DNA of 64,000 nt from positions 189,472,001-189,536,000 of the forward strand of contig CM097885.1 in NCBI GenBank assembly GCA_044892525.1, in the 5' to 3' direction. The notes below the pieces were generated by a model that had not been told where the DNA came from, did not search any database, and saw only the letters and a list, made by a program, of their open reading frames with translations. Shown here piece after piece: positions 1 to 64,000 of the stretch. Source of the DNA: Schmidtea polychroa. Lineage: Eukaryota. How positions within the stretch are numbered: the stretch's first letter is position 1; the number at the start of each line of letters is the position of its first letter. The position numbers were made by a program, and so were the translations under genes.

Positions 1-532
1 TTTATTGATTATTTTGTTACAATTAAAAAATTAATAGATAATAATTACTATTGATAATAATTATTATTTTTAGTAATATTGATTATATTATTATTTTTAT
101 TGATTATATTTTATTGTCTATTTTCTTATTGATTATTGATCAACTTCATTATTGATTGTTATTGAATATTATTAATTAGTATCAATTAATTAATTAGTGT
201 ACGTTATTAAAACTTTATAAAAATTAGTTTTCTAATAAATAAATATAATTTTTAACCAAGTCATTATTATTATTATAATTATTGATTTTCTTATTAATTA
301 TATTTTTATAATATTGATTATAAGTATTATTATTTTTTTGTTGATTATTGTTATTTTTACTAATATTATTTTAATTGATTACTTTTTTATTATTGATTAT
401 ATTTACTATTTATTTTTATTGATTATTTTGTTACTATTGATAATAATTATTATTTTTAGTAATAATGATTTCTTAGTAATAATTATATCTTTTATAATAT
501 TGATTATTATTATTGATTATATTATTTATCAT
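1..532. repeat. AT-rich low-complexity/degenerate tandem repeat (TTATTGATTAT-like); resumes at 2268-2400 after the hAT insertion
   Basis: TTATTGATTAT units recur throughout; the block at ~100-186 is repeated at ~2286-2375. Confidence 0.8.
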
Positions 533-2267
533 TAGGGTTTAACAATATTCGGGTTTCTCAAATATTCGAATATCAAATAATAAATTCTTAAATATTCGAA
601 TATTCGAATATTTCGAATACTTGACTATGTGATAAAAAAATTTTGAAATAAAAAAGGAAAATTAAGCATCGATTATTTATAATATTATTTATTAATGAGA
701 CTGAAACCAGCTCTTTAAAAATACAATAGCATTAATAGCTTCATCTCGCATTCTGGTTCTAAGTTTCGATACCACAATTCCAGAAGATGAAAATGCTCGT
801 TCACTCTCGGTTGACGTTGGTTTAACTGTTAGCAGTGCATTATAAAGTAAATCCAAATTTCGTGATCTTACTCCAGTGGCTTCATAAATTTGGAATTCTT
901 TGTTGAGCGAATTAAAATTATCACCATTAATTGGGATTGAAGGAGCTTGACTTTTTGTGATTGCTAAATTTAACTCATCGGCAATTGATGTAGGTTCAGG
1001 TTCAACACGAATGACTACAATTTCATGGTTTTCTTCACTGTTACTATGTTGCACATTAACTTCTTTTAAAAATAATCGTTGCATTAGTTCTTTGGCATAT
1101 GATAATGTAATGGTTCTAGGTGAATAAGAAAACCATTTGTTGTTTTCTTTTGATGCTGATAAATTATGCAGAAACCTCAATATTGATACCATTGCTTTAT
1201 TTCTTCTCTCATTTATACGTTTGAGTAAAATTTCTTGAAATTTTATGCTTAATTCAGATTCTTCTTCCGCTAACTTATTAAGTAAAAATATAACTATCTT
1301 CTCGCAAGTTAATAATGTAGCATCTTTTCTGCTTAGTGCTAGAACCGCAACTTTTAAAGGAGCTAGAACTGCTAACATATTTTTAAGAGTGGTAATATTG
1401 ATTTCACAAATTTTATCAATAGCATTTAATTCAATTAAACTGGTTTTTATGCAGCTATATAACATTAGGAATCTTTCGATCATTGCTTCAAGAGAATTCC
1501 ATCTGGTTTTAATATCTCTTATCAAACTTATTTCTTTTTGAAATTCTTGTTTCACGTATCGCTGTAAAATGCTATTTTTGGTGGGTGACCGTCTAAAGAA
1601 ATCCACGACCTTTCGAATTTCTGTAGTTGCTTTTTGGTAATTGGGTAGAAGAATAATGCGGTGCTCTTGTTCGGTTTCAATTTCAACATATATTTCACCA
1701 TCATCAAATTCATCATATGATTCTGATTCTGAATCTAAAGTATTTGGATCACATATTTCTTCTTGATAAATATGTTTCTCGTTATTTTTGTAGAACATAT
1801 CCATCACAGCTAAATGAATAGCATGATTCATACATTGAACGTGGTGTGTTGGATTCTCACGCCCAAACTTACACATAACACTTGCACCATCAGTGGTTGA
1901 TGCAACAATATCTTTTGCAAATGTGATACCAAATTCTTTTAAATGTTTGTCTACAATTCTTTGAGTTTCTATGGCATCACAACCTCCAATTATTCGTGAT
2001 TCACGATTGAATAAAACATTTGATATTTAACTTTTTAACAACGCTAACGGCCTACTATACTACGTACTTTTGAACAAATAAAAAAATATTTGAAATTAAT
2101 TAATAAAATTAGCGACATCTTTTATATTTCTTTTTGTAATTTAAGCTAATTAAAGAACCATTAATTATTCAACGAATAATTTAAGAAAATATTCGAATAT
2201 TGAATATCAAATGTTGTACAGATTATTCGAATAGTATTCGACGAATATATTCGTGTGTTAAACCCTA
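533..2267 (-). mobile_element. hAT DNA transposon, internally deleted
   Basis: 12-bp TIRs TAGGGTTTAACA/TGTTAAACCCTA; perfect 8-bp TSD TTTATCAT (525-532, 2268-2275); subterminal TATTCGAATA repeats. Confidence 0.93.
692..2010 (-). pseudogene. hAT transposase lacking the N-terminal BED finger (catalytic core plus dimerisation domain)
   Basis: 394-aa ORF with CMNHAIHL, DIKTRWNS and PTSTESERAFS motifs; frame extends upstream through STTDGAS (a catalytic D). Confidence 0.88.
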
Positions 2268-3099
2268 TTTATCATTATTATTTTTATTGATTATATTTTA
2301 TTACCTATTTTTCTCATTGATTATTGATCAACATCATTATTGATTGTTATTAAATATTATTAATTAGTATCAATATTTGTTGTTTGTTCTGATTATTATT
2401 ATTACAAATATGCCTATTGAGCCTACTGGTGATCAACAATGATCGACATTACTTTAATATGTATTGAACTCATACAACATGAGAAAAAATATAATTTACT
2501 CAGAAATGAATCCAGAAATGTCATTGGAATATGTAATTGACGAGCAGAATTGGTTTACCAGTGTAGATAGCAGTGGTGATGGCGATAGTACGCAATTATC
2601 AGATTTAACGCACGAAACTGCCAATCAAATGGAAACCGATAACCAAAAAACTGTCATATCCAAGGCAACCAAAAGGAAGCTGTATACAGAACACAGCCCC
2701 TCCTTTATTGACCAATCTATAAGTATATTATAATTAATCCTCCCACAGAGAAATATATCCATTGCAGGCATCATCCTTGAAGATATATCTACTGTCAACC
2801 ACCCGTTGCGATTGGATTCATCCATTACACGTCTGGCTGCCAGTAAGCGTTGTCATGGAAATGTTTTGATTTTGTCTGTCATATCTAGAGTCCAATGGCG
2901 ATTACAGAAACCATTCGCAAGATTCCGAATCTGGTACATTCACGCTCTCCATTTATCGTATTGATTATTTGCAGAGTCATTAACTATTGGTAATTTATCG
3001 AATCGATTAAATATTCGCAATCATTCAAATTCAATTGGTGAGATTTTGTAATATTTTATTGATTTCAATTTATAATTGTCTAAATTAAAACAAAGTTTA

Positions 3100-3460
3100 A
3101 AAATTACGCATCAAACAATTTTTAAAATCCACATTAAAGCAAAATTAAATATTTCACCTAATTAAAACAAAATTCAAATTAATTTACCTCATTAAAACAA
3201 AAATTAATAAACCAGATCAATTAAATAAAATTTCTTCAACAACTTTTGACAAATGCCAATTTTTAAACAAAAATATTTCACCTTATTAAAACAAAAATCA
3301 AATAATTCATCTCAACATAAAATATATAAATCAAATCAATTAAATTATTTTTGACAAATGTCAATTTTTAAAAACAATCTCATTAAAACGAAAAAATCAA
3401 ATATTTCACCTAATTAAAACAAAAGTCAAATAATTCACCTCATTAAAACAATTAATATTA
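3100..3460. repeat. About 3 imperfect tandem copies of a ~126-bp unit
   Basis: AAATATTTCACCTAATTAAAACAAAA..TCAAATAATT motif recurs near 3147, 3273 and 3399. Confidence 0.65.
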
Positions 3461-3576
3461 AAACATTGGATATATTGTCACATTAATTAAAATAAAATAA
3501 TTGAAAAACGCTAAAAATTGACAGACCACCGCCACTGATAATACCGACAAAAAGAAATACAAAACTCACTTCTTCC

Positions 3577-4314
3577 TTATTGCAAATTAGCCCTTCGCCT
3601 CAAATATTTCAGCTTGTCCGGTTCTTCTTGATACCCCTGTACAATAGTATCTACTTGTTCATGTAGGGCTTCATATTTTCTTCGCTTCACCTCTGGTTGT
3701 CCCATTATAACTCTTTCCAAAGTGTGCTTGTGGCATGCAAGATACTTTTCGATGCCTTCCAGCAATATCCAGACACTTGGATGGCTGCAATAGAAAATTG
3801 AGTTCAAAGTATTGTGAAAACCTTCACAGCAATTAGTGGTTTTTGGGGACCTTATCATTGCAAATTCTGATGGGAAATTGTGGATCCCTTCCAACTGCAC
3901 CTTCAATGTATATTGAGAAAATCCGGAATTTATCCGGAATGTATATCATCATCCGGAAATGTATCTGCTACTTCAATTCAAATAACAATAAAAATATAAC
4001 TAGATTATGACAAAGAAATTAATTGAAAATATTGACCAAGAAATTAATTGAAAATATTGACCAAGAAATTAATTGAAAATATTGACCAAGAAATTAATTG
4101 AAAATATTGACCAAGAAATTAATTGAAAATATTGACCAAAAAGAAATATAAAATCACTTCCTCCTTTTTGCAAATTTGCCATTAGCCTCAAATAAGTTGA
4201 TCTAGTTTGAGCGCACTTGCCATGTAACCATAAAGGTTCAATATAATTTTTTTTGCTTTTCACTAATATTCCTAATGCTGATATGGCTCTTGAGGTATTT
4301 GACAAACAACCCAA
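3577..4314 (-). pseudogene. MULE/Mutator transposase C-terminal remnant (frameshifted)
   Basis: PKTTNCCEGFHNTLN...HPSVWILLE matches the MULE RTNNxxEGxHxxxN/HPxIW motif; upstream frame gives YIEG..PQFP. Confidence 0.7.
4009..4139. repeat. 25-bp tandem repeat, ~5 copies (GACCAAGAAATTAATTGAAAATATT)
   Basis: Near-perfect period-25 array seen directly. Confidence 0.95.
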
Positions 4315-4671
4315 ATTATAATAGGATCAGTTCGGAAAATCAAAATTCAAACCTTAAAAGTTACTTGAATTAAAAAAAACTTACTTGTAAAATTGAATAA
4401 ATGAAATGAAGTAAATAACTTCACATTCTCATAAATGGTGAGTCATCAACTGATGAACACACCAACATGTATTATAGAGACTTTTAACATCTGGAATTAG
4501 GTGTAGTGCAATGAGATACATCTTACACTATAGAAATCTAAAAAGTAGTAGAAAAATTAAATACTGCACACAAACACAACCATTCTAAAAAACGCATCCA
4601 AACTTTCGATTCATAGAAATGCGCCACTGAGATAATGTTTAGAAATAAAGTTATCCCCAAAAATGTTTTTA

Positions 4672-4898
4672 GGGGTCATTGTATAATTGCGTCACGCCAA
4701 AATGACGTAATTGTTAATCATCGTTGTCTAGTCAAAGTATCAGCACCACTGTAGCATAGTAGCAGAGGAAGAGTGTTGCAATAATAATTCTTGTGGTCCA
4801 TAAAATACAACTAGGGTGACGTCACATTCAGCTCAATTCATCAACCCACTTAAGTCACGTTTTCCAAGAACGAGCGTACGTAATTATGCAATGACCCC
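4672..4898. mobile_element. PIF/Harbinger-type MITE
   Basis: TIRs GGGGTCATTG(T/C)ATAATT(G/A)CGT; flanked by a 3-bp TTA TSD on both sides. Confidence 0.85.
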
Positions 4899-4983
4899 TT
4901 AAATGTATTTTTAAAGAAACTATAACAAAAATATCGTCGTAAGAATTTTTGAGTTAAATATTCATTAGAATTTCTGATATTTA

Positions 4984-6022
4984 TGTTGGGTTTTAGATTA
5001 CTTTAAGTTGGTTCCCTCTGACTCCTCGTGTTCTTTAAATCAAAACAATAACGACCCAACGTATATTGAAATAACAAATTCACAATCCTTTATCACCACT
5101 TTACAGTTAACAATCAAAATTCCGTTTGACCGATTCTCCGCTCGGTGTTGATGCTTTGATAAAGATAATATTCACCTTTTAGTCTCTCAGGTTCTAAAGA
5201 CCAACGTTTTCCTCCTTTTCTGTTTGATTTGATCCTTTTCACGCTTTTTATTCTTATTCTATCTCTTCTTTTTCCTTAAACTCCTAGATTCGTTTTCGCC
5301 TTTTCCCTAAGCTCAGTTTCTTCTTACCCTACCTGAGGCAAAATGCCGATTTTTTCTGATTTTCCCTTTCCTTATATACTCCTCGAAATCGGGATGACAA
5401 ATGGTTATTGCCGAGCCAATCTTTCACTTGACATTTGCTTCCACGTATCTGCTTCGGCTGTCACTCATAATGGTCCAACGAACCAAGATAATTAATGGCC
5501 CTTCCGGCTTTTCTACACGCACTATCTTCTTGCTCTTTTCCCATTAATCATTGTGTCAAGCTAATGGGCCCAAATCTTCCTTCTGTTTGCTTTTCTTCTT
5601 GTTTACCCAGCTCGGGTTTCCTTCATCTCTCGGGTTCTCCACTGGCTCGGGTTTCCCATTAGCTCGGGTTTTCTATTAGCCAATTAATTAATTAATTAAC
5701 GTTTTCTGTTTTTACACATTTGAATGCTTTTCGACCCTTCCTAACCATTTTCTGATAAATCCCTAACCATCATCTTGTTGACCATTAGCTACTCTATACC
5801 TGTCCCGTTTTCCCCATTCGATTTCGATAAATTTACCATTTATTGATTTTTCTCGGATTTTCGGATTCCTGCCTTTCGTATTTCCTTTTCGCATTTTTTA
5901 ATACTGCTTCCATCACACTGTGCATGATCCCGCTTTTATTTGTCTTTTTCCTTCACTTACTTTTTATTTAAATCATTAACCTAAATTTCATTTCAATTTA
6001 TTTTAATTTGCGGACCTCAACA
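4984..6022 (+). mobile_element. Solo LTR, subfamily A (Gypsy-type)
   Basis: TGTTGGG...CCTCAACA termini; 4-bp TSD TTTA; internal homology to 45975-46938 (-). Confidence 0.85.
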
Positions 6023-7511
6023 TTTATTTTAGAAATATTTTAGAAAAATACAGTTTTGGCAATTGATTTAATTATTTAATTATCATTAAAAAATATATCT
6101 GACTTGCATTATATCAAAATAATTCCAAATTATAATTATAAAATAAATTTTATAAAATTCATGAAAACCTGAAAATTAATTAAAAATAATTTATAACACA
6201 AATGTTGACTATAGGTAATATTTAAGAACTTGAATAATGATCTCATATCTATATGGAATTCAAGCCTTAAAATATACTTAAAATTAAACATCTTACCTGA
6301 AAGCCATTTCAAAATTGGCTAAAATAAATTTCAAGTAATGAAATTTATTAAATTGGTGAGTAAATTCAAAGATGTGCACTCTAACAATCATTATAAAAAA
6401 TGTATCTCATTGGTGTTTGGTGTAGTAGAAAGATAATAGCTATGAAAGCATTTAGACGATAATCTATCAGCGACCATAGAACAATTAAACAATACACCAT
6501 TTAAGTGCTAAAAAGACCAATATTTTGTTCCATACATTTTTTTAAAAAACTCAAAAAAAATTTCAATAAATCGAATTCATTAAAACAAAATTAATAATAA
6601 TTTATTTTTAAACAAAATTGTCAAAATTAAAACATTTATCTTTTTCATTTTGTATAGTGAAATTTTTTAAAAATCAATAACTATAAAACCGTTCTACAAA
6701 TTTTTATTTTATTTTACGGCATTTTCTGAATTATTAATAAAGATATTTTTGTATAAAGATATTTTTGTATCCTTGTATCCTGAATAATTTAGCATGAATT
6801 CAATTATTGTAGATTCTGGTTCGAGAACTTGTTCGGCATTTTCAAGTAATTTCTCACTACTTTTGCAATGTTACCAAAAATATGAGAAATATAAAATTTT
6901 AATCCAATTATTTTTTTTTACCTTTTACACCGCCTCCTGGTCATTTGTTTACTGGTTATATCGGGTTCACTAAGTTGTGAATGCAATACATCACATGACA
7001 CGTCTATCAATAATATTGAAAATATTGGAAAAATCAATTATTTATAAATCTTTGTAAACAACTTAATTCTATGCTAGTAAATCATTGGAAAATCGATAAT
7101 CACTCAAAATAGTAGATGTCATCAATTTTCCTTCATAAATCCCAAAATCTGTCACAGATATTAATATTTAAAATTTCTGTTTTAAAACATGCGCCATGAA
7201 TTCAAATATTTAAACAAATCTAAAAAATCGCCATTCGTACATCTATTTCACTATATATTTCGATAGCATCACTATCATAATCAGGTTACCTACATTCACT
7301 AGGAATGAATACTATATTGATAATATATAAACAAATTATAAAATCTATAAATTTTAAATTACAAATAAAAATTTTAAACAATTATTTTTTTAAAAATAAT
7401 TTTCAATAATCAATTATATTTAAACTTTTAAAATTATTTAAAAAATATTATTTTAATTTTTTTTTAATTATTTAACATAACTATTATTAATATACATCAA
7501 CATACAAAAAC

Positions 7512-7940
7512 TTAATTAAAAACATTCAACACACACGTATTCACTGCATTCTGCACATTGACTTCAGGATTAAAAGTTCTTATCGATAATGCTTCACATA
7601 TCACACGCTCAAAACAATTATCAAAAAATTTTGATAAGATTTTAAAATCAGACATTCCTAATTCTCTCATACAGACTTTATTGTGATCCTTAATATTGGA
7701 CACTCCCTTCGGACGACAGTGTTCTTGAACTCGAGTACAGAGATGACGGGAAGTCTCTCCAATGTATGTGGCATTACACCCATTACATGTGAATTGATAA
7801 ACAAGATCCGAACACAATCCAACCGGCGTTTGAGATTTACTAACAAACATACTGCGTACTTTGCACGATTTTGAAACAATATTAAGAATCACAATAAAGT
7901 CGATATGAGAGAATTAGGAATGTCTGATTTTAAAATCTTA
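7512..7940 (-). mobile_element. Penelope-like element 3' fragment (GIY-YIG endonuclease) with a short inverted duplication
   Basis: LVYQFTCNGCNATYIGETSRHLCTRVQEH; 7877-7940 is an inverted copy of 7635-7698. Confidence 0.85.
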
Positions 7941-8031
7941 CCCAAAAATTTTGATTTCATTTTTTAAACATTTATTTCCCTCATAATCCTGAAAATGGAA
8001 TTTCCTTAAACTTGTTTATAACTAACTTAAT

Positions 8032-8325
8032 ATGAGTGACGAGGAGAACGGGTATGTTAAATGGTCCAGTGGAGTCACCTCGACCTGCTAATTTTCATAT
8101 TACAAAATTTTCTGTTCAGATTTGCGTACTCAATGGAACATGAATGAATCGTTCTTGATTTATAAAGGCGTCCAGGAAGGATTGACTTGGTCAGATATTA
8201 AATCCACATATTTTAGAAACTCGTTTAGAACAAATGTACATATTAAGGATCGATGGAGAGTAATTTTAAAGAAGCCTCAATTAATGAGTGAATTACAGAT
8301 TTTATTGGAGGCTCAAAGGAAATGA
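8032..8325 (+). CDS. Candidate small single-Myb (telobox/TRF-like) domain protein, probably 2 exons
   Basis: QW...E..L..GV..G..WS.I...YF....RT.VHIKDRWR resembles the TRF-type Myb helix pattern; CTAAT branch site and TTCAG acceptor at ~8119; exon 1 boundary uncertain. Confidence 0.5.
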
Positions 8326-9699
8326 GAGAAAATGTTTAAAATTAAAATTGATTAGAAAACTTTCGATTTTATTGTAAATTTTAAAATGCGTTTTACAATT
8401 TGTGATTACTGATAATGATTGCATGTTAATTATATTGTTTATTCATTTCCCAACACAGCCTTCTCTTGTAGGATGGAATCCACAGGAACAGGTTTGTTAT
8501 AAATCGTATATCAATCGATAATATTTACATAATATATTATAAATCAATAATTCATGACAAATCAATAATCCATAACAAGTCAATAATTTATTACAAATCA
8601 ATATTCTATAGTCCCACAAAAACTCATCGATTATTGATTTTGCAATTCTAATCAGCATTGTATCGTTCATTAAATTTAACATTAAATAAATAAATTAGTA
8701 AAAACAGTTCTTAACCAAAAAATTGTATTTCAAAGCTATATTTCTGGATTTTAACATAATCCTCGAACCATGTCGTTTCTTTCACTATTCTACTTTTCAA
8801 TATTTGATTAAATTCTTGGTTAGAGAGATAAATTTTCGTATTTTATAAAGACCTTCACATTGTATCCCATCTATTATTATTTCCTGAGATTCTTTCCGAA
8901 CTTCATAATTTTAAAATATCGCAAAGCTTGCTTATTACCATATTAATTTTATCTTTTCGGCAGCATTTTTTTATTTTCTGTAAACGGTGAATAGTCTGTA
9001 GTATTCTTATTTGCTTATCTAATTAAAAATTCAATCTTCGATAAAAATTTTAACTAATTCCTCTCACAGCAGTTTGTAGGGTAATCGTATTATTAGTAGC
9101 TATATCCTTAAATACCAAATGGGTGCTTGCATTGAACCATCAAACCCGTGAGAGCTGTATACAATTGTTGGCATATTGGGGTTAAATTAGTTACGAAAGC
9201 AAGAGTAATTGATCAAGGGCCTTTAATTCACATATGTTATATTGTTTTCAGCCAGTATAACCAATTACATTTCGAAGATCAAATAGTCGGTTGATCGTAT
9301 GATAAGTAACAGTTTGGTTTGAGTTTGGTTGAGGATTGATTGATTGTGCTCCTAATTATATTTATTAAACGGTAATTTTGAATATTGCCAAAATAGTGAA
9401 GTAACAGGTTGTTTTCTGGGGAATTTTTGGGGTTTTTTGTCGTGCGAACGTCTTATTGTCATTGGGTTTCGTTGTAGACAGCTCGTCGTCGTGGGTCTTG
9501 ATATGGCGCAGGATGGATTGAAGTCGTCTGACTAGTGTATCTTGGATGATATGGGATTGAAATTAATTGCGTTTATTTTGAGTGAGCATTTAGCGAATTA
9601 AGAAAATAAATAATAGGAAGATTAATTTGAATTAATTTTAATAAAATTTATTAAAATATGTATTAGAATATGATGCTAATAGTTTGGCAATAAGTATTT

Positions 9700-12600
9700 C
9701 AGAATTAGTTATAATTGACTTTCAGAAATTTTCCGAAATAGTAAATTGATAAATGGTTGAAGTGACAATACTCAGAACGCATGTTGGCACCTACCAAATG
9801 AAGTATGAGGAAATAAATATGGAACTCTTGGCTATTGAAACTAGGTGTGAATTTTGAGTGATCTACGAAAGGCAAGCATGGGATTGTGTGAGTGAATTGA
9901 TTATAGGAATAAGTATATTGTTGGAGTTTGAGAGATGTCAACATGCATGATAAAAAAATGTAAATACCGAGTAATAAAAACGAATGAATAAACATTCAAA
10001 TAAAAATATGATAAAACTCGACAGATAACAAAGCACCAAATGATAAATAAAGAAAATGATAACCATGTCTTGAACACAGAGTTAATTGAAAGGCCCACTA
10101 AAGTTAGCTTCTGCAAATATAAATCGAGACGAATAACAATGTTGAAGGAATAGTACGTTTTCAGTTTCTGAATAAATACAGCACTGGGTGAAAAAATACA
10201 TCAAGAGACGAGTAGACCTGATGAAACAGAACAAATCAAAAAATATTTTACGGAAGATGAAAGGAAAATAAAGACAACGAAAGGCATCGAAACATCGCGG
10301 GTAAAATGATAACTACACGTCATCAGCATAGAATAAATAAAAACGTTAATTAAATGAAGGAAAACAAGAACTAAACATAGCTGCAAGGCAAATGGAAGGA
10401 TAAAACTGGCTGGGAACTAAACTAAAGACAATCGCGAATAACCCATTAAAAACAATCACAATATAAAAGCGAGCAGAAGTAAATCGAAAATTCCCGTGGC
10501 AAAGGCACAAAAACTCAACCAAAACTGACTGAACAACCTTGTGAAATAAGCGAACATCACAGACATCAAGGATATGTAGAAAATGAATTTTAAAAGTTAT
10601 GTAGAACGGCTCGGGAAATTAACAAAGTAAATAGAGAAATTAATGAAAATAAATACACAAGACACAGGAATAACATGGTGGATATCGACAAATGATCCAG
10701 TGAAAAAAACCAAGAAGCCAAAGGTTAGCCAAAGAAATAGGAAAATTCAGCACAGTTATACGCACAATGCTCATATTAATAACCGAAATGCACTATGAAA
10801 AAAAAATTATCTAACGACAACGACATCATAGAGAATAGGAAACAATTAGAACCAGACGGGTGAAATATACAGTAAATGAAAGAGTACAGAACACTAAACT
10901 AAGAACAGGGGGAATCGATCGGAAAACATCAGGACTTACGAACCCCACGTACATAGAAAGGGTTATGACTGTATATAGTGTGAACAAGGCATATANNNNN
11001 NNNNNNNNNNNNNNNNNNNNNNNNNNNNNNNNNNNNNNNNNNNNNNNNNNNNNNNNNNNNNNNNNNNNNNNNNNNNNNNNNNNNNNNNNNNNNNNNNNNN
11101 NNNNNNNNNNNNNNNNNNNNNNNNNNNNNNNNNNNTGTAGGTGAATTAATAGAATGAAACGGATCACAATGGAAATCAATCCCAAGATCACCACAGGAAA
11201 AATATGGAAGCAGAAAAGTGTCATACTATCTTAAATAACATTAGCTATACAGAAGCAAGGAATCTCATGGAGGGACAATCTAATCGAAAGTTTGAACAAT
11301 GAATTTGTTCGTGAGAGAATAATCAAGGACCAGAGAAGAAAAATTGAACTAAAGTGAAGAAAAATAGAACAACTCAAATGATAAAGACAAATGCAAGAAA
11401 ATGAACTAATAAGAATAGATGGGGAAATCAAGGAGAGAAAGATATGGTCAGAATGTAACGGAGAATATCAGACATAAAAAGGAAACGGGAAAAAGAAAAT
11501 GCAGGGAGCTGAAGATAAAGTACAAATAGTTAAACAAATCCATTATAGTATTCATAGAAAATTTTAATAAGATGAGGAGTAAAATATTCCGAGAGGGAGG
11601 TGGAATGAGCAGAAGAACACCGTATCTGTATTTTGCGTAACAGAGAAAACAACGAACTATTAGCATGGTCATAGCATTGAAAAGAGATGGTAATGGCAGA
11701 ACTGAGTGCCAAAAAAGAGGACTAATTACATATAAATAATATTATATATCGGTGTATACACCCCAATCAAAATAATATATAATACAATTAGAGGACCGAT
11801 CACCATAAACAAAAATAAAATAACGCGAAAAATCAAAAAGATTAAAATCTTCGCTTATTGAAGAGTAAAGAAAATCAATCAGAGAAAATGGACGTTTGGC
11901 AAATATTGTAGAGAGGACACGAGAACAAAATACTGAGAACAGAGAGAACACAAGATAATAAATAAATCAAATAATGAATGTCGGGGACGACATTTGGCGA
12001 AGATGCGGAGGAAAAATGAGATAATAACAAAAGGGAGACCAAGATGAAAGTCAAAATTGAACAACAATAGACATGAGCAATAATAGGAACAATCGGGAAA
12101 AAATTATACAAAAACATGATTAACAGAAAATGTAGCGCACACATATAACAAAATAGAATTTGAACAAATAAACTTAATAAAAATACAAGGAAAACACAGA
12201 ACGAAACGAACAAACATGAAACAACAAATAACAAGTTCACAGAAGGAATGCAAGGGCAAGGACATTGGGAAAAAATCAAAACTGCGAGAAACGACAAATA
12301 TAAAATGAAACACGATAGAATGATATAGAACAAAAATTTGAAAGCTTAACATCACGACACGGCCAATTAAAATAACAAGATACACTAACAAAAATGAGAT
12401 CAATTAGAAACATCGAACAAAAGTTTTAGTTATGGAAAACGAACATACTGCCTACCTTTACTATGGAACAAAAAGTTACAATAATGAAAAACGAACGGAC
12501 TGTCTACTTTTATTAGGAAACAAAAAGTTGCAATTGTGGGAATTTGAATAATAAATTTGAATAAATTCAGAAATGATAGAAGCAATAGTAGAAACCACTG

Positions 12601-13308
12601 CAGGAACAGCTAGGGAGAAATGCGTATAGACAGTAGGTATTCGGATATAGGTGGATATGTGTATATGAATATATGTGTATGAATACGGGTATATATATAA
12701 GTATATGTATAAGTATATATAGATGACCAATAAAATGACGTAATGAATAAATAAACAAATAAGCAAGGTTAAGAGCCAAAGTTAAGTAGTATACAGATAC
12801 GAGAATAAGTTAAAAACAAAATATATAACAATTTGCACAATAATAGACATCAACACAAAAAGCAACGAATAAAGCGCGGAAACGGAAAGATAACGGAAAA
12901 CATTGTAGAAAAAAAATGTAACAAGGGGGAACGTAAAGAATCAAAGTTTGGGAAAACATACAAATAAGGAAGCGTGATAAATTACAAAATTGAGCAGGGA
13001 TGTTTAATAAATAAACCATTAACGAATAGAAGGGTAACGAATAAAATGGATAAACAAATATTGACGAGTGATGCGAGAGGGATCTGCCTGAGTAAATAGT
13101 GAGTATATTAACGAGAAATAAGTCAACACCAACAGTGAGAGTAAAAGCGACAGCAATAATACATTAACCAAGTAAGAAAAGTGGATATATTTAGAGTAAT
13201 AAAAAATTGACCAAGTGTAACCAAGACAAGTAAATTAAGGGCATGACGTATAAATGAGAATAAAGGTATTACGAAAATTGAGAGCAAATAAATAGGGCAA
13301 AGATTTTC
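9700..13308 (+). mobile_element. Heavily decayed retroelement internal region (purine/A-rich strand)
   Basis: Strong strand asymmetry; degenerate zinc-knuckle-like text around the gap at 10960-11190; no intact ORF. Confidence 0.3.
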
Positions 13309-13807
13309 TGTTTTAAGAAATACACAACCCATGAGCTACACTTAGCGTAGTACGGATAATTTCCAGGGAAGTACCAACTGTCCTGACAAAAGATGTGGAA
13401 CAGAGCCCATCGCATATACTGGAACATTTCTGCGTGTGACCCGATCACCACACGATCGGAGATCGACCAGTGCGAGTGTTTCGCATCCGGAGTCAGGAGA
13501 GTGGGGTAAACCCGGAAGAGTAGTAAAAAGAAGCCTGGAAATTACTAGGGCGAATTTCAAGAGCGTTGCCCCGCAAGGTACAAAGTGATCGCTGTAACCA
13601 TCTCCAAATCAGTGTCAAAATCCAAAAGGAGTCTTCAATCTTCGATTTCATGAAAATCGGCGTTGTGATTGTAGTTATATTGAGTTGATATGACATTTTA
13701 TATAAAAATCCATGCAATAAAAGTTTCTATCTTGTTTATTTATTTATTCATTAAAAATTTTATTTAGCCTTATGATTTCGATTTTATTTCTAGTAATCAC
13801 ACTAACA
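13309..13807 (+). mobile_element. Candidate LTR
   Basis: TG...CA termini (TGTTTTAAG...CTAACA); weak purine tract upstream; AATAAA at ~13716 followed by T-rich U5-like sequence. Confidence 0.35.
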
Positions 13808-15314
13808 CTGATAGCATTAATGGTAATATAATAATAGCAATGATATTGATGATCATAGCAACGATGCTAGTAATAATAAAGATAATACTAAGGGTAATAA
13901 TGAGGATATCAATGAATGCAAATTTATAAATCTTTGAGGATTACCAAACGATTAGCAATAACCTTAATTATTATACCACTCGGGGGTCTTGAGGGGAAAA
14001 GTTGATTGCATCTTTATAAGCTTATTTAACATATACGCGCAAGTTGACATCTTTATTAATATTAGATTTATCCGATTACAATTTGTATTAGACAGTGTAA
14101 TTAATTGAGTCTGGAGCTTTACTCTGTTTATCACACCTAGTGTATTATATTCGTGTTGATTTTTAGTGTACGGTTATATGTATTTTATATGTTCAAACAA
14201 AGTCGATTTACAGACAGTTGCTTGTTTTCATGGCCTCACTGTGCTCACTACGACAAGCCCTAATGTGTATGTGCATCGGTAATATAATACCGTACTATAA
14301 TATCGATAACGAGTTCTACGAACTCCATCGCCCAGAGGTGATTCATCGACGAACCCACTGGTTTATACCACCGAGTCAGTACGACCTCCGACGACCCCGG
14401 AACGTATAATAAAATGGTGTGTGCCAGGCAGTGGCCTGCATACGTCAAGGCTGCGTGCTCAGTGACGTTGTAGTTTAGAGAATTGGATGTAAGACGGATC
14501 AAAATCGAAGATGACTTTGTTCGATGTTGATCCCTCTTGCATACTAATAAAAAAGGGAACGAATTTAAAGTTTCATAATTATATTAAAAATAATAACAAT
14601 TAAACAATCAATCGTTCTTACTTTCCAATAAAAACTCGAAATTAAAGTTCAACAAAATAATATTGGTATAAAGAGTGTTTTTGTGACTGAAATGCGTTGG
14701 TATATATACCTATTTTTGTGTGTGCAAGTACACGTGTATGTATTGATGCATTAAAACAAACTCGAATTCATTTTATTCTAGAATTTTCTATTTCCTATTT
14801 TTGATGATTTTAATGGATATTTTAGTGTCATAATTTTTATTTTTACTTTTAAAATTTTATTTTCTAATTATTTTTTGCTAAATTTACCTCCATGATGGAT
14901 TTGCAACGATTCCAGAACATTCCATATTAATTTAAAATTAATTTTTATTTTAATGATGTTTTTCTTAATTTCTTTTTTCAAATTTTTATTTTTATAACTA
15001 ATTTATTTATTTTTGTTAACTTTTATTGATCTATATGGCTTTTATGATGGATGTCGCCATTCTTATGAAGTGTTCTGGAATTTCATCTAGAATTTTAATG
15101 TTTTACTATCTTTCGAAGCTATCCGAGTCTGTTTTTTTTGTAATTTTTATGTTTCTTTGTTATATTTGAGTTAGTTTTCTTGCGATACTTCTTGCATTTG
15201 TATCATTTTATTTAATTTATTAGGGTTTTCCTCTTAATTAATATTGTTTATTTGATGTATTTTTATATTTAACTAAACTTATTGCTATTTGGGTGCTATA
15301 TACCAACACACCTC

Positions 15315-15715
15315 TGTCACAAAATAGAGTTTTGGGTCTAGAAGTCAGTTCTAGCCCAACACTTATATAATAAATCTTATTGATATCTACTTCGTGTCTT
15401 ATGATTGTTAGTTTGTTTTGTTTGACTTGGAGTTAACTCGTCTTGTCATGTATCAATATTGAATGGGTAAAGCCGTCCCCTTGGACCAGAATCGTACTGT
15501 TTTGAGTAGATGAAACGAGGTAAGTCCTTCTATGGCACTCCTGAACCCGTACAGCGAACCTTACTGGGAGTAGTCCTACCACAGGGGCTCACCTGCTGGT
15601 AAGTTCCGACCTGCGTGTGCATCACCAAAGTGACACATCATCACGGGCACTCGTAAGGGAGATGATTGACAAGTCATGAAGATTGCTTAGGGGACACTAT
15701 CTGAGCGCATAAACA
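15315..15715 (-). mobile_element. Probable 3' LTR of the BEL/Pao element
   Basis: Minus-strand PPT AGGGGGAAGAAAA (15716-15728) directly precedes TGTTTATG; ends ...GTGACA. Confidence 0.6.
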
Positions 15716-18300
15716 TTTTCTTCCCCCTAAGTAACCAACAAAACAAAGCTTCTCCAAATTTCAATAAAACCGAAAATGTCATACAAAAAATCCAAGAATC
15801 CAAAATTCGATAAATCAACCCTACAATTACCAACTCGAATCACCAAATGTCCGCGACTGTGTGCGCACACAAAATAAAATTCAGAACCCAAAAACAAATG
15901 CACACAGACGCGACTCAGGATTGATCATCCTCCCCTTTGACATTTTGATGTCAATGTCAAATCTTTTACTTGCACTCTCTACCCATTTGTGTATTCCTTT
16001 ATTAAGCTTTGGGGGTAGCTTTTCGTCCAAATCAAGCCCTACCAACCATAACGTCTGAATAATCTTTTTATCCATGATTATGAATGGACCTAACAGTCCC
16101 AACGGATAAAAGATTCTTGCCACTATGGTCAGTACCTTTCTTTTCGATAAAAATTCTTTATCCGGCAGATTTACTTGAAAACTAAATTCATCGTCTTCAG
16201 AGTACCATTTCAAACCTAGGTCTTGACGGCCATTGTCATTTCCTTTTCAATATTTAGGGTTTTAGTCCGTTCCTCAACTGGGATTGTAGCCATAATTCTT
16301 TCTGAGTTGGACAGCCATTTTCTAGGCCATATTCCGGAATTGCATTAAACCTTTTTAGCCCCTCTTTTAATCTCATTCCTTCTTCAAAATCAACAGAGTC
16401 CCTGGTATCGTCCATATACGTAAACTTGAAAATAGATTCTGTCTCCTGTGGATAGTCTTTTTCAAATTTCTTGACATACTCTTACGCGACTAGCTGGGCA
16501 AGGAATGGAGATGCATTAAGACCAAACACTAACCGATTAAATTCATACTTAATAATCTTCCCCTCGATTGACAATAAGAAACAATGATATTTCCTGTCTT
16601 CAGGAGCCATCCTTATTTGCAGATACATTTTGCTATGTCACAAACAATAGCTACTGAAAATTTACGAAAACGTACTAAAATGTCAAAAACTTCATTTTGT
16701 AATTTTGGACCAACTTCCACCATATCATTAATTCCCACTCCATTAGACCTGGCTGCTGTATCAAACACAACACACACTTTCGTGGTATTCTTATCTCTTC
16801 TAACCACGAAAAAGTGTGGTAATATCCATTCCGAATCTCCAGGCATCATTTTCTCTTTCACAATACTTATATAATCTTTTTTCAAGTAACCATTCAAAAT
16901 TTGATGATACTCATTTCGTAAATCTTCCTTGTCAAGCCTTTTAACAAAACTTTGCAGCCGACTTTCTGTCATTTTATCACTATTGGACAAAGATGTTGGT
17001 GACTCTTTCCATGGCACTTTTACCTTGAAATGCCCGTCTATTTTTATCATCTCAGATTTTGTTTTCTCATAAATCACCTGGTCTTTGGCTGCAAATATAT
17101 TAGCCTTTAGCTACTTTCGTCAATCTCCCAAAATCGTTCCATTTGTCTTTCCAAATCATCGCAATTACCAAAGAACGTTCTTATGAAATTGCTTTGATGA
17201 TTCCAAATTCTTCCCATTGAGGTTCTTCCAACTTGCCATCGATTTCTTTAAGTGCTCGTTGATGCTTTAAATAATCAGCCTCAATTAAAACTTCAACTAC
17301 CTGTCTTCCGTCTAGCATCGGAAAATGGATGCACTTCAGATGAGTCCTCTTATGTTTTTCTCTCGCCAAATTTATTACCCTCATTTCTTCCGTGATATTT
17401 TTTACGGCCAGTCCGTTGAAGTTCTTAGTCAATCGGCCGTCGTTACTAATTACCTTCGTGGTCACTGGAGTAGCCATCATTTGTTGGACATTACCGCCGA
17501 TAACTCCTATCGGTGTTCTCCTTTCAACCCCTTTTAATCCAAGCTCATTTAAAATTCTTAGATTGATGTAGCTTACTGAGCTTGTATAATCTAACAGTGT
17601 ATTGACTTTTATTTTCTTGTTCCCATTTTCCAGTTAGATTGGAATTGTTCTTAAACTAAGGTAAGGTCTAAGGTTTTTCTCGTTCATCCCTTTCTGGGTC
17701 AACATCGTGTTGTTACCTTTTTCACTCTCCTCACTGATTTGTCGTTCATGTAATAATTCGTTGTGTCTTTGCTTAAATCCGGTAACCTTGCAGAAAGATT
17801 ATTTACGACGTTCCTTGGCCATGTTATTTCTTTTGAAGCAATTCCGGCAGTTTCTTTTCTTCAATGACCTTTTTCCTTTTTGAAATTGTGAGTTACTTTA
17901 ACTTGTCACATTGGTCTAGGTAATGTTGACCACCACATTGTACACACTCTAATCTATAGAGGTTAGAGTCATTCTCCTGTCTGACCGTCTCACTTTTAAC
18001 TCTGCCATCCGGTTGCCTCATGGCTTGTAGTTAAGACTTGTAGTTAACTTGCCCAAACACTTTTGAAAAAGACATCTAGTATTTAACTCGAATTCTTTCC
18101 CAGTGGATTTAAATCGAACGGTGATTGTTTCTAATAATCCAACAAATAAATCTAAATCCTTCAAATCTCCTTCACGAATTGGCCTGAAATTGTCCATCGC
18201 CTCTAATATTGATAGATATATCCTTTCATCCCCACCATATCGCCTATCCAACTTCTCTTTAGCCTTTTGATGCTATAGTGACTATAGTCGTTCAATATTC
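15315..18300 (-). mobile_element. BEL/Pao LTR retrotransposon remnant (gag fragment, protease, RT, RNase H region, 3' LTR; integrase mostly deleted)
   Basis: ORFs 16613-17077 (WILPHFFV..VFDTAA..GPKLQN), 15881-16213 (SKRKVL..IFYPLG) and LLDYTSSVSYIN at ~17570-17600; many stops and frameshifts. Confidence 0.88.
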
Positions 18301-20698
18301 TTTTATTTTCTAATTGCTTTACCGCGTAGACTAACGTTTGATAATTTTCCGGAATTCCTTACTTCTTTAGAATTTTTTCTTTTACATTTTCAATCTTAGT
18401 TGTTAAACCATTAATAAAATTGAATAAATGAAATAGAAATGAAAATAATTCTTATAAATGATGAGTCATCCAAAGATGAACACACCAACGTGTATTATAG
18501 AGATATTTAACTTTCAAAATTAGGTGTATTATGGCTGTTGTTCCCTGATTAGTGATCTCCTTGTTCCTAGTACTATTAGCGGTATCTTTCTTATTATCGT
18601 TATTATTTACCACATATATTGTGGGTACCAGTTTTTCTCGATTGTTATTTTTCTTTTCATGCGTATTGGTACCATTAGGATTACTAATATTGTTAAGAGA
18701 ATCGTACTGTTTTCATAAATAATAGCATCATTGTGGTATTAATATTGGGAATAGTAATATTATGAGCTCTTTTTGTCATCGCATGTGGGCCGGGTTAGGC
18801 GCTCAAGTTACGGTAAATTAAGACCCTTTTCACGTGTTGGATGCCATCATAAACTTCGGTGGAAAATCACTCAGACACTAAGATGGCATCGGCTTAATAT
18901 TTTCTTAATTTTATTTATTTCATAGACATTATGACATCGCAATCAAATACGCTTAAATCGTACTATTTGCGTGCGGATAAAAACGTACAGAACGCCGGAA
19001 TACAGGAGGAAAACTGACTCATGAAAGAAAAGATCAACCTTCTGGAGGGAATTTGGTTCTCCCCCATTAGATGAAAGAAAAGAACCAACAATAATTCTGC
19101 CTTGAACTTTACCGTGACAGCCTCATAACCGAAAATCGGGCGCAATGAGCTCTAGTACAGGAGCCAAAGAGCTGGCTCTACTAGTCTCCAGATACAAGGC
19201 CATGAATGGAAATACAGTCATTCCCGCACATTCTTGGATGACCGTCAATCTTGCTCCACCCTTAGACCCAGCGAACCCTTCACCAGTGGGCGCTTCATTA
19301 ATCTATCTCAGCGCTCACAAAAAACTACGAAAAACTACGAAATTTATCTAAGGCAGAGATGAATGCCAAGAAGAGCGCCAGGAAGCCAGCCGCTCAGGGT
19401 CAATTGCAAACAGCCGGTGAACAACTCCAACGTACAGTCGAGATACCCGGAGAGGCGTAACTCCTCCTTCTGGAGAATGAATTTCAGCTCGAAGCCTCCT
19501 TGGCGTATATCGATAGGAATGTGTAGTAGAATCCAGCCACACTTAGGTTTTCTGGAGAACACATTGGTATTGAATCCGTTTGTTGTGTTATTGTATTGTG
19601 TAATTTATCAATCCATAATTTGATGTTGTTATTTTCGTTTTTTTTCGATGTTAACTGCTTGAAGCGGGTTGGAAATACTAAGTACTGAACGAAAAGCGTA
19701 TCATACATCTAGCCAGACAATTACAGACAATTACAATGTACAGTGTGAACGAGAGAAATTTTGAGTTTATGCATTTTGAGGTTGATGAATATAGAGCAGC
19801 AGTTCTTCACGTCAGTAGTGTACCTAGACAAATGAATAACCGGCATCAGAATCGTTCCTTCGGGCAACCAGTTTTTGTGAAATAGATGTGATTAACAATC
19901 CACCGTCAGAGAAATAGTAAATTTAAGATTCGCTCTTGTATTCGTCGGAAAATAGGTCTAGGCGCGAATTTTCTGAGAGAAACTGACCCAAGTCGTCGTG
20001 TATCGCCTTTCCCCGAGTTGATATATTCCATGCAGATCTAGCAAATTTCCATAGTTGATTGACATAAACAAAGATCATCCATACGTGAGATTCTAGAGAG
20101 TCAGAACACGCGGCATAAACAGTATAATCTCTGATTGAATAATTATCTTATATTACCGCCCTGTTGAGGAAATTGACATAACATCCGGTATATTTTAGAG
20201 ACGCTCGTAGATTGTTGATGTATTTTATGCGGACAAATCGAAATAAATCACCACATAAACAGGATACATCGCAAACCACCAAATGACAAGTAACAGTAAA
20301 ACGTCATCCCATTTGTGATGATCACGAAATATCCAATAAATTGAGACGGAGTGTAAAGGCTGATAGCAAACCATGATTAAGGCACCGAATCAATCGACTT
20401 CCAAATCTCATTTGATATACATTCGTCATAAAAAAAAATCGGTATCTCGCACGATACAATCCTGATGGTAAATAATCCAGTGAACTTGGATAAGAAGCCA
20501 ATGATAAAAATAAGAGTGAACCGACACACAGTCAATGCGGTGATCGACTCATAAGCAGATGGTACCATAATTGAAGCAAAATTGTTGAATCATCACGAAT
20601 TACAGTCGTTAAAACCGGCAGGAGTATCATTAACAGGAGCAAATGGATCCTCAATAAACGTAATAGGATCATTGTCTTGCCAGATTAAGCTATTTGAC

Positions 20699-21211
20699 TG
20701 TTATGTATTGTTATATTATATTTTTTATGTAGTTTATTAAAATTTAATACGGGTTGCGATTTCAATCGTCACGCGCTGTGTAAAAAAATTTCTAAAAAAA
20801 AACTATATTTCGGAAATAACCAAACGAGATTAAATCGCCAGGACCACATAACAGAGACTTTATTCAACTAGAATTTGAATTACAATATCGTAATCTAGAA
20901 CATTTCAGGCTGGTCTTTGTCCAGTAATTAAAGTACTTATTTTAATTATTTTATGAATAAACGTTCAAAGTTGTATAATCATTATTGTTAATTTATTATT
21001 GCTTATAGTAAATCTTTGTTCACTACAATACACACATTCACCCCAGCTGTCCCGAGACAGTTTATTTACTGGAGACTCGGCTGAGTTCTACAGTATTTCT
21101 TACCACACTAACAAGCATAAATATAAACATAATATATATAATATAATACATATAATATAATACCAATATAATACAATCCAGCATACGATAGAAATAGGAT
21201 AAACCTTAATA
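20699..21211. mobile_element. ~513-bp insertion, probable solo LTR, splitting the protease of the decayed Gypsy copy
   Basis: TGTTA...TAATA termini; 5-bp TSD TTGAC/GTGAC (1 mismatch); protease codons resume exactly across it. Confidence 0.7.
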
Positions 21212-21711
21212 GTGACCAAGAGCTCCATCACGACATTATAGGGATGAGAAGCCTTCCTACAGAATGTCTATTGAGAATGGACATTTTAAAAAGATTAAGA
21301 GGAGTATTTGATTGTGCAACTGGATTGTTAATCCGAGCACGAAGTAAAAAGAGGAAAATTTACAACGACGATACAGCTTATATAGATCATAAAACTATCA
21401 TACAACACAGAGTGGCAACAGTATGCTTTGTAGCTACAAGCAATAGTTGGGAAGGTGAAGTTAACGTCGAAACGGTAAAGAACTTCCCGGAGCCTAAAAC
21501 AGTTAAACATATCAAAAGATTTTTGGGCCTAGTTGGATATTACCGAAAATTCATTAGAAACTTCTCGGTAATAGCTTTCCCACTCACGCAGTTAGAAGGT
21601 AAAAACGTCAAATTTGTGTGGGGAACAGAATAACAGGAAACATTTGACATGCTCAAGGGAAAACTTGTCAAGCCACCTATATTGTGATTCCCAGACTTCG
21701 ACAGACAATTT

Positions 21712-23655
21712 TTGGTTATGACAGATGCCAGCACTCGGGGAATAGGTGCTGCGCTAGGTCAGAGAGATGCAATTGCATACGCTAGCAGAGGACTAGAACC
21801 ACACGAGAGAAATTACGCAGTAATAGAACTAGAGGTTTTAGTAATTGTGTATGCTATAACCCAGTTTAGGAAATATTTGTGGGGTCATTACAGGCCATTA
21901 CAGTGGTTGACGAAACACACAATGGATACCTTAAAACTTGTCAGATGGGCATTAATTTTACAGCCATATGACATAGAAATCCATTACAGAAAAGGAGATC
22001 ATAATGGTAACGCAGATGCTTTATCGAGAATGGACCAGGAGGAAGAAGCAGAAGATGTGAAGGAAGGGTCTTTGGAAGGAACTATCTTCACATTGACCAG
22101 AGAAGCCAACGGGCTAGCTGATTTAATGGAGGCACAAAAATCTGACGAAGAGATCAACGTTATTCGTCAAGCCTTAGAAGCAAAATACGTGCCCACAGAA
22201 TTCACAAAATACTGGGAAAAGAATAAAGATAAGTTTGTGCTGGAGGAAGGATTAGTTAAATATTCAGACGTTAGAGATAACGTTATAATGGTTCATAAGA
22301 AATTTCGTGAAGCACTCAGGTTACTGTATCACGATGGAGCCTTAGGAGGACATCTGTCAACCAAAAAAACGTTGTCGAGATTAAAACAAAATTACTTTTG
22401 GCATATATGAAACAAGACGTTAAAACCTGGTGTCAGACATGTTAGATCTGTATCACCAGAAGAAATACCGGAAAGAAACCCTACGTACCAATGAAGCCCA
22501 TATGAGGTATTGAGAACTACAGATACGAATCTCATACTACAACTGGTAGCCAACCGAAAAGCAGAACCAATAATGGTACATGCAAACCGGTGTAAAAAGT
22601 GTGAAATCCCATCCAAAGGGATCCCAGTAAATTCAAAAGCAATAGAGAAACCGGTGAAACCAAACATTACCGAAGAAGCACAAGGACACTGATACCCATT
22701 GAGATCACGGGGTGTTCCAAAATCAGTCACTTTTATTGTGATAATAATTTGCATGATGACCTTAGCTATTGCAAAAAGGGATAAAGAGGCATATTTTCAG
22801 CCAATGGCAATGCAAGTAGATTACTTACATTTTATAAGAACTTATGACGGAATTCGTATACTCACAACGTGTGATAATGCCACAAAATTCAATCTGCATT
22901 TCTACAATAAGTATTTAAGGGTCCACCAACTTAACTCGCTAGAAAGAGAATGGGATTTATACGATTTAAAAGCTGAGACAGATTACAAAATACACGTCGC
23001 CGCATCAAGGTTATATCAGAGTGGTTGGTATACTTACCACGTATGAAATTGGATACTTAGGAGGGTGGATTTCACAAATCGCATATCGATATCTTACGAA
23101 AAAGATAAAGTAAAGTTTAGTCGACAAATTCGTGGGGAGGAAAATGTAAAGGTCAATTTACTAGACGGACTAACCACGAGAGAACCGGTATGGTTAGATC
23201 ATAGCTCCCCTTCCAAAGAAATGTATCTAAATCAGTCCGTAGAATATTCGGTTCTAGTTATATACTATAGCCCGAAGAAACAGCAAAGCGACATGTGGTT
23301 CGAGGTATTTGAAGAGATATTACCTCTTAGACATCCGGTTACAACGAAAATACCACAAAAAGTAATCAGGGAAAACATGGTGAAACATCCCGTGATGTGG
23401 TAACATCTTAGACAACTACCGCCTATCAAACAAATATCTTGTCAGACGACTCCGAATCTGACGAACTGTTGTGATTGCAATGCCCTCACAAACTTCAAAG
23501 CGGGATACATTCTGAAAGTACCCATAGGGGTATGGATCACGGTGTAGGCAGTATTATCATTTGCGACCACGCTGATAGCTATGGGCATTTGGATCAAGCT
23601 ATATTTTAAACAAGCTATAAGGGCTTACGACAGAGTGCTGATGTCGCAATTATGA
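21712..23655 (+). pseudogene. RNase H, deleted integrase, and signal peptide/Fn3-like/TM tail of the decayed copy
   Basis: ORF pieces 21712-22410, 22699-23046 and 23065-23403 align with the C-terminal half of the 1985-aa ORF. Confidence 0.88.
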
Positions 23656-23768
23656 CAATTACAGACTCCCCCGAGGGAAAAATCATATATAAATATTTAT
23701 ATGATTAAAATAAATAAATATTTATAGCATTAAAATTTAGCATATGTAGATCTTTTATAACAAGACGC

Positions 23769-26700
23769 ATGCATATCTTTTTAGCCTATTATGGCATATC
23801 AGTATATCTGATATTTTGGTTGATCATTTTTATTTCAGGAATGCAGAGTCATCATATATTCCAATATCAAGGAAGACATATACGTGCTAATACCCTACTG
23901 AATGAGAAGCTGATATATAAAAACCTGGAAAGGCAAATAATCGATCAAAGTCGAAAAGGACAACGGCACTGGTTCTACGGCCATTGCTCGGGGATACCAC
24001 ACAACTTTAAATTCGACGAGGCCCCAAAACGCCAAATGATAATAACAAAAATTCCGGGCAAGCGCAATACCAGCATTAGGCTTACAGATGTCATGCCCGA
24101 GTTTGGCAGACATTGTATAACTAACCACCTAGGGTTTCTGAAAAACAGTGGTTTTCAAAAAACAGCTGTTTAACTGTTTCTGATTTTTAAAAAACAGCTG
24201 TTTTACTGTTTTTAATTGTTTTTACTGTTAATAATGTAAGGAAAAAAATTTCAGAGCGCCAAGATCAAAGTTTTCAATCAGATCGAGTGCTTTGAAATCC
24301 TGAAGAGTCTCACTAATTGATGCTTCGGTTTTAATTAACGGTTCAAGCATGGTTGGGATTGAATTCCAGCGTGTTTTCACATCCAGATACAGTTCAATTT
24401 CTCGAGAGTGAATTTGTTTGATTTTTGATTGAAGCACATGATTTCGAACAGGTGAATGTTTGAAGAATTTGACAATCTTGCGAGACTTTTTGAGTATTTC
24501 ATGATAATCGATCTCATTATGGTTTTCATTGATTAATTCAAAATCGGTTGGTTCATCAAAATTATCTTCCTCATTTGAATCTTCATCAATGATGATGGGT
24601 TCTTCAATTTCTGATTTCTTTTTGTACAAAGCATCATATACTCCAAGGTATTGTCTCTTTTCGGTCTGAATTCCATTCTTGGATGTGCTTGGTTCCCCAG
24701 CATGATCAAACTTGATGCCATGCTGCTGTAGATGTCTCTTTAAAGAAGTCGTTGAATTGCCAGAGCACTTAATTATGCTATTGCATCGATTGCATTGACC
24801 TTGAAGCTCTTTTGTGTGCGGATTCCGTCGTTTTGTGGTAAATTCCCAAACAGAAGCCATTACTAATAGAAAATTAATCATTTAAAACAATTAAAACAAA
24901 TTAAAATCGTTGATTTATTACCGAAAATAATTAAATCAGTAAAAATATTTATTTCAGTAAAAGTTGCAATGCTTATTTTATAATGTGAAAATAAACACAA
25001 ACCAGTGCTGTTCATTTATATATAAGTGGTGCTATGTCTAGACGTCTAGACAATGCATTGACTGTTGACCTTGAATGGAAAGCGGTCGCGTTGTGTGGCA
25101 TGTTAAGCAAATGCTGTCCATTGATTTGCCTAGCATATGACGCGAGATAAATGATGCGTAAATGACGGGTTAAGACGATTAAATGACGCGAGACAGGTCA
25201 ATTCAGAAAAAATTGAGAAAAGAACGCTGAATGACGTGTTTTCTGGTTCTTAATGACGGGAAAACCCGTCATTTTTTTAACAGTGAACTTTAAGTTTTAC
25301 TGAAAAACAGTTAAAAACAGTTATGAAAAAACAGCTGTTTGCTGTTTTTGATTTTTTGACGAAAAAACAACTGTTTTACTGTTACTGTTAAACAGTATCC
25401 AGAAACCCTATAACCACCTGTGAATACACGCCATTAACAAACCATTTACGGTTTTTGTTCCTGGCGCCACTAGTCCCATCTTGGTTCAAAAGCATACAAC
25501 CCTCGAAATCGAAAATGAGGATGGGAGAAAAGAATATCTCTCTATTATGTGAAGGAATGGACACCATCGTTGCAATGGAGATCTTAGAACCGGTTAAGGA
25601 GTTACAAACGAGATGGTTCAACGAGCCAAATTGGACGTACAACGTCAACGACAATGATATTAAAACGTTCAAATTTTTTGTGAGGCAACGTTTGGACCCC
25701 AGGCAAGAAGATAATCTTACGATTTACGTTACTCCAATTCCTCAAACTACCAATAGTGGCAATTTCGATTTCACATTTCAACGGCGATTTAATCCTTAAT
25801 ACTAGGGTTACCCCCAGATCACAGGTCAAACACTACCAATGGCACGCACATGGTATGACCGAAAAAGAAGTGACCGGATAGTTCGACGGAGAAGACTGTC
25901 GAAAGAATCAGAAAAATCTGCGATGGGAAAATCATCGTGGGATTGTTAGTGAAGGATCTATTGGAAGTGATTAAATTTCCAATGCAGCGCGCACTCGGAA
26001 TTCGTGAGCTAGGGGCAGCTAAATGCCTCGAATATAGGGACTTTAAGAAATGCAACGGGTATTACTTAGCAAAAACTGTAACAGGAAAAGAGGCGCATCA
26101 TTTCTCTGACCTTCAAACAGAGAATGATGTCACGACTATCAAAGAAATATAGGAAAATCTGCGAGACATCTGGGTTGATGATATTTCACCGAATACCCGA
26201 AAGGATGTGGTCAAGCATGCAGAAAGCCTTAGCTATGGAGAGCTATGTAAAAGAAGACATACACAAGACCAAGCTAATGAAAATAGTGGAAGAAGATTCA
26301 TTGTCGCCGCCAGCTATCTCAATTGCCGACGAGGACGAATATGCCACTTGCGAGAGCGACGACGATAATTCTCTCCAATTCACGCTTTCCAATAATAGTA
26401 GAGTTGTGAATTCAGCTAAAATGGAGACGGAGAAATCACCACCAGCAGACAAACTGGTTGAACGGGTCACCAAGATCTTGAAAGCATTGGCCCCGTTGGG
26501 CGAATCCAAGGGAGGAGCAGAAGGAGGAGCATTACCCCATGCTATAGTCCAACGGCTTAAGCTCCAGGACTTAAAATTCAAAAAGAAAATCACTGTCGAA
26601 CCTATCCAGAAAGAAGCAAGGATTAAGGAGAAAACCGTTCCTACATCTACAAAGAGGAAAAAGGAGATCTCGAAGAGTACCAAAAAGAAAATGTCTCGGA

Positions 26701-27041
26701 TATCCATCCAGGATGAGGACGATGATCTCTTGGAAATCCAATAACAGCCACCAGATCCTGTATTGACCACGATATTGGCAACAAAGGTCGAACCCGTGGT
26801 TGCAGGCGAGCCTATCATCGCGAAAGAAAACGAATTCATTGGTAAAGGCAATTCCATCAATATACGGGAAGATGCTGACAGAGAAGACCCTAGTTGGTGG
26901 CAGAGACCCGATAGTAAATGGAAACCGCGTATCAAGGAATACGATGGGGGTCAAATTCATGAAGTAGGCGTGTCCAACTTCCCCGATTACGGAGTATTGG
27001 AGGCTAATAAGGGCTCTTATATCATTTCAGCTATTGTGTAA
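23769..27041 (+). pseudogene. ORF2 (TM + DEDDh-like exonuclease + charged tail) of the decayed copy, split by a hAT insertion
   Basis: Pieces 23769-24129, 25419-26152, 26124-26744 and 26763-27041; the first three align with 56098-57847. Confidence 0.85.
24130..25410 (-). mobile_element. Non-autonomous hAT element carrying a BED finger fused to a partial transposase
   Basis: TIRs TAGGGTTTCTG/CAGAAACCCTA; perfect 8-bp TSD TAACCACC; ORF 24228-24881 has VWEF..CNRC..SLKRHLQQH and DVKTRWNS. Confidence 0.93.
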
Positions 27042-27421
27042 AAAAGAAGTAAGTACACGGGAGACTTTGGTGGTTAGTTACAGGGCGGATATCGTGGAAC
27101 AAAGGATCCGGAATGAAAGTTCCGAAGTCATGCAGAGAAGGAAATATTAGCAATTCTGCTATGTATTCAACGGACCTAGCTATTTGCTATACGTCCTCAA
27201 GTACCAGCAACTTCGTCAGCCGTCCCAACCCAATCAGTCATTCATTGAACATTTGCTTTATGTGTATATATTTGTATTCTTATATGAACATTGATCGAAC
27301 ATTTAACATTTTGTGATTTGATTTACGATTGCATTATATATTTTATTTTTATTTTTTGGCTGCAATTATCTTGTCTTCACCGCTTTAATTTTCGGGACGA
27401 AAATTTTGTAGGGGGAAGACA

Positions 27422-28173
27422 TTTTGGGGTTCAATAGGAGCCAAGATAAGGACATAAAGAGATTTTAGGAAGGGAACAAAGATAAATTAAAAATAGTATT
27501 TAATAATTACTTAAAATAGAAAATAATTACTATAGTTAGAGTTAAAATATAAATAGCAATAAACAATTACTATATTTAGATTTTAAATAGTAATAGTATT
27601 TTAATATATATAAATACATATAATTAAATAATTACTAAAAATAGATATAGTTGAGTTAAAAAATTATAAATACAGTTACAAATTTTAGTTTAAGGACGAA
27701 CTTAATATATCCAAAAAATGGACGGAAAATAGTAGAATTATAAAGAAGGCTCACAATAAGCAAACAACATTTAAATTTGCGATTAAGTCACATTGAGCAT
27801 ACATTTCAGTGAAATAAATATCGATCGAAAGTTGACAAAACTCATTTGAAATTTTTCAAATTTGGAATAGATAACAACCATTTTCGGGTTTATCTATTTA
27901 ATTTCTCAAGGATATTTGATAAATAATTAGTTAGTTTATTATTTTTATAGCATTAAATATATTTATTTTAAAAAGGGTCTAAGCATCAGTACGGCTTTTG
28001 TTACTGTTTCGCTTCTAGAATACAAGTCTTATCCATTTCTGGGATTAAGACTATAGCGTTTAAATTTTCGGGATTCACCCTAATCTTATTCTTGACACCT
28101 ATATCGGGATGTTGGCGCATTTAGGGCCAGCCTTGATACTTAGTAGTATTCTTCAGGACGGTTTGAATAACCG
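27422..28173 (+). mobile_element. Truncated 3' LTR of the decayed Gypsy copy, preceded by PPT AGGGGGAAGA (27410-27419)
   Basis: Homologous to 54985-55894, e.g. CCTATATCGGG..TGTTGGCGCATTTAGGGCCAGCCTTGAT. Confidence 0.85.
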
Positions 28174-28182
28174 ATATCTGTA

Positions 28183-28247
28183 CTATCTATTATCTATTAT
28201 CTATTATCTATTATCTATTATCTATTATCTATCTACTATCTATTACT
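28183..28247. repeat. (CTATTAT)n microsatellite at the LTR/non-LTR junction
   Basis: Direct 7-bp periodicity. Confidence 0.9.
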
Positions 28248-29542
28248 ATTTATTATTTCTTGCTTTAACCAGAAAGTAGTATTGATTATCTGTTAATTCA
28301 TACTTTTTAATTAGGTATGCTGATAGATTATTATTCCCTATTGTTTTGGCGATGTGCCCTTGGTGTATCATAGCATGCCATTTTTCAGCATACCACTTAC
28401 TAGTTAATGTATGTAATATTGACGATGTGTCTTCGAGGTTGTCATTATCTATATAATTTATTATATTATTATAATTAATCTCCAAAGAAAAACAATCATT
28501 AATAATCACAATTTTAGTATAGATATTAAATATTTCCATAAGTCTCTTATTTGAGTCTCTGAATTTTGAAAAAAGACAAAATGCTCCATTTATTTCTATC
28601 TTAATGTCACAGTTAATCCACTCTAATGCTTTAGCTATGTTTACATCCTTATTGCGTGAGCGTTGTTTCACTGCTTCAATGAGTTCACCTATTATGAAAT
28701 CTCTCATCTTTAAGTCATTGGAGTTAAACAATCTTATGAAATGGGTAATACTTTGTATTATGTATTCGTCAATGGTCTGCGTGATTCCTAACCCTCCTAA
28801 AGAGTAATGCGCATAAATAAAAAAGTTATTTAAATTTTGATGTATGTCTCCTAACTCATTTTTTATTATTTTTTTTATTTTTTGGTCAAACCCAAGTTGC
28901 TTTTCTCTATTTTGTACAATTTTATTCCTATTACAGTCTAAAATCATATGATTAATGGTACAAGTTCGAAAAGGGAATATAAATCATATATGCATTAAAT
29001 TTTTGCGCTGGATGTAGGTCTGATGCGTAAATATTTTCTTTTTCGTCAAGTGCTTTATCTAATATGTTTTCTATAGTATAGAAAGTTTGGCAACCGCTGT
29101 ACTATACTGTGTTTTCCCTTTTCTCCAAAGCATACTCCTAGACATCTATATATATTATCGTTATCTATTATTGGTATATTTTCATTATATATTCTTAATG
29201 GGGTGCCATTATGATTCTTATGATGCTGATAATAATCACACTTATTAGGTCTAAATTTGAGACCTGCTTTATCTGTCAACTCTATTATTTTATTAAACAT
29301 GTCTATGATGGTATTTCTCGACTCTGATATTAATACAATATCATCAGCATACGCCAATATGCTGACATTGTAATTACTAATGTGTAATGGGTAATTTTTA
29401 ATTATGTCCTTAAGTATAAAATTTATGGCAAGACAAAACAGTGTCATTGACATTGGGCAGCCTTGTCTAACACCATTGTTTATTTTAATCTTTTCAGTTA
29501 TTTGGCCTTCGCAGTTATAGTAAGTATAGCAGTTGTTATATA

Positions 29543-30771
29543 TGTTAGGGCTAGGCCTGGAGCCTTAAATTTAAAACAATAAAAAATTACTATATTTGGA
29601 AATAGTGTAAATAAAAATAATAAATAATTACTTAAAATAAAATATAGGTTTAATTAAATACTATAAATAGAAATAAGTTATACATAGTAATATTTAATCA
29701 TAGTGATACTATAAATAGTAATTATAATATTACTAATAATATATTAAACAAATATTGTTTATTATAAATACTGGTTCAAATCGAGAACCAGGGACGAACA
29801 ACTAGACGAGAAAAATCACGAGAAAAAAAATTAGAAAAATAATTTGTGTTATTTTTTGAAAGGCGAAGCAATTGAATTTCCATAGGTAAATCCAAAAATA
29901 TATTTTTGTGAGATTTTGAGAAAAGGATAAATTAGTATCCATTGAAGTTTTTCTTATAACATAGCGAATACAAAGTATTGATAACTTACTTTTTTATTTC
30001 CTGGATGCCCCAAAATAATCCCACTTGCTTATCCAACTCTTTCGTCGACTTTGCGATCGTTGTGCTACACAGGAGCCATCGATTTCTTGCAGGCTGAGAT
30101 AAACAGCAAGGATTAATAAATCCATTGTCTTGTATTTTCACATTGCACATTTGTAAATTACTATTTGTAAATTATTAATAAAAGTTTTAAAAGAAAGAAG
30201 TTGGTTTTGTTTATATTTAATAAATATGCGTAACCACATTATATATCATATATATATTTTATAACTATATTTATATTTCATTTGGAGTCATAGTGTTGAG
30301 ATCAGTAACACCCACCTTTCGATCTTAACATTTTGGTGAGCCCGAAGTGATACAATTTATGGGGGGAATAAAAATATTATTTATAGAAGACAAATATCTT
30401 TTTGAATCATTGAGGAGAGTAATAAATTTTCGACCAGGTAATGGAAACCAGCAAATAATGGCAGAAATAAATAATTTACAAAATTTAAATGAGAATAATT
30501 TACCAAATAATAATAATGATGTGCCTGTAGCTCAACCACCAGCGGTATATTTATGAGGTATCCAACAATTCCGATTAAACGATTTAGTGGAAACCCAGGA
30601 GAGTTTCCAGAATTTATGTCCGAATATTTTCAGTTAGCCAGAGCATTAGGATTCCCGGAACCTGTAATGATTTTGAAATATATATCGTATTTTTATATTT
30701 TATAACTATATTTATATTTCATTTGGAGTCATAGTGTTGAGATCAGTAACCCCCACCTTTCGATCTTAACA
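29543..30771 (+). mobile_element. LTR retrotransposon deletion derivative: 5' LTR (29543-30330), PBS, gag start, and ~95-bp 3' LTR end
   Basis: TG...CA termini; TATA TSD; 30235-30330 duplicated at 30676-30771; gag-like PIKRFSGNPGEFPEFMSEYFQLARALG; LTR end resembles that of 54985-55894. Confidence 0.85.
30334..30351 (+). promoter_or_regulatory. Primer-binding site, tRNA-Trp type
   Basis: TGGTGAGCCCGAAGTGAT lies 3 nt after the LTR end; 16/18 match to the tRNA-Trp PBS TGGTGACCCCGACGTGAT. Confidence 0.75.
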
Positions 30772-31257
30772 TATATATTTTTAAAAATACCTAATGTGTT
30801 ATCATTAATCCCTAATTCAGTGAGTGTTTGCCATATTAAATTGTGGGGTACACTGCCAAATGCATCTGCAAAAATTCTGGCCGGTGCTACGAATGTTATT
30901 ATCATAAATATTTTTGGACATTTTAGGCTATGCTTGGGTAAGAAAGATTACTTTTTATAATATATTTAATCGTGTCAAGACTCAAACAATTTTCTAGCCT
31001 AAAGTTTTCCGAAACATTTTGATTTCATCATGAGTCTGCTACATACATATAAGTAACATTTGTAAATCGTAACGAAGGGTTTTATAAAGCACTATGTCGG
31101 GTTTCTTATTATCATTATCAATATAGATTTTGAACTTTGACCGAAATAAAGCGTACCTTGACAAGGAAAGCCCATATGTGATTCATAAAGATTAAAATTA
31201 TGAAGTTATGTGTAATAATTTCATTTTTTGAAATCTCGTAAGTGATATGGTCACAAA

Positions 31258-32253
31258 ATGAACCTTTGGTTCACACATTTTAGAATGTTATTTTCAAAAT
31301 ATTATGCCTTTTTATTTGTGATTTGTGTCGTGATAAATTGTCCAAATGCTTTAATAATCCAGCCCCATATAACAGAAAATGTTTCTCATATATTTTGTGG
31401 ATCTCAGAATTTAAAGTTTTACAACCACACTCCATTTTGGTATATAAATAACGAATTAAATCTTTGTGATGGTGAAATATTCTTGCTAACTTACGTTCAA
31501 AGTTCCTCTTGGCATTTTCACAGAAGGGAAATGATTCGTCAAACTTGGGGCTCAATTAAAACGGTTGACGGGTATCCAGTGCGTTTACTGTTCTTGGTTG
31601 GACAAATATCTGACGAGATATTACAAATGAAAGTAAAAAAAGAAATCAAAGATTATCAAGATGTTGTTCAAGCGGATTTCCTTGATACATATAATAACTT
31701 GACTTTAAAACATCTTGTAGCCCTTCACTGGATTCATAATTATTGTTCTCATGCTAAATTCATTCTGAAAACCGATGATGATACTTTTGTCAGTATTTTT
31801 CAAGTGGTTTACTATCTGGCGGAAAACTTCAATCCATTAGAAAAATTTATTCTTGGAAAAATAATAAACAAAGCTAGACCATTTCGAGGAATAAGCAAAT
31901 GGCGCATCTCTAGAGAGATTTATCCAGATGAATTCTATCCTCCATATATAGGTGGAGCGGCTTATGTGATATCCCAAAGTGCGATCTATCCACTTTACGT
32001 GTGTTCGTATTTCCACAAGCCTTTCTATATTGATGATATCTTTATTACTGGATTTATTAGGAAGTTGTCCAATGTCAATTTGAGGAGCTTGGACTGGCAA
32101 TTTGGACCGAAAACTTTATTCCATAAAAGGATAGGTATGAATTGGATGGAGAACTTATTTTTTGTGACCCAATATCGATTTGATGTGGAAATCTGGAAGA
32201 ATTTATGGTCGAATGTCCTCAAAATTGAATTGGAAGATTTTTATGGGTTTTAA
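31258..32253 (+). CDS. Beta-1,3-galactosyltransferase-like glycosyltransferase (GT31, Galactosyl_T), single exon
   Basis: 331 aa; N-terminal TM; RREMIRQTWG, DFLDTYNNLTLK, KTDDD, YPPYIGGAAYV and IDDIFITG motifs. Confidence 0.93.
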   Translation: MNLWFTHFRMLFSKYYAFLFVICVVINCPNALIIQPHITENVSHIFCGSQNLKFYNHTPFWYINNELNLCDGEIFLLTYVQSSSWHFHRREMIRQTWGSIKTVDGYPVRLLFLVGQISDEILQMKVKKEIKDYQDVVQADFLDTYNNLTLKHLVALHWIHNYCSHAKFILKTDDDTFVSIFQVVYYLAENFNPLEKFILGKIINKARPFRGISKWRISREIYPDEFYPPYIGGAAYVISQSAIYPLYVCSYFHKPFYIDDIFITGFIRKLSNVNLRSLDWQFGPKTLFHKRIGMNWMENLFFVTQYRFDVEIWKNLWSNVLKIELEDFYGF

Positions 32254-32743
32254 CATTTGTATCTTGTTTTTTAATTCATCTATCAATTTTTGTCAATATA
32301 TTATCTAAACCACCCTTTTATGCTAGAATTCCCCGCGAAGAAATACTTTCTTCGTTGAAGATTCAGTCAATGACAATTAAAAAATAACAGTTTTTCAAAT
32401 CCGTATTTAGGTATACAGTAAATTCTTATTAAGTGTCACATATGATACGTGTTTAACTCGATGTTTATCGCACTCAACAGCCATCTTGTTGGATAAGTAA
32501 AGCCCTCAAAAAATGATTGAAAGATTTATTCAATAAAGTTCGGTAACGGTCACTTCCTATTTTTTATTCGTTTTTAATATTATTGATTTACTGCTTGTGA
32601 CACTTATCAAGAATTTACTATATTCAATTTTTAAAGTCATTGTCTTCTAAAATGTTCTCCTTTTGAATAAATTGACATATTCGTTTCTTTAGGTTATAAT
32701 AATTCCTTTTCTCTCAAATCTAAATTCTGACTTGCGATCCTAT

Positions 32744-33777
32744 TGTTGGGTTATTGGGTTGGTGATAATCTTTGTAAAGTTAAAATCCTTACTCTGACTC
32801 CAAGCGTGTCTTTGACTGACCTACAAATAACACTTGAACACAGAAATCTTTATTGAGAATTACAAATTATTTTCACTTTACACTGACAATCAATTCAACA
32901 CTCTGCTCGGTGACTATACAATACTTATTGCAACACTCAGTGAGGAATAGCACTCGTGTACAACACTGGATTGAAAGATCACTAACTACTGATTAGTTTA
33001 TCGACAGGGATTTTGAGTTGGTTGTTTCCTTTGACCTTCTTCGATAACTTTATTAAAAATATTCCAATAACTTCTTTTCGTTTATTTCTCAACTAATTCC
33101 TTTCTGAAAATCTTTTTCAGGAATTATTCTCTAACAAATCGTTTTCCAATAAATACTCGTCTCGATGACTTCTATAAATTTCACCCACAATTTCTCCGTA
33201 AAATTTTCTCCGTTAGTTTTATCTCCTTTTACCGCAGACTCTTGACTTGTTTTCCGTTTAGTTTTCCAATAAATTTTAGTTTATTATTGTATCTGATTTT
33301 GTGCCTCGGTTTTTGTCTGATTTCTCGACCAACAGTTCCTCTTTATTTAGCTCGTTTCATTTGTGGCACTAGAGATAATCTAATGTTTCCCACTTCTCTT
33401 TCTCCCGTATTTCCCAACTGTTCTCATTTTATCTCTGACAGTTGTCGAGATATGTTTTACTTTTCCCCTTTTATTGTTTGGCCGACTTCTCTCGGCAATT
33501 CCGATATCTCTGACAAACTGTTAAGATATCATCTTTTCCTCGTGTTCTGTTTTTGGAATTTGAAATTCCTTTTCTCCTTTGTGCTAATTAATTAATGATG
33601 ACCTTTATTTTGCTTTTTTGTTTGTTTTCTTTTGTTTGATTTCTTTTTCTCATTTTCCATTTCTTTTCACTTTTGTTTCCTTTTCCGAGTTCCATTAATC
33701 GTCCCGTTTCTCATGACGATTTTCCCCAGGTAATTTACTTATTTATTATATGATTTGCTATTTAGGTATCCTCAACA
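32744..33777 (+). mobile_element. Solo LTR, subfamily B
   Basis: TGTTGGGTTATTGGG...GGTATCCTCAACA termini; 4-bp TSD CTAT. Confidence 0.9.
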
Positions 33778-34214
33778 CTATTCTCCATACCCGTAGTTTT
33801 CATTGTTGGCCATAATTACCATTTCCAGCAGGAATTCCTACTTTTGAAAATAACACTGTATTATTTCCAACGCAGTATTATTATTCTTTTTTCTTACAAA
33901 TATCATCAAATTATAATTTAAAAAGTAATTAATAGCAGCATCAATTACTTTTAACAACGAGTATTTCTTTAGGGACCTCCATCCATAGTAATATTAAATA
34001 TTTCTTTCATTCAATCTCCATAGTCTTAATGTTGTTGAAGGAACAATTTAGCCTGATATTATGACAATTTATGTTTACCCATTGGATCAGTAAAATAATT
34101 GAAGTATTATCGCTTCCCCCTTTTCTCTTTAAAAGTTAAACAATTAGTTCATACAAAAAATATATATTTTTTGGGTTAGTGTAAATGCTATATGATTTTT
34201 TCACTACTGACTAA

Positions 34215-34880
34215 CAGTACCGGTTCTAGAAGTTTTCTGTGTGTAGGCGAGATGCGAATTTGCCGCCGCAAAAATAACAAATACATATATATTTGTATTT
34301 TAATACGAAAAATTAAACAAAATTCAGTTTATAAAAAATAAAAAATAACAAAACAAATAATAATTAAAAGTGAATTTTTCTTGCTTTTAATTCTCCTAAA
34401 TCCTTAACCAAATCTTTCATGTCTAATTGATCAGCAATTTCATTTTCTATGGAAATCGTGACTAGACAAACGATCTTGAGACATTTCTGATCTCAAATAA
34501 GATTTTATTATTTTCAGCTTTGAAAAACTTCTTTCAGCACTAGCAACTGTGACTGTTATCATTAGCAGTATTCAAAGTGCTATCGACATGGTGGGGACTA
34601 CTTCAACAATTTTAGACGTGTAAATATATTTTAACACACTTTTTGGATTGCTTTTCGAAGTATCGAGTCGTTTTCCTAAAGCTTTAATTTCATCCCAAAG
34701 TTCGACCCCATTGATGTCTGATTGGTCATCGGATGTAAGCGCTAACTGCAAGTTCTTACTGCAATAATTCGTCATCCGATATTGTAAAGAAACCCAAATA
34801 ACTCGCTATATTCTGATAATTGCGTAAATCTTTCATTTGTTGCTTGAATTGTGATGTCCAATATTCGACTTTAATTTACT
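34215..34880 (-). pseudogene. hAT transposase C-terminal remnant with one terminus (CAGTACCGG)
   Basis: Degenerate TVTVASAEK.FSKL...RS..LV.ISIENEI dimerisation motif at 34440-34560. Confidence 0.65.
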
Positions 34881-36018
34881 TTAATTTAACCGTTTATTTA
34901 CTTAATTTAACATTTGTTTACCAAATATTACTTTAATTTACTTATTTATCCTTAATTTATCTATTATTATTATTACTATTATTATTTCATTAAAATTTCT
35001 ACTAAACATTTACTTAAAAAATTATTTCATAAAAAGTTCCATTAAAAAATTTCATTTCTCAAAAAAAGTTGGTTATTAATAAATTTAAAAATCTTACTTT
35101 AATTTACTTATTTAAAAATTATTAATTTAATTTAAAATTTTTGACTATTGATTACTTCATTTAAATAGCTGAACCTTAATTTACTTATTTAGCCCATAAT
35201 TTACTTTAATTTAAAATTTTAGACCATAATTTACTTATTTACCATGCATTTTTAGTGAAGACCCTCTTTTTGTATTGAAAATTCCAGGACCAAGAAGACC
35301 CCCTCACTGTAGTCAAAGAAATCCTGGCTTTTTTTCTATAGGTCCCTTTATTTGCATTGGAAAAATATGAGTAGCCCACTGCAACAATTACGTAATCAAA
35401 AAAAGCAAAAAAATGTTGCTCCAACCCCCCCCCCGGTAGGGGTGGGGGTAAGTGCGGCAGGGGGCTACTAATTACCTACTCAGTACCAGCATCACAGTCG
35501 TTTAAATTCATTTATGAAAATATTATCCAGTCAACGTTTCCAAATGTTTTAACACTGTTAGGAATTTCTAGCTGTCTCGAAATCAAGAATGCTTCTGTTG
35601 AACGAACCTTTTCGCAGTAAAAATTACTTAAAAATTGTTAGCCGCAACAACGTCGAATTCATTTTCAATCTCCATAATTAATAAATTAACCAAATAAAAT
35701 TACTAAATTTATTTTATTCAAAAAACTGCGCTTGTTTGTAATATTCAAACAATCTGTTCGAGGCTTTTTTATTATTTTAATTTTGATGCTGATTTCAATG
35801 CTGGTTAAATTTATTTTAATATTTAATATATTTTAATTTATTTTTATATTTTAAACTTACTTTAATTTATTAATTTAAATATTTATATAAAAATTTATGT
35901 AATCTGATATATACAATTTAAATGTTTATTAGCAATATCCAGTTTTAACTTAAACGTGAATTCTTTCATCCCTTTCATCCCCCTTCTTTAAATTCTTTAA
36001 TCTTTTCAATATTCCTGA

Positions 36019-36690
36019 TTAAAGACTTCCCACTTTATCTCTCAGCATATAACTGCGATCGTGTATTCGTTTTCTTACCGTGTATGGTCCTTCATATCTA
36101 TCTTGATCCTTTTTTCGTATTTCTCGTTTGATTAACACTTTGTCTCCAATATCCAACCTCCTTGCAGTTGTTGTTTCCTCATTTTGTCTTTTACTTTCAA
36201 TTTTCAATGCGATATAGTTCCTGTTGATTCTACTATCATTATACCATTTTGATCTATCAAAAATAATATTATCCTCTATTATAAACCTTCCACTCGTTTG
36301 CGTTCTTATTTTATTTTTAATCTCCTCTATTACATCACTATTCATTTGCCATTCCTCTCCTTTGTCTTCAGTCATTATATTTAACATTCTGGTTTTCCTT
36401 CTTCCCATTTTAGGATTATCGTGTTCCATAAGACATTGTACACATGTGCCACACGTTTTCCTCCATAACATGTCTGCGTTAGTATGTAGTGTACCCTTTC
36501 TAAATTCCATTTTTATATCAAGGCTACTTAAATAGTTTATCCAGGTCTGGAATTGAGCTGTAATTGGCTTCTTCGTGGTTAGCATAAATGTTATTGCTTT
36601 ATGATCTGTACGTAGTGTAAATCTTTTTCCATATAAATAGTGATTGAAATGCCGACAAAAATAATATATAGCCAGGAGTTCCTTTCTTGC
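36019..36690 (-). pseudogene. Gypsy pol remnant (RNase H fused by deletion to the integrase tail)
   Basis: KELLAIY..RHFNHYLYGKRFTLRTDH, HTNADML and RYEGPY motifs. Confidence 0.8.
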
Positions 36691-37565
36691 AAAAGGTTTT
36701 TTTCCAAGATATCCTGAAAGATTTCACCACAAACAAATTGAATAAAGTGAACATTTAAAGTTTTTAAAGTTGATTTATTAAAATTAAAAATATTTAATTT
36801 TTATTTGATAATAATATAATTGTTGACGTTTTGTTTGTTTAATAAAAATTTATTAAATTTCTTTTTAAATTGTTGGTCAAAATAAAAAACCCATCAGAAG
36901 AAAATTTGCAACGGGACCCAAAAATTCAATTGTCTAGAGGCATCCAAAATGTTTAACCCGGCACTGTCAGCAAGGGCCCTTGTAATTTGGAATAATTCCG
37001 AATGCTATATCAAATTTTATGATATTTTATTGTGATTTCTTTTGTCTTTTACTTGAATTACTTACTTATTTACATTTTGACTGCGATGAAGTAAATTCAA
37101 TGTGTTAGAAATTTGAAGAAATATTTCCAAATTTTATTTTTATTTATGAAAATGAAATAATAACAATAAAATTCATTAATTAATATACATTTTGAATTAG
37201 AAATGAACATAAAAAACATCTTTCAATAAATAGAAGTTCAAAATTAATTTAAATCAAGAAACTAAAAATGATATAATTAAAACAAATAAATATTTTATTA
37301 AGTCAATTGTATAATTGTTTTGATTGTAAAGATACAAAATAGTAAATTGAATGAAGACAAATTAAATAAGAAAGTGGAAATGTGAAGAAGAAATTCAATG
37401 AAGAATAATACATAAAGAAAAGTTAAAGTGACCAGACTCAAGTTGTTTAAAAAGATGTGTAAAATCAAAAATGGTGAACTAAAAAATGAAATTTCACAAT
37501 TTTGATTACCTCATAGTTTCATTTAATAGAGAATTTAATTTCAAGTATATTGACATAAAAGATTC

Positions 37566-37674
37566 GGATCAAGGTCAAAATTCCCCCCTGCGGGGGGGAT
37601 TTTGACCTTGTTTAAATAAATATTATTAATATTAAATAAATAACAATTAAATAATAAATGAATAATAAATTAAT

Positions 37675-37705
<31 letters not shown>

Positions 37706-37976
37706 ATCTATATACTCCGAGTCTATCCGACAAAATATTTTGTCCCCCTAAGGGTAATGCTCACAAGGGTACTGGTCATATTCAACATGTCGCAAGGGTA
37801 TTATTATTATTATTTTTTTTGTATATTTTATTAATATTTTTACGGGGGAGATTTTGACCTTGATCCATGATTTTGATTTATTATTATTTTTTATTTTTTT
37901 TGTATATTTTATTAATATTTTTACGGGGGGGATTTTGAACTTGTTCACAAACCGGGGGGGATTTTGACCTTGATCC
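37566..37976. repeat. Palindrome plus repeated GGGGATTTTGACCTTGATCC motifs (probable transposon subterminal repeats)
   Basis: Near-perfect hairpin CAAGGTCAAAAT-CCCCCC/GGGGGG-ATTTTGACCTTG at ~37569-37611; motif recurs at ~37845, ~37925 and ~37955. Confidence 0.7.
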
Positions 37977-38001
37977 AAAGATTCTTATAAAATATGAAAA
38001 T

Positions 38002-38932
38002 TGTTGGGTTATTGGGTTGGTGACAATGTTTGTAAATTCAAACTTTTACTCTGACTCCAAAGCGTGTTTATTAATTCACAATTCAACACTCCTGGACACG
38101 ATAAGCTTTATTAATATTCACACTGGATTGTACAAATTTCAATTAACTATAAACCAATTTATCAACCAAAACTTATATGGACACTACATGAAGAATACCC
38201 CTTTCTGTAACCACAACAATAATCACTAGCCGTCAACCACTCAATTACAAGGTACGTTGATCGATTGGTCTATTTACTTTGACCATCAATTTATTTACTA
38301 CACTTCCACTTTATATTCAATTTTACAAAATATTCTCGTCACTTCTCGTCTCACTCTGTTCTGAACTCTGTTTAATTCTCCCTTTGAATGTTCCTTTAAA
38401 TTCTTCTTTTGATTCTATTTTTAAACTCAAAATTTAATTCTCTTTTTAACTCTCGTTTTCTTCTCTCGTTGTCTCGTTTTTTGTTCTACTTTTGTTCTGA
38501 TTTCTCGGTCAACTGTTCCGCTTTATATTGTCTGTTTCATTTGTGGCACAGGCGACAGATTCTGTTTTCCATTTTCCTTTTCCCCTGCGCCAGCCTTATC
38601 TCTGATAGATATCAAGATGTGCCTTGTTTTTCTTTTTTCATGTTGTGCCGACTTTCGCTATCTTTGACAAGCTGTCAAGATGCGGCTTTCCCCATATTTT
38701 TGTTTTACTGGAATTTGAAATCCCACCTTCACTTGTACTTCTTAATTAACAATGACCTTTGTTTAAATTTCTTGTTGGTTTTCTTTTATTTGATTTCTGT
38801 TTCTCATTTTTCATTTTTTTTGCTTCCGTTCTCTTTTCTGAGTTCCCATATAAAGTCCCGTTTGTCATGACGATCTTCCCCCAGGTAATTTATTTATTTA
38901 TTATGTTATTTATCATTTAGGTATCCTCAACA
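38002..38932 (+). mobile_element. Solo LTR, subfamily B
   Basis: Same termini as 32744-33777; 4-bp TSD AAAT. Confidence 0.9.
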
Positions 38933-39085
38933 AAATTGATGACGAAATCAACGATTTAAACAAAATTAAAATTATTATATAATTGCTAATTAAAACAAAA
39001 TTTTAAATTTAAAAAAATAGATGTAGAGGGGGGTGTCCAAAATTTTCGCTCAAAAAAAGTTTGTGAGAGTCGAGGATTCCTGTTG

Positions 39086-39698
39086 AGCTGGACAAAAGGA
39101 CCCCTGACAAAACGGTCCCCGACAAAGAGACTTCTGATATAAGGATCCTTGGCAAAACCGATCCCTGTCTAAAGGTTTACCGCCAATAGGACCGCGTAGA
39201 TAGAAATATTTGTATGTATCTTGATTTCAAAACGACTTTATCTGTGACTTTTTAAGCATTAACTGGTAAAAGAATGCCTACATATCTCTAGCAACAAACC
39301 ATTTGGGCTGTTTAAAATAGGTTCCATATGTTTGTTATTACATATGCATAGAGTAACATGGAATGATTTTGGCAGGGGAGAAGTTGGAATTTCATAAGGA
39401 CCAGGAGAAGCCGGAATAGTAAATTTGGCATGAATTCGATCGATCTTGTTAGTGAAGAATTCATGGAATGCGTTAGCAAGATTGGATGTATCAGGCTGGT
39501 CAGGAAGAGAATATGTGGCGGTGCGGTGTAAAATAAAATTTAGGGTTTTCTAGAGCGAGTGGGGAAAGTGTATAGTTGTTGATAGGGTGTGAAACTTCCG
39601 GAAACAGTGTGTTTTTGTTTACTCAGTGTTTACGCGGTTCTATTGGTGGGGGACCTTTTGAGCGGGTCTTTTTGTCGGGGCTCTTTTGACGGGTCACC
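39086..39698. mobile_element. Foldback/MULE-like MITE with ~15-bp subrepeats in its TIRs
   Basis: CCAATAGGACCGCGTA / TACGCGGTTCTATTGG inverted pair; GACAAAAG..CCC subrepeats in opposite orientations on the two sides. Confidence 0.5.
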
Positions 39699-39899
39699 AA
39701 GAAAATCATATATACAAAAAATCATTGAACAATTGTGGACCTGGTGGGTATCTTTTTTTAAGGACTGCAAAAAAAATGTATATTACTTCTAAAATAAATT
39801 CTAAATGAAAAAATAATCTCAAATTCTAGGGAATTATGTCCAAGAAACGCCAATGTACATTTACTGGCGAGTTGAATTAAAAACTAAATTATTTCTGTC

Positions 39900-41700
39900 A
39901 TTAATTCATATTTTTGATTACAAACTTGGTGTACAAATTAAACTTTTAGATTTTGTATCTCTTCCAGGTGAAAATTCGGAAATAATAGCCAACTCAATTA
40001 TAGAAATTGTGGAAATTTCGTTTAGAAAATAAAATTGTAGGCGTTTTTCGCAGATAATACAAATACAGACTTTGTTGGGCTTTTTAGAAAAGGAGCAAAT
40101 AATGTATATAGTAAACTTAAGAACCATATTCAGAAGCCGATTATTGTTGGTGGGTGTACTGCTCATATAGTTCACAATACTATTTAGTCAGTAGCAGATT
40201 AACTTCCTATTGATATTGAAGGAATCATAATTTAAATTTACAGTCACTTTTATATACATTTTTATGCATCATAAGTGGTTGGCTATGATGCCCGTTATTG
40301 AACGAATTTTAAAATTATATTCCCCCAAAAATCATATTTGCTATCCATTGACAACTGTCCAATAGTTCTGCATAAATGTTTCGAAGAAAATAGCTCAGAA
40401 TTGTGGTTATATTTTATGCATAGCCAGGCAGCAATATGTTGAGGATACCTAAATAACAAATTTATGAATAAATAAATAAAATTACTTGGGGGGGGGAATC
40501 GTCATGGGAATTCGGAAAAGAAAATGTAAGTAAAAAGAAATGAGAAATGAGAAAGAGAATGAAACAAAAAAATCATACAAAAAAACAAAAACAAAGGTCA
40601 GTACTAATTAATTAGTACACAAAGAAAAGGAATTTCAAAATCGAGAAAAACAGAAACAACAACAATGTGCTTATCTCGAAAGCTTGTCAGAAATAACGGG
40701 AACAAAAAGAAAACAGGCTGGACTCGCCAAAAGGTAAAACTAGAAAATATCTTGACAGCTATCAAAGATAACTCGGTTGCAGGAAAAAGTTGGAAAAATA
40801 TGTTAGAGGAAAAAATGGGAAATTAAAGATAATCTGAAGTGCCACAAAGTGACCAGGTATAAAAGGAGAAAGCACAATAGAAGCAGACAGAAAAATTACG
40901 AGGGGATCAGTTAAAAAACAGTTGAATTAGAATATTTAAGACAGGACAATTAAAGTAGAATATTTGCGAGGAAACATTTACGTCAGGACATTGTGGAATA
41001 TTGTGGAACAGAGTAGCGACAGAAGATTTGAGACATAATATTTAATTTATTTTGAGAATTTGAAGAGAATTTAAGCAGAGAAATATACGAGAAAACAGAA
41101 ATAAAGGGATAAACCATAAGAGCTTATTCAGTTAACGACAGAATAAAGTTCTGAGAGTAAATCCAAGTCAAACTAGAAAACAACCAGTTGAATTACCAAT
41201 TGTTATACTTTTCAGTTGTGAGAGATTTGTCAAATCAAGGTTATACGCGAGTGCTATTCTTCACCATAGTGTTGTATAAGCACTGTATAATCGGTAGTTA
41301 ACTTGTTGGGCCAATTATATCATTCTGAAAATATTAGTAATATTCAATAAAGTTTTCTGTGTTAATTGTTATTTGTGGGTCAAGGAAAGGCACGCTTGAA
41401 GTCAGAGAAACAATTCATTAATTATAAATTTCACCAACGACCCAATGACGCAATAAATATTTTACAATTCAGTGAGTATTGAAGGTGATAAAATTACAAT
41501 TATTGAAGTATTGACGGAAATAGACAATTTAAAATTGAAGTTAAAAGAAATAATGGATACGCAGTATCTACCTCTAAATATGTCCGTAGTCAGCTAAGAA
41601 ATTTAGAAGAAAATGATTGGTCCAAAATAAATTCCTTCAAATCCAATACGAATAATTTTTATAAAAATGTATTCAATATTTAGAAGTTCACATATCACAA
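39900..41700 (+). pseudogene. Decayed hAT-like transposase split by a solo LTR
   Basis: GCTAHIVHN, WLAMMPVIERILKLY and ELWLYFMHSQAAI | FYNSVSIEG rejoin across 40437-41455. Confidence 0.7.
40437..41455 (-). mobile_element. Solo LTR, subfamily B, reverse orientation
   Basis: Starts TGTTGAGGATACC (reverse complement of the family end); 4-bp TSD AATA. Confidence 0.85.
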
Positions 41701-43554
41701 TTTTAACATTTAATTAAATTATAGTCACACCAATTTTTAAATACATCTGGACGTGATCCTCCGCATTTGGATCACCTTGAGCTCCTTCCCATGATGGAGG
41801 TGGACCATAATAATAAACTATATCCTTATATTTTTTCCAATCTTAGCTGTTAAGGGACCAATAAAAATTATGTTCCGCTCATTCTGCATATTGAATATGT
41901 TGAATGTGGTCTTTTGCTCTTTGGTCCAGTGGTACAATCCAATCTTTGTTCTTTAAATCCCACGTATAATATTTTCATTTTTTTCGTCCCAATTGTCCAT
42001 TGTATCACCAAGTCCTGTTCCAGTACTCCATGGACGTTTGATTTTATTATATTTACTTCTATTGTGAATTTTTTTTAATTGTATTATTTTTAATCTTAGA
42101 TCTACTTCCTGAGTATGACGACATAATAGACCTTTAGTTACCTCATCAAGGGCTGGTTTTGGTTTTGGTTCTGGTGTTGCTAATGGTTTTTTCATATTAG
42201 TTTCACCTGGTTTTAATGGTTTATAAGGCTTTTTGGTTTAGGTTCTTCAATACATGATTGCGGTGTTTCTATCGTTGGCCATCTTTGTTTCGGTGTTGAT
42301 TGAGCAGCATTTTTAAGATACCAATCATCCATTGCCTATCGATATTTTTCATATCTTCCAGGTATTTAGCATAAGATGAACGTGTTATTTGTTCGGGTGT
42401 TTTTCTGTTCCATAAGTTCTTTTTCTTGAGGTACTTAGAATCAGTTGGTCTCTACTGCTTTAATTTCCAGTCAGATTGGGATTTGTAACATTTACATCTG
42501 TTTATATTACGCTAGGTAATTCATTGTACGACATTTTTTAAAGTTAATCGATTTAATCAATAAATTCAAATTTGTTTTCTCTAATATATTGTTAATAATA
42601 TTTCTTAAGTGCTGGGTTATTAGTATATATTATTTATTCTCTTCTGGGTAATTTATTCTTTTTCTCTGTGATGAGTAATTTATTGTACCAGTAATATAAT
42701 TATTTATTTACCCAGTTATTTAAATATTATACTTACCCAGTAAAATTATTTGACTAACCTACCCATCTCGTCTCTCCTCACCCCTTTCTATTTCCCCCTT
42801 TAAATCCCCTCCTCTACATTTTTATGTTTAGTAGTCGCCTGTGTGGTGCCCGGCAGCGCGATACGTGAAATTAGTAAACATAAAAATCTGGATAAGAGAA
42901 AAAAGAAAAAGAGAAGAACGGACAAGAACTAGGTAAACATAAAATAATATTTATTCTTTCTAATTTGTGTTTTAAAAATTAATATTTATTTAGTATTTAC
43001 TGTAATTGACATATTTTATACTCTATATTTTCTAAAAATATATTATAATTTGTGAAAAAATATTTTGTCAATTGAAATTTAAAAAGTTCATTCAGGAAGA
43101 GGAATTTTCCTCCGCGGACACTTTTAACATCGGGTTCTGGAAATAAATAATTTTTTAATTTTACAGCACGGACAGCTATGAAACTCACGTTACGCCACTG
43201 ATGATAAAGCTTTAAAAAATAAATTATATAAATTACATAAGTTCTAATTTTACAATAGTTTAAGTATATAAAACTATTTTATTTACTTATTGTAAATTTC
43301 TTTATAAATTAATTTTCAATTACATTTCATTTGAAATTATATAACCTTGTTATGCAAAATTTTTATTCTAATAAAGATTAATAAAATGTAAAAGTATTTT
43401 GACAAAGACTTTAATTTAATATCCATTGTAAAATATTTTAACAAATATTTAAATTTTCCTGTTTTGTTTAAATTAGTGAATTCAAACTATTCTGAACTGT
43501 ACTAGAATTTGAAATAATCTTATTAGTAAACTTTGATAAACGCATTAAATCGAA

Positions 43555-46500
43555 ATGAATCCTGACAATCAAGCCAAAGGTTTTGAAAGTGAAAATATAT
43601 TAGATTCAATAATTTATTTATTTCAAATATTTTCAGATGCTGCGCCTCCACCATATCCTCAAAATCCCCCATATCCGCCAGGTAGTATAGGATTTAAATA
43701 ATAATATTTTCATAACAATCTTAATTTTTTAATCATTTGACTGCTGCGGTATAACTGGGAATTAAGTTATTCTTACGGATTGTCAATTTTTACACCGGAA
43801 CTTTTATTTGGCATGCTTCCTTAAAATTCACTTGGCTCATAAATATCCGTTAATTTTACCACTAGAATGTTATACAATAAAATTTATTTAATCAATAAAT
43901 TAATTAATTACAATTTTAAATTAATTACAAAATCATTTATAGATTAATGCCATTTCTTATCCTATTGTCATGGAGAAATTTTAGTAACTGATAGACTATA
44001 CCAAGCCAACTACGCCAGCTGTTTGTATTATACGATAAGTATTGTTTGGCAGCCAATATTTCCATTCCTTAATTCATATAAACCGTATTTTATTGATTAT
44101 TCCAATACAGTCGTTGTTTATTTGAAAACCAACATACTAATTCTATAACTATAAATGTCGGCCTATAGTTTTGAATTTTAGCAGCAACCTTATGCGGCTT
44201 TGTCTTAACAGAATATCAGCATTGATAAGGTCATTGAAAATATTTTCTAACCATCTGTATGTTTAATAGTAACCATATTTTTTATTAATTTTAATCGCAA
44301 TATTATCTTATTTAACTTAGCAATATATTGATTAGTTATTATTTTTCTTTTATTATTATTATCATTATTATGTCACATTGTGAATTAAATTATGGATTAA
44401 TTGAGTTGATATTTAGCCGGCCAATACCAACCTGGACAACCTATTCAAACAGGCCAGCCTCAAGTAGTCTACCAAACAATCATACAAAACCAAGTTTATG
44501 GCTGCCTACCGATCAATATGGTGTGCCCCCATTGCCAGGCCCAAATTGTTACTGGAATTCGATACGATAATGGATTACTAACTTGGTTATTGTGTGGTGG
44601 ACTCGCCTTATTGGGGTTGGTTTTATTTTTTAATTATTCTTTTTTAATTGTCAATTTTTTAAATTCACATGTGACTTGGTTGATTTATCATTGGAGGGTT
44701 CTCAAGATATTTTGAAGATTTGATAATTATGTTTAAAAATTAAGTTTATTGTTTAATTTTATATGTGTGTATGTTAATACATCCGGTATTAATCTCAGTT
44801 GATATTCTATTAGTATATTATGTAATATATAAAATATACGTAGATTTGTATATATGATATGTTAAAGTATGTTTTGTGCATAGTTGAACTCGGTGTGTTG
44901 GAATTTTATTAATACAGTCTTTTTTTACATTGAATCGGACAAAATATTTAATTGTTTATAATCTGAATGTCAAAATACAAATACAAACATTTAAAGATCA
45001 TAATAAAGTAAAAATAAAATACAAAATTCACTGATTTTCATTTAACTTATAGGCAATTTCTCAAAGCTTCATAAGACCTCTTTGGAGTCTATGTAATTTT
45101 AAAAAAGTCGATAGTATTTCAGGGGTCTACGAAGGGTTAATGATAAATTGACGATGATAAATGTAGAGTCTACATCATACTCTAGTATCTTGCTAGCAAA
45201 GTTTTCATCGTTATATAAAGTTTTTTTCATTGCAAACTCTTCATCAAATATTCAATCCCTAAACCTTGAAAAATTATTTAAACTTTTCAAAATTGCTTTT
45301 TATATGCCTTTGATTCTTCATTGTTTCGTAATATTTATTTCGTGATATTTGAAAATCTCAGTTCAAATGATTCTATAACTGATCTCCGAAGATCTAAAAA
45401 GAGTAGTTATCGATTATTTAAAAAAGATCGATTTATTGATAGTAATTAATTGCAAATTATACACATTATCATGATAATTCAATGCAAATTATTCACATTT
45501 ACAATATCACATTTCGATCAATTTATAATACATTAATCACATCAATTGCTATTATTTTAAGATCGAAAAATCACCAAAATTTGTTTTCTCCAGTGAATTT
45601 CACTTTGGTAAAATTCCAAAATCCATAAAAAATCCATAAAATAAACAAATCGATTTTCGAACAAAAATAATTTCTAGAAAACTTTTTTTTAATGAAATTC
45701 TAATATAGGTAACAAAAATGCATGGAAAATATGGTTCATTTTTATTGAAATATTTCCCGTTGTGTTGGCCATTTGCGTAGGTTAAATTCAGTTNNNNNNN
45801 NNNNNNNNNNNNNNNNNNNNNNNNNNNNNNNNNNNNNNNNNNNNNNNNNNNNNNNNNNNNNNNNNNNNNNNNNNNNNNNNNNNNNNNNNNNNNNNNNNNN
45901 NNNNNNNNNNNNNNNNNNNNNNNNNNNNNNNNNNNNNNNNNNNNNNNNNNNNNNNNNNNNNNNNNNNNNNNNNNTATTAAATAATATCATATTGAATAAT
46001 TCCGAATAAAAAGAAACCCGAAATTGAACGAAAAAGAATGGCGGCCAAGCACAGAAGTAGTGGCAAAGAAAGATATGATAAAAATAGAACTATAAAAGGG
46101 TTCAATCAGACACGAAATGGAAAAATGCGCAAACCTGAGGAAGTGAAATAAAGTGAAATTTTATCGAAATTGAAACTGGAAAACGATAGAGGGGTAGATT
46201 AGATGATGGTGAAGAAGACAGTGAGCAAGAAATTGTTAGAAAATGTTTAGAAATGGTCGTAAAACAGGCAAATATGAAAAAACACAAAATATTAATTAAT
46301 TAATTTAATTGGCTAATGGAAAACTCGAGCTAACGGGAAGTCCGAGCCAATGGAGAACCCGAGCGATGAAGAAAACCCGAGCGCGGCAATGTTGGAGAAT
46401 AAACAAACTGAGAATTTAGAGGGCAATTATCCAAATAGTCGGATAAACGAGGGTAAACAAAAGAAGGGGAATTACTAAGAAGGTCAACAGAAATGACTAA

Positions 46501-49500
46501 TTAGAGAATGATAACTAAGGAAGTCAAAACCAATTAGGTCAATTACAACGATTATGGGATTATATTAGGAAACTCCAAATTCAGATAATCGGCAGTAGCC
46601 TTAGGTAGGGAAGAAGAAACTGACAATAGGAATTTGAGGAACAAGGTTAAGAAAAAGAAGAATTATAAGAGGAACTAAAGAATTTGAAAAGGAGGATTAA
46701 AGGAGTTCGAATCAGAGAGTGGGATCAAATAGAAGGTGAAACTTATTTTTAAATCGCACAAGGTCGAGACTTTCTAGAGCGGAGTTCGATCAGAAATTGT
46801 GAGCAAAATAGTAGTTAACTAAAAGTTGTAATTATTTATTGAGAATTGTAAATTTGCTATAAATCAAATATACGTTAGTAGATTGTATTTATCGATTTTT
46901 GGGACTCGTGGAGTCAGAGTAACATTGGTCGACTTTTTNNNNNNNNNNNNNNNNNNNNNNNNNNNNNNNNNNNNNNNNNNNNNNNNNNNNNNNNNNNNNN
47001 NNNNNNNNNNNNNNNNNNNNNNNNNNNNNNNNNNNNNNNNNNNNNNNNNNNNNNNNNNNNNNNNNNNNNNNNNNNNNNNNNNNNNNNNNNNNNNNNNNNN
47101 NNNNNNCTGTAATTTTCTCTTTAACAATTTTGATTTACGGACTGAACAAATGTGTGCAGTGAAAATTATTTTTCAACAAACAGCAGAAACTGAAGATACA
47201 TTTGCAGGAAACTGTTAAATATACCTATTAGCAGTTATTGCTATTTTGATTTATCTATGATTTTGGTTATCAAAAATTAGTTGAAAAATCAATTTGATTC
47301 ACTAGAATCTAGTGACTAGATAAATCGTTTCGTTTAGATTGACTTTCAAGAGTCAGATCAGACAAAATGATCACAAAACCTTCCATCTGGCTCGGTTAGT
47401 TTTGACAGACCCCGGTTAAAAATACACCTCAGTTGAAGGAATATTGTTTAATTTTAATAAAATATTAGAATAATATATTAATATACGAGTTACAATTTTA
47501 TATTTTTATAAAAATTAGTACAAAATTTTTCAATAGATATTATTTTAAAAAACAAATTGTCTTTAAGCTTTAATCAAGTGATAGCTTTAAAAATATTGAT
47601 ATTTGACCATAAAATAATCCAATTTAGATTTATGTTATGTTGTAAATTTAAATTTAATTTTCAGAAGCAAAAATTATTATTTCCAAAATCACTATTTACT
47701 CAACATCATTTGCTTTATATTACGACTTAATTTGTAATTTAAATTTCTGACACCTTAACATGAGGCCCGGATGAATAATTTTTTTTGAATTGGGCCTTTT
47801 AACAAAAAAGATTGCCCATCCGATTATTAACGAACATACGATATTTTAATGTCATGATAGAAAATTTCACTATCGTTTTATTCATTGGTGATATAATTTC
47901 TTAAATTTGAAATCAAAATCCTTGAACATTAAATCTTGACATTATTGGCTTTTTAAATGAAAAGATGTTCTTAAGATTTGAATAAATTGTCATCTGCAAG
48001 CGTTGAACCTTGATTATAAGGAGGATAATTCAATATCATTTTCTTCTGGATAATTTTTTAAGTATTTGAGAAAGTTTTGTCTTTTTGGAGAATCCTATAT
48101 TTACCATATGTGATGATATGATATCATTATAAATGTCTACGATGATACTTGTAAATGTTTTATGAGGATATCTATAAATGTAAACTGTTAAAAAATTTAT
48201 TCCGATATTCCAATATCCGAAATTGCAGCATACCTCCTTCAACACGTATAGGTTCTTCGTATAACATGATTTACAATATAACATTTAAAAATCTGATATC
48301 TTCCTTCAAATAATTTGTGTCACGAAGTAGTCTATAGTGTCACCATATGTACAAAAGTTTATGTTTCAAATTAAATAAATTCATTTCTGATTTTAATTTT
48401 TATCTCTCAATTGTCGCGAAAAATAATTAATTAAATCGTATACTTGTCTGGTTTAAAACAGGCATAATCATCTTCAAGACAAAACTTATTTAGGTTTTCA
48501 GAAATTGACGGAATGTCAAGCGATAAATATTGTCAGCCCAATAAAAAATATAGAAGATTCACATCATTATTTAGTTTTAGTGACGAAAATTAAAAGTTAA
48601 TACATGGCTGAATTTTTTAAAAATATTAAATATAAAATGCTAACTAATGTTCATCTAATAATTTTTTGTTACAAAGCTTAAATCAAGAGAATTTCTTTTT
48701 ACTGGGACGCCTTAAAAATATTGATGTCAATTTAAAACCTTTGACTTTTTACAGTGCTTTGGCAACTAGATTTACTCCATGACACTTTTATGGTGATGAG
48801 TATACTCCTCGTTGTATATAAAGCGCTAAAACAACGGCAATCTCAATTATCAAAATTTATATGACTAATGAGTTTCGCATAACACGGATTCTATATAGCA
48901 AGGTACCATTCGACTGTGCTATACTAAGGTTAAATTCGATATTTATAGAAATCAATTTATTGCATCACAATTAACTTTTAAAATATTCACTGAAGATAAA
49001 CAGAGTTCATTTGTACATTCTATCGAGTTATTTATTAAAGATTTCATAGTTTTTCAATTTCCACAATTATAAAAATTTTAAATTTTAATTAAAAAAAATT
49101 AGACACAGATACTTTTCTTTCAAGGTATGATTATATCTAACTCTACTGTCCTTTTTAGATGATCATAGTGAGTCGACTCAAATCTTCTTTTCTTTCCTAA
49201 TTATTTTTGTTATTATTAAATTTTGAAATTGCAGATGAGCAGTTCTTTATAGAAGATGTCAGAACTTTTAATTTAGATTTTTCTCTTCGCTGATTTACCA
49301 CCTGACATATTACATTTTCAGTAATTTTTTTAAACTACTAAAATTTTATATTCCTTTAATTATTGAATCATCATAAATAATTTATAAAAGAAATTTTGAA
49401 AATTAAAAAAATTACTTTTTAAATGTGTGAAATATGCTTCTATTATTAATAAAATTAGAATAGTTAACGAATATTTTGATTAATAATAAGAAATTTAATT

Positions 49501-52500
49501 GTTTTTTGGATGCGGGAGCCAAAATAAGTGTCATTAGTAAAGAATTACTAAACGCACTCGAAAATTTAAAAGTTGAAAACACTAATTTATTGATAAAAAT
49601 TGCAAATGAGAGCTCGTTAAAAATATTACGAAAGGTTTTGTTAAAAATAAAAATTTTAAATCAAGAAAATAAGGTCGATTCCTATTCCAAATGAAATTTC
49701 GCCAATTTTAATTTCAGAATGGAAAATTAGAAATGTGAAATGGATAAACATTTTAAAGCGAGAGGGAATGTAGGATAACTGGAAATAATACCTATTTGAA
49801 ATAATATTATTGCATGTTGAATTTGTATGTCTGAATGTCAAAGGTGTAATATTATTATTGATGTATGTGCCTATCTTGCTCAATATACTTACAATACTTC
49901 ATCTGGAGGGATAATCAGTTTTCTTATATTAATAAATTATATGTCTCCAAAGTCTTCTAATAATAGTACTAATGTAATTTCAATCGTTTTATTTGTCGTT
50001 AAGTGTTGCTCGTTCTTTAGTGTTGCGTTATAATTGTATTTTGCAGTAGTAATTTCCTGATGTATGAAACAAAATAATTTTTCTCATTGGAATAATGCAT
50101 GAAGTGTTTACGATCTTATGATAGCAGTTGATAAATATTAATTGAAATGTTAGAAATCAAGTTTAAATCAATTTATTTGTTTTGGTGAATCAGAACTTCG
50201 ATGATATTTATTAATTTCAATTCACATCATCATATGGATTTGATTAATTGAATTGAATATAATTATTCAAAGAGCATTGTAATTAGGATGTTTTGCATAG
50301 TCATCTATTGTCCTTGTGATGACAATTAAATATTCAATATAAAAGTCACTTCACCTGCCCTTATTAAAAAATAAAAATACCCAACACAATTAAGTTAGAT
50401 TGCATTATGAAAACTTCGAAATTAAAAAAACTTTGTTACACTCAATAACAGTTTATTATAATAATTTTTCACTTCAATTCACGATCAATGTTATTATTTC
50501 ATATAGCAATTTATAGCAAAGTTAATAAGTGAATTCAAACTAAACTTTTAACACTTGACACATTAGCTTTGATAAATAATATGGATAACTGCAATCTGAC
50601 AGGTTGCTATTACGCCTGTCAAACTTGACTATCGTTTGTTTGAGTTTTCATTCATTATATTTAAAAGAATTAGAGTTCCTAGCATATCATAACATTTAGC
50701 CATTAACATGCGAAGTTCTTCTCGACTATCTCAAGTCTATAAAAGAAATGAACAGGTTACTGATTGTTAAAAAATTCATTCCGAACGGGATTTTTGTTTC
50801 GGAAGTAATGATTGAAGAAGTGTTTGTACGTAAAATTATTTTTCTACCACTTTCTCAATTTCTATATAAAAACCTCTAAGTTTTGAAACATTAAATTTTT
50901 ACACACAGGTAAGTTTGTGTGTTCCTATACTATAACTAATTCGATTTCGTTTAAGATTATAGAAACTCTTATATTTTGGAATTAGGTGTATTATTTATTT
51001 CAAGAAAAAATATTTTACATCTGTAAGTTGTAATACAATGCATTGTAACCTATTTAGTGATGAAATACAAGGCATCCTCGTTAAACACATTAGAATAGTG
51101 CAGTATTACATAGAATCTGTAATAAACAAAACTTATATAGAAATTTTGATAATCCTTATCGTGTTATATGAAAACCTTGTTAATCAAAGTTTACGAGTAA
51201 TTTAAATGTAATATGGAATCCAAATTTTGCAAAAGTGTGAATATTTCTTGTTCTAATAAATAATATCTATTGTGAGAGGAAGCACTGTCAACAGCATCAT
51301 TTTTGGTTTAATTTTAACAAGTTTTTCCTCGTCTTTCAAATATTTAAAAAAAAATTTAGTCTCTAAATGCGTGATCTAGTTTCATTCATTAGTTTGAATT
51401 TAGATCTGATCAGACTCAAAATTTTTTTGGCTTAAATATCAAAATTTTTTAACTATAGAATATTTGTTTTTATTTTATTTTTAATTTTTTATTTTAATTT
51501 TCGAAATAGTTATTATTTCAAAGGGTAAATTACTGGAACAGGAATATTTCAATTTTATTTTCCAAATATCATAGACGAAATCATACGTCCGATCAAATTT
51601 GTGTAATGAGGAAAAGTTCTTAGAATTTTCTGCTCTACAAAACAGAGTTTAAAATAATTTTCTATGAATGTCAGCGGCGTAACAGTAGTTTGAGCAAAGA
51701 CAAATAATTATCAAATTTACATCTAAAAATGTTAAAGAAACAAAATAATTTAAAATGTAAAATGTAATTTTTTATAATAAATTCTGGTTTAATAAAATAG
51801 TTTTTAAATGTTATTTTATTTCTTATACAAAAATTTGTTCAAAATGTTCAGCTGCTGAGCAGGCTTCAGAAAAACTTTGCACGTGGTTCTAAAATGTGCA
51901 GTGGATGCATAACTTCTAAGTTTCTTATAATATGAATTGCATGTAATACTATACCATTCTGCCATGTTATACTAGGGTTAATCAAAGTATAAATATGTGT
52001 GAAGTATTATTTAAATAAAATTTTTCATTTATTCCATTACACTATGTGTAAGACATGTGAACTCTGTTATTAAAAGCTGCTAGCACATCTTCTAAATTAT
52101 TTTTTAAATCAGGTTTAAAAGTTAACGTCATAATTCCAAGTATTTATTTAATGAAATATTGTAAAATTTTCAAACAAATTTTCAGCTTGAATAAAATATT
52201 TTCGAAACCATTTATTAAAATTTCGATATTTAAAATATATTTATTTAAAAATTATTTACTAATAAAATTTCTTTTAAAAACTTCTTTATTTAAAGTTTAT
52301 CTTTAACAAAATCTCTTTTCAATTTAAAAATTATTTTAAAACTTGTTTTAATAGTCCATTATTTATCATTTAAAATTATCTTAATAAATCATTGAAACAT
52401 TTAATTCTCAGCTGAAAATACCTCACACGAGGGTTACTTGTAAATGCAAAAAAATATACAATCTATACTGTGAAATAATAACAAAATTAGAAACTGATTC

Positions 52501-53765
52501 ATCTTACAAGAAAATCAACTATATATAGTTAATAAACTCGATAATTTTCTCTATTTGACTTATATTTCATATTATTAATGTACAAATTGATGAGTAAACA
52601 TTGAATTTACAGTCGCGAAGGGTTCAGAAATCTGTTAAAAATTTTGTTTTAATCACATTTGTCTTGCTTATTGCAATTCTTAAATTTGACTATTCAAGAA
52701 ACATTGATAATAATTTTTGTGCTTCATTGAATTTGAATTCATATTTATTATCTTAAAAAACAAAATTTATTTTTGCATCAATTGAAATTTTATTTGAAAT
52801 TGAATTAGTTACATACGATATTTAGCACCATTGGTTTTACTGAGAAATTTGTGTTTGTAAGTAATTGTAATTGATTTATTGATCAAGTGCTCTACGCTGC
52901 ACATTTTCTATGTGTTTTCCAATTCTTTGCATTTTCTCTATTATAGACTTTACTTGACATAATACAATTCAATTAACTGCACAAACCGTTATATAATTTT
53001 TTTAATTTATATTAATTATATAGTTATAAACTTGTAAAGAATAAAACATATAATAAAGAGAATAGGCTATGCCAAGAATTTATTATTGTCGAATAACGTA
53101 ATAAATTAAATATTGAATTTTGTCTTTGGTTTTCTGACATATAAAATTTAAATTTTAAACATCATTGCACATATGCAACCTACTTTGGTAAAATTTATTT
53201 AATCTCCCGCTTTCACCTTAATGAAAACATTAAAACAAAACTTGACCATCCCTTGAACATTTATAAAACTACATAAGAAAGCATTGAAAATACCAAATTC
53301 TAAAAGATTGGTTATAAAATTCTTTACAAAGACTAGTCGTCCAAATCTTTATCAAAAAAGATTTTTCTTTCAAAATTCAACTTTCATCCAAATATATTTT
53401 ATTAGTTTTTGTCACGGAAAAAAAAGATAAAATTATTTTACAGTAAAGTCTTCATGTATCGAACTTCCTATATGTGCACTAGAAACAAATAAATCGTACC
53501 ATAGAGTGGTGTACCATATGTAATGAGGAAGAATAATGAAACTATTGAGAATCTTTGGAGTTCTTTGTGCCATATATTTCAATATAATAATTATAAATGA
53601 TTCAATTAAACAAATTCTTTCATATTATATTAATAGTTAATTTGTTTATATTTCAGCTGTTGGTTGGGATGTTGTTTGATTCCGTTTTGCGTCGACGACT
53701 GTAAAGATGTGATTCACGTTTGTCCAAGTTGCAACATGAAAGTGGGAGAGCATCGAAGAGTTTAA
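43555..53765 (+). CDS. LITAF: LITAF-domain protein, 125 aa; exons 43555-43579, 43637-43681, 44417-44615, 53657-53765
   Basis: Spliced translation [27 protein letters not shown]...CPHC...[37 protein letters not shown]; GT-AG boundaries in consistent phases; AATAAA at ~53891. Confidence 0.9.
45975..46938 (-). mobile_element. Solo LTR, subfamily A, both ends lost in gaps (inside LITAF intron 3)
   Basis: Reverse-complement match to 4984-6022 (CTCGGGTTT repeats, AATTAATTAATT, CTCTGACTCC). Confidence 0.75.
49476..49694 (+). pseudogene. Retrotransposon aspartic protease remnant
   Basis: [12 protein letters not shown]...[15 protein letters not shown] matches the Gypsy protease pattern. Confidence 0.6.
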
Positions 53766-54984
53766 TTTGAGACATAAATTTAAATTGATTAAAACAATCT
53801 AATTTATTATTTCTAAAGTAAAACTACGTATATATTCATATTGTATCAAACTCAATTTCGAGTTAATTTGTTATTTGATGGAATTATTATAATAAAATTT
53901 TTATTAGAGACTCCTTGTCGTATTTTTTGTTGTTTAAACTGACTGCATAATTCCACACCAACCTTCTGCCTGTTGGTTAGTTATATTTTTTCGAAAACCC
54001 GAAATGTTTACTGCCATGTTTTCATAAAAAATTCTCCCTAATTTTATTTAAATGTCAATTAATTCCCACACACATACACACATACACACACAGAAGGAAA
54101 TTAAGCATTTGGCCCAATTCACTTCTATACAGCCCTATTTCTCCTGTATTTCTGCTGCACTAGTTCTACTTGATGTTAAACGAGCACTTTTCCATTGATT
54201 AGTTTTTTCCCCAGAAAAGTCGAATGATAGATTTCGAGAATTTCTCCATTCGTTTTTTCATAGAATTATTCCGAACTGGGTTTCCTGTTTAAATGTCTGG
54301 CAATTGTAAATCAGTTTATTGGATAGATAACTTTTAACTAATCAATTAAATTATAAGTAATTTATTTTTTATTTTTATATTTAAAACAAAGATATTTGAT
54401 CAAGTTTTTATATATGAACAGAGTTCTATAGGGAAAGGTCATTTATAAGCAAATATTGACTAAACTAAGATTAATGTAAAAAGAAATTATAGAACCGATA
54501 ACCAAGGGACTCAGCTGGTTACAAATATGAAACAATAAGTCTGAATTAAGATTGAATAAAGTGCGCTTGGAAATAAGTAATAATGCACTTCAGTAATTTA
54601 CGTAATTGCGTTCGTCGAATACAGTCTTTGATAGTTTCTTTGGACCAGCAAAAATTACGCGACTTAAAAGTTAATTAAAAGATTATTAAAATCTGATTTG
54701 CACACTGACTTGAGGAGCTATCGAGATTTAGCGTAACATTTTTTGGAAACTTCATAATAAATATCTTCTATTTTTGAAAAATCACATATTGCACAACACC
54801 AAAACGTAATTGATAATGGTTTAAATGACATTAATTTAGAGTTTAAATAATATAAAAAAAATTGGTGTCTGAGAGTCATAACCAAAACCGACATTAAATA
54901 AGTGTTATTAGTTAAAGCTTGCTGTATTTTCAGTAATGTTAAACGAATATAGCATAGTTGAAATTTTCTCAATTTTCTCAATAT

Positions 54985-55894
54985 TGTTAGGTTCGATAGG
55001 TAGGTAGTCGAACTAACACAAAAAATCTGACTCCAAATAAATAATTTATGCGTGTAGGTAATAAATAAGAAATATGATTTAAAACGTTTATTAACAATAA
55101 AATTTACAGGATTGTTTATTTTTGTACAAATAAATCACGCTGCTCTCTAAAGGAAAGAAAACGGTTATACAAACCGTCCTGAAGAGTATTTCTAAGAATC
55201 AAGGCTGGCCCTAAATGCGCCAACAGCCCGATATAGGTGAACGGAAAAGAGATAGGGAAGTTTACCAAATTTTTACGCGATGGAGTTAACCCAGAAATTG
55301 GTTAACTCTTTTTCAACAAATATTAATAGCGAAACAACACAAAAATACGTGCTGACGCTATGGCTTCCCTTATTTAAGTTTAATTTAATTTAAACAAATA
55401 AGTCTTTTATGCAAATATTTGATAATTATTTAAATAATTGATAAAACTAACTAATTTGATCTCTTTCTAAAATGGCTCCAAAGAATATTAAACTCAATTC
55501 ACGAATATTCAAAATTAATTCCTATTGATCGGTATATCTAATATCACTTGAAATTCTCCAATCGGATTGAAGTTTTTGAATGAAGTAAAATTCCAATTAA
55601 TTTTCTCTCGCTCGATGAACTTCTGACTATAGTTAAATTCCTAAATTAGTTTTATTTCAGAATCGGATTGATTTTTTCTATCTAAATTTAGCTCCTGTGG
55701 TTTTTTCTTAAATTCACTTATCTCGATTTCGTCCTCCTCGATCAATGAAATTTTTCTGGTATTTATATGACTTTAGTTATATCAAATCTATTAATAGTAA
55801 TTATTAATTACTATTTTTATTGTATATTTATTTTTAGTAATTATTTATTACTTAAACCCAAACTTTTGATTCTGGTTCCTACTGAACCCCAACA
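54985..55894 (-). mobile_element. 3' LTR (910 bp)
   Basis: TGTTGGGG...CCTAACA termini on the minus strand; follows PPT AGGGGGAAGA; homologous to 27422-28173. Confidence 0.85.
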
Positions 55895-56419
55895 TGTCTT
55901 CCCCCTAACAAGATTTTCGTCCCGAAAATTAAAGTGGTAAAGACAAGACAATTGCAGCTGATACATAAAATAAAAATATAAAAATAAAATTAAAACAACT
56001 GAATAAAATATATATAATGCAAGCAAAATCAAAATAAAATAATCAAAGATCGTTCATGAAGGAAATGTTAAACAAAATCAACAATGAAATCACTTAATCA
56101 AATATTGTTCATAAAGTAAATGTTTGTCGATTTGAATAATTGGATTGGATTGAGTTTGTCGAAGGTGCTGGGATTGAGGACGTATAGCAAATTGCTAGGT
56201 CCATTGAACACATAGCCGAATGATGTTTTCTTTTTAAATTTTAGATCTTGTAGCTTAAGTAGTGGTGCTACAGCTTGAGGTAATGTTCCTCCTTCTGCTC
56301 CTTGTTTGGGTTCACTCAACGGGGCCAACGCCTTTAAGATCTTGGTGACCCGTTCCACTATCTTTGCTGCTGGTGGTGATTTTTCTGTTTCCATTTTGGC
56401 CTAATTCACCACTCTACCG

Positions 56420-57847
56420 TCATTGGTATTGGGTGACTTGGAGGCAGTTATCGTCTGCACTCTCACAAGTGGCATAGTCTTCTTCATCAGCAATTGAGAT
56501 GGCTGGCGGCGACAAGGAATCTTCTTCCACTATTTTCTGCAATTTTGACCTGGGAATATCTTCTTTTACATAGCTCTCCATAGCTAAAGGTTTCTGCATG
56601 CTTGAAGTTCCGGGTTCCATCTGCTTTATTTGTGAAGACACCACCTCTTTCCGGGTGTCTGGTGAAATGTCATCAACCCAGATATCTCGTAAATTGTCGT
56701 AAATCTCCTTAATGGTTGTGACATCATTCTCCGTTTGAAGGTCCGAGAAGTGATGTGCCTCTTTACCGGTGACTGCTTTTGCCAGATATGCCAAACGGTA
56801 ATACCCGTTGCATTTCTTTAAGTCCCTACTTTCGAGACATTTAGCTGTGCCTAACTCACGGATTCCGAGTGCGCGCTGGATTGGGAATTTGATTACTTCT
56901 AATAAGTCCTTTACTAGCAATCCCACGATGATTTTCCCATCGCAGATTTTCCTAATTCTTTCGGCACAGTCTTCTCCGTCGAACTGTCCTGTTATTTCTC
57001 TCTCGGTCATACCATGCGCATGCGATTGGTAATGTTTGACCTGTGCTCTGGGGGTAACTCTCGTGTTGAGTATCAGATCGCCATTGAAATGTGAGATTGA
57101 GATGGCCACAATTGCCGGTTTCAGGAATTGTCGTAGTGTAGCGTAGTGAGCTTCTACGAAAATGGTGAGATTATTTTCTTGTCTAGGATCCAAGCGCTGT
57201 CTAATGAAAGACTTAAACGTTTTGATGTCGGTATCATTAACGTTATATGTCCAATTTGGGTCATTAACCCATCTCGTTGGTGTTTCTCTGTGAGGTTCCA
57301 GAATTTCCATTGCTACTATGGTATCTATTCCCTCACATAACAGTGAGATGTTCTTTTCCCTTCCATCCCCGTTTTCAATTTCCAGGGTTGTATGCTTTTG
57401 CAGCAAAATGAGGTTTGTGGCACCAGGAACATAAACCGTAAATGGTTTGTTGATGGCGTGTATCCACAGGTGGTTGGTCAGACTATGTCTGCCAAACTCA
57501 GGCATGACCTCGGTAAGCCTAATACTACCGTTATGCTTGCCCGGTATTCTTGAGATAATCATTTGACGCTTTGGGGCTTCGTCAAATTTAAAATTATTGG
57601 GTATGCCTGAGCAATGTCCGTAAAACCAGTGCCTTTGCCCTTTTCTGCTTTGCTCTATTACCTGCTTCTCGAGGTTTTTGTAAATAAGTTTTTCTTTTAG
57701 CAAGGTCGTAGCACGTATAATGCTATGTCTTCCTTGGTATTGGGATATTGGGTGGCTCTGCATTCCTGAAATAAAAATCATTAACCATAATATCAGATAT
57801 ACTGATATGCCATAATAGGCTAAACAGATATGCATGAGTCTTATCAT
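56420..57847 (-). CDS. ORF2: N-terminal signal/TM plus REX4/ISG20-like DEDDh exonuclease fold (degenerate catalytic motifs); tail continues out of frame at 56098-56394
   Basis: AIVAISISHFNGDLILNTRVTP..VKHY..HGMT..., GKIIVG..KDL, IRE, LAYLA and ENDV..IKEIY parallel REX4 motifs. Confidence 0.75.
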   Translation of the reverse strand: MIRLMHICLAYYGISVYLILWLMIFISGMQSHPISQYQGRHSIIRATTLLKEKLIYKNLEKQVIEQSRKGQRHWFYGHCSGIPNNFKFDEAPKRQMIISRIPGKHNGSIRLTEVMPEFGRHSLTNHLWIHAINKPFTVYVPGATNLILLQKHTTLEIENGDGREKNISLLCEGIDTIVAMEILEPHRETPTRWVNDPNWTYNVNDTDIKTFKSFIRQRLDPRQENNLTIFVEAHYATLRQFLKPAIVAISISHFNGDLILNTRVTPRAQVKHYQSHAHGMTEREITGQFDGEDCAERIRKICDGKIIVGLLVKDLLEVIKFPIQRALGIRELGTAKCLESRDLKKCNGYYRLAYLAKAVTGKEAHHFSDLQTENDVTTIKEIYDNLRDIWVDDISPDTRKEVVSSQIKQMEPGTSSMQKPLAMESYVKEDIPRSKLQKIVEEDSLSPPAISIADEEDYATCESADDNCLQVTQYQ

Positions 57848-57961
57848 AAAAGATCTACATATGCTGAATTTTAATGCTACCTGGAGCTCTACGTAAATAT
57901 AGATTTTAAGATATATATAAATATTTATATATGATTTTTCCCTCGGTGGAGTCTGTAATTG

Positions 57962-60900
57962 TCATAATTGCGACATCAGTACTCCATCGTAAGCCCTTAT
58001 GGCTTGTCTGAAATATAGCTTGGTCCAAATCCCCATAACTATCAGTGTAGTTATTAGTGATAGTACGGCCGATACCGTAATCCATACCCCTATGGGTATT
58101 TTCAGAATATATCCTGCATTAAAGTTTGTGATGGCATTACAGTCACAATAGTTTGTCAGGTTTGGGGTCGTTGGACAAGATATTTGTTTGATCGGTGGTA
58201 ACTGTCTAAGATGTTGCCACATCGCGGGATGTATCACCATGTTCTCCCGGACTACTTTTGGTGGTGTTTTCGTTATAACTGGCTGTTTCAGAGGTAATAT
58301 CTCCTCGAATACCTCGAACCACCTATCGTCCTGCCGTTTCCTCGGACTATAGTATATAACTAGAACCGAATATTCTACGGACTGATTTAGATACATTTCT
58401 TGGGAGGGAGAGTTCTGGTCTAACCATAATGTTTCTCTCGTGGTTGGTCCGTCTAGAATGCTGATTTTCACCTTCTCCTCCCTGCTAATTTGCTGGCTAA
58501 ACTTTACTTTATCCTTTTCGTAGGATATCGATATGCGATTTGTAAAATCCGCCGTCCTTAGTATCCAATTTGATACGTGATAGGTATACCAACCGCTCTG
58601 ATATAACCGTGACGCTGCGATATGCAGTTTATAATCCGTCTCTGCTTTTAAATCATATAATTCCCACTCTTTTTCTTCTGAATTGAGTTGGCGGATCCGC
58701 AAGTACTTGTTGTAGAAATGTAAATTGAATTTTGTAGCGTTATCGCACGTGGTGAGTATGCTAATTCCGTGATACGTTCTTATAAAATGTAAGTGTTCCA
58801 CTTGCATAGCCATAGGCTGAAAATATGCTTTTCTATCCCTTTTTGCCATTGCCAAAGTCATCATGCAGCTTATTATCAACAAAAAGGTTACTGATTTTGG
58901 AACACCCCTTGATCTCAATGGGTATCGGTGTTCTTGTGCTTCTTCGGTAATGTTTGGTTTCACCTGTTTTTCTAGTGCTTTTACTTTTGAATTTCCAGAA
59001 GTTCCTTTTGTTGGGATTTCACACTTTTTACACCGGTTAGCATGTACCATTATTGGTTCTGCTTTTCTGTTGGCCACAAGTTGTAATATGAGATTTGTAT
59101 CTGTGGTTCTCAATACCTCATATGGCCCTTTGAAATTTCGCATGAGTTTTGGTGATAAGCCTTTCTTGTTATAATGACTTTCCAACATCACCTGGTCTCC
59201 AACCAATATGCCATGATCCTTGGCTTTTCTGTCATGATAATCTTTGGATGCCTCCTGATTATATTTTATACTGAGGCCTGCTCTAGCCCATGCTTCCTGC
59301 ATTCTTTCCCTCATTTCCATTAGATAATCTTCCTGGTCTAAATACTGTGTTGCTTTAGGGAAAAACAACAGATCTACTGGCATTTTACTTTGCCTTAAGT
59401 ACATTAGGTAAAATGGTGTTTTACCTGTTCCTTCGTGCACTGCATTCCTGTATGCAAATAAACAGGATGGAATGTGGATGTCCCAATCCGTTTGCCCTGA
59501 ATTTACATATGATGCTAACATATTAGCTAATGTTCCATTAAATCGTTCTACTAGCCCATACGTCTGTGGGTGATATGGGGAAGTATTCAGCTTTAAAACT
59601 CCAAAATAATCATTTATTCCTTTGAGCAAATTACTCATGAAATCAGCTCCCCGATCCGTTAATAACTTTGTAGGTACTCCATACCTAAAGACGATTTGTT
59701 CAACGAAGATTCTAGCTATTGTATCAGCTTTGTGATTAGGCATCGGGTAGGCTTCTGGCCACTTCGTCAAGTAATCGCAGAACACTAAAATGTACTTGTT
59801 TCCGCTATTAGATTCTTTGAATGCCGTCATTTCCATAGGTGTAGATGGTACTGGCATCGGCTTCATTGGTACGTGTGGTTTCTTTCCGGTGTTTCTTCTG
59901 GTGATACAGATCTTACATGTCTGACACCAGGTTTTAACATCTTGTTTCATACCGGGCCAAAAATATTTTTGTTTTAGCCTTGACAATGTTTTTCTAGATG
60001 ACAGATGGCCTCCTAAGGCTCCATCGTGATACTGAAACATGAGTGCTTCACGGTAATTCTTAGGAACCATTATAACGTTATCTCTTACATCTGAGTATTT
60101 AACTAATCCTTCCTCCAGCACAAACTTGTCTTTATTCTTTTCCCAGTATTTTGTGAATTCTGTGGGCACGTATTTTGCTTCCAAGGCTTGACGAATAACG
60201 TTGATTTCTTCGTCAGATTTTTGTGCCTCCATTAAATCAGCTAGCCGGTTGGCTTCTCTGGTCAATGTGAAGATAGTCCCTTCGAGACGTCCTTCCTTCA
60301 CATCCTCTGCTTCCTCCTCCTGGTCCATTCTCGATAACGCGTCTGCATTTCCATTATGATCTCCCTTTCTATAATGGATTTCTATGTCATATGGCTGTAA
60401 AATAAATGCCCATGTGACTAGTTTTGATGTATCCATTGTGTGTTTTGTTAACCACTGTAATGGTCTATGATCGGTGTACACTATGATCTTTCGACCCGAA
60501 AGATAAGTTCTAAACTGGGTTATAGCATACACAATTGCTAAAGCCTCTAGTTCTATCACTGCGTAGTTTCTCTCGTGCGGTTTTAACCCTCTGCTAGCGT
60601 ATGCAATTGCATACTCATCTCCTAGGTCATCTCTCTGACCTAGCACAGCACCTATGCCCCGAGTGCTGGCATCTGTCATAACTAAAAATTGTCTCTCAAA
60701 GTCTGGAAATCGCAATATAGGTGGCTTGACGAGTTTTTCCTTGAGCATATCAAATGCTTCTTGCTGTTCTGTTCCCCACACAAATATGACGTTTTTGCCT
60801 TCTAACTGCGTGAGTGGAAAAGCTATAACCGAGAAGTTTCTAATGAACTTATTATAGTATCCAACTAGGCCTAAAAACCCTTTGATATGTTTAACGGTTT

Positions 60901-63900
60901 TAGGTTCCGGGAAATTCTTTACCTTTTCAACATTAGCTGGATCGGGTTTAACCCCGTCTCGTGATATGATATGGCCAACATATACCACTTCTGGTTCAGC
61001 CCATTTACATTTGGTTGGTTTCACTTTCATGTTGGCGTTGATCAACCTCTTGAATACATCTTCTAAATGTTCCAAGTGTTTTTCCAAATTTGGCGAGAAT
61101 ACTATGACGTCGTCAATGTATACCATCGCATGATGTACATCCATGAGCATCAAATTCATTGCTCTTTGAAATGTGGCTGGAGCTCCTGTGAGTCCAAATG
61201 GCATTACGTTATATTCGTAATGACCCATACTCGTAGAGAACGCTGTTATTGGTATAGTCTCATCTTTTAACTTAATTTGATAGAATCCCTTTTGGGCGTC
61301 CATTACTGAGAAGAACCTAGCATTTCTCATACGTCCATAGATATAATCTAACAATGGCAATGGATGGCTATCTTTGCATGTTGCTTCATTAACCATGCGA
61401 AAGTCGTTACATAATCGTACTGATCCATCCTTCTTGGCCACCACTATCATTGGTGATTGATATGGTGATTTACTATGCCTGATTATGCCATGTTTTAACA
61501 TCAATTCCACCTGTTTATCTACTGATTCCTCCAGACTGAATGGAATACGGTATGGTCTCAACTTTATAGGTTTTGTATTGGTGAGAACAATCTCATGTTC
61601 TAACAAGTTTGTTTTTCCCAGATCGTATTCATGTTTTGCGAATACCTGGTCATATTTCCTCAATAGCATATTTACTTGGATGTTTTCCTTTCTGGTTAGC
61701 ACTTTGCTATTTGCCGTAGGTGCATCGTAGTACTCAATGTCTGGATCTCTTTCTTCTGCCTTTACGGTGAGTATCGACCCTTCTCCCGTGGCTTGTGGCT
61801 CGTTTTGTTTCCAGATTCTGCCCACTCTGGTATTTGGATATAAGTAAAGTGGTTTAATGTCCAGATTGGCTACCCTGATTGGTATTCTGCCATTGACTAT
61901 TAAACCTACGCTATGAGTAACTGGTATGTTGTATTTCTCCGAAAATCTTTCGTCTGGTTCGAATACAACTTCACCTTCCCAATTATTGCTTGTAGCTACA
62001 AAACATACTGTTTCTGCTCTGGGTGGTATGATAGTTGTATGATCTATATAAGCTGTATCATCGTTGTAAATTTTTCTCTTTTTACCTCGTGCTCGGATTA
62101 ACAATCCAGATGCACAATCGAATACTACTCCTCGTAGTCTTTTTAGGATGTCCATACCCAATAGACATTCGGCTGGGAGACTTCTCATCACTATGATGTC
62201 GTGATGGAGCTCTTGATCACATAGCTTAATCTGGCAAGATAATGATCCTATTACATTTAATGAGGATCCGTTTGCTCCTGTTAATTTTACTCCTGCTGGT
62301 TTTAGCGACTGCAATTCATGATGGTTTAACAGTTTAGCTTCAATTATGGTACCATCTGCTCCTGAGTCTATCACCGCATTAACTGTATGTCGGTTCACTC
62401 TTATTTTTATCATTGGCTTTTTATCCAAATTCACTGGGTTATTGACCATCAAGATAGTATCGTGCGAGATGCCGACTGTATTGGCTCTCGTTTGTTCTGC
62501 TTCCAGTAATTCAGGATCACTCAGTTGAGGATTATACTCTTTAAATTTAGCTTTAATTGAATCTAACGCTTCCTTTGGATAGTGCACTTTAGGTAATTCT
62601 GGCAATGTTGAGCATGTCAAATTATTAAATATGGTATCTTCACCGATTTTCCATTGGTGTCGTCCTGTTCTGAGTGTTGTTTCCCTTGAATGTTCCCGCC
62701 CTTCGTTTGGTGAGGATGGTAAACTCCTCAGAGTTTGCAATTGTACATATCTTGGGCTTCTCTTGAATCTGGGTGACCTTAAGTCGTATTTTTGGTCGGA
62801 ACTGTCATATTCTCCTTCTGATGACTGTTTTTTCACGTAGATTTCCTTTGATTGGTCATATGGAGGAAGATATTCCTTAAATCTCGATTTTCTTTGTTGC
62901 TGAATCGGTTTTTTGTTGTAGTTCTGTTTTCGTGATTGATTTGATCTTGAGGATGTTTCACGAGAGCCTCCATTACCTCCTCCCTTAGAATTGTTATCGT
63001 CCCGATAACTAGAATACTCCTCCATTTCTGTTCCAATTACTTCATGTTTGACCAAATGTTTCTGTCTAATTTCTTTAATTTCCTTTCTGTGATGTTTGAA
63101 TAATGCAAACTCTGCACACATAGGACATAGTCCTAATAGCAGTTTCCATGACCATCCTCCAATTTTGAATATGCTATATGTTGACATCAGTTGTGTAATT
63201 ATCAGCTTTAAAATTACAAATATTGCGTAAATTTCTGAACATCCCGCAACGAATATACCAAAATTGGTAAATCGTCCCCATATTTTCATCATTACGTTCT
63301 TTGCTGCTTCTTTATAGTGTTCCGGTCCAAATAATAGATTGTAATCTGGTCGTATTAAGCTATCATGATAAATTGTTCTTATAATTTGCGTGATACCTCT
63401 GTCTCTGATTTGTGGGAATAGCAATGTTCTACTTGCTTCCTCGATATCGTCGGGAGTGTAAATCCCTCCTTTTGCTAATTCGTCCAGTGACTTGAATTCC
63501 AGATTATCTTTTAGTTTAGTTACCTCCAAGGTCTCTACCCGTTGTGTAGATGGTTTTCTTTCCGGCAGGGATATCCACATGTCATTTATTTTGTATAATG
63601 GTGATATTGCCGGGTTGCATATAGCTGGTTGAGGTTTAGCGTTTTCCTCCAGTAACTTTCTGGTTACAGGCATAACAAATCTCAATTTTCCCTGGTAAGA
63701 CACTGGCAGTTCTAGAGTGCACTGATTAAATCTGGCTAATTGTACTTCCACTGGTTTACACTCATAGCTATATATAGCTTCCCCCATGATTCTGCCAAAC
63801 ATTCCGTCTTCCAATAACATTGGAGTAACCAACTCTGGGTTAACGATAGATCTATTTCTGACTATTTCACAATTTAACTTGCAATCGTTTAGTATCACCT

Positions 63901-64000
63901 CTTGATACATATCCTGCATTTGTCCTTGGAGGTCGTGATATAAATAATCTACTTTATTATTTATATAATTCGTGATTTTGATATCCTTTACGTGTAAGAC
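57962..64000 (-). CDS. Polyprotein: chuvirus-like glycoprotein + TM, linker, protease (~62130-62410), RT (YIDD ~61109-61120), RNase H, integrase, signal peptide, Fn3-like ectodomain, TM
   Basis: 1985-aa ORF; I translated the 27 upstream codons to 64000 and they are also open; motifs VIDSG, LDAQKGFYQ-like, YIDD, TDAS, IELEAL, TDH, H..GH..CxxC, TDRG, VERFN, GPY. Confidence 0.93.
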   Translation of the reverse strand, partial: VLHVKDIKITNYINNKVDYLYHDLQGQMQDMYQEVILNDCKLNCEIVRNRSIVNPELVTPMLLEDGMFGRIMGEAIYSYECKPVEVQLARFNQCTLELPVSYQGKLRFVMPVTRKLLEENAKPQPAICNPAISPLYKINDMWISLPERKPSTQRVETLEVTKLKDNLEFKSLDELAKGGIYTPDDIEEASRTLLFPQIRDRGITQIIRTIYHDSLIRPDYNLLFGPEHYKEAAKNVMMKIWGRFTNFGIFVAGCSEIYAIFVILKLIITQLMSTYSIFKIGGWSWKLLLGLCPMCAEFALFKHHRKEIKEIRQKHLVKHEVIGTEMEEYSSYRDDNNSKGGGNGGSRETSSRSNQSRKQNYNKKPIQQQRKSRFKEYLPPYDQSKEIYVKKQSSEGEYDSSDQKYDLRSPRFKRSPRYVQLQTLRSLPSSPNEGREHSRETTLRTGRHQWKIGEDTIFNNLTCSTLPELPKVHYPKEALDSIKAKFKEYNPQLSDPELLEAEQTRANTVGISHDTILMVNNPVNLDKKPMIKIRVNRHTVNAVIDSGADGTIIEAKLLNHHELQSLKPAGVKLTGANGSSLNVIGSLSCQIKLCDQELHHDIIVMRSLPAECLLGMDILKRLRGVVFDCASGLLIRARGKKRKIYNDDTAYIDHTTIIPPRAETVCFVATSNNWEGEVVFEPDERFSEKYNIPVTHSVGLIVNGRIPIRVANLDIKPLYLYPNTRVGRIWKQNEPQATGEGSILTVKAEERDPDIEYYDAPTANSKVLTRKENIQVNMLLRKYDQVFAKHEYDLGKTNLLEHEIVLTNTKPIKLRPYRIPFSLEESVDKQVELMLKHGIIRHSKSPYQSPMIVVAKKDGSVRLCNDFRMVNEATCKDSHPLPLLDYIYGRMRNARFFSVMDAQKGFYQIKLKDETIPITAFSTSMGHYEYNVMPFGLTGAPATFQRAMNLMLMDVHHAMVYIDDVIVFSPNLEKHLEHLEDVFKRLINANMKVKPTKCKWAEPEVVYVGHIISRDGVKPDPANVEKVKNFPEPKTVKHIKGFLGLVGYYNKFIRNFSVIAFPLTQLEGKNVIFVWGTEQQEAFDMLKEKLVKPPILRFPDFERQFLVMTDASTRGIGAVLGQRDDLGDEYAIAYASRGLKPHERNYAVIELEALAIVYAITQFRTYLSGRKIIVYTDHRPLQWLTKHTMDTSKLVTWAFILQPYDIEIHYRKGDHNGNADALSRMDQEEEAEDVKEGRLEGTIFTLTREANRLADLMEAQKSDEEINVIRQALEAKYVPTEFTKYWEKNKDKFVLEEGLVKYSDVRDNVIMVPKNYREALMFQYHDGALGGHLSSRKTLSRLKQKYFWPGMKQDVKTWCQTCKICITRRNTGKKPHVPMKPMPVPSTPMEMTAFKESNSGNKYILVFCDYLTKWPEAYPMPNHKADTIARIFVEQIVFRYGVPTKLLTDRGADFMSNLLKGINDYFGVLKLNTSPYHPQTYGLVERFNGTLANMLASYVNSGQTDWDIHIPSCLFAYRNAVHEGTGKTPFYLMYLRQSKMPVDLLFFPKATQYLDQEDYLMEMRERMQEAWARAGLSIKYNQEASKDYHDRKAKDHGILVGDQVMLESHYNKKGLSPKLMRNFKGPYEVLRTTDTNLILQLVANRKAEPIMVHANRCKKCEIPTKGTSGNSKVKALEKQVKPNITEEAQEHRYPLRSRGVPKSVTFLLIISCMMTLAMAKRDRKAYFQPMAMQVEHLHFIRTYHGISILTTCDNATKFNLHFYNKYLRIRQLNSEEKEWELYDLKAETDYKLHIAASRLYQSGWYTYHVSNWILRTADFTNRISISYEKDKVKFSQQISREEKVKISILDGPTTRETLWLDQNSPSQEMYLNQSVEYSVLVIYYSPRKRQDDRWFEVFEEILPLKQPVITKTPPKVVRENMVIHPAMWQHLRQLPPIKQISCPTTPNLTNYCDCNAITNFNAGYILKIPIGVWITVSAVLSLITTLIVMGIWTKLYFRQAIRAYDGVLMSQL

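Follow-up and report, generated by a model that had tools for sequence, protein, structure and literature searches.

The window, as the whole stretch of 64,000 nucleotides of Schmidtea polychroa DNA analysed here will be called, contains on its minus strand the 3' part of a retroelement of ~14 kb, which extends from position 54985 out of the window. The element is a Ty3/gypsy errantivirus with the GAG-ENV-POL arrangement and a gB-type env, and it carries an additional gene, ORF2, between pol and the 3' LTR. The features of this element and of a second copy of the same family are as follows.

54985..55883, minus strand: 3' LTR; over 869 nt, it shares 99.7% identity with the 5' LTR at L031:5094-6042, beyond the window
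56221..56665, minus strand: first part of the ORF2 low-complexity tail (acidic/basic), which is interrupted in this copy, the last ~180 codons being absent after 56221 (tblastn, blastn gap)
56666..57187, minus strand: REX4/ISG20-like DEDDh exonuclease fold with one of five catalytic residues (sequence profile, AlphaFold model, alignment columns)
57287..57763, minus strand: predicted 2OG-Fe(II) oxygenase/AlkB double-stranded beta-helix fold, from Met 57763, with conserved His 57460 and Glu 57307 (models, alignment columns)
57962..64000, minus strand: 3' part of the polyprotein, i.e., a gB/chuvirus-type env piece, protease, RT, RNase H, integrase, a membrane module and the tail MSQL-TGA (ORF list, Pfam)
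20432..28184, plus strand: another copy of this family, older and decayed, with arms 79-91% identical (inverted repeats, tblastn)

All traits of the errantivirus type were found in the element: two LTRs, a tRNA primer site, gag, and a gB-type env before PR-RT-RH-IN. Pfam domains matched in the polyprotein are Monjiviricetes_fusion (6e-55), RVP, RVT_1, RT_RNaseH and rve. In the adjoining stretch L031, the 5' LTR is followed by a primer-binding site, TGGTGAGCCCGACGTG, which we take to be of the tRNA-Trp type, and then by gag with CCHC knuckles. A genome search with ORF2, in which 105 of 1261 candidates were scored, yielded at least 107 matches, mostly 93-97% identical; the element is recent and multi-copy.

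The window copy itself is defective. The reading frame at 56420-57847 on the minus strand, from which the initial annotation started, is present in the ORF list, but its end at 56420 is a break of this copy: ORF2 counts 513 codons here vs. 761-763 from stop to stop in open copies, a frameshift lies near 56430, and tblastn with an open copy gave no match in the window copy for residues 581-762. The element is also damaged elsewhere, with an early stop in gag and frame breaks in the gag-env interval before env. This interval contains, just past the window (L031:2536-3696, minus strand), a stretch that looks ubiquitin-like by eye and has no Pfam match. In the second copy at 20432..28184, ORF2 is interrupted by a hAT-like insertion at ~24200-25400 (ORF 24228-24881). 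Amid decayed hAT, BEL/Pao, LINE and Gypsy pieces, the window further holds a single-exon, host-like ORF on the plus strand (31246-32253), which by eye resembles a beta-1,3-galactosyltransferase.

Behind the integrase, the polyprotein continues (57962-58903, minus strand) with a hydrophobic segment, a beta-rich region that appears FnIII-like by eye but has no Pfam match, another hydrophobic segment and a short tail; the two hydrophobic peaks lie at 58903-58847 and 58093-58037. Similar second membrane modules, also without a Pfam match, are found in sister families at L053:3-2246, L065:263-1039, L071:1-1233 and L072:1-1131. The tails of these modules end in ETEV, ETFV or ETWV in the sister families and in MSQL in the window, all of which resemble class I PDZ-binding ends.

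The two domains of ORF2

The initial annotation proposed a REX4/ISG20-type DEDDh fold in ORF2, and matches at the level of sequence, profile and AlphaFold structure bear this out. The sole PDB sequence match of the exonuclease domain is ISG20L2 (E 0.016), and the family profile matches ISG20L2 at 5e-32 and ISG20 at 2e-18. An AlphaFold model of 57763-56657 (pLDDT 92.5, pTM 0.89) superimposes on ISG20 (1wlj) with Z 18.1 and rmsd 2.9 over 162 aligned residues, the next row having Z 14.5, and Foldseek gave a match to 7yw5 at 4e-9. A Pfam run on the window protein detected no exonuclease.

The catalytic site of this fold is degenerate. The ExoI motif DxE had been read as FVE; degenerate it is, but the register was off by two, as FVEAH pairs with FMDAE of intact relatives. 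In this alignment, the first ExoI acid corresponds to the Glu at 57154 and the second to a His at 57148. The column of the first acid contains Ala in 71, Ser in one and a gap in three of 76 copies, the Glu being found in the window copy only, and in 71 of the 76 the two ExoI acids are replaced by Ala and His. Two other observations, that the GH before the ExoII Asp reads GL and that the ExoIII His is missing, were correct, the latter residue being replaced by Leu. The ExoII acid column also holds Leu (56905), so that the Asp at 56725 is the sole catalytic residue left. Instead of the DEDDh set of four acids and the ExoIII His, the five catalytic columns thus give E/H/L/L/D for the window copy and A/H/L/L/D for P0001 and other copies.

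A decisive question is whether other copies of the family have an intact site, in which case ORF2 would be an active nuclease that is only mutated in the window. None of the copies examined has: identical dead motifs were found in 30 of 30 loci, wherever the frame reaches them, and none of the 76 copies is intact in the ExoI columns. The reading of a merely mutated window copy is therefore rejected. Across the exonuclease domain, dN/dS is 0.06 (11 open copies of 761 codons compared with 7 of 762-763), from which it follows that the dead fold is maintained by selection. The proposal of a conserved pseudonuclease is therefore supported, as the loss is also common to a wider clade (see below), and the second domain of ORF2 is, as far as its residues tell, apparently non-catalytic in the window lineage.

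A search of 1.84 billion representatives produced 72 relatives of ORF2 at 21-35% identity, many of them with Pfam RNase_T. By word-indexed protein search, a single protein retrieved no relative of ORF2 and a profile retrieved one, already known; metagenome contigs queried with P0003 gave no related locus. Exonuclease domains were compared for 79 proteins, 68 of which had enough coverage, 11 being dropped. Among the 68, 35 possess all five catalytic residues (one of these is a cellular REX4), three are truncated, and 30 retain two or fewer. In a quick tree with long branches, a branch of SH-aLRT 97 separates 29 of the 30 degenerate domains from all others; the remaining one, L063, represents a separate loss outside this dead branch. 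The tree and the alignment columns show that many relatives retain the full DED/E-H-D set and that the window lineage has lost the set and retained the fold. The intact version of the nuclease is also encoded by other LTR families of the same genome, at the same position behind pol.

Two equal-scoring relatives of ORF2, L063 and L064 (G000:C1:206877063 and 206979271), have the degenerate columns D/T/K/L/K. Upstream of them (L137), no ORF of at least 200 aa is found in 10 kb; possibly, they represent a domesticated or orphaned gene. At the other end of ORF2, the last ~40 aa in P0001, P0002, P0003, P0008, P0016, P0018 and L065 form a small conserved C-terminal module of beta-strand-like character. 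In the region of this module, codons 661-762, which are missing from the window copy, dN/dS is 0.11 with low dS.

The ~180 aa in front of the exonuclease, previously called an unknown domain, are recognisable in the model as a 2OG-Fe(II) oxygenase/AlkB fold (Z 10-11). Residues 1-159 of the two-domain AlphaFold model match 2OG-Fe(II) oxygenases, and in a separate model of the N-domain (pLDDT 90.9), the best VIA matches were the prolyl hydroxylase P4H 2jij (Z 11.0, rmsd 3.8, 143 residues aligned), OsALKBH1 (10.8), ALKBH6 (10.7), ALKBH7 (10.4) and ALKBH3 (10.2). With P4H and ALKBH1, 6, 7 and 3 tied within 1 Z, the subfamily stays at the level of this group. The top 38 VIA rows all belong to the 2OG-oxygenase superfamily or its fold relatives, with Z 8.1-11.0 and ~130-150 of 186 residues aligned. 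Foldseek matches of the N-domain were weaker (best 8e-4), with cupins intermixed, none of the 72 relatives has a Pfam oxygenase match at E 0.01, and a search of the Atlas returned no usable match for the N-domain, P0008 giving RNase_T clusters only. No viral structure spanning both domains was among the 50 matches listed.

The strands expected to bear the iron triad were placed by what we take to be the general layout of the fold. On this placement, a single row of 41 has H-x-D/E in the strand-II region, and four have a His in the strand-VII region. Other positions are conserved across proteins with intact and dead nucleases alike, i.e., His 102 (36 of 41 rows) and Glu/Asp 153 (40 of 41). The dN/dS of the N-domain is 0.07. 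Without sign of an iron triad, the N-domain is apparently non-catalytic throughout the family, and ORF2 is predicted from these models to combine two enzyme folds, AlkB-like and ISG20-like, both lacking catalytic residues but strongly conserved.

The junction between pol and ORF2

Junctions were aligned for 76 copies, some of them near-duplicates (83 were supplied, and seven were left out for incomplete junctions), and all junction contexts, including those of sister families, were drawn from this one genome. The stop-to-stop frame of ORF2 opens right behind the pol stop, 66 codons ahead of an ATG at 57763, so that a spacer of 198 nt lies between pol and ORF2. It contains the following features.

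57956..57964, minus strand: pol stop TGA followed by CAATTA, which matches CARYYA, with a direct repeat of CAATTA just before the stop
57924..57931, minus strand: predicted TATA box of an internal promoter, with TATATAAA in 51, TATATAAC in 15 and CATATAAA in 6 of 76 copies (the window copy has TATATAAA at 57931)
57896..57902, minus strand: predicted initiator, CTATATT in 71 of 76 copies, with its A at 57900, 31 nt past the TATA start
57766..57880, minus strand: predicted 115-nt 5'-UTR intron, CAG/GTAGCA ... TTTCAG/GA ATG; all 76 copies have an intact acceptor, and 70 of them have the donor 9-mer

The start previously assigned to ORF2, an ATG at 57847, exists in only 10 of the 76 copies, whereas the ATG at 57763 is found in 75; TTTTTATTTCAGGA directly precedes this codon position in all 76. 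The position of the start bears on the membrane anchor that had been ascribed to the protein. A hydrophobic segment does exist as a translation (57829-57773, Kyte-Doolittle 2.13), but it precedes the ATG at 57763, after which the hydropathy maximum is 1.54. The four closest relatives start with near-homologous sequence at Met 57763. When 37 of the 72 relatives were aligned, 28 of the 36 with a conserved Pro were found to start 30-70 residues ahead of it (54 here), the starts being automatic gene calls, and a hydrophobic stretch ahead of this Pro was seen in one of the 36.

The spacer codons, moreover, evolve as if free of protein constraint. The ratio of shared synonymous to non-synonymous changes is 4:11 in the spacer vs. 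57:29 in the end of pol and 149:38 in ORF2. The spacer has a dN/dS of 1.49, a value of limited power given the few sites, and a dS of 0.015 vs. 0.24-0.30 in the domains and the linker. Third positions vary at 7 of 66 codons in the spacer vs. 182 of 421 in the coding flanks (Fisher 1e-7). Since third positions rarely vary and the changes are mostly non-synonymous, the constraint on the spacer is on the nucleotides and not on a protein. The claim of membrane anchoring thus lacks support on two counts, as the codons concerned show no protein-level selection and coincide with the predicted intron, which contains the whole hydrophobic stretch and six ATGs, among them that at 57847. The supposed anchor is probably, judging from the junction alignment, a translated intron; possibly, the hydrophobic stretch persists as a readthrough isoform only. 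Open frames that run by chance through the introns of sister families also yield hydrophobic-looking leaders (L142, L147).

The predicted promoter and intron recur outside the window family. The sister lineages L065/L139 and L072/L148 have a CCAAT and a TATA with an A at +31; a GT donor is also present, and the AG that closes the predicted intron, of 119-126 nt, lies 2-6 nt upstream of the ATG. The A at +31 is missing in L071 and L053, and no clear intron was found in either. A rule requiring both donor and acceptor, framed after the sequences had been inspected, is satisfied by 3 of 1742 background ATGs. The predicted donor, GTAGCA, is weak, and the predicted intron is 15-fold more conserved than synonymous sites, which is unusual and not fully explained. 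Two sequence patterns for spliced retro-copies gave one match, apparently a point variant, and none. For L075, an internal-deletion copy without the predicted local donor, and four read runs (two presumed to be RNA), none of the 15 joints listed lies at the acceptor. The predicted internal promoter of L065 shares GTTAACTCCAT with the window LTR (~55280-55310); maybe, this is a start-site motif.

Expression, function and known counterparts

We consider it moderately likely that ORF2 is a conserved accessory gene, in which AlkB-like and ISG20-like domains have been kept without their catalytic residues and which is expressed, likely from an internal promoter, as a soluble protein whose first residue is Met 57763. 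The TATA and initiator in the 198-nt spacer would start a subgenomic RNA, and once the 115-nt intron is spliced out, neither an upstream ATG nor any of the hydrophobic codons would remain; the product, of ~695 aa in full copies, would then be devoid of a membrane anchor. The protein would consist of the 2OG-oxygenase-like domain, the DEDDh domain, a low-complexity tail with basic clusters and the small C-terminal module, in this order, and would be soluble and probably nuclear. In the intact families, it may act as a 3'-5' exonuclease with an oxygenase-fold module that binds nucleic acid or a partner. In the window lineage, the dead protein might hold RNA 3' ends, or partners of host nucleases of the REX4/ISG20 type, and such binding without cutting could shield element RNA from host surveillance. 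This last step, by which we infer a nuclear RNA-binding decoy against host RNA surveillance, is the weakest and is offered tentatively, the odds being against it. A still broader picture, that of a retroelement counter-defence gene in which an oxygenase-fold RNA reader and an ISG20-type nuclease are joined and which has a promoter of its own, with an old split into active and decoy lineages and with the decoy made here in both a soluble-spliced and a readthrough-tethered form, seems unlikely to hold in full.

ORF2 could instead, or in addition, be made by readthrough of pol at UGA-CAAUUA, as an extension tethered by the last helix of the polyprotein and the hydrophobic spacer; we regard this as unlikely, though as the strongest of the competitors. 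If true, it would rescue the reading of ORF2 as an anchored pseudonuclease, and readthrough and spliced forms could coexist. The CARYYA motif is known from tobamoviruses and can stimulate UGA readthrough, according to PMC3542737, and expression of env via stop suppression was reported for SIRE1 (PMC2829016). In line with readthrough, all 76 copies have a single in-frame TGA with CAATTA, and in 66 of them the spacer can be read in the frame of pol without meeting a stop (as can 50 of 20000 shuffles); the only shared indel of the spacer measures 3 nt, and low synonymous variation past the stop is also expected from a readthrough RNA element. The invariance of CAATTA, however, says little, because hardly any position of the spacer varies and the motif duplicates the hexamer directly ahead of the stop. 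The lack of protein-coding constraint in the codons after the stop, within the limited power of that comparison, argues against readthrough, and so does the RNA structure: a stem predicted over the spacer was rejected, with z -1.27 and 12 shared variants that break pairs and none that compensates. The junction, furthermore, is absent from every sister family examined. Sister families in this genome have ORF2 in another frame than pol or separated from it by stops. In L053 (775-codon frame), the open frame of ORF2 overlaps the end of pol by 52 nt in the -1 frame (L053:2195-2246), with no clear slippery site; this open overlap counts against the internal-promoter reading. As the spacer has a single clear hydrophobic peak, readthrough would also place the domains on the lumenal side.

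The same soluble protein would result if ORF2 were spliced onto the same acceptor from a donor near the 5' LTR/leader, or trans-spliced, and an internal promoter would then be dispensable. The acceptor is indeed the best-conserved and most widely shared of the signals, and the region of the primer-binding site has a donor-like G/GTGAG. Yet the CCAAT/TATA/+31 spacing and the local donors recur in independent lineages, and no genomic copy with a foreign exon fused to the acceptor was found, although the latter is a weak test; such distant splicing appears improbable. With regard to function, the conserved His 102 and Glu/Asp 153 of the oxygenase-like domain could form a non-canonical metal site, in which case ORF2 would have unrecognised catalysis and would not be a pure decoy. 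Their conservation across intact and dead nucleases fits this idea, whereas the scarcity of the canonical H-x-D/E and of the distal His in the same 41 rows speaks against it, and we give it slightly less credence than distant splicing. A soluble, spliced product of a conserved accessory gene remains the reading we prefer. In that case, the Gypsy element would have an unusual expression route, by way of an internal promoter and a 5'-UTR intron predicted to lie behind pol and ahead of the 3' LTR, and a translated AT-rich intron can mimic a membrane anchor.

Parts of this arrangement have precedents. The GAG-ENV-POL order was described for errantiviruses of flatworms, nematodes and bryozoans (PMC13524379), and the element resembles the HSV/gB-type flatworm errantiviruses, as presented there, in its LTRs, CCHC gag, gB/chuvirus-type env before pol, length of ~14 kb and many young copies. 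Compared by eye with the lists of that paper, its env is nearest to Smed_errantivirus_4, and the env of L136/L138 to Smed_errantivirus_1. The main text of PMC13524379 contains no occurrence of 'nuclease', 'readthrough' or 'fibronectin', and the membrane module after the integrase and the ORF behind pol are undescribed in it.

As for the accessory gene, ORF2 is like ISG20, ISG20L2 and REX4 in fold and sequence profile, and its relatives match RNase_T and keep D-E-D/E-H-D. It differs from these proteins in being element-encoded, in its fused oxygenase-like domain and in having, in the window lineage, one of five catalytic residues. The initial annotation drew a comparison with exonuclease cargo of rotifer LTR elements, and the analogy holds to the extent that ORF3 of the bdelloid rotifer elements Juno and Vesta is likewise an accessory ORF of 3'-5' exonuclease type downstream of pol (PMC5408684). 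It is a loose one, since ORF3 is described there as RNase D-like DEDDy with an intact DEED, and no fused oxygenase fold is reported in the pages concerned (PMC5408684). ORF2, in contrast, is of the DEDDh type, with active and dead lineages; its intact relatives have the ExoIII His and match RNase_T. A 2OG-oxygenase-fold accessory ORF also has a precedent in a Gypsy element, i.e., the AlkB ORF of orchids, which is reported to be recent, recognisable by sequence and active as an m6A demethylase (PMC9289625). The oxygenase-like domain of ORF2, on the other hand, was recognised by structure only, at 4-13% identity; it is fused to a nuclease fold, and nothing in it points to an iron triad. Thus, exonuclease cargo (rotifer LTR elements), AlkB cargo (orchid Gypsy) and the flatworm errantivirus type are already known, and a literature search, with subscription papers, Repbase and the original Burro/SLF genome paper outside its scope, revealed no description of the two-domain ORF2 gene.

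Among viral proteins, the N-terminal domains of vaccinia C16 (PDB 8ag3) have the same fold class as the N-domain of ORF2 (Z 8.7, rmsd 3.5, 132 residues aligned), ranking 26th among the oxygenase folds. C16 is itself not known to be catalytically active. The likeness is an analogy and does not imply a common origin. C16 binds and inhibits the host protein PHD2 (PMC7693908).

The accessory genes of envelope-bearing retroelements of invertebrates are almost unstudied. A single genome here offers a natural pair, i.e., nuclease families with complete and with dead sites, at the same position and under strong selection, so that two questions can be put to the test: how an exonuclease fold benefits an LTR element, and whether the dead version works as a decoy. 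One of the sister families with an intact nuclease encodes, in addition, a Bcl-2 domain between gag and env (L138:1860-2498, plus strand; Pfam 6e-6, under the curated cut-off); a Bcl-2 domain was also reported for Burro elements (PMC6431247).

What the first reader, a model, noticed from the sequence alone, without database searches (positions are those of the whole stretch)
57962..64000. Gypsy retroelement with an Env-Pol-Env2 polyprotein: Pol lies between two membrane proteins
One uninterrupted frame (at least 2012 codons, open to the window edge) runs viral glycoprotein, TM, protease, RT, RNase H, integrase, signal peptide, ectodomain, TM. Env-bearing LTR elements normally read gag-pol-env, with Pol packaged as Gag-Pol. 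Here the protease is preceded by a glycoprotein with no Gag in between, and the usual env slot after integrase holds a different type I membrane protein. The topology is self-consistent (lumen, TM, cytosolic Pol, signal, lumen, TM). Inference: Pol may be recruited to budding particles through the glycoprotein anchor, and the element may use a two-protein envelope (fusogen plus attachment protein).
Basis: partly seen in the sequence, partly recalled or inferred. Interest (0 to 1): 0.92.

Follow-up and report, generated by a model that had tools for sequence, protein, structure and literature searches.

The report
Gypsy retroelement with gag-env-pol gene order
This is a real, intact-looking Ty3/gypsy retrovirus-like element that carries a chuvirus-type fusion glycoprotein in front of its protease and polymerase, a gene order already described in 2022 and 2026; what looks undescribed is a second membrane protein after integrase and a downstream exonuclease-like gene.

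Summary
On the minus strand, 57962..64000 is one open frame of 2012 codons running off the window edge. It reads: C-terminal half of a Monjiviricetes/chuvirus-type class III glycoprotein (Pfam E 6e-55), membrane anchor, about 210 residues of low-complexity linker, protease, RT, RNase H, integrase, signal-like segment, about 245-residue ectodomain, membrane anchor.

It is not a one-off fusion. At least 16 relatives at 32-53% identity are collinear. They form a well-supported Ty3/gypsy clade (56/60 bootstraps).

The "Gag-less" reading is not supported. In relatives Gag, with a CCHC knuckle, lies upstream of G, in the same ORF or in an adjacent one. The true order is therefore gag-env-pro-pol. 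That order is published: Sacco et al. 2022 for nematodes, and Chary & Hayashi 2026 for nematodes, bryozoans and flatworms.

Two features are not described in the literature I could read:
- A post-integrase membrane protein that is conserved in topology but not in sequence (dN/dS 0.14 between the two window copies).
- A conserved downstream ORF with an ISG20-like DEDDh exonuclease fold. The window copy has lost most of the catalytic residues.

The host was not identified; it is an AT-rich metazoan, probably not a nematode.

Verdict: a new variant of a known kind, of moderate interest.

The parts
55150..64000 (-). In-window part of the LTR retroelement (main copy). It continues beyond the window edge; the 3' end is approximate.
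   Evidence: GC rises from about 0.28 to 0.40 at about 56 kb. ORFs. Homology to the second in-window copy reaches about 55150.
57962..64000 (-). Polyprotein ORF, 2012 codons plus stop, open at the window edge.
63056..64000 (-). C-terminal half of a chuvirus-like class III fusion glycoprotein G (aa 1-315). It includes the membrane anchor (about 63185-63265) and a conserved Cys-containing hydrophobic tail segment.
   Evidence: PF24664 E 5.9e-55, profile positions 300-612 of 653. 810 library hits; exogenous chuvirus glycoproteins at 26-30% identity. 4 Cys columns invariant in 29 sequences, all kept here.
62426..63055 (-). Low-complexity basic/Ser/Gln-rich linker between the G tail and protease (aa 316-525). 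No Gag domain.
   Evidence: No Pfam family at E<=0.1. Linker length and sequence vary among relatives.
62129..62425 (-). Retropepsin-type aspartic protease (aa 526-624).
   Evidence: PF13975/PF00077; D-S-G motif read.
60965..61438 (-). Reverse transcriptase core (aa 855-1012).
   Evidence: PF00078 E 4e-32; Ty3 RT 4ol8 E 2e-82; Y-I-D-D read.
60389..60778 (-). RNase H (aa 1075-1204).
   Evidence: PF17917/PF17919.
59021..60067 (-). Integrase: H2C2 zinc finger, DDE core and a GPY/F-type C-terminal region (aa 1312-1660).
   Evidence: PF17921, PF00665; collinear with P0001 integrase to aa 1659.
57965..59020 (-). Post-integrase membrane protein ('Env2', aa 1661-2012): signal-like segment (about 58844-58915), about 245-aa beta-rich ectodomain with 4 Cys and 3 N-x-S/T, membrane anchor (about 58025-58099), 20-aa tail.
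   Evidence: No Pfam or PDB sequence match. dN/dS 0.14 against the second copy. AF2 model of low confidence.
56420..57847 (-). ORF2, 475 aa: N-terminal hydrophobic segment plus an ISG20/REXO-like DEDDh exonuclease-fold domain that lacks most catalytic residues.
   Evidence: Homologous to the downstream ORFs of L001, L004, L006 and L007 (E 1e-12 to 1e-17). Profile hits ISG20L2 7yw5, E 1.8e-10. Motif columns. dN/dS 0.07.
56098..56394 (-). ORF3, 98 aa, unknown function; also present in the second copy.
55895..55908 (-). Putative polypurine tract directly upstream of the 3' LTR.
   Evidence: Read (inference).
55150..55894 (-). Putative 3' LTR (starts TGTTG...). The 3' terminus is uncertain by a few tens of bases. 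The 5' LTR is off-window.
   Evidence: inference from the PPT and from where homology to the second copy ends.
20439..28179 (+). Second, degraded, 5'-truncated copy of the same element family (outer bounds only). It runs collinearly from just before PR through Env2, ORF2, ORF3 and the LTR.

Best explanation
The region is the 3' three-quarters of an LTR retroelement of the Ty3/gypsy (Metaviridae) group. This lineage carries a glycoprotein captured from a chuvirus-like negative-strand RNA virus between gag and protease. The full order is LTR, gag, G, PR-RT-RH-IN, membrane protein, ORF2 (exonuclease fold), small ORF3, LTR.

Shown:
- The in-window frame is continuous and its enzymatic motifs are intact.
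- The architecture is shared by a well-supported clade of relatives.
- Gag lies upstream of G in those relatives.
- The extra coding regions evolved under purifying selection.

Inferred mechanism:
- The genomic RNA is translated into one giant polytopic membrane polyprotein.
- Gag stays cytosolic. An internal signal sequence threads the G ectodomain into the ER lumen, and the G anchor stops transfer, so protease and polymerase stay cytosolic, tethered to the G tail.
- A second internal signal threads the post-integrase ectodomain into the lumen, and the last anchor fixes it.
- Host signal peptidase cuts on the lumenal side and the element's own protease cuts on the cytosolic side, releasing the parts.
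- This would place Gag, Pol and two surface proteins in equal amounts at one membrane.
- G is the fusogen. The post-integrase protein is a fast-evolving accessory surface glycoprotein. ORF2 is an accessory nucleic-acid-binding or processing factor that is probably not catalytic in this copy.
For: - Frame and domains.
- Ty3 RT is by far the best solved-structure match (E 2e-82, against 5e-52 for a caulimovirus enzymatic polyprotein and about 1e-32 for foamy-virus and MLV-type RTs).
- G matches PF24664 at E 5.9e-55. Named exogenous chuvirus glycoproteins match at 26-30% identity, with 4 invariant Cys columns, all kept here.
- The window protein is collinear with P0001 (2974 aa: Gag-CCHC, signal, G, anchor, PR, RT, RH, IN, signal, Ig-like, anchor) at 37% identity in G and 40% in Pol.
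- The same order is seen in P0003, P0006, P0008, P0010, P0011, P0040, P0068, P0153, P0154 and P0160-P0164.
- Gag is a separate adjacent ORF in L004 and L005. L004 has an LTR pair enclosing gag, the polyprotein and ORF2.
- In the RT-RH neighbour-joining tree, the window groups with the close G-bearing relatives in a 17-tip clade, 56/60 bootstraps.
- A hydrophobic segment precedes G and another follows IN in complete relatives. 13 of 17 post-integrase tails have at least two hydrophobic segments.
- dN/dS between the two window copies: Env2 0.14, RNase H 0.18, ORF2 0.07.
- ORF2 homologues occur in 4 other loci, and their profile hits ISG20L2 and ISG20.
- A published gag-env-pol arrangement exists in gypsy-type elements.
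Against: - The 5' part of this copy (N-terminal half of G, Gag, PBS, 5' LTR) is off-window and could not be retrieved. Gag upstream is inferred from relatives only.
- Topology rests on a simple hydropathy scan, not on a trained predictor. A second, weaker hydrophobic segment after the G anchor passes my threshold in one relative (P0011). If it spans the membrane, Pol would face the lumen.
- There is no expression, splicing or protein-processing data. A spliced Gag-Pol or subgenomic messages cannot be excluded.
- The post-integrase protein has no detectable homologue, and its model is unreliable (pLDDT 42).
- Most relatives come from metagenome contigs. Two of these (L004, L005) are visibly chimeric with high-GC bacterial DNA outside the element.
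Confidence: 0.8

Rival explanations
1. One reading: a Gag-less element in which the glycoprotein replaces Gag as the carrier of Pol, so that Pol enters particles only through the glycoprotein anchor.
For: No Gag domain lies between G and PR or anywhere else in the in-window frame. Pol is physically fused to the G cytoplasmic tail. If the signal in front of G is cleaved, Pol would be attached to G and not to Gag.
Against: Nine relatives carry Gag with a CCHC knuckle upstream of G in the same ORF, and two carry it in an adjacent ORF. The closest relative, P0153, has four knuckles. The window ends at profile position 300 of G, so absence of Gag in the window says nothing.
Confidence: 0.07
2. Same element, different expression: the single frame is not used as one polyprotein. 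Splicing removes the glycoprotein cassette to give a conventional Gag-Pol, and G, the post-integrase protein and ORF2/ORF3 come from spliced or subgenomic messages.
For: Retroviruses and insect errantiviruses express env by splicing (established knowledge). ORF2 and ORF3 lie behind a stop codon and need some such route. Gag is a separate ORF in L004 and L005.
Against: The frame is kept continuous from G through the post-integrase anchor in many relatives at 32-53% identity, and through Gag as well in nine of them. Nothing would demand that if the parts were always translated separately. Internal signal-like segments sit exactly at the two places a polyprotein would need them.
Confidence: 0.12
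3. Artefact or accident: an endogenous chuvirus glycoprotein fossil that happens to abut a gypsy insertion, or a misassembly, with no biological unity.
For: Chuvirus glycoprotein fossils flanked by gypsy fragments are common in insects (PMC10084718). Some related contigs are chimeric.
Against: The same junction occurs in at least 16 independent, diverged relatives. There is no stop in 2012 codons. The family is a well-supported RT clade. A second copy in the same window has the same order downstream of PR.
Confidence: 0.01

Closest known systems
Non-canonical gag-env-pol metaviruses: nematode endogenous retroviruses of Sacco et al. 2022 (J Gen Virol 103:001739) and the GAG-ENV-POL 'errantiviruses' of Nematoda, Bryozoa and Platyhelminthes in Chary & Hayashi 2026 (PMC13524379)
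   Same: A Ty3/gypsy polymerase with a class III glycoprotein of negative-strand RNA virus type placed between gag and pol. From my own recollection of the 2022 abstract, which I could not check because the paper is not held, those elements have a continuous gag-env-pro-pol frame, chuvirus/nyamivirus-like Env and extra ORFs.
   Different: The host here does not look like a nematode: none of the 97 relatives of a neighbouring host gene is from a nematode. The papers I could read mention neither an in-frame post-integrase membrane protein nor an exonuclease-fold ORF. No sequences of those elements were available, so clade membership is untested.
Anakin and related mosquito BEL/Pao elements with a captured chuvirus glycoprotein (Dezordi et al. 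2020, PMC7642597)
   Same: The same kind of captured glycoprotein (Jingchuvirales type) in an LTR retroelement.
   Different: The polymerase here is Ty3/gypsy, not BEL/Pao: no Peptidase_A17 match, and Ty3 RT is the best match. The glycoprotein lies in front of protease in the same frame.
Insect errantiviruses (gypsy, ZAM, 17.6) and the metazoan F-type and gB-type env-carrying gypsy elements
   Same: Ty3/gypsy backbone plus an envelope fusogen; retrovirus-like organisation.
   Different: Those read gag-pol-env, with env as a separate, spliced downstream ORF of F or gB type. Here the fusogen is upstream of Pol, and the downstream slot holds an unrelated membrane protein in frame.
Bdelloid rotifer Juno/Vesta LTR elements with accessory ORF3s (Rodriguez et al. 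2017, PMC5408684)
   Same: LTR retroelements that carry an extra DEDD-superfamily exonuclease ORF or small membrane-protein ORFs after pol.
   Different: There the exonuclease is the RNase D-like DEDDy type. Here it is the ISG20/REXO-like DEDDh type, and the window copy lacks most catalytic residues. The membrane protein here is fused in frame to integrase.
Polytopic membrane polyproteins of RNA viruses (flavivirus polyprotein, bunyavirus M polyprotein)
   Same: What it would work like: alternating cytosolic and lumenal parts set by internal signal and stop-transfer segments, cut by signal peptidase and a viral protease (established knowledge; an inference here).
   Different: No homology, and processing here is entirely untested.

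Membership tests
Ty3/gypsy (Metaviridae) LTR retroelement | Pol domain order PR-RT-RH-IN | tested here: met
   Pfam map
Ty3/gypsy (Metaviridae) LTR retroelement | RT/RNase H closest to Ty3-type enzymes rather than to BEL/Pao, Copia or Retroviridae | tested here: met
   Ty3 RT 4ol8 E 2e-82, well ahead of all others. PF17917, PF17919 and PF17921 are typical of gypsy. The nearest outgroups in the tree are chromodomain-bearing gypsy elements.
Ty3/gypsy (Metaviridae) LTR retroelement | Two LTRs, with a PBS after the 5' LTR and a PPT before the 3' LTR | tested here: inconclusive
   Only a putative PPT and 3' LTR are in the window; the 5' end is off-window. The relative L004 has an LTR pair of about 335 bp at 83% identity.
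Ty3/gypsy (Metaviridae) LTR retroelement | Gag with capsid and a CCHC nucleocapsid knuckle | not testable with these tools
   Off-window for this copy. Present in relatives.
gag-env-pol non-canonical metaviruses (NERV-like) | Envelope glycoprotein placed directly upstream of protease/polymerase | tested here: met
   G aa 2-315 and PR aa 526-624 lie in one frame.
gag-env-pol non-canonical metaviruses (NERV-like) | Env related to glycoproteins of chuvirus/nyamivirus-type negative-strand RNA viruses | tested here: met
   PF24664 E 5.9e-55. Named chuvirus glycoproteins are among the hits.
gag-env-pol non-canonical metaviruses (NERV-like) | Gag upstream of env | not testable with these tools
   Off-window. 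Met in 11 relatives.
gag-env-pol non-canonical metaviruses (NERV-like) | Falls inside the published nematode clade (host a nematode; RT groups with NERVs) | tested here: inconclusive
   No NERV sequence was available and the paper is not held. The neighbouring host gene has no nematode relative among 97 hits, which argues against a nematode host.
Errantivirus in the strict sense (gag-pol-env, F-type env) | env as a separate ORF downstream of pol, homologous to baculovirus/paramyxovirus F | tested here: not met
   The downstream membrane protein is in frame with integrase and matches no Pfam or PDB entry.
BEL/Pao plus chuvirus G (Anakin-like) | BEL/Pao-type protease and RT | tested here: not met
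   No Peptidase_A17 match; gypsy-type domains instead.
DEDDh exonuclease (RNase_T / ISG20 / REXO) for ORF2 | Homology to the exonuclease fold | tested here: met
   Window ORF2 against the L001/L004 ORF2, which carry PF00929. Family profile against ISG20L2, E 1.8e-10.
DEDDh exonuclease (RNase_T / ISG20 / REXO) for ORF2 | Catalytic D-E-D-D plus H residues | tested here: not met
   Four relatives keep D, E, D/E, H and D. The window ORF2 keeps only the last D in the aligned columns.

The most novel reading that the evidence does not exclude
This gypsy lineage is a complex retrovirus-like agent of invertebrates. It builds its particle from one polytopic polyprotein, delivers Pol to the membrane on the tail of a captured RNA-virus fusogen, and carries two further host-interaction genes not described for such elements. 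One is a rapidly replaced second surface glycoprotein (Ig-like in some members). The other is an ISG20-like exonuclease-fold accessory protein.
Probability: 0.25. Interest if true: 0.7.

Novelty: new variant of a known kind. Interest (0 to 1): 0.45.

Why it matters
The headline claim, envelope in front of polymerase in a gypsy element, is real but already published, so it does not open a new category.

The analysis adds three things:
- The arrangement defines a diverse, well-supported clade. Its members in the searched collections come almost entirely from unannotated metagenome contigs, and its host here is probably not a nematode.
- The whole coding capacity, often including Gag, is kept in one frame, with signal and anchor segments exactly where a polytopic polyprotein needs them. 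This raises a concrete question about how Pol is packaged when a lumenal protein separates it from Gag.
- The lineage has two further conserved slots: a membrane protein fused after integrase and an ISG20-like exonuclease-fold gene. Both were under purifying selection.

These are useful leads on how retroelements collect viral and host genes. They are also a practical warning for annotation: such loci can be mis-called as separate virus fossils plus gypsy fragments.

Tried and rejected
- **Exact look-up of window ORF2:** not on record in the assembly index.
- **Pattern scans for close relatives:** three scans (metagenome contigs twice, viral contigs once) found nothing, so the off-window 5' part could not be recovered from a close relative.
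- **Contigs of P0001 and P0153:** listed, but without DNA.
- **Rfam on the whole window:** no family reached threshold.
- **PDB sequence searches with G and with the post-integrase protein:** no hit.
- **AlphaFold of the post-integrase protein from a single sequence:** pLDDT 42, pTM 0.26. I judged this too poor for a fold search and ran none.
- **Host identification:** the neighbouring galactosyltransferase gene gave only an unnamed 78% match and 30-40% matches spread over arthropods, molluscs and others. The host is left undetermined.
- **Sacco et al. 2022:** not held. Only its title and the way it is cited could be used.
- **Bacterial flanks of L004 and L005:** I considered horizontal transfer or a bdelloid-type host and rejected it. 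The abrupt GC jumps show contig chimeras.
- **Hidden Gag in the G-to-protease linker:** rejected. There is no family match, and the linker varies in length and sequence among relatives.


Full report
**1. The observation**

The feature lies on the minus strand. window:57962-64000:- translates as 2012 codons without a stop, closed by a stop at 57962-57964 and open at the window edge. The element stands out from its AT-rich surroundings: about 0.40 GC against 0.24-0.30.

Pfam places these domains along the frame:
- PF24664 Monjiviricetes_fusion at aa 2-315, E 5.9e-55.
- Aspartic protease at aa 526-624.
- RVT_1 at aa 855-1012.
- RT_RNaseH at aa 1075-1204.
- Integrase_H2C2 plus rve at aa 1312-1494.

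The glycoprotein match covers profile positions 300-612 of 653. The window therefore cuts the glycoprotein roughly in half; about 300 residues of it, and whatever precedes it, lie outside.

A hydropathy scan finds three hydrophobic segments:
- The glycoprotein anchor at aa 249-267.
- A signal-like segment at aa 1700-1718, which ends in an A-x-A motif.
- A C-terminal anchor at aa 1965-1983, followed by a tail of about 20 residues.

The protease D-S-G, the RT Y-I-D-D, the RNase H and the integrase zinc and DDE motifs can all be read in the translation.

**2. The element is not a one-off**

A word-indexed search with the glycoprotein-plus-linker part found P0001, 2974 aa. Its map is:
- Gag with a CCHC knuckle;
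- a hydrophobic segment, then full-length G and its anchor;
- a linker, then PR, RT, RH and IN;
- a second hydrophobic segment, an Ig-like domain and a C-terminal hydrophobic end.

It is collinear with the window protein at 37% identity in G and 40% across Pol.

An exhaustive HMMER search with the glycoprotein part found 810 proteins.
- The best matches are long polyproteins, at 32-42% identity. Local mapping shows [Gag]-G-PR-RT-RH-IN in P0003, P0006, P0008, P0010, P0011, P0040 and P0068, and partly in P0002, P0004, P0005 and P0007.
- Below these come proteins of about 650 aa at 24-30% identity. They include named exogenous chuvirus glycoproteins (Yichun mivirus, Tacheng tick virus 4, Hubei diptera virus 11, Wufeng shrew chuvirus 2) and insect genomic fossils.
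- In an alignment of 29 such C-terminal halves, four Cys columns are invariant, and the window protein keeps all four.

A search with the Pol part shows that most of the nearest polymerases (42-53% identity) carry PF24664. The next tier, at 38% or less, is ordinary gypsy, much of it with chromodomains. P0153, P0161, P0162 and P0163 again have Gag-CCHC, G and Pol in one ORF.

In a neighbour-joining tree of 118 RT-RH segments, the window groups with these in a 17-tip clade with 56/60 bootstrap support. Three other G-bearing polyproteins (P0040, P0068, P0188) fall outside it.

**3. Where Gag is**

Nothing Gag-like lies between G and protease. The stretch of about 210 residues is low-complexity and basic, and it varies in length and sequence among relatives.

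Gag is upstream of G in relatives:
- In nine relatives it is in the same ORF.
- In L004 and L005 it is an adjacent or overlapping ORF.

L004 has an LTR pair (7149-7482 and 22409-22743, 83% identity). The pair encloses gag, the polyprotein, an exonuclease-domain ORF and small ORFs.

The true order in the lineage is therefore gag-env-pro-pol, and the window simply ends before gag. I could not retrieve the off-window part.

**4. The rest of the element**

*The post-integrase membrane protein.* In 13 of 17 family members, the tail after integrase has at least two hydrophobic segments, with an ectodomain of roughly 100-700 residues (mostly 220-300) between the first and the last. The tails are mostly not alignable with one another:
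- Ig-like in P0001 and P0163.
- An extra protease-like domain in P0006, P0154, P0160 and P0162.
- The window's tail has no convincing relative.
- There is no Pfam or PDB sequence match, and the single-sequence AlphaFold model is unreliable.

The slot and its topology are conserved; the occupant is not.

*ORF2.* Downstream, ORF2 (56420..57847, 475 aa) is homologous to the downstream ORFs of L001, L004, L006 and L007.
- Two of those carry PF00929 RNase_T.
- A family profile hits ISG20L2 (E 1.8e-10), ISG20 and SDN1.
- The four relatives keep the D, E, D/E, H and D positions. The window ORF2 keeps only the last D, so it is probably not a working exonuclease.

*ORF3 and the 3' end.* A 98-aa ORF3 follows. 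After it come a purine run and a putative 3' LTR of about 745 bp beginning TGTTG.

**5. A second copy, and selection**

The window holds a second copy of the same family on the plus strand (outer bounds 20439..28179). It is 5'-truncated: no Gag, no G. Its damage, by gene:
- **pol:** two large internal deletions (most of RT and much of integrase), one insertion in the protease region, frame changes in protease and in integrase, and two in-frame stops in the RNase H stretch.
- **The post-integrase protein:** four in-frame stops, no frame change.
- **ORF2:** one nested insertion and reading in three frames.

Its order downstream of protease matches the main copy.

Codon comparison of single-frame stretches between the two copies:

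| Region | dN/dS | dS |
|---|---|---|
| Post-integrase protein | 0.14 | 0.64 |
| RNase H | 0.18 | 0.34 |
| ORF2 (123 codons) | 0.07 | 1.13 |

Most of the divergence between the two copies therefore accumulated while all three regions were under purifying selection.

**6. How it most likely works**

Shown: the continuous frame, the domain order, its conservation, Gag upstream in relatives, hydrophobic segments in front of G and after integrase, and selection.

Inferred:
- One polytopic polyprotein is made. Gag and Pol are cytosolic; G and the post-integrase ectodomain are lumenal.
- Signal peptidase and the element's protease separate the parts.
- G keeps its native orientation, with a cytoplasmic C-terminus, so Pol on its tail would be cytosolic.
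- If the signal in front of G is cleaved, Pol stays attached to G and not to Gag.

Caveats:
- A second, weaker hydrophobic, Cys-containing segment follows the anchor. By my hand calculation it scores about 1.2 on the Kyte-Doolittle scale here, and it passes my threshold in P0011. If it spanned the membrane, the topology would invert.
- Splicing is untested.

For the post-integrase protein I commit to an accessory surface glycoprotein involved in host interaction. I give attachment partner about one chance in three; exclusion or immune modulation are the alternatives. The evidence is its topology, its even Cys counts in several members, the Ig-like versions and its rapid turnover.

**7. Comparison with what is known**

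- **Chary & Hayashi 2026** (PMC13524379) report gypsy elements ordered GAG-ENV-POL in Nematoda, Bryozoa and Platyhelminthes. They find these are not monophyletic. They also report chuvirus-like glycoproteins next to gypsy POL in several arthropod groups.
- **Sacco et al. [quoted passage not shown] That paper is not held. My recollection of its abstract (continuous gag-env-pro-pol ORF, chuvirus/nyamivirus-like Env, extra ORFs) is unverified.
- **Dezordi et al. 2020** describe the BEL/Pao counterpart, and their 2023 follow-up found no clear capture by gypsy.
- **Rodriguez et al. 2017** describe DEDDy exonuclease and small membrane ORFs behind pol in rotifer LTR elements.

The eLife text mentions no exonuclease and no in-frame post-integrase membrane protein.

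**8. Host and surroundings**

The window is a transposon-rich, AT-rich stretch of a metazoan genome. It holds hAT, GIY-YIG/Penelope-like, Pao-peptidase and non-LTR RT fragments, and a single-exon GT31 galactosyltransferase gene. The 97 relatives of that gene include no nematode. The best named ones are arthropods and a mollusc at 31-38% identity, and an unnamed entry matches at 78%. The host is undetermined.

**9. Verdict**

The finding is real and biologically coherent, but its central novelty claim is already in the literature. It is best filed as a new variant of the gag-env-pol metavirus kind. Two conserved extra modules and the question of how Pol is packaged deserve descriptive follow-up.

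Noticed in passing
window 20439..28179 (+): A second, degraded and 5'-truncated copy of the same element family, about 77-90% identical in nucleotides to the main copy. It contains a nested ORF resembling the hAT-like ORF at 692..1876.
   Followed up: partly
window 56420..57847 (-); L001 9547-11622; L004 19559-21613; L006 13230-14729; L007 10924-12426: A conserved accessory ORF with an ISG20/REXO-like DEDDh exonuclease fold behind the polyprotein. The window version has an added N-terminal hydrophobic segment and has lost most catalytic residues, yet shows dN/dS 0.07.
   Followed up: partly
P0005, P0006, P0011, P0160, P0162; L005 14902-17118: Several family members carry a second or third protease-like domain, between G and the main protease, after integrase, or in the downstream ORF together with ankyrin repeats.
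   Followed up: no
L004 1-7000 and L005 17000-24948: The metagenome contigs carrying relatives jump abruptly from about 35% to 65-77% GC and carry bacterial-type genes there. These look like assembly chimeras, not part of the elements.
   Followed up: partly
P0003 (NCBI HBK71150.1, GCA_003506685.1): A complete Gag-G-Pol polyprotein of this eukaryotic retroelement lineage is deposited as a hypothetical protein of a Flavobacteriaceae metagenome-assembled genome. This is probably eukaryotic contamination of the bin.
   Followed up: no
window 692..1876 (-), 7512..7892 (-), 15881..17077 (-), 28246..29453 (-), 36019..36585 (-), 49473..49667 (+): Other transposon remains: a hAT dimerisation domain, a GIY-YIG (Penelope-like) ORF, a Pao-type peptidase fragment, a non-LTR RT fragment, and weak gypsy-like RNase H and protease matches.
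   Followed up: partly
window 31258..32253 (+): A single-exon GT31 galactosyltransferase gene, presumably a host gene. Its best match is an unnamed UniParc entry at 78% identity, and there are no nematode relatives.
   Followed up: partly
   Followed up: no
L006 16872-18689: A protein-primed family B DNA polymerase gene (PF03175), typical of Maverick/Polinton-like elements, lies next to the related element. This is consistent with a eukaryotic host for that contig.
   Followed up: no

What the first reader, a model, noticed from the sequence alone, without database searches (positions are those of the whole stretch)
63130..64000. Captured chuvirus-like class III fusion glycoprotein located upstream of the protease
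The segment YINNKVDYL...MYQEV..DC.L...GEAIYSYECKPVEV...CTLELPVSY...FVMPVTR.L...CN...PLY...W...LAKGGIYT..D...LLFP follows the cysteine and motif spacing I recognise in chuvirus/jingchuvirus-type glycoproteins. These are gB-like and known to have been captured by BEL/Pao elements in insects. A hydrophobic TM follows (~63189-63263). A Gypsy-order Pol carrying this glycoprotein on its 5' side would be an independent capture in an unusual position.
Basis: partly seen in the sequence, partly recalled or inferred. Interest (0 to 1): 0.85.

Follow-up and report, generated by a model that had tools for sequence, protein, structure and literature searches.

The report
Fusion gene inside planarian retroelement
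This is a real gene for a protein predicted to fold like the herpesvirus membrane-fusion protein gB, placed between the capsid and enzyme genes of a many-copy retrovirus-like element in what is likely a planarian genome; that arrangement is already published, so it is a new family member, not a new capture.

Summary
They are the C-terminal half of a 617-aa envelope protein: Pfam Monjiviricetes_fusion E 6e-54, a confident model (pLDDT 90), best fold matches chu-like virus glycoproteins (E 6e-36) and herpesvirus gB (E 1e-14). It belongs to a 14-15 kb Ty3/gypsy-type LTR element with at least 40 copies, under purifying selection (57 synonymous to 10 replacement shared changes). The inferred single polyprotein reads Gag, two ubiquitin-like domains, Bcl-2-like, Env, PR, RT, RH, IN. 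This is known. In-frame env between gag and pol was described for planarian Burro (PMC6431247), and gB-type Gag-Env-Pol errantiviruses in flatworms (PMC13524379), whose Smed_errantivirus_4 is a sister (115 of 185 residues identical, counted by eye). This env groups with other Gag-Env-Pol envs, so it is not a capture peculiar to this element. The window's copy is defective. Not found in the papers searched: a conserved second membrane protein after integrase (fibronectin-III-like, lead only) and an ISG20-like exonuclease ORF that is likely spliced.

The parts
63257..64000 (-). C-terminal half of the Env ectodomain (the finding): central helix and C-terminal domains of a predicted gB-like class III fusogen
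   Evidence: PF24664 E 6e-54; model pLDDT 90 with a 45-residue central helix; Foldseek gB E 1e-14; 57 synonymous to 10 replacement shared variants in 38 copies
63098..63256 (-). Env transmembrane anchor (63200-63256) and a second short hydrophobic stretch
   Evidence: hydropathy scan; 11 synonymous, 0 replacement shared variants
64000..64000 (-). The element runs on beyond the window's end, in the neighbouring stretch L011 (minus strand, L011 places): N-terminal half of Env with its internal signal (1-951), Bcl-2-like domain (about 1030-1400), two ubiquitin-like domains (about 1770-1990 and 2310-2514), Gag (about 3000-3994), tRNA-Trp primer site (4073-4090), 5' LTR with its outer end missing (4094 to about 5010). 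Gag to Bcl-2-like is broken in this copy.
   Evidence: PF24664 profile 4-207 E 4e-19, Retrotrans_gag E 0.002, zf-CCHC E 4e-10; profiles built with sister families match ISG15/ubiquitin (E 7e-6) and Bcl-xL (E 6e-4); LTR and primer site
62129..62425 (-). Aspartyl protease, in frame with Env behind a cytosolic linker of about 220 aa
   Evidence: Pfam RVP and gag-asp_proteas
60389..61438 (-). Reverse transcriptase and RNase H
   Evidence: RVT_1 E 4e-32, RT_RNaseH E 1e-34
59000..60067 (-). Integrase (zinc-binding domain, core, C-terminal part); the core carries an in-frame deletion in this copy
   Evidence: Integrase_H2C2 and rve; comparison
57962..58915 (-). Second predicted type I membrane protein at the end of the polyprotein: signal-like stretch, beta-rich ectodomain (fibronectin type III-like, lead only), transmembrane helix at about 58028-58084
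   Evidence: hydropathy; homologues in three sister families at 23-24% identity; 85 synonymous to 52 replacement shared variants; Atlas fn3 neighbours at 0.88 and 0.93; low-confidence model
56420..57763 (-). ORF2 (shortened in this copy) with an ISG20/ISG20L2-like exonuclease fold at about 56666-57169, behind an AG acceptor-like site
   Evidence: profile of four copies from families A, C and D matches ISG20L2, E 1.7e-12; purifying selection from the ATG onward
54985..55894 (-). 3' LTR (TG...CA), preceded by a purine-rich tract
   Evidence: 99.7% identical over 869 bases to the 5' LTR in L011

Best explanation
The stretch is the C-terminal half of the envelope gene of a Ty3/gypsy-type LTR element, and its product is predicted to be a herpes-gB-like class III membrane-fusion protein that is likely made as the middle part of one long Gag-Env-Pol polyprotein. 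Shown: the gene, its place in frame with the protease, the copies, the purifying selection, and the LTR, primer site and target duplications. Inferred working: the roughly 3,350-aa chain starts in the cytosol (Gag, two ubiquitin-like domains, Bcl-2-like domain). An internal signal would thread Env into the ER lumen; signal peptidase would free its N-terminus and leave the signal as a membrane anchor on the Gag precursor. The Env transmembrane helix would return the chain to the cytosol, where the element's protease would release PR, RT-RH and IN. A second internal signal would make a second surface protein. Gag, Env and Pol would so be made one to one and tethered to the same membrane, giving enveloped particles that fuse with other cells of the animal and carry the element into stem or germ cells. 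The window's own copy is defective.
For: Profile: PF24664 covers both halves. All 33 of 33 PDB sequences matched by the env profile at E up to 1 are herpesvirus gB, though weakly (best E 0.013). Fold: pLDDT 90.3; all listed PDB rows are gB (best E 1e-14); the top viral rows are chu-like and related glycoproteins (E 6e-36, TM up to 0.74). 13 of 14 cysteine columns conserved in at least 90% of 97 rows are kept. Selection in the finding stretch: shared variants 57 synonymous to 10 replacement, singletons 30 to 56 plus 4 stops; 30 of 38 copies have no stop or frameshift there. One frame: the window copy is open from before Env to the end (2393 aa), another copy from Gag through Env to RNase H (2595 aa); sister-family copies have unbroken frames of 3334-3437 aa. 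Four alternating hydrophobic segments fit the topology (family B; three of the four pass the threshold in the window copy). LTRs, tRNA-Trp primer site and 4-base target duplications in 5 of 5 copies checked. Same layout in PMC6431247 and PMC13524379.
Against: No test of fusion, trimer formation, particles or cleavage. TM-scores to gB are only 0.32-0.43 with rmsd 12-19 A, as expected for hinged long proteins but not a tight match. None of the 11 family-A copies read in full has an unbroken Gag-to-end frame, so the single ORF is inferred from overlapping open frames and from sister families. The signal-like stretch before Env did not reach the hydropathy threshold in the window copy. The window copy has two stops and two frameshifts upstream of env and has lost one conserved env cysteine.
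Confidence: 0.8

Rival explanations
1. Env is a true class III fold but no longer serves cell entry. It is kept for an intracellular role, such as tethering the capsid to ER membranes or cell-to-cell passage inside the animal, and the element transposes without free particles.
For: Purifying selection shows a function, not which one. One-to-one synthesis with Pol is unlike retroviral env expression (established knowledge).
Against: The whole ectodomain, its cysteines and the anchor are conserved across families only 44% identical; N-terminal half 32 synonymous to 3 replacement shared variants.
Confidence: 0.13
2. A recent, independent capture of a chuvirus glycoprotein by this element.
For: Closest named folds are chu-like virus glycoproteins. 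The env lies apart from the insect stand-alone glycoproteins in the tree.
Against: The nearest sequences are envs of other Gag-Env-Pol polyproteins at 36-44% identity against 20-25% for full-length stand-alone glycoproteins. Sixteen rows form one group with SH-like support 100; 9 of its 11 outside proteins carry a protease or RT after env. Already in print.
Confidence: 0.04
3. A chuvirus-derived endogenous viral fragment that merely lies next to a Gypsy pol, or an assembly artefact.
For: None beyond the window ending inside the gene.
Against: Same frame as the protease; 39 other copies 95-96% identical; paired LTRs around Gag, Env and Pol in 7 of 11 copies examined.
Confidence: 0.01

Closest known systems
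Smed_errantivirus_4 and the Gag-Env-Pol HSV/gB-type errantiviruses of Platyhelminthes (Chary and Hayashi 2026, PMC13524379; seen: abstract, part 1 of section 5, section 6, passages, rows of supplementary files 2 and 3)
   Same: Gag-Env-Pol order, gB-type Env, listed span 14.9 kb; 115 of 185 residues identical without gaps in Env domains I-II (counted by eye). Sister family B of this genome matches Smed_errantivirus_2 at 116 of 120 residues (by eye).
   Different: A distinct family (62% in that stretch). The main text has no occurrence of Bcl, ubiquitin, fibronectin, exonuclease, polyprotein or splicing, and lists no LTR or primer site for the Smed elements; here the primer is tRNA-Trp.
Burro / GYPSM1 giant Gypsy-like elements of planarians (Arkhipova and Yushenova 2019, authors recalled; PMC6431247; seen: section 7 whole and passages)
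   Same: Single polyprotein Gag, ubiquitin-like, BCL-2, Env with mononegavirus glycoprotein hits, PR, RT, RH, IN; described there as the first in-frame env between gag and pol.
   Different: Burro exceeds 30 kb with a 4,873-aa ORF carrying MATH, BIR and ankyrin domains. This element is 14-15 kb, shows no such Pfam hits, ends in a signal-ectodomain-TM protein and has an exonuclease-like ORF2.
Chuvirus / Monjiviricetes glycoproteins and their BEL/Pao captures in mosquitoes (Dezordi et al. 2020; seen only as search listing, and as cited in PMC13524379)
   Same: Same Pfam family and predicted fold.
   Different: Only 14-19% identity in the best fold matches; carrier is Ty3/gypsy-type; env lies before pol; separate branch in the tree.
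Non-canonical nematode endogenous retroviruses (Sacco et al. 2022; seen only as cited in PMC13524379, paper not held)
   Same: Env placed before pol in a Ty3/gypsy element.
   Different: Not compared here.
Bdelloid LTR retrotransposons with DEDDy exonuclease ORF3 (Rodriguez et al. 2017, PMC5408684; abstract only)
   Same: An extra exonuclease ORF after pol.
   Different: Here the match is to ISG20/ISG20L2, and the catalytic positions are altered in this family while largely kept in sister families C and D.

Membership tests
Class III viral fusion proteins (gB, VSV G, gp64) | gB-like ectodomain fold with a long central helix | tested here: met
   Model pLDDT 90.3, helix 306-350; Foldseek gB E 1e-14, TM 0.32-0.43; profile matches only gB in the PDB, 33 of 33
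Class III viral fusion proteins (gB, VSV G, gp64) | N-terminal signal, cysteine-rich ectodomain, C-terminal transmembrane anchor | tested here: met
   13 of 14 conserved cysteines kept in this copy; the signal is read by eye here and passes the hydropathy threshold in family B
Class III viral fusion proteins (gB, VSV G, gp64) | Trimer | not tested
   Only a monomer was folded
Class III viral fusion proteins (gB, VSV G, gp64) | Membrane fusion activity | not testable with these tools
   Needs a bench assay
Monjiviricetes / chuvirus-type glycoprotein | Pfam PF24664 above its cut-off over most of the profile | tested here: met
   183.5 and 68.4 bits for the two halves, cut-off 27
Monjiviricetes / chuvirus-type glycoprotein | Descent from within Chuviridae | tested here: inconclusive
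   Top fold matches are chu-like but also qin-, xinmo- and rhabdo-like; the tree held no named viruses
Ty3/gypsy LTR retrotransposon (Metaviridae) | LTRs TG...CA, tRNA primer site, purine tract, target-site duplication | tested here: met
   4-base duplication in 5 of 5 copies with whole LTR ends
Ty3/gypsy LTR retrotransposon (Metaviridae) | Order PR-RT-RH-IN | tested here: met
Ty3/gypsy LTR retrotransposon (Metaviridae) | RT groups with named Ty3/gypsy references | not tested
   No named references were on hand
Gag-Env-Pol HSV/gB-type errantivirus (PMC13524379) | Order gag, gB-type env, pol between LTRs | tested here: met
Gag-Env-Pol HSV/gB-type errantivirus (PMC13524379) | Env homologous to the listed flatworm members | tested here: met
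   115 of 185 identical to Smed_errantivirus_4, by eye
Gag-Env-Pol HSV/gB-type errantivirus (PMC13524379) | An intact copy with all ORFs uninterrupted | tested here: inconclusive
   0 of 11 family-A copies read in full are unbroken; most copies were not read in full
Burro / GYPSM1 | Ubiquitin-like and BCL-2-like domains before an in-frame env | tested here: met
   significance comes from profiles that include sister families
Burro / GYPSM1 | Giant size (over 30 kb, ORF near 4,900 aa) with MATH, BIR and ankyrin cargo | tested here: not met
   Span 13.9-14.9 kb; no such Pfam hits
BEL/Pao with chuvirus-like glycoprotein | Pao-type Gag/Pol domains with the glycoprotein after integrase (domain names recalled) | tested here: not met
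   Only Ty3/gypsy-type Pfam families hit and env lies before the protease

The most novel reading that the evidence does not exclude
These flatworm elements are two-glycoprotein retroviruses: one polyprotein crosses the ER membrane four times and yields both a gB-like fusogen and a separate fibronectin-III-like surface protein that binds the target cell, a division of labour like herpesvirus gB with its attachment partners. A spliced ISG20-like exonuclease, apparently catalytically altered in this family, would act as an accessory counter-defence factor.
Probability: 0.3. Interest if true: 0.7.

Novelty: new member of a known kind. Interest (0 to 1): 0.3.

Why it matters
As flagged, it matters little: gB-type env between gag and pol in planarian Gypsy elements has been in print since 2019 and was surveyed in 2026. 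It adds a family, a primer tRNA and direct evidence that the env is under purifying selection. What could matter is the conserved second membrane protein after integrase. If it is an attachment protein, it would explain how a gB-type fusogen in a retroelement finds its cells, and planarians allow RNAi and imaging of these very abundant elements in stem cells.

Tried and rejected
Stop-codon readthrough into ORF2. The ORF1 stop is TGA followed by CAATTA in 31 of the 31 copies that cover it (38 examined), ORF2 is in the same frame, and this resembles a readthrough context recalled from plant viruses and Sireviruses. Against it: the 66 codons after the stop show 1 synonymous to 6 replacement shared variants, families B, C and D have other stop contexts, and all four families have an AG acceptor-like site just before the ATG. 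Splicing is favoured; readthrough is not excluded. Expression: no RNA holder listed. Contigs of three runs laid on a family copy showed no splice joint, and a depth dip over the linker in one possibly-RNA run is not evidence. Single-sequence search of Env against PDB: 1 match, E 0.85, irrelevant. Second membrane protein: no Pfam hit, no homologue among 439 candidates of similar length, no meaningful PDB profile hit, model pLDDT 39.6; its fold search gave Ig-like, Fn3 and C2 sandwiches at Z 6.5-8, within the background, so Fn3 stays a lead. The first tree did not finish and had dropped the polyproteins; it was redone with FastTree on 60 rows, using 40 of 80 stand-alone proteins, with no one-clade test. 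The first tRNA pattern found nothing. A search with P0002 returned mostly family B and one further family. A dUTPase-like domain between PR and RT, reported for Burro, was not tested. No complex was folded. Literature searches for the extras listed no paper on them by title or abstract start; Grohme 2018, Jurka 2007, Sacco 2022 and Repbase entries were not seen and may describe them.
Full report
Observation. The minus strand of the window holds one open frame of 2012 aa from the window's end to 57962. A transmembrane-like 19-mer lies at 63200-63256. Protease, RT, RNase H and integrase follow in that order in the same frame.

The element. The window is G000:C1:189472001-189536000. The finding has 39 further matches at 95-96% identity among 40 candidates scored of 285. 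The neighbouring stretch L011 supplies the rest: the N-terminal half of Env, Gag with zinc knuckles, a primer site and a 5' LTR 99.7% identical over 869 bases to the 3' LTR in the window. The primer site is complementary to the 3' end of host tRNA-Trp genes. Paired LTRs were found in 7 of 11 copies read in full, spanning 13.9-14.9 kb; 5 of 5 copies with whole LTR ends have a 4-base target duplication. The window copy is open for 2393 aa from before Env to the end, another copy for 2595 aa from Gag through Env to RNase H. None of the 11 is unbroken throughout, but sister families hold natural frames of 3334-3437 aa with the same order. A single ORF of about 3,350 aa is therefore inferred. The window copy is defective: two stops and two frameshifts upstream of env, one conserved env cysteine replaced, in-frame deletions in env and in the integrase core, a shortened ORF2 and a clipped 5' LTR.

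The glycoprotein. The 617-aa Env has 1181 relatives at E up to 0.001 among cluster representatives. The best are envs inside Gag-Env-Pol polyproteins (36-40% identity), then stand-alone glycoproteins of about 650 aa at 20-25%, two of them in clusters named from insects. A profile of 97 sequences matches only herpesvirus gB in the PDB (33 of 33, best E 0.013). The ectodomain model has pLDDT 90.3. Foldseek lists only gB chains in the rows shown (E 1e-14, TM 0.32-0.43) and chu-like, qin-like, xinmo- and rhabdo-like glycoproteins among viral models (E 6e-36, TM up to 0.74). Across 38 copies the finding stretch shows 57 synonymous to 10 replacement variants shared by two or more copies, against 30 to 56 among singletons; RT shows 46 to 9. 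The env has been selected as strongly as RT in the lineages that transposed.

Capture history. A FastTree tree of 60 rows (5 from this genome, 15 longer proteins, 40 of 80 stand-alone proteins) puts the genome's four families and 11 outside proteins in one group with SH-like support 100, apart from the stand-alone proteins and from P0094, whose upstream DUF5641 domain suggests a BEL/Pao carrier (recalled). No named virus was in the tree and no one-clade test was run. The result argues against a capture by this element and does not count captures.

Other cargo. Between Gag and Env lie two ubiquitin-like domains (profile of six domains from three families; ISG15 E 7e-6) and a Bcl-2-like domain (Bcl-xL E 6e-4 for a five-row profile; Pfam Bcl-2 E 3.7e-5 in family C and 0.008 in B). 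This family alone gives no Pfam hit there. After integrase comes a signal-like stretch, a beta-rich ectodomain and a transmembrane helix, conserved in families A-D, with similarly placed hydrophobic pairs in P0006, P0009 and P0018, and under selection (85 to 52). Atlas neighbours are fibronectin type III domains (0.88 for this copy, 0.93 for family B with a low recognition value), but the model is poor, so the fold is a lead. ORF2 matches ISG20L2 (E 1.7e-12 for a four-row profile; 2e-9 for family C alone). The acidic catalytic positions are largely kept in C and D and altered in A, family B lacks this ORF in the stretch read, and it is under purifying selection from its ATG onward (55:18, 54:26, 52:34, 37:16). 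An AG acceptor-like site precedes the downstream ATG in all four families, while the 66 codons after the ORF1 stop show no protein-level selection (1:6), which favours a spliced message over readthrough. Public runs did not settle this.

Mechanism (inferred). Alternating signal and stop-transfer segments would put Gag, the ubiquitin-like and Bcl-2-like domains and Pol in the cytosol and two ectodomains in the lumen. Host signal peptidase and the element's protease would cut the chain. The Gag precursor would stay anchored by the Env signal, coupling capsid assembly to Env-bearing membrane, and the resulting particles would enter other cells by class III fusion. None of these steps was tested.

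What is known. PMC6431247 (section 7 read whole) describes planarian Burro as Gag, ubiquitin-like, BCL-2, env with mononegavirus glycoprotein hits, PR, dUTPase-like, RT, RH, IN in one ORF and calls it the first in-frame env between gag and pol. PMC13524379 (abstract, part 1 of section 5, section 6, passages and supplement rows) reports Gag-Env-Pol gB-type errantiviruses in nematodes, bryozoans and flatworms and lists six from Schmidtea mediterranea. Number 4 is 115 of 185 identical to this Env and number 2 is 116 of 120 identical to family B (both by eye), which also makes the host likely a dugesiid planarian. Exonuclease ORFs in LTR elements are known from rotifers (PMC5408684, abstract). The post-integrase membrane protein and the ISG20-like ORF were not found in the main texts of the two papers or in the listings; primary Burro descriptions and Repbase were not seen.

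Verdict. Observation confirmed; interpretation partly supported; new member of a known kind; interest 0.3. The open, more novel reading is a two-glycoprotein envelope (probability 0.3, interest 0.7 if true).

Noticed in passing
window 57950-57964 (-): The ORF1 stop is TGA followed by CAATTA, a readthrough-like context (recalled), identical in 31 of 31 covering copies, with ORF2 in frame; the next 66 codons vary little but not like coding sequence.
   Followed up: yes
L065/L066, L069-L072, L111-L114: Three sister families (B, C, D) share the layout and the tRNA-Trp primer site. B has many copies with unbroken frames of about 3,330 aa, lacks the exonuclease ORF in the stretch read and nearly matches Smed_errantivirus_2.
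   Followed up: partly
L111/L112: One family-D copy has an internal deletion that joins the post-integrase ectodomain in frame to the exonuclease (3565-aa frame).
   Followed up: no
window about 62780 and 58915; families B and D: A Y-x-L-R-S motif recurs after the Env tail, before the second signal and near the start of Gag; a possible protease site or chromatin-binding motif.
   Followed up: partly
G000:C4 from 55022433 (L150): Tandem array of tRNA-Trp genes with a 284-base period; the pattern has 856 matches in the genome.
   Followed up: partly
L011 8729-9952 (+): Two ORFs that look by eye like a RING/zinc-finger and TRAF/MATH-type host gene.
   Followed up: no
L011 6800-7980 (-): Fragments of an unrelated Gypsy-type element (gag-like and integrase-like pieces) upstream of the 5' LTR.
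   Followed up: no
P0018 (unnamed 3243-aa relative): Its N-terminal region before Env looks by eye like a DEDD-type exonuclease, and it ends in a different signal-ectodomain-TM unit.
   Followed up: no
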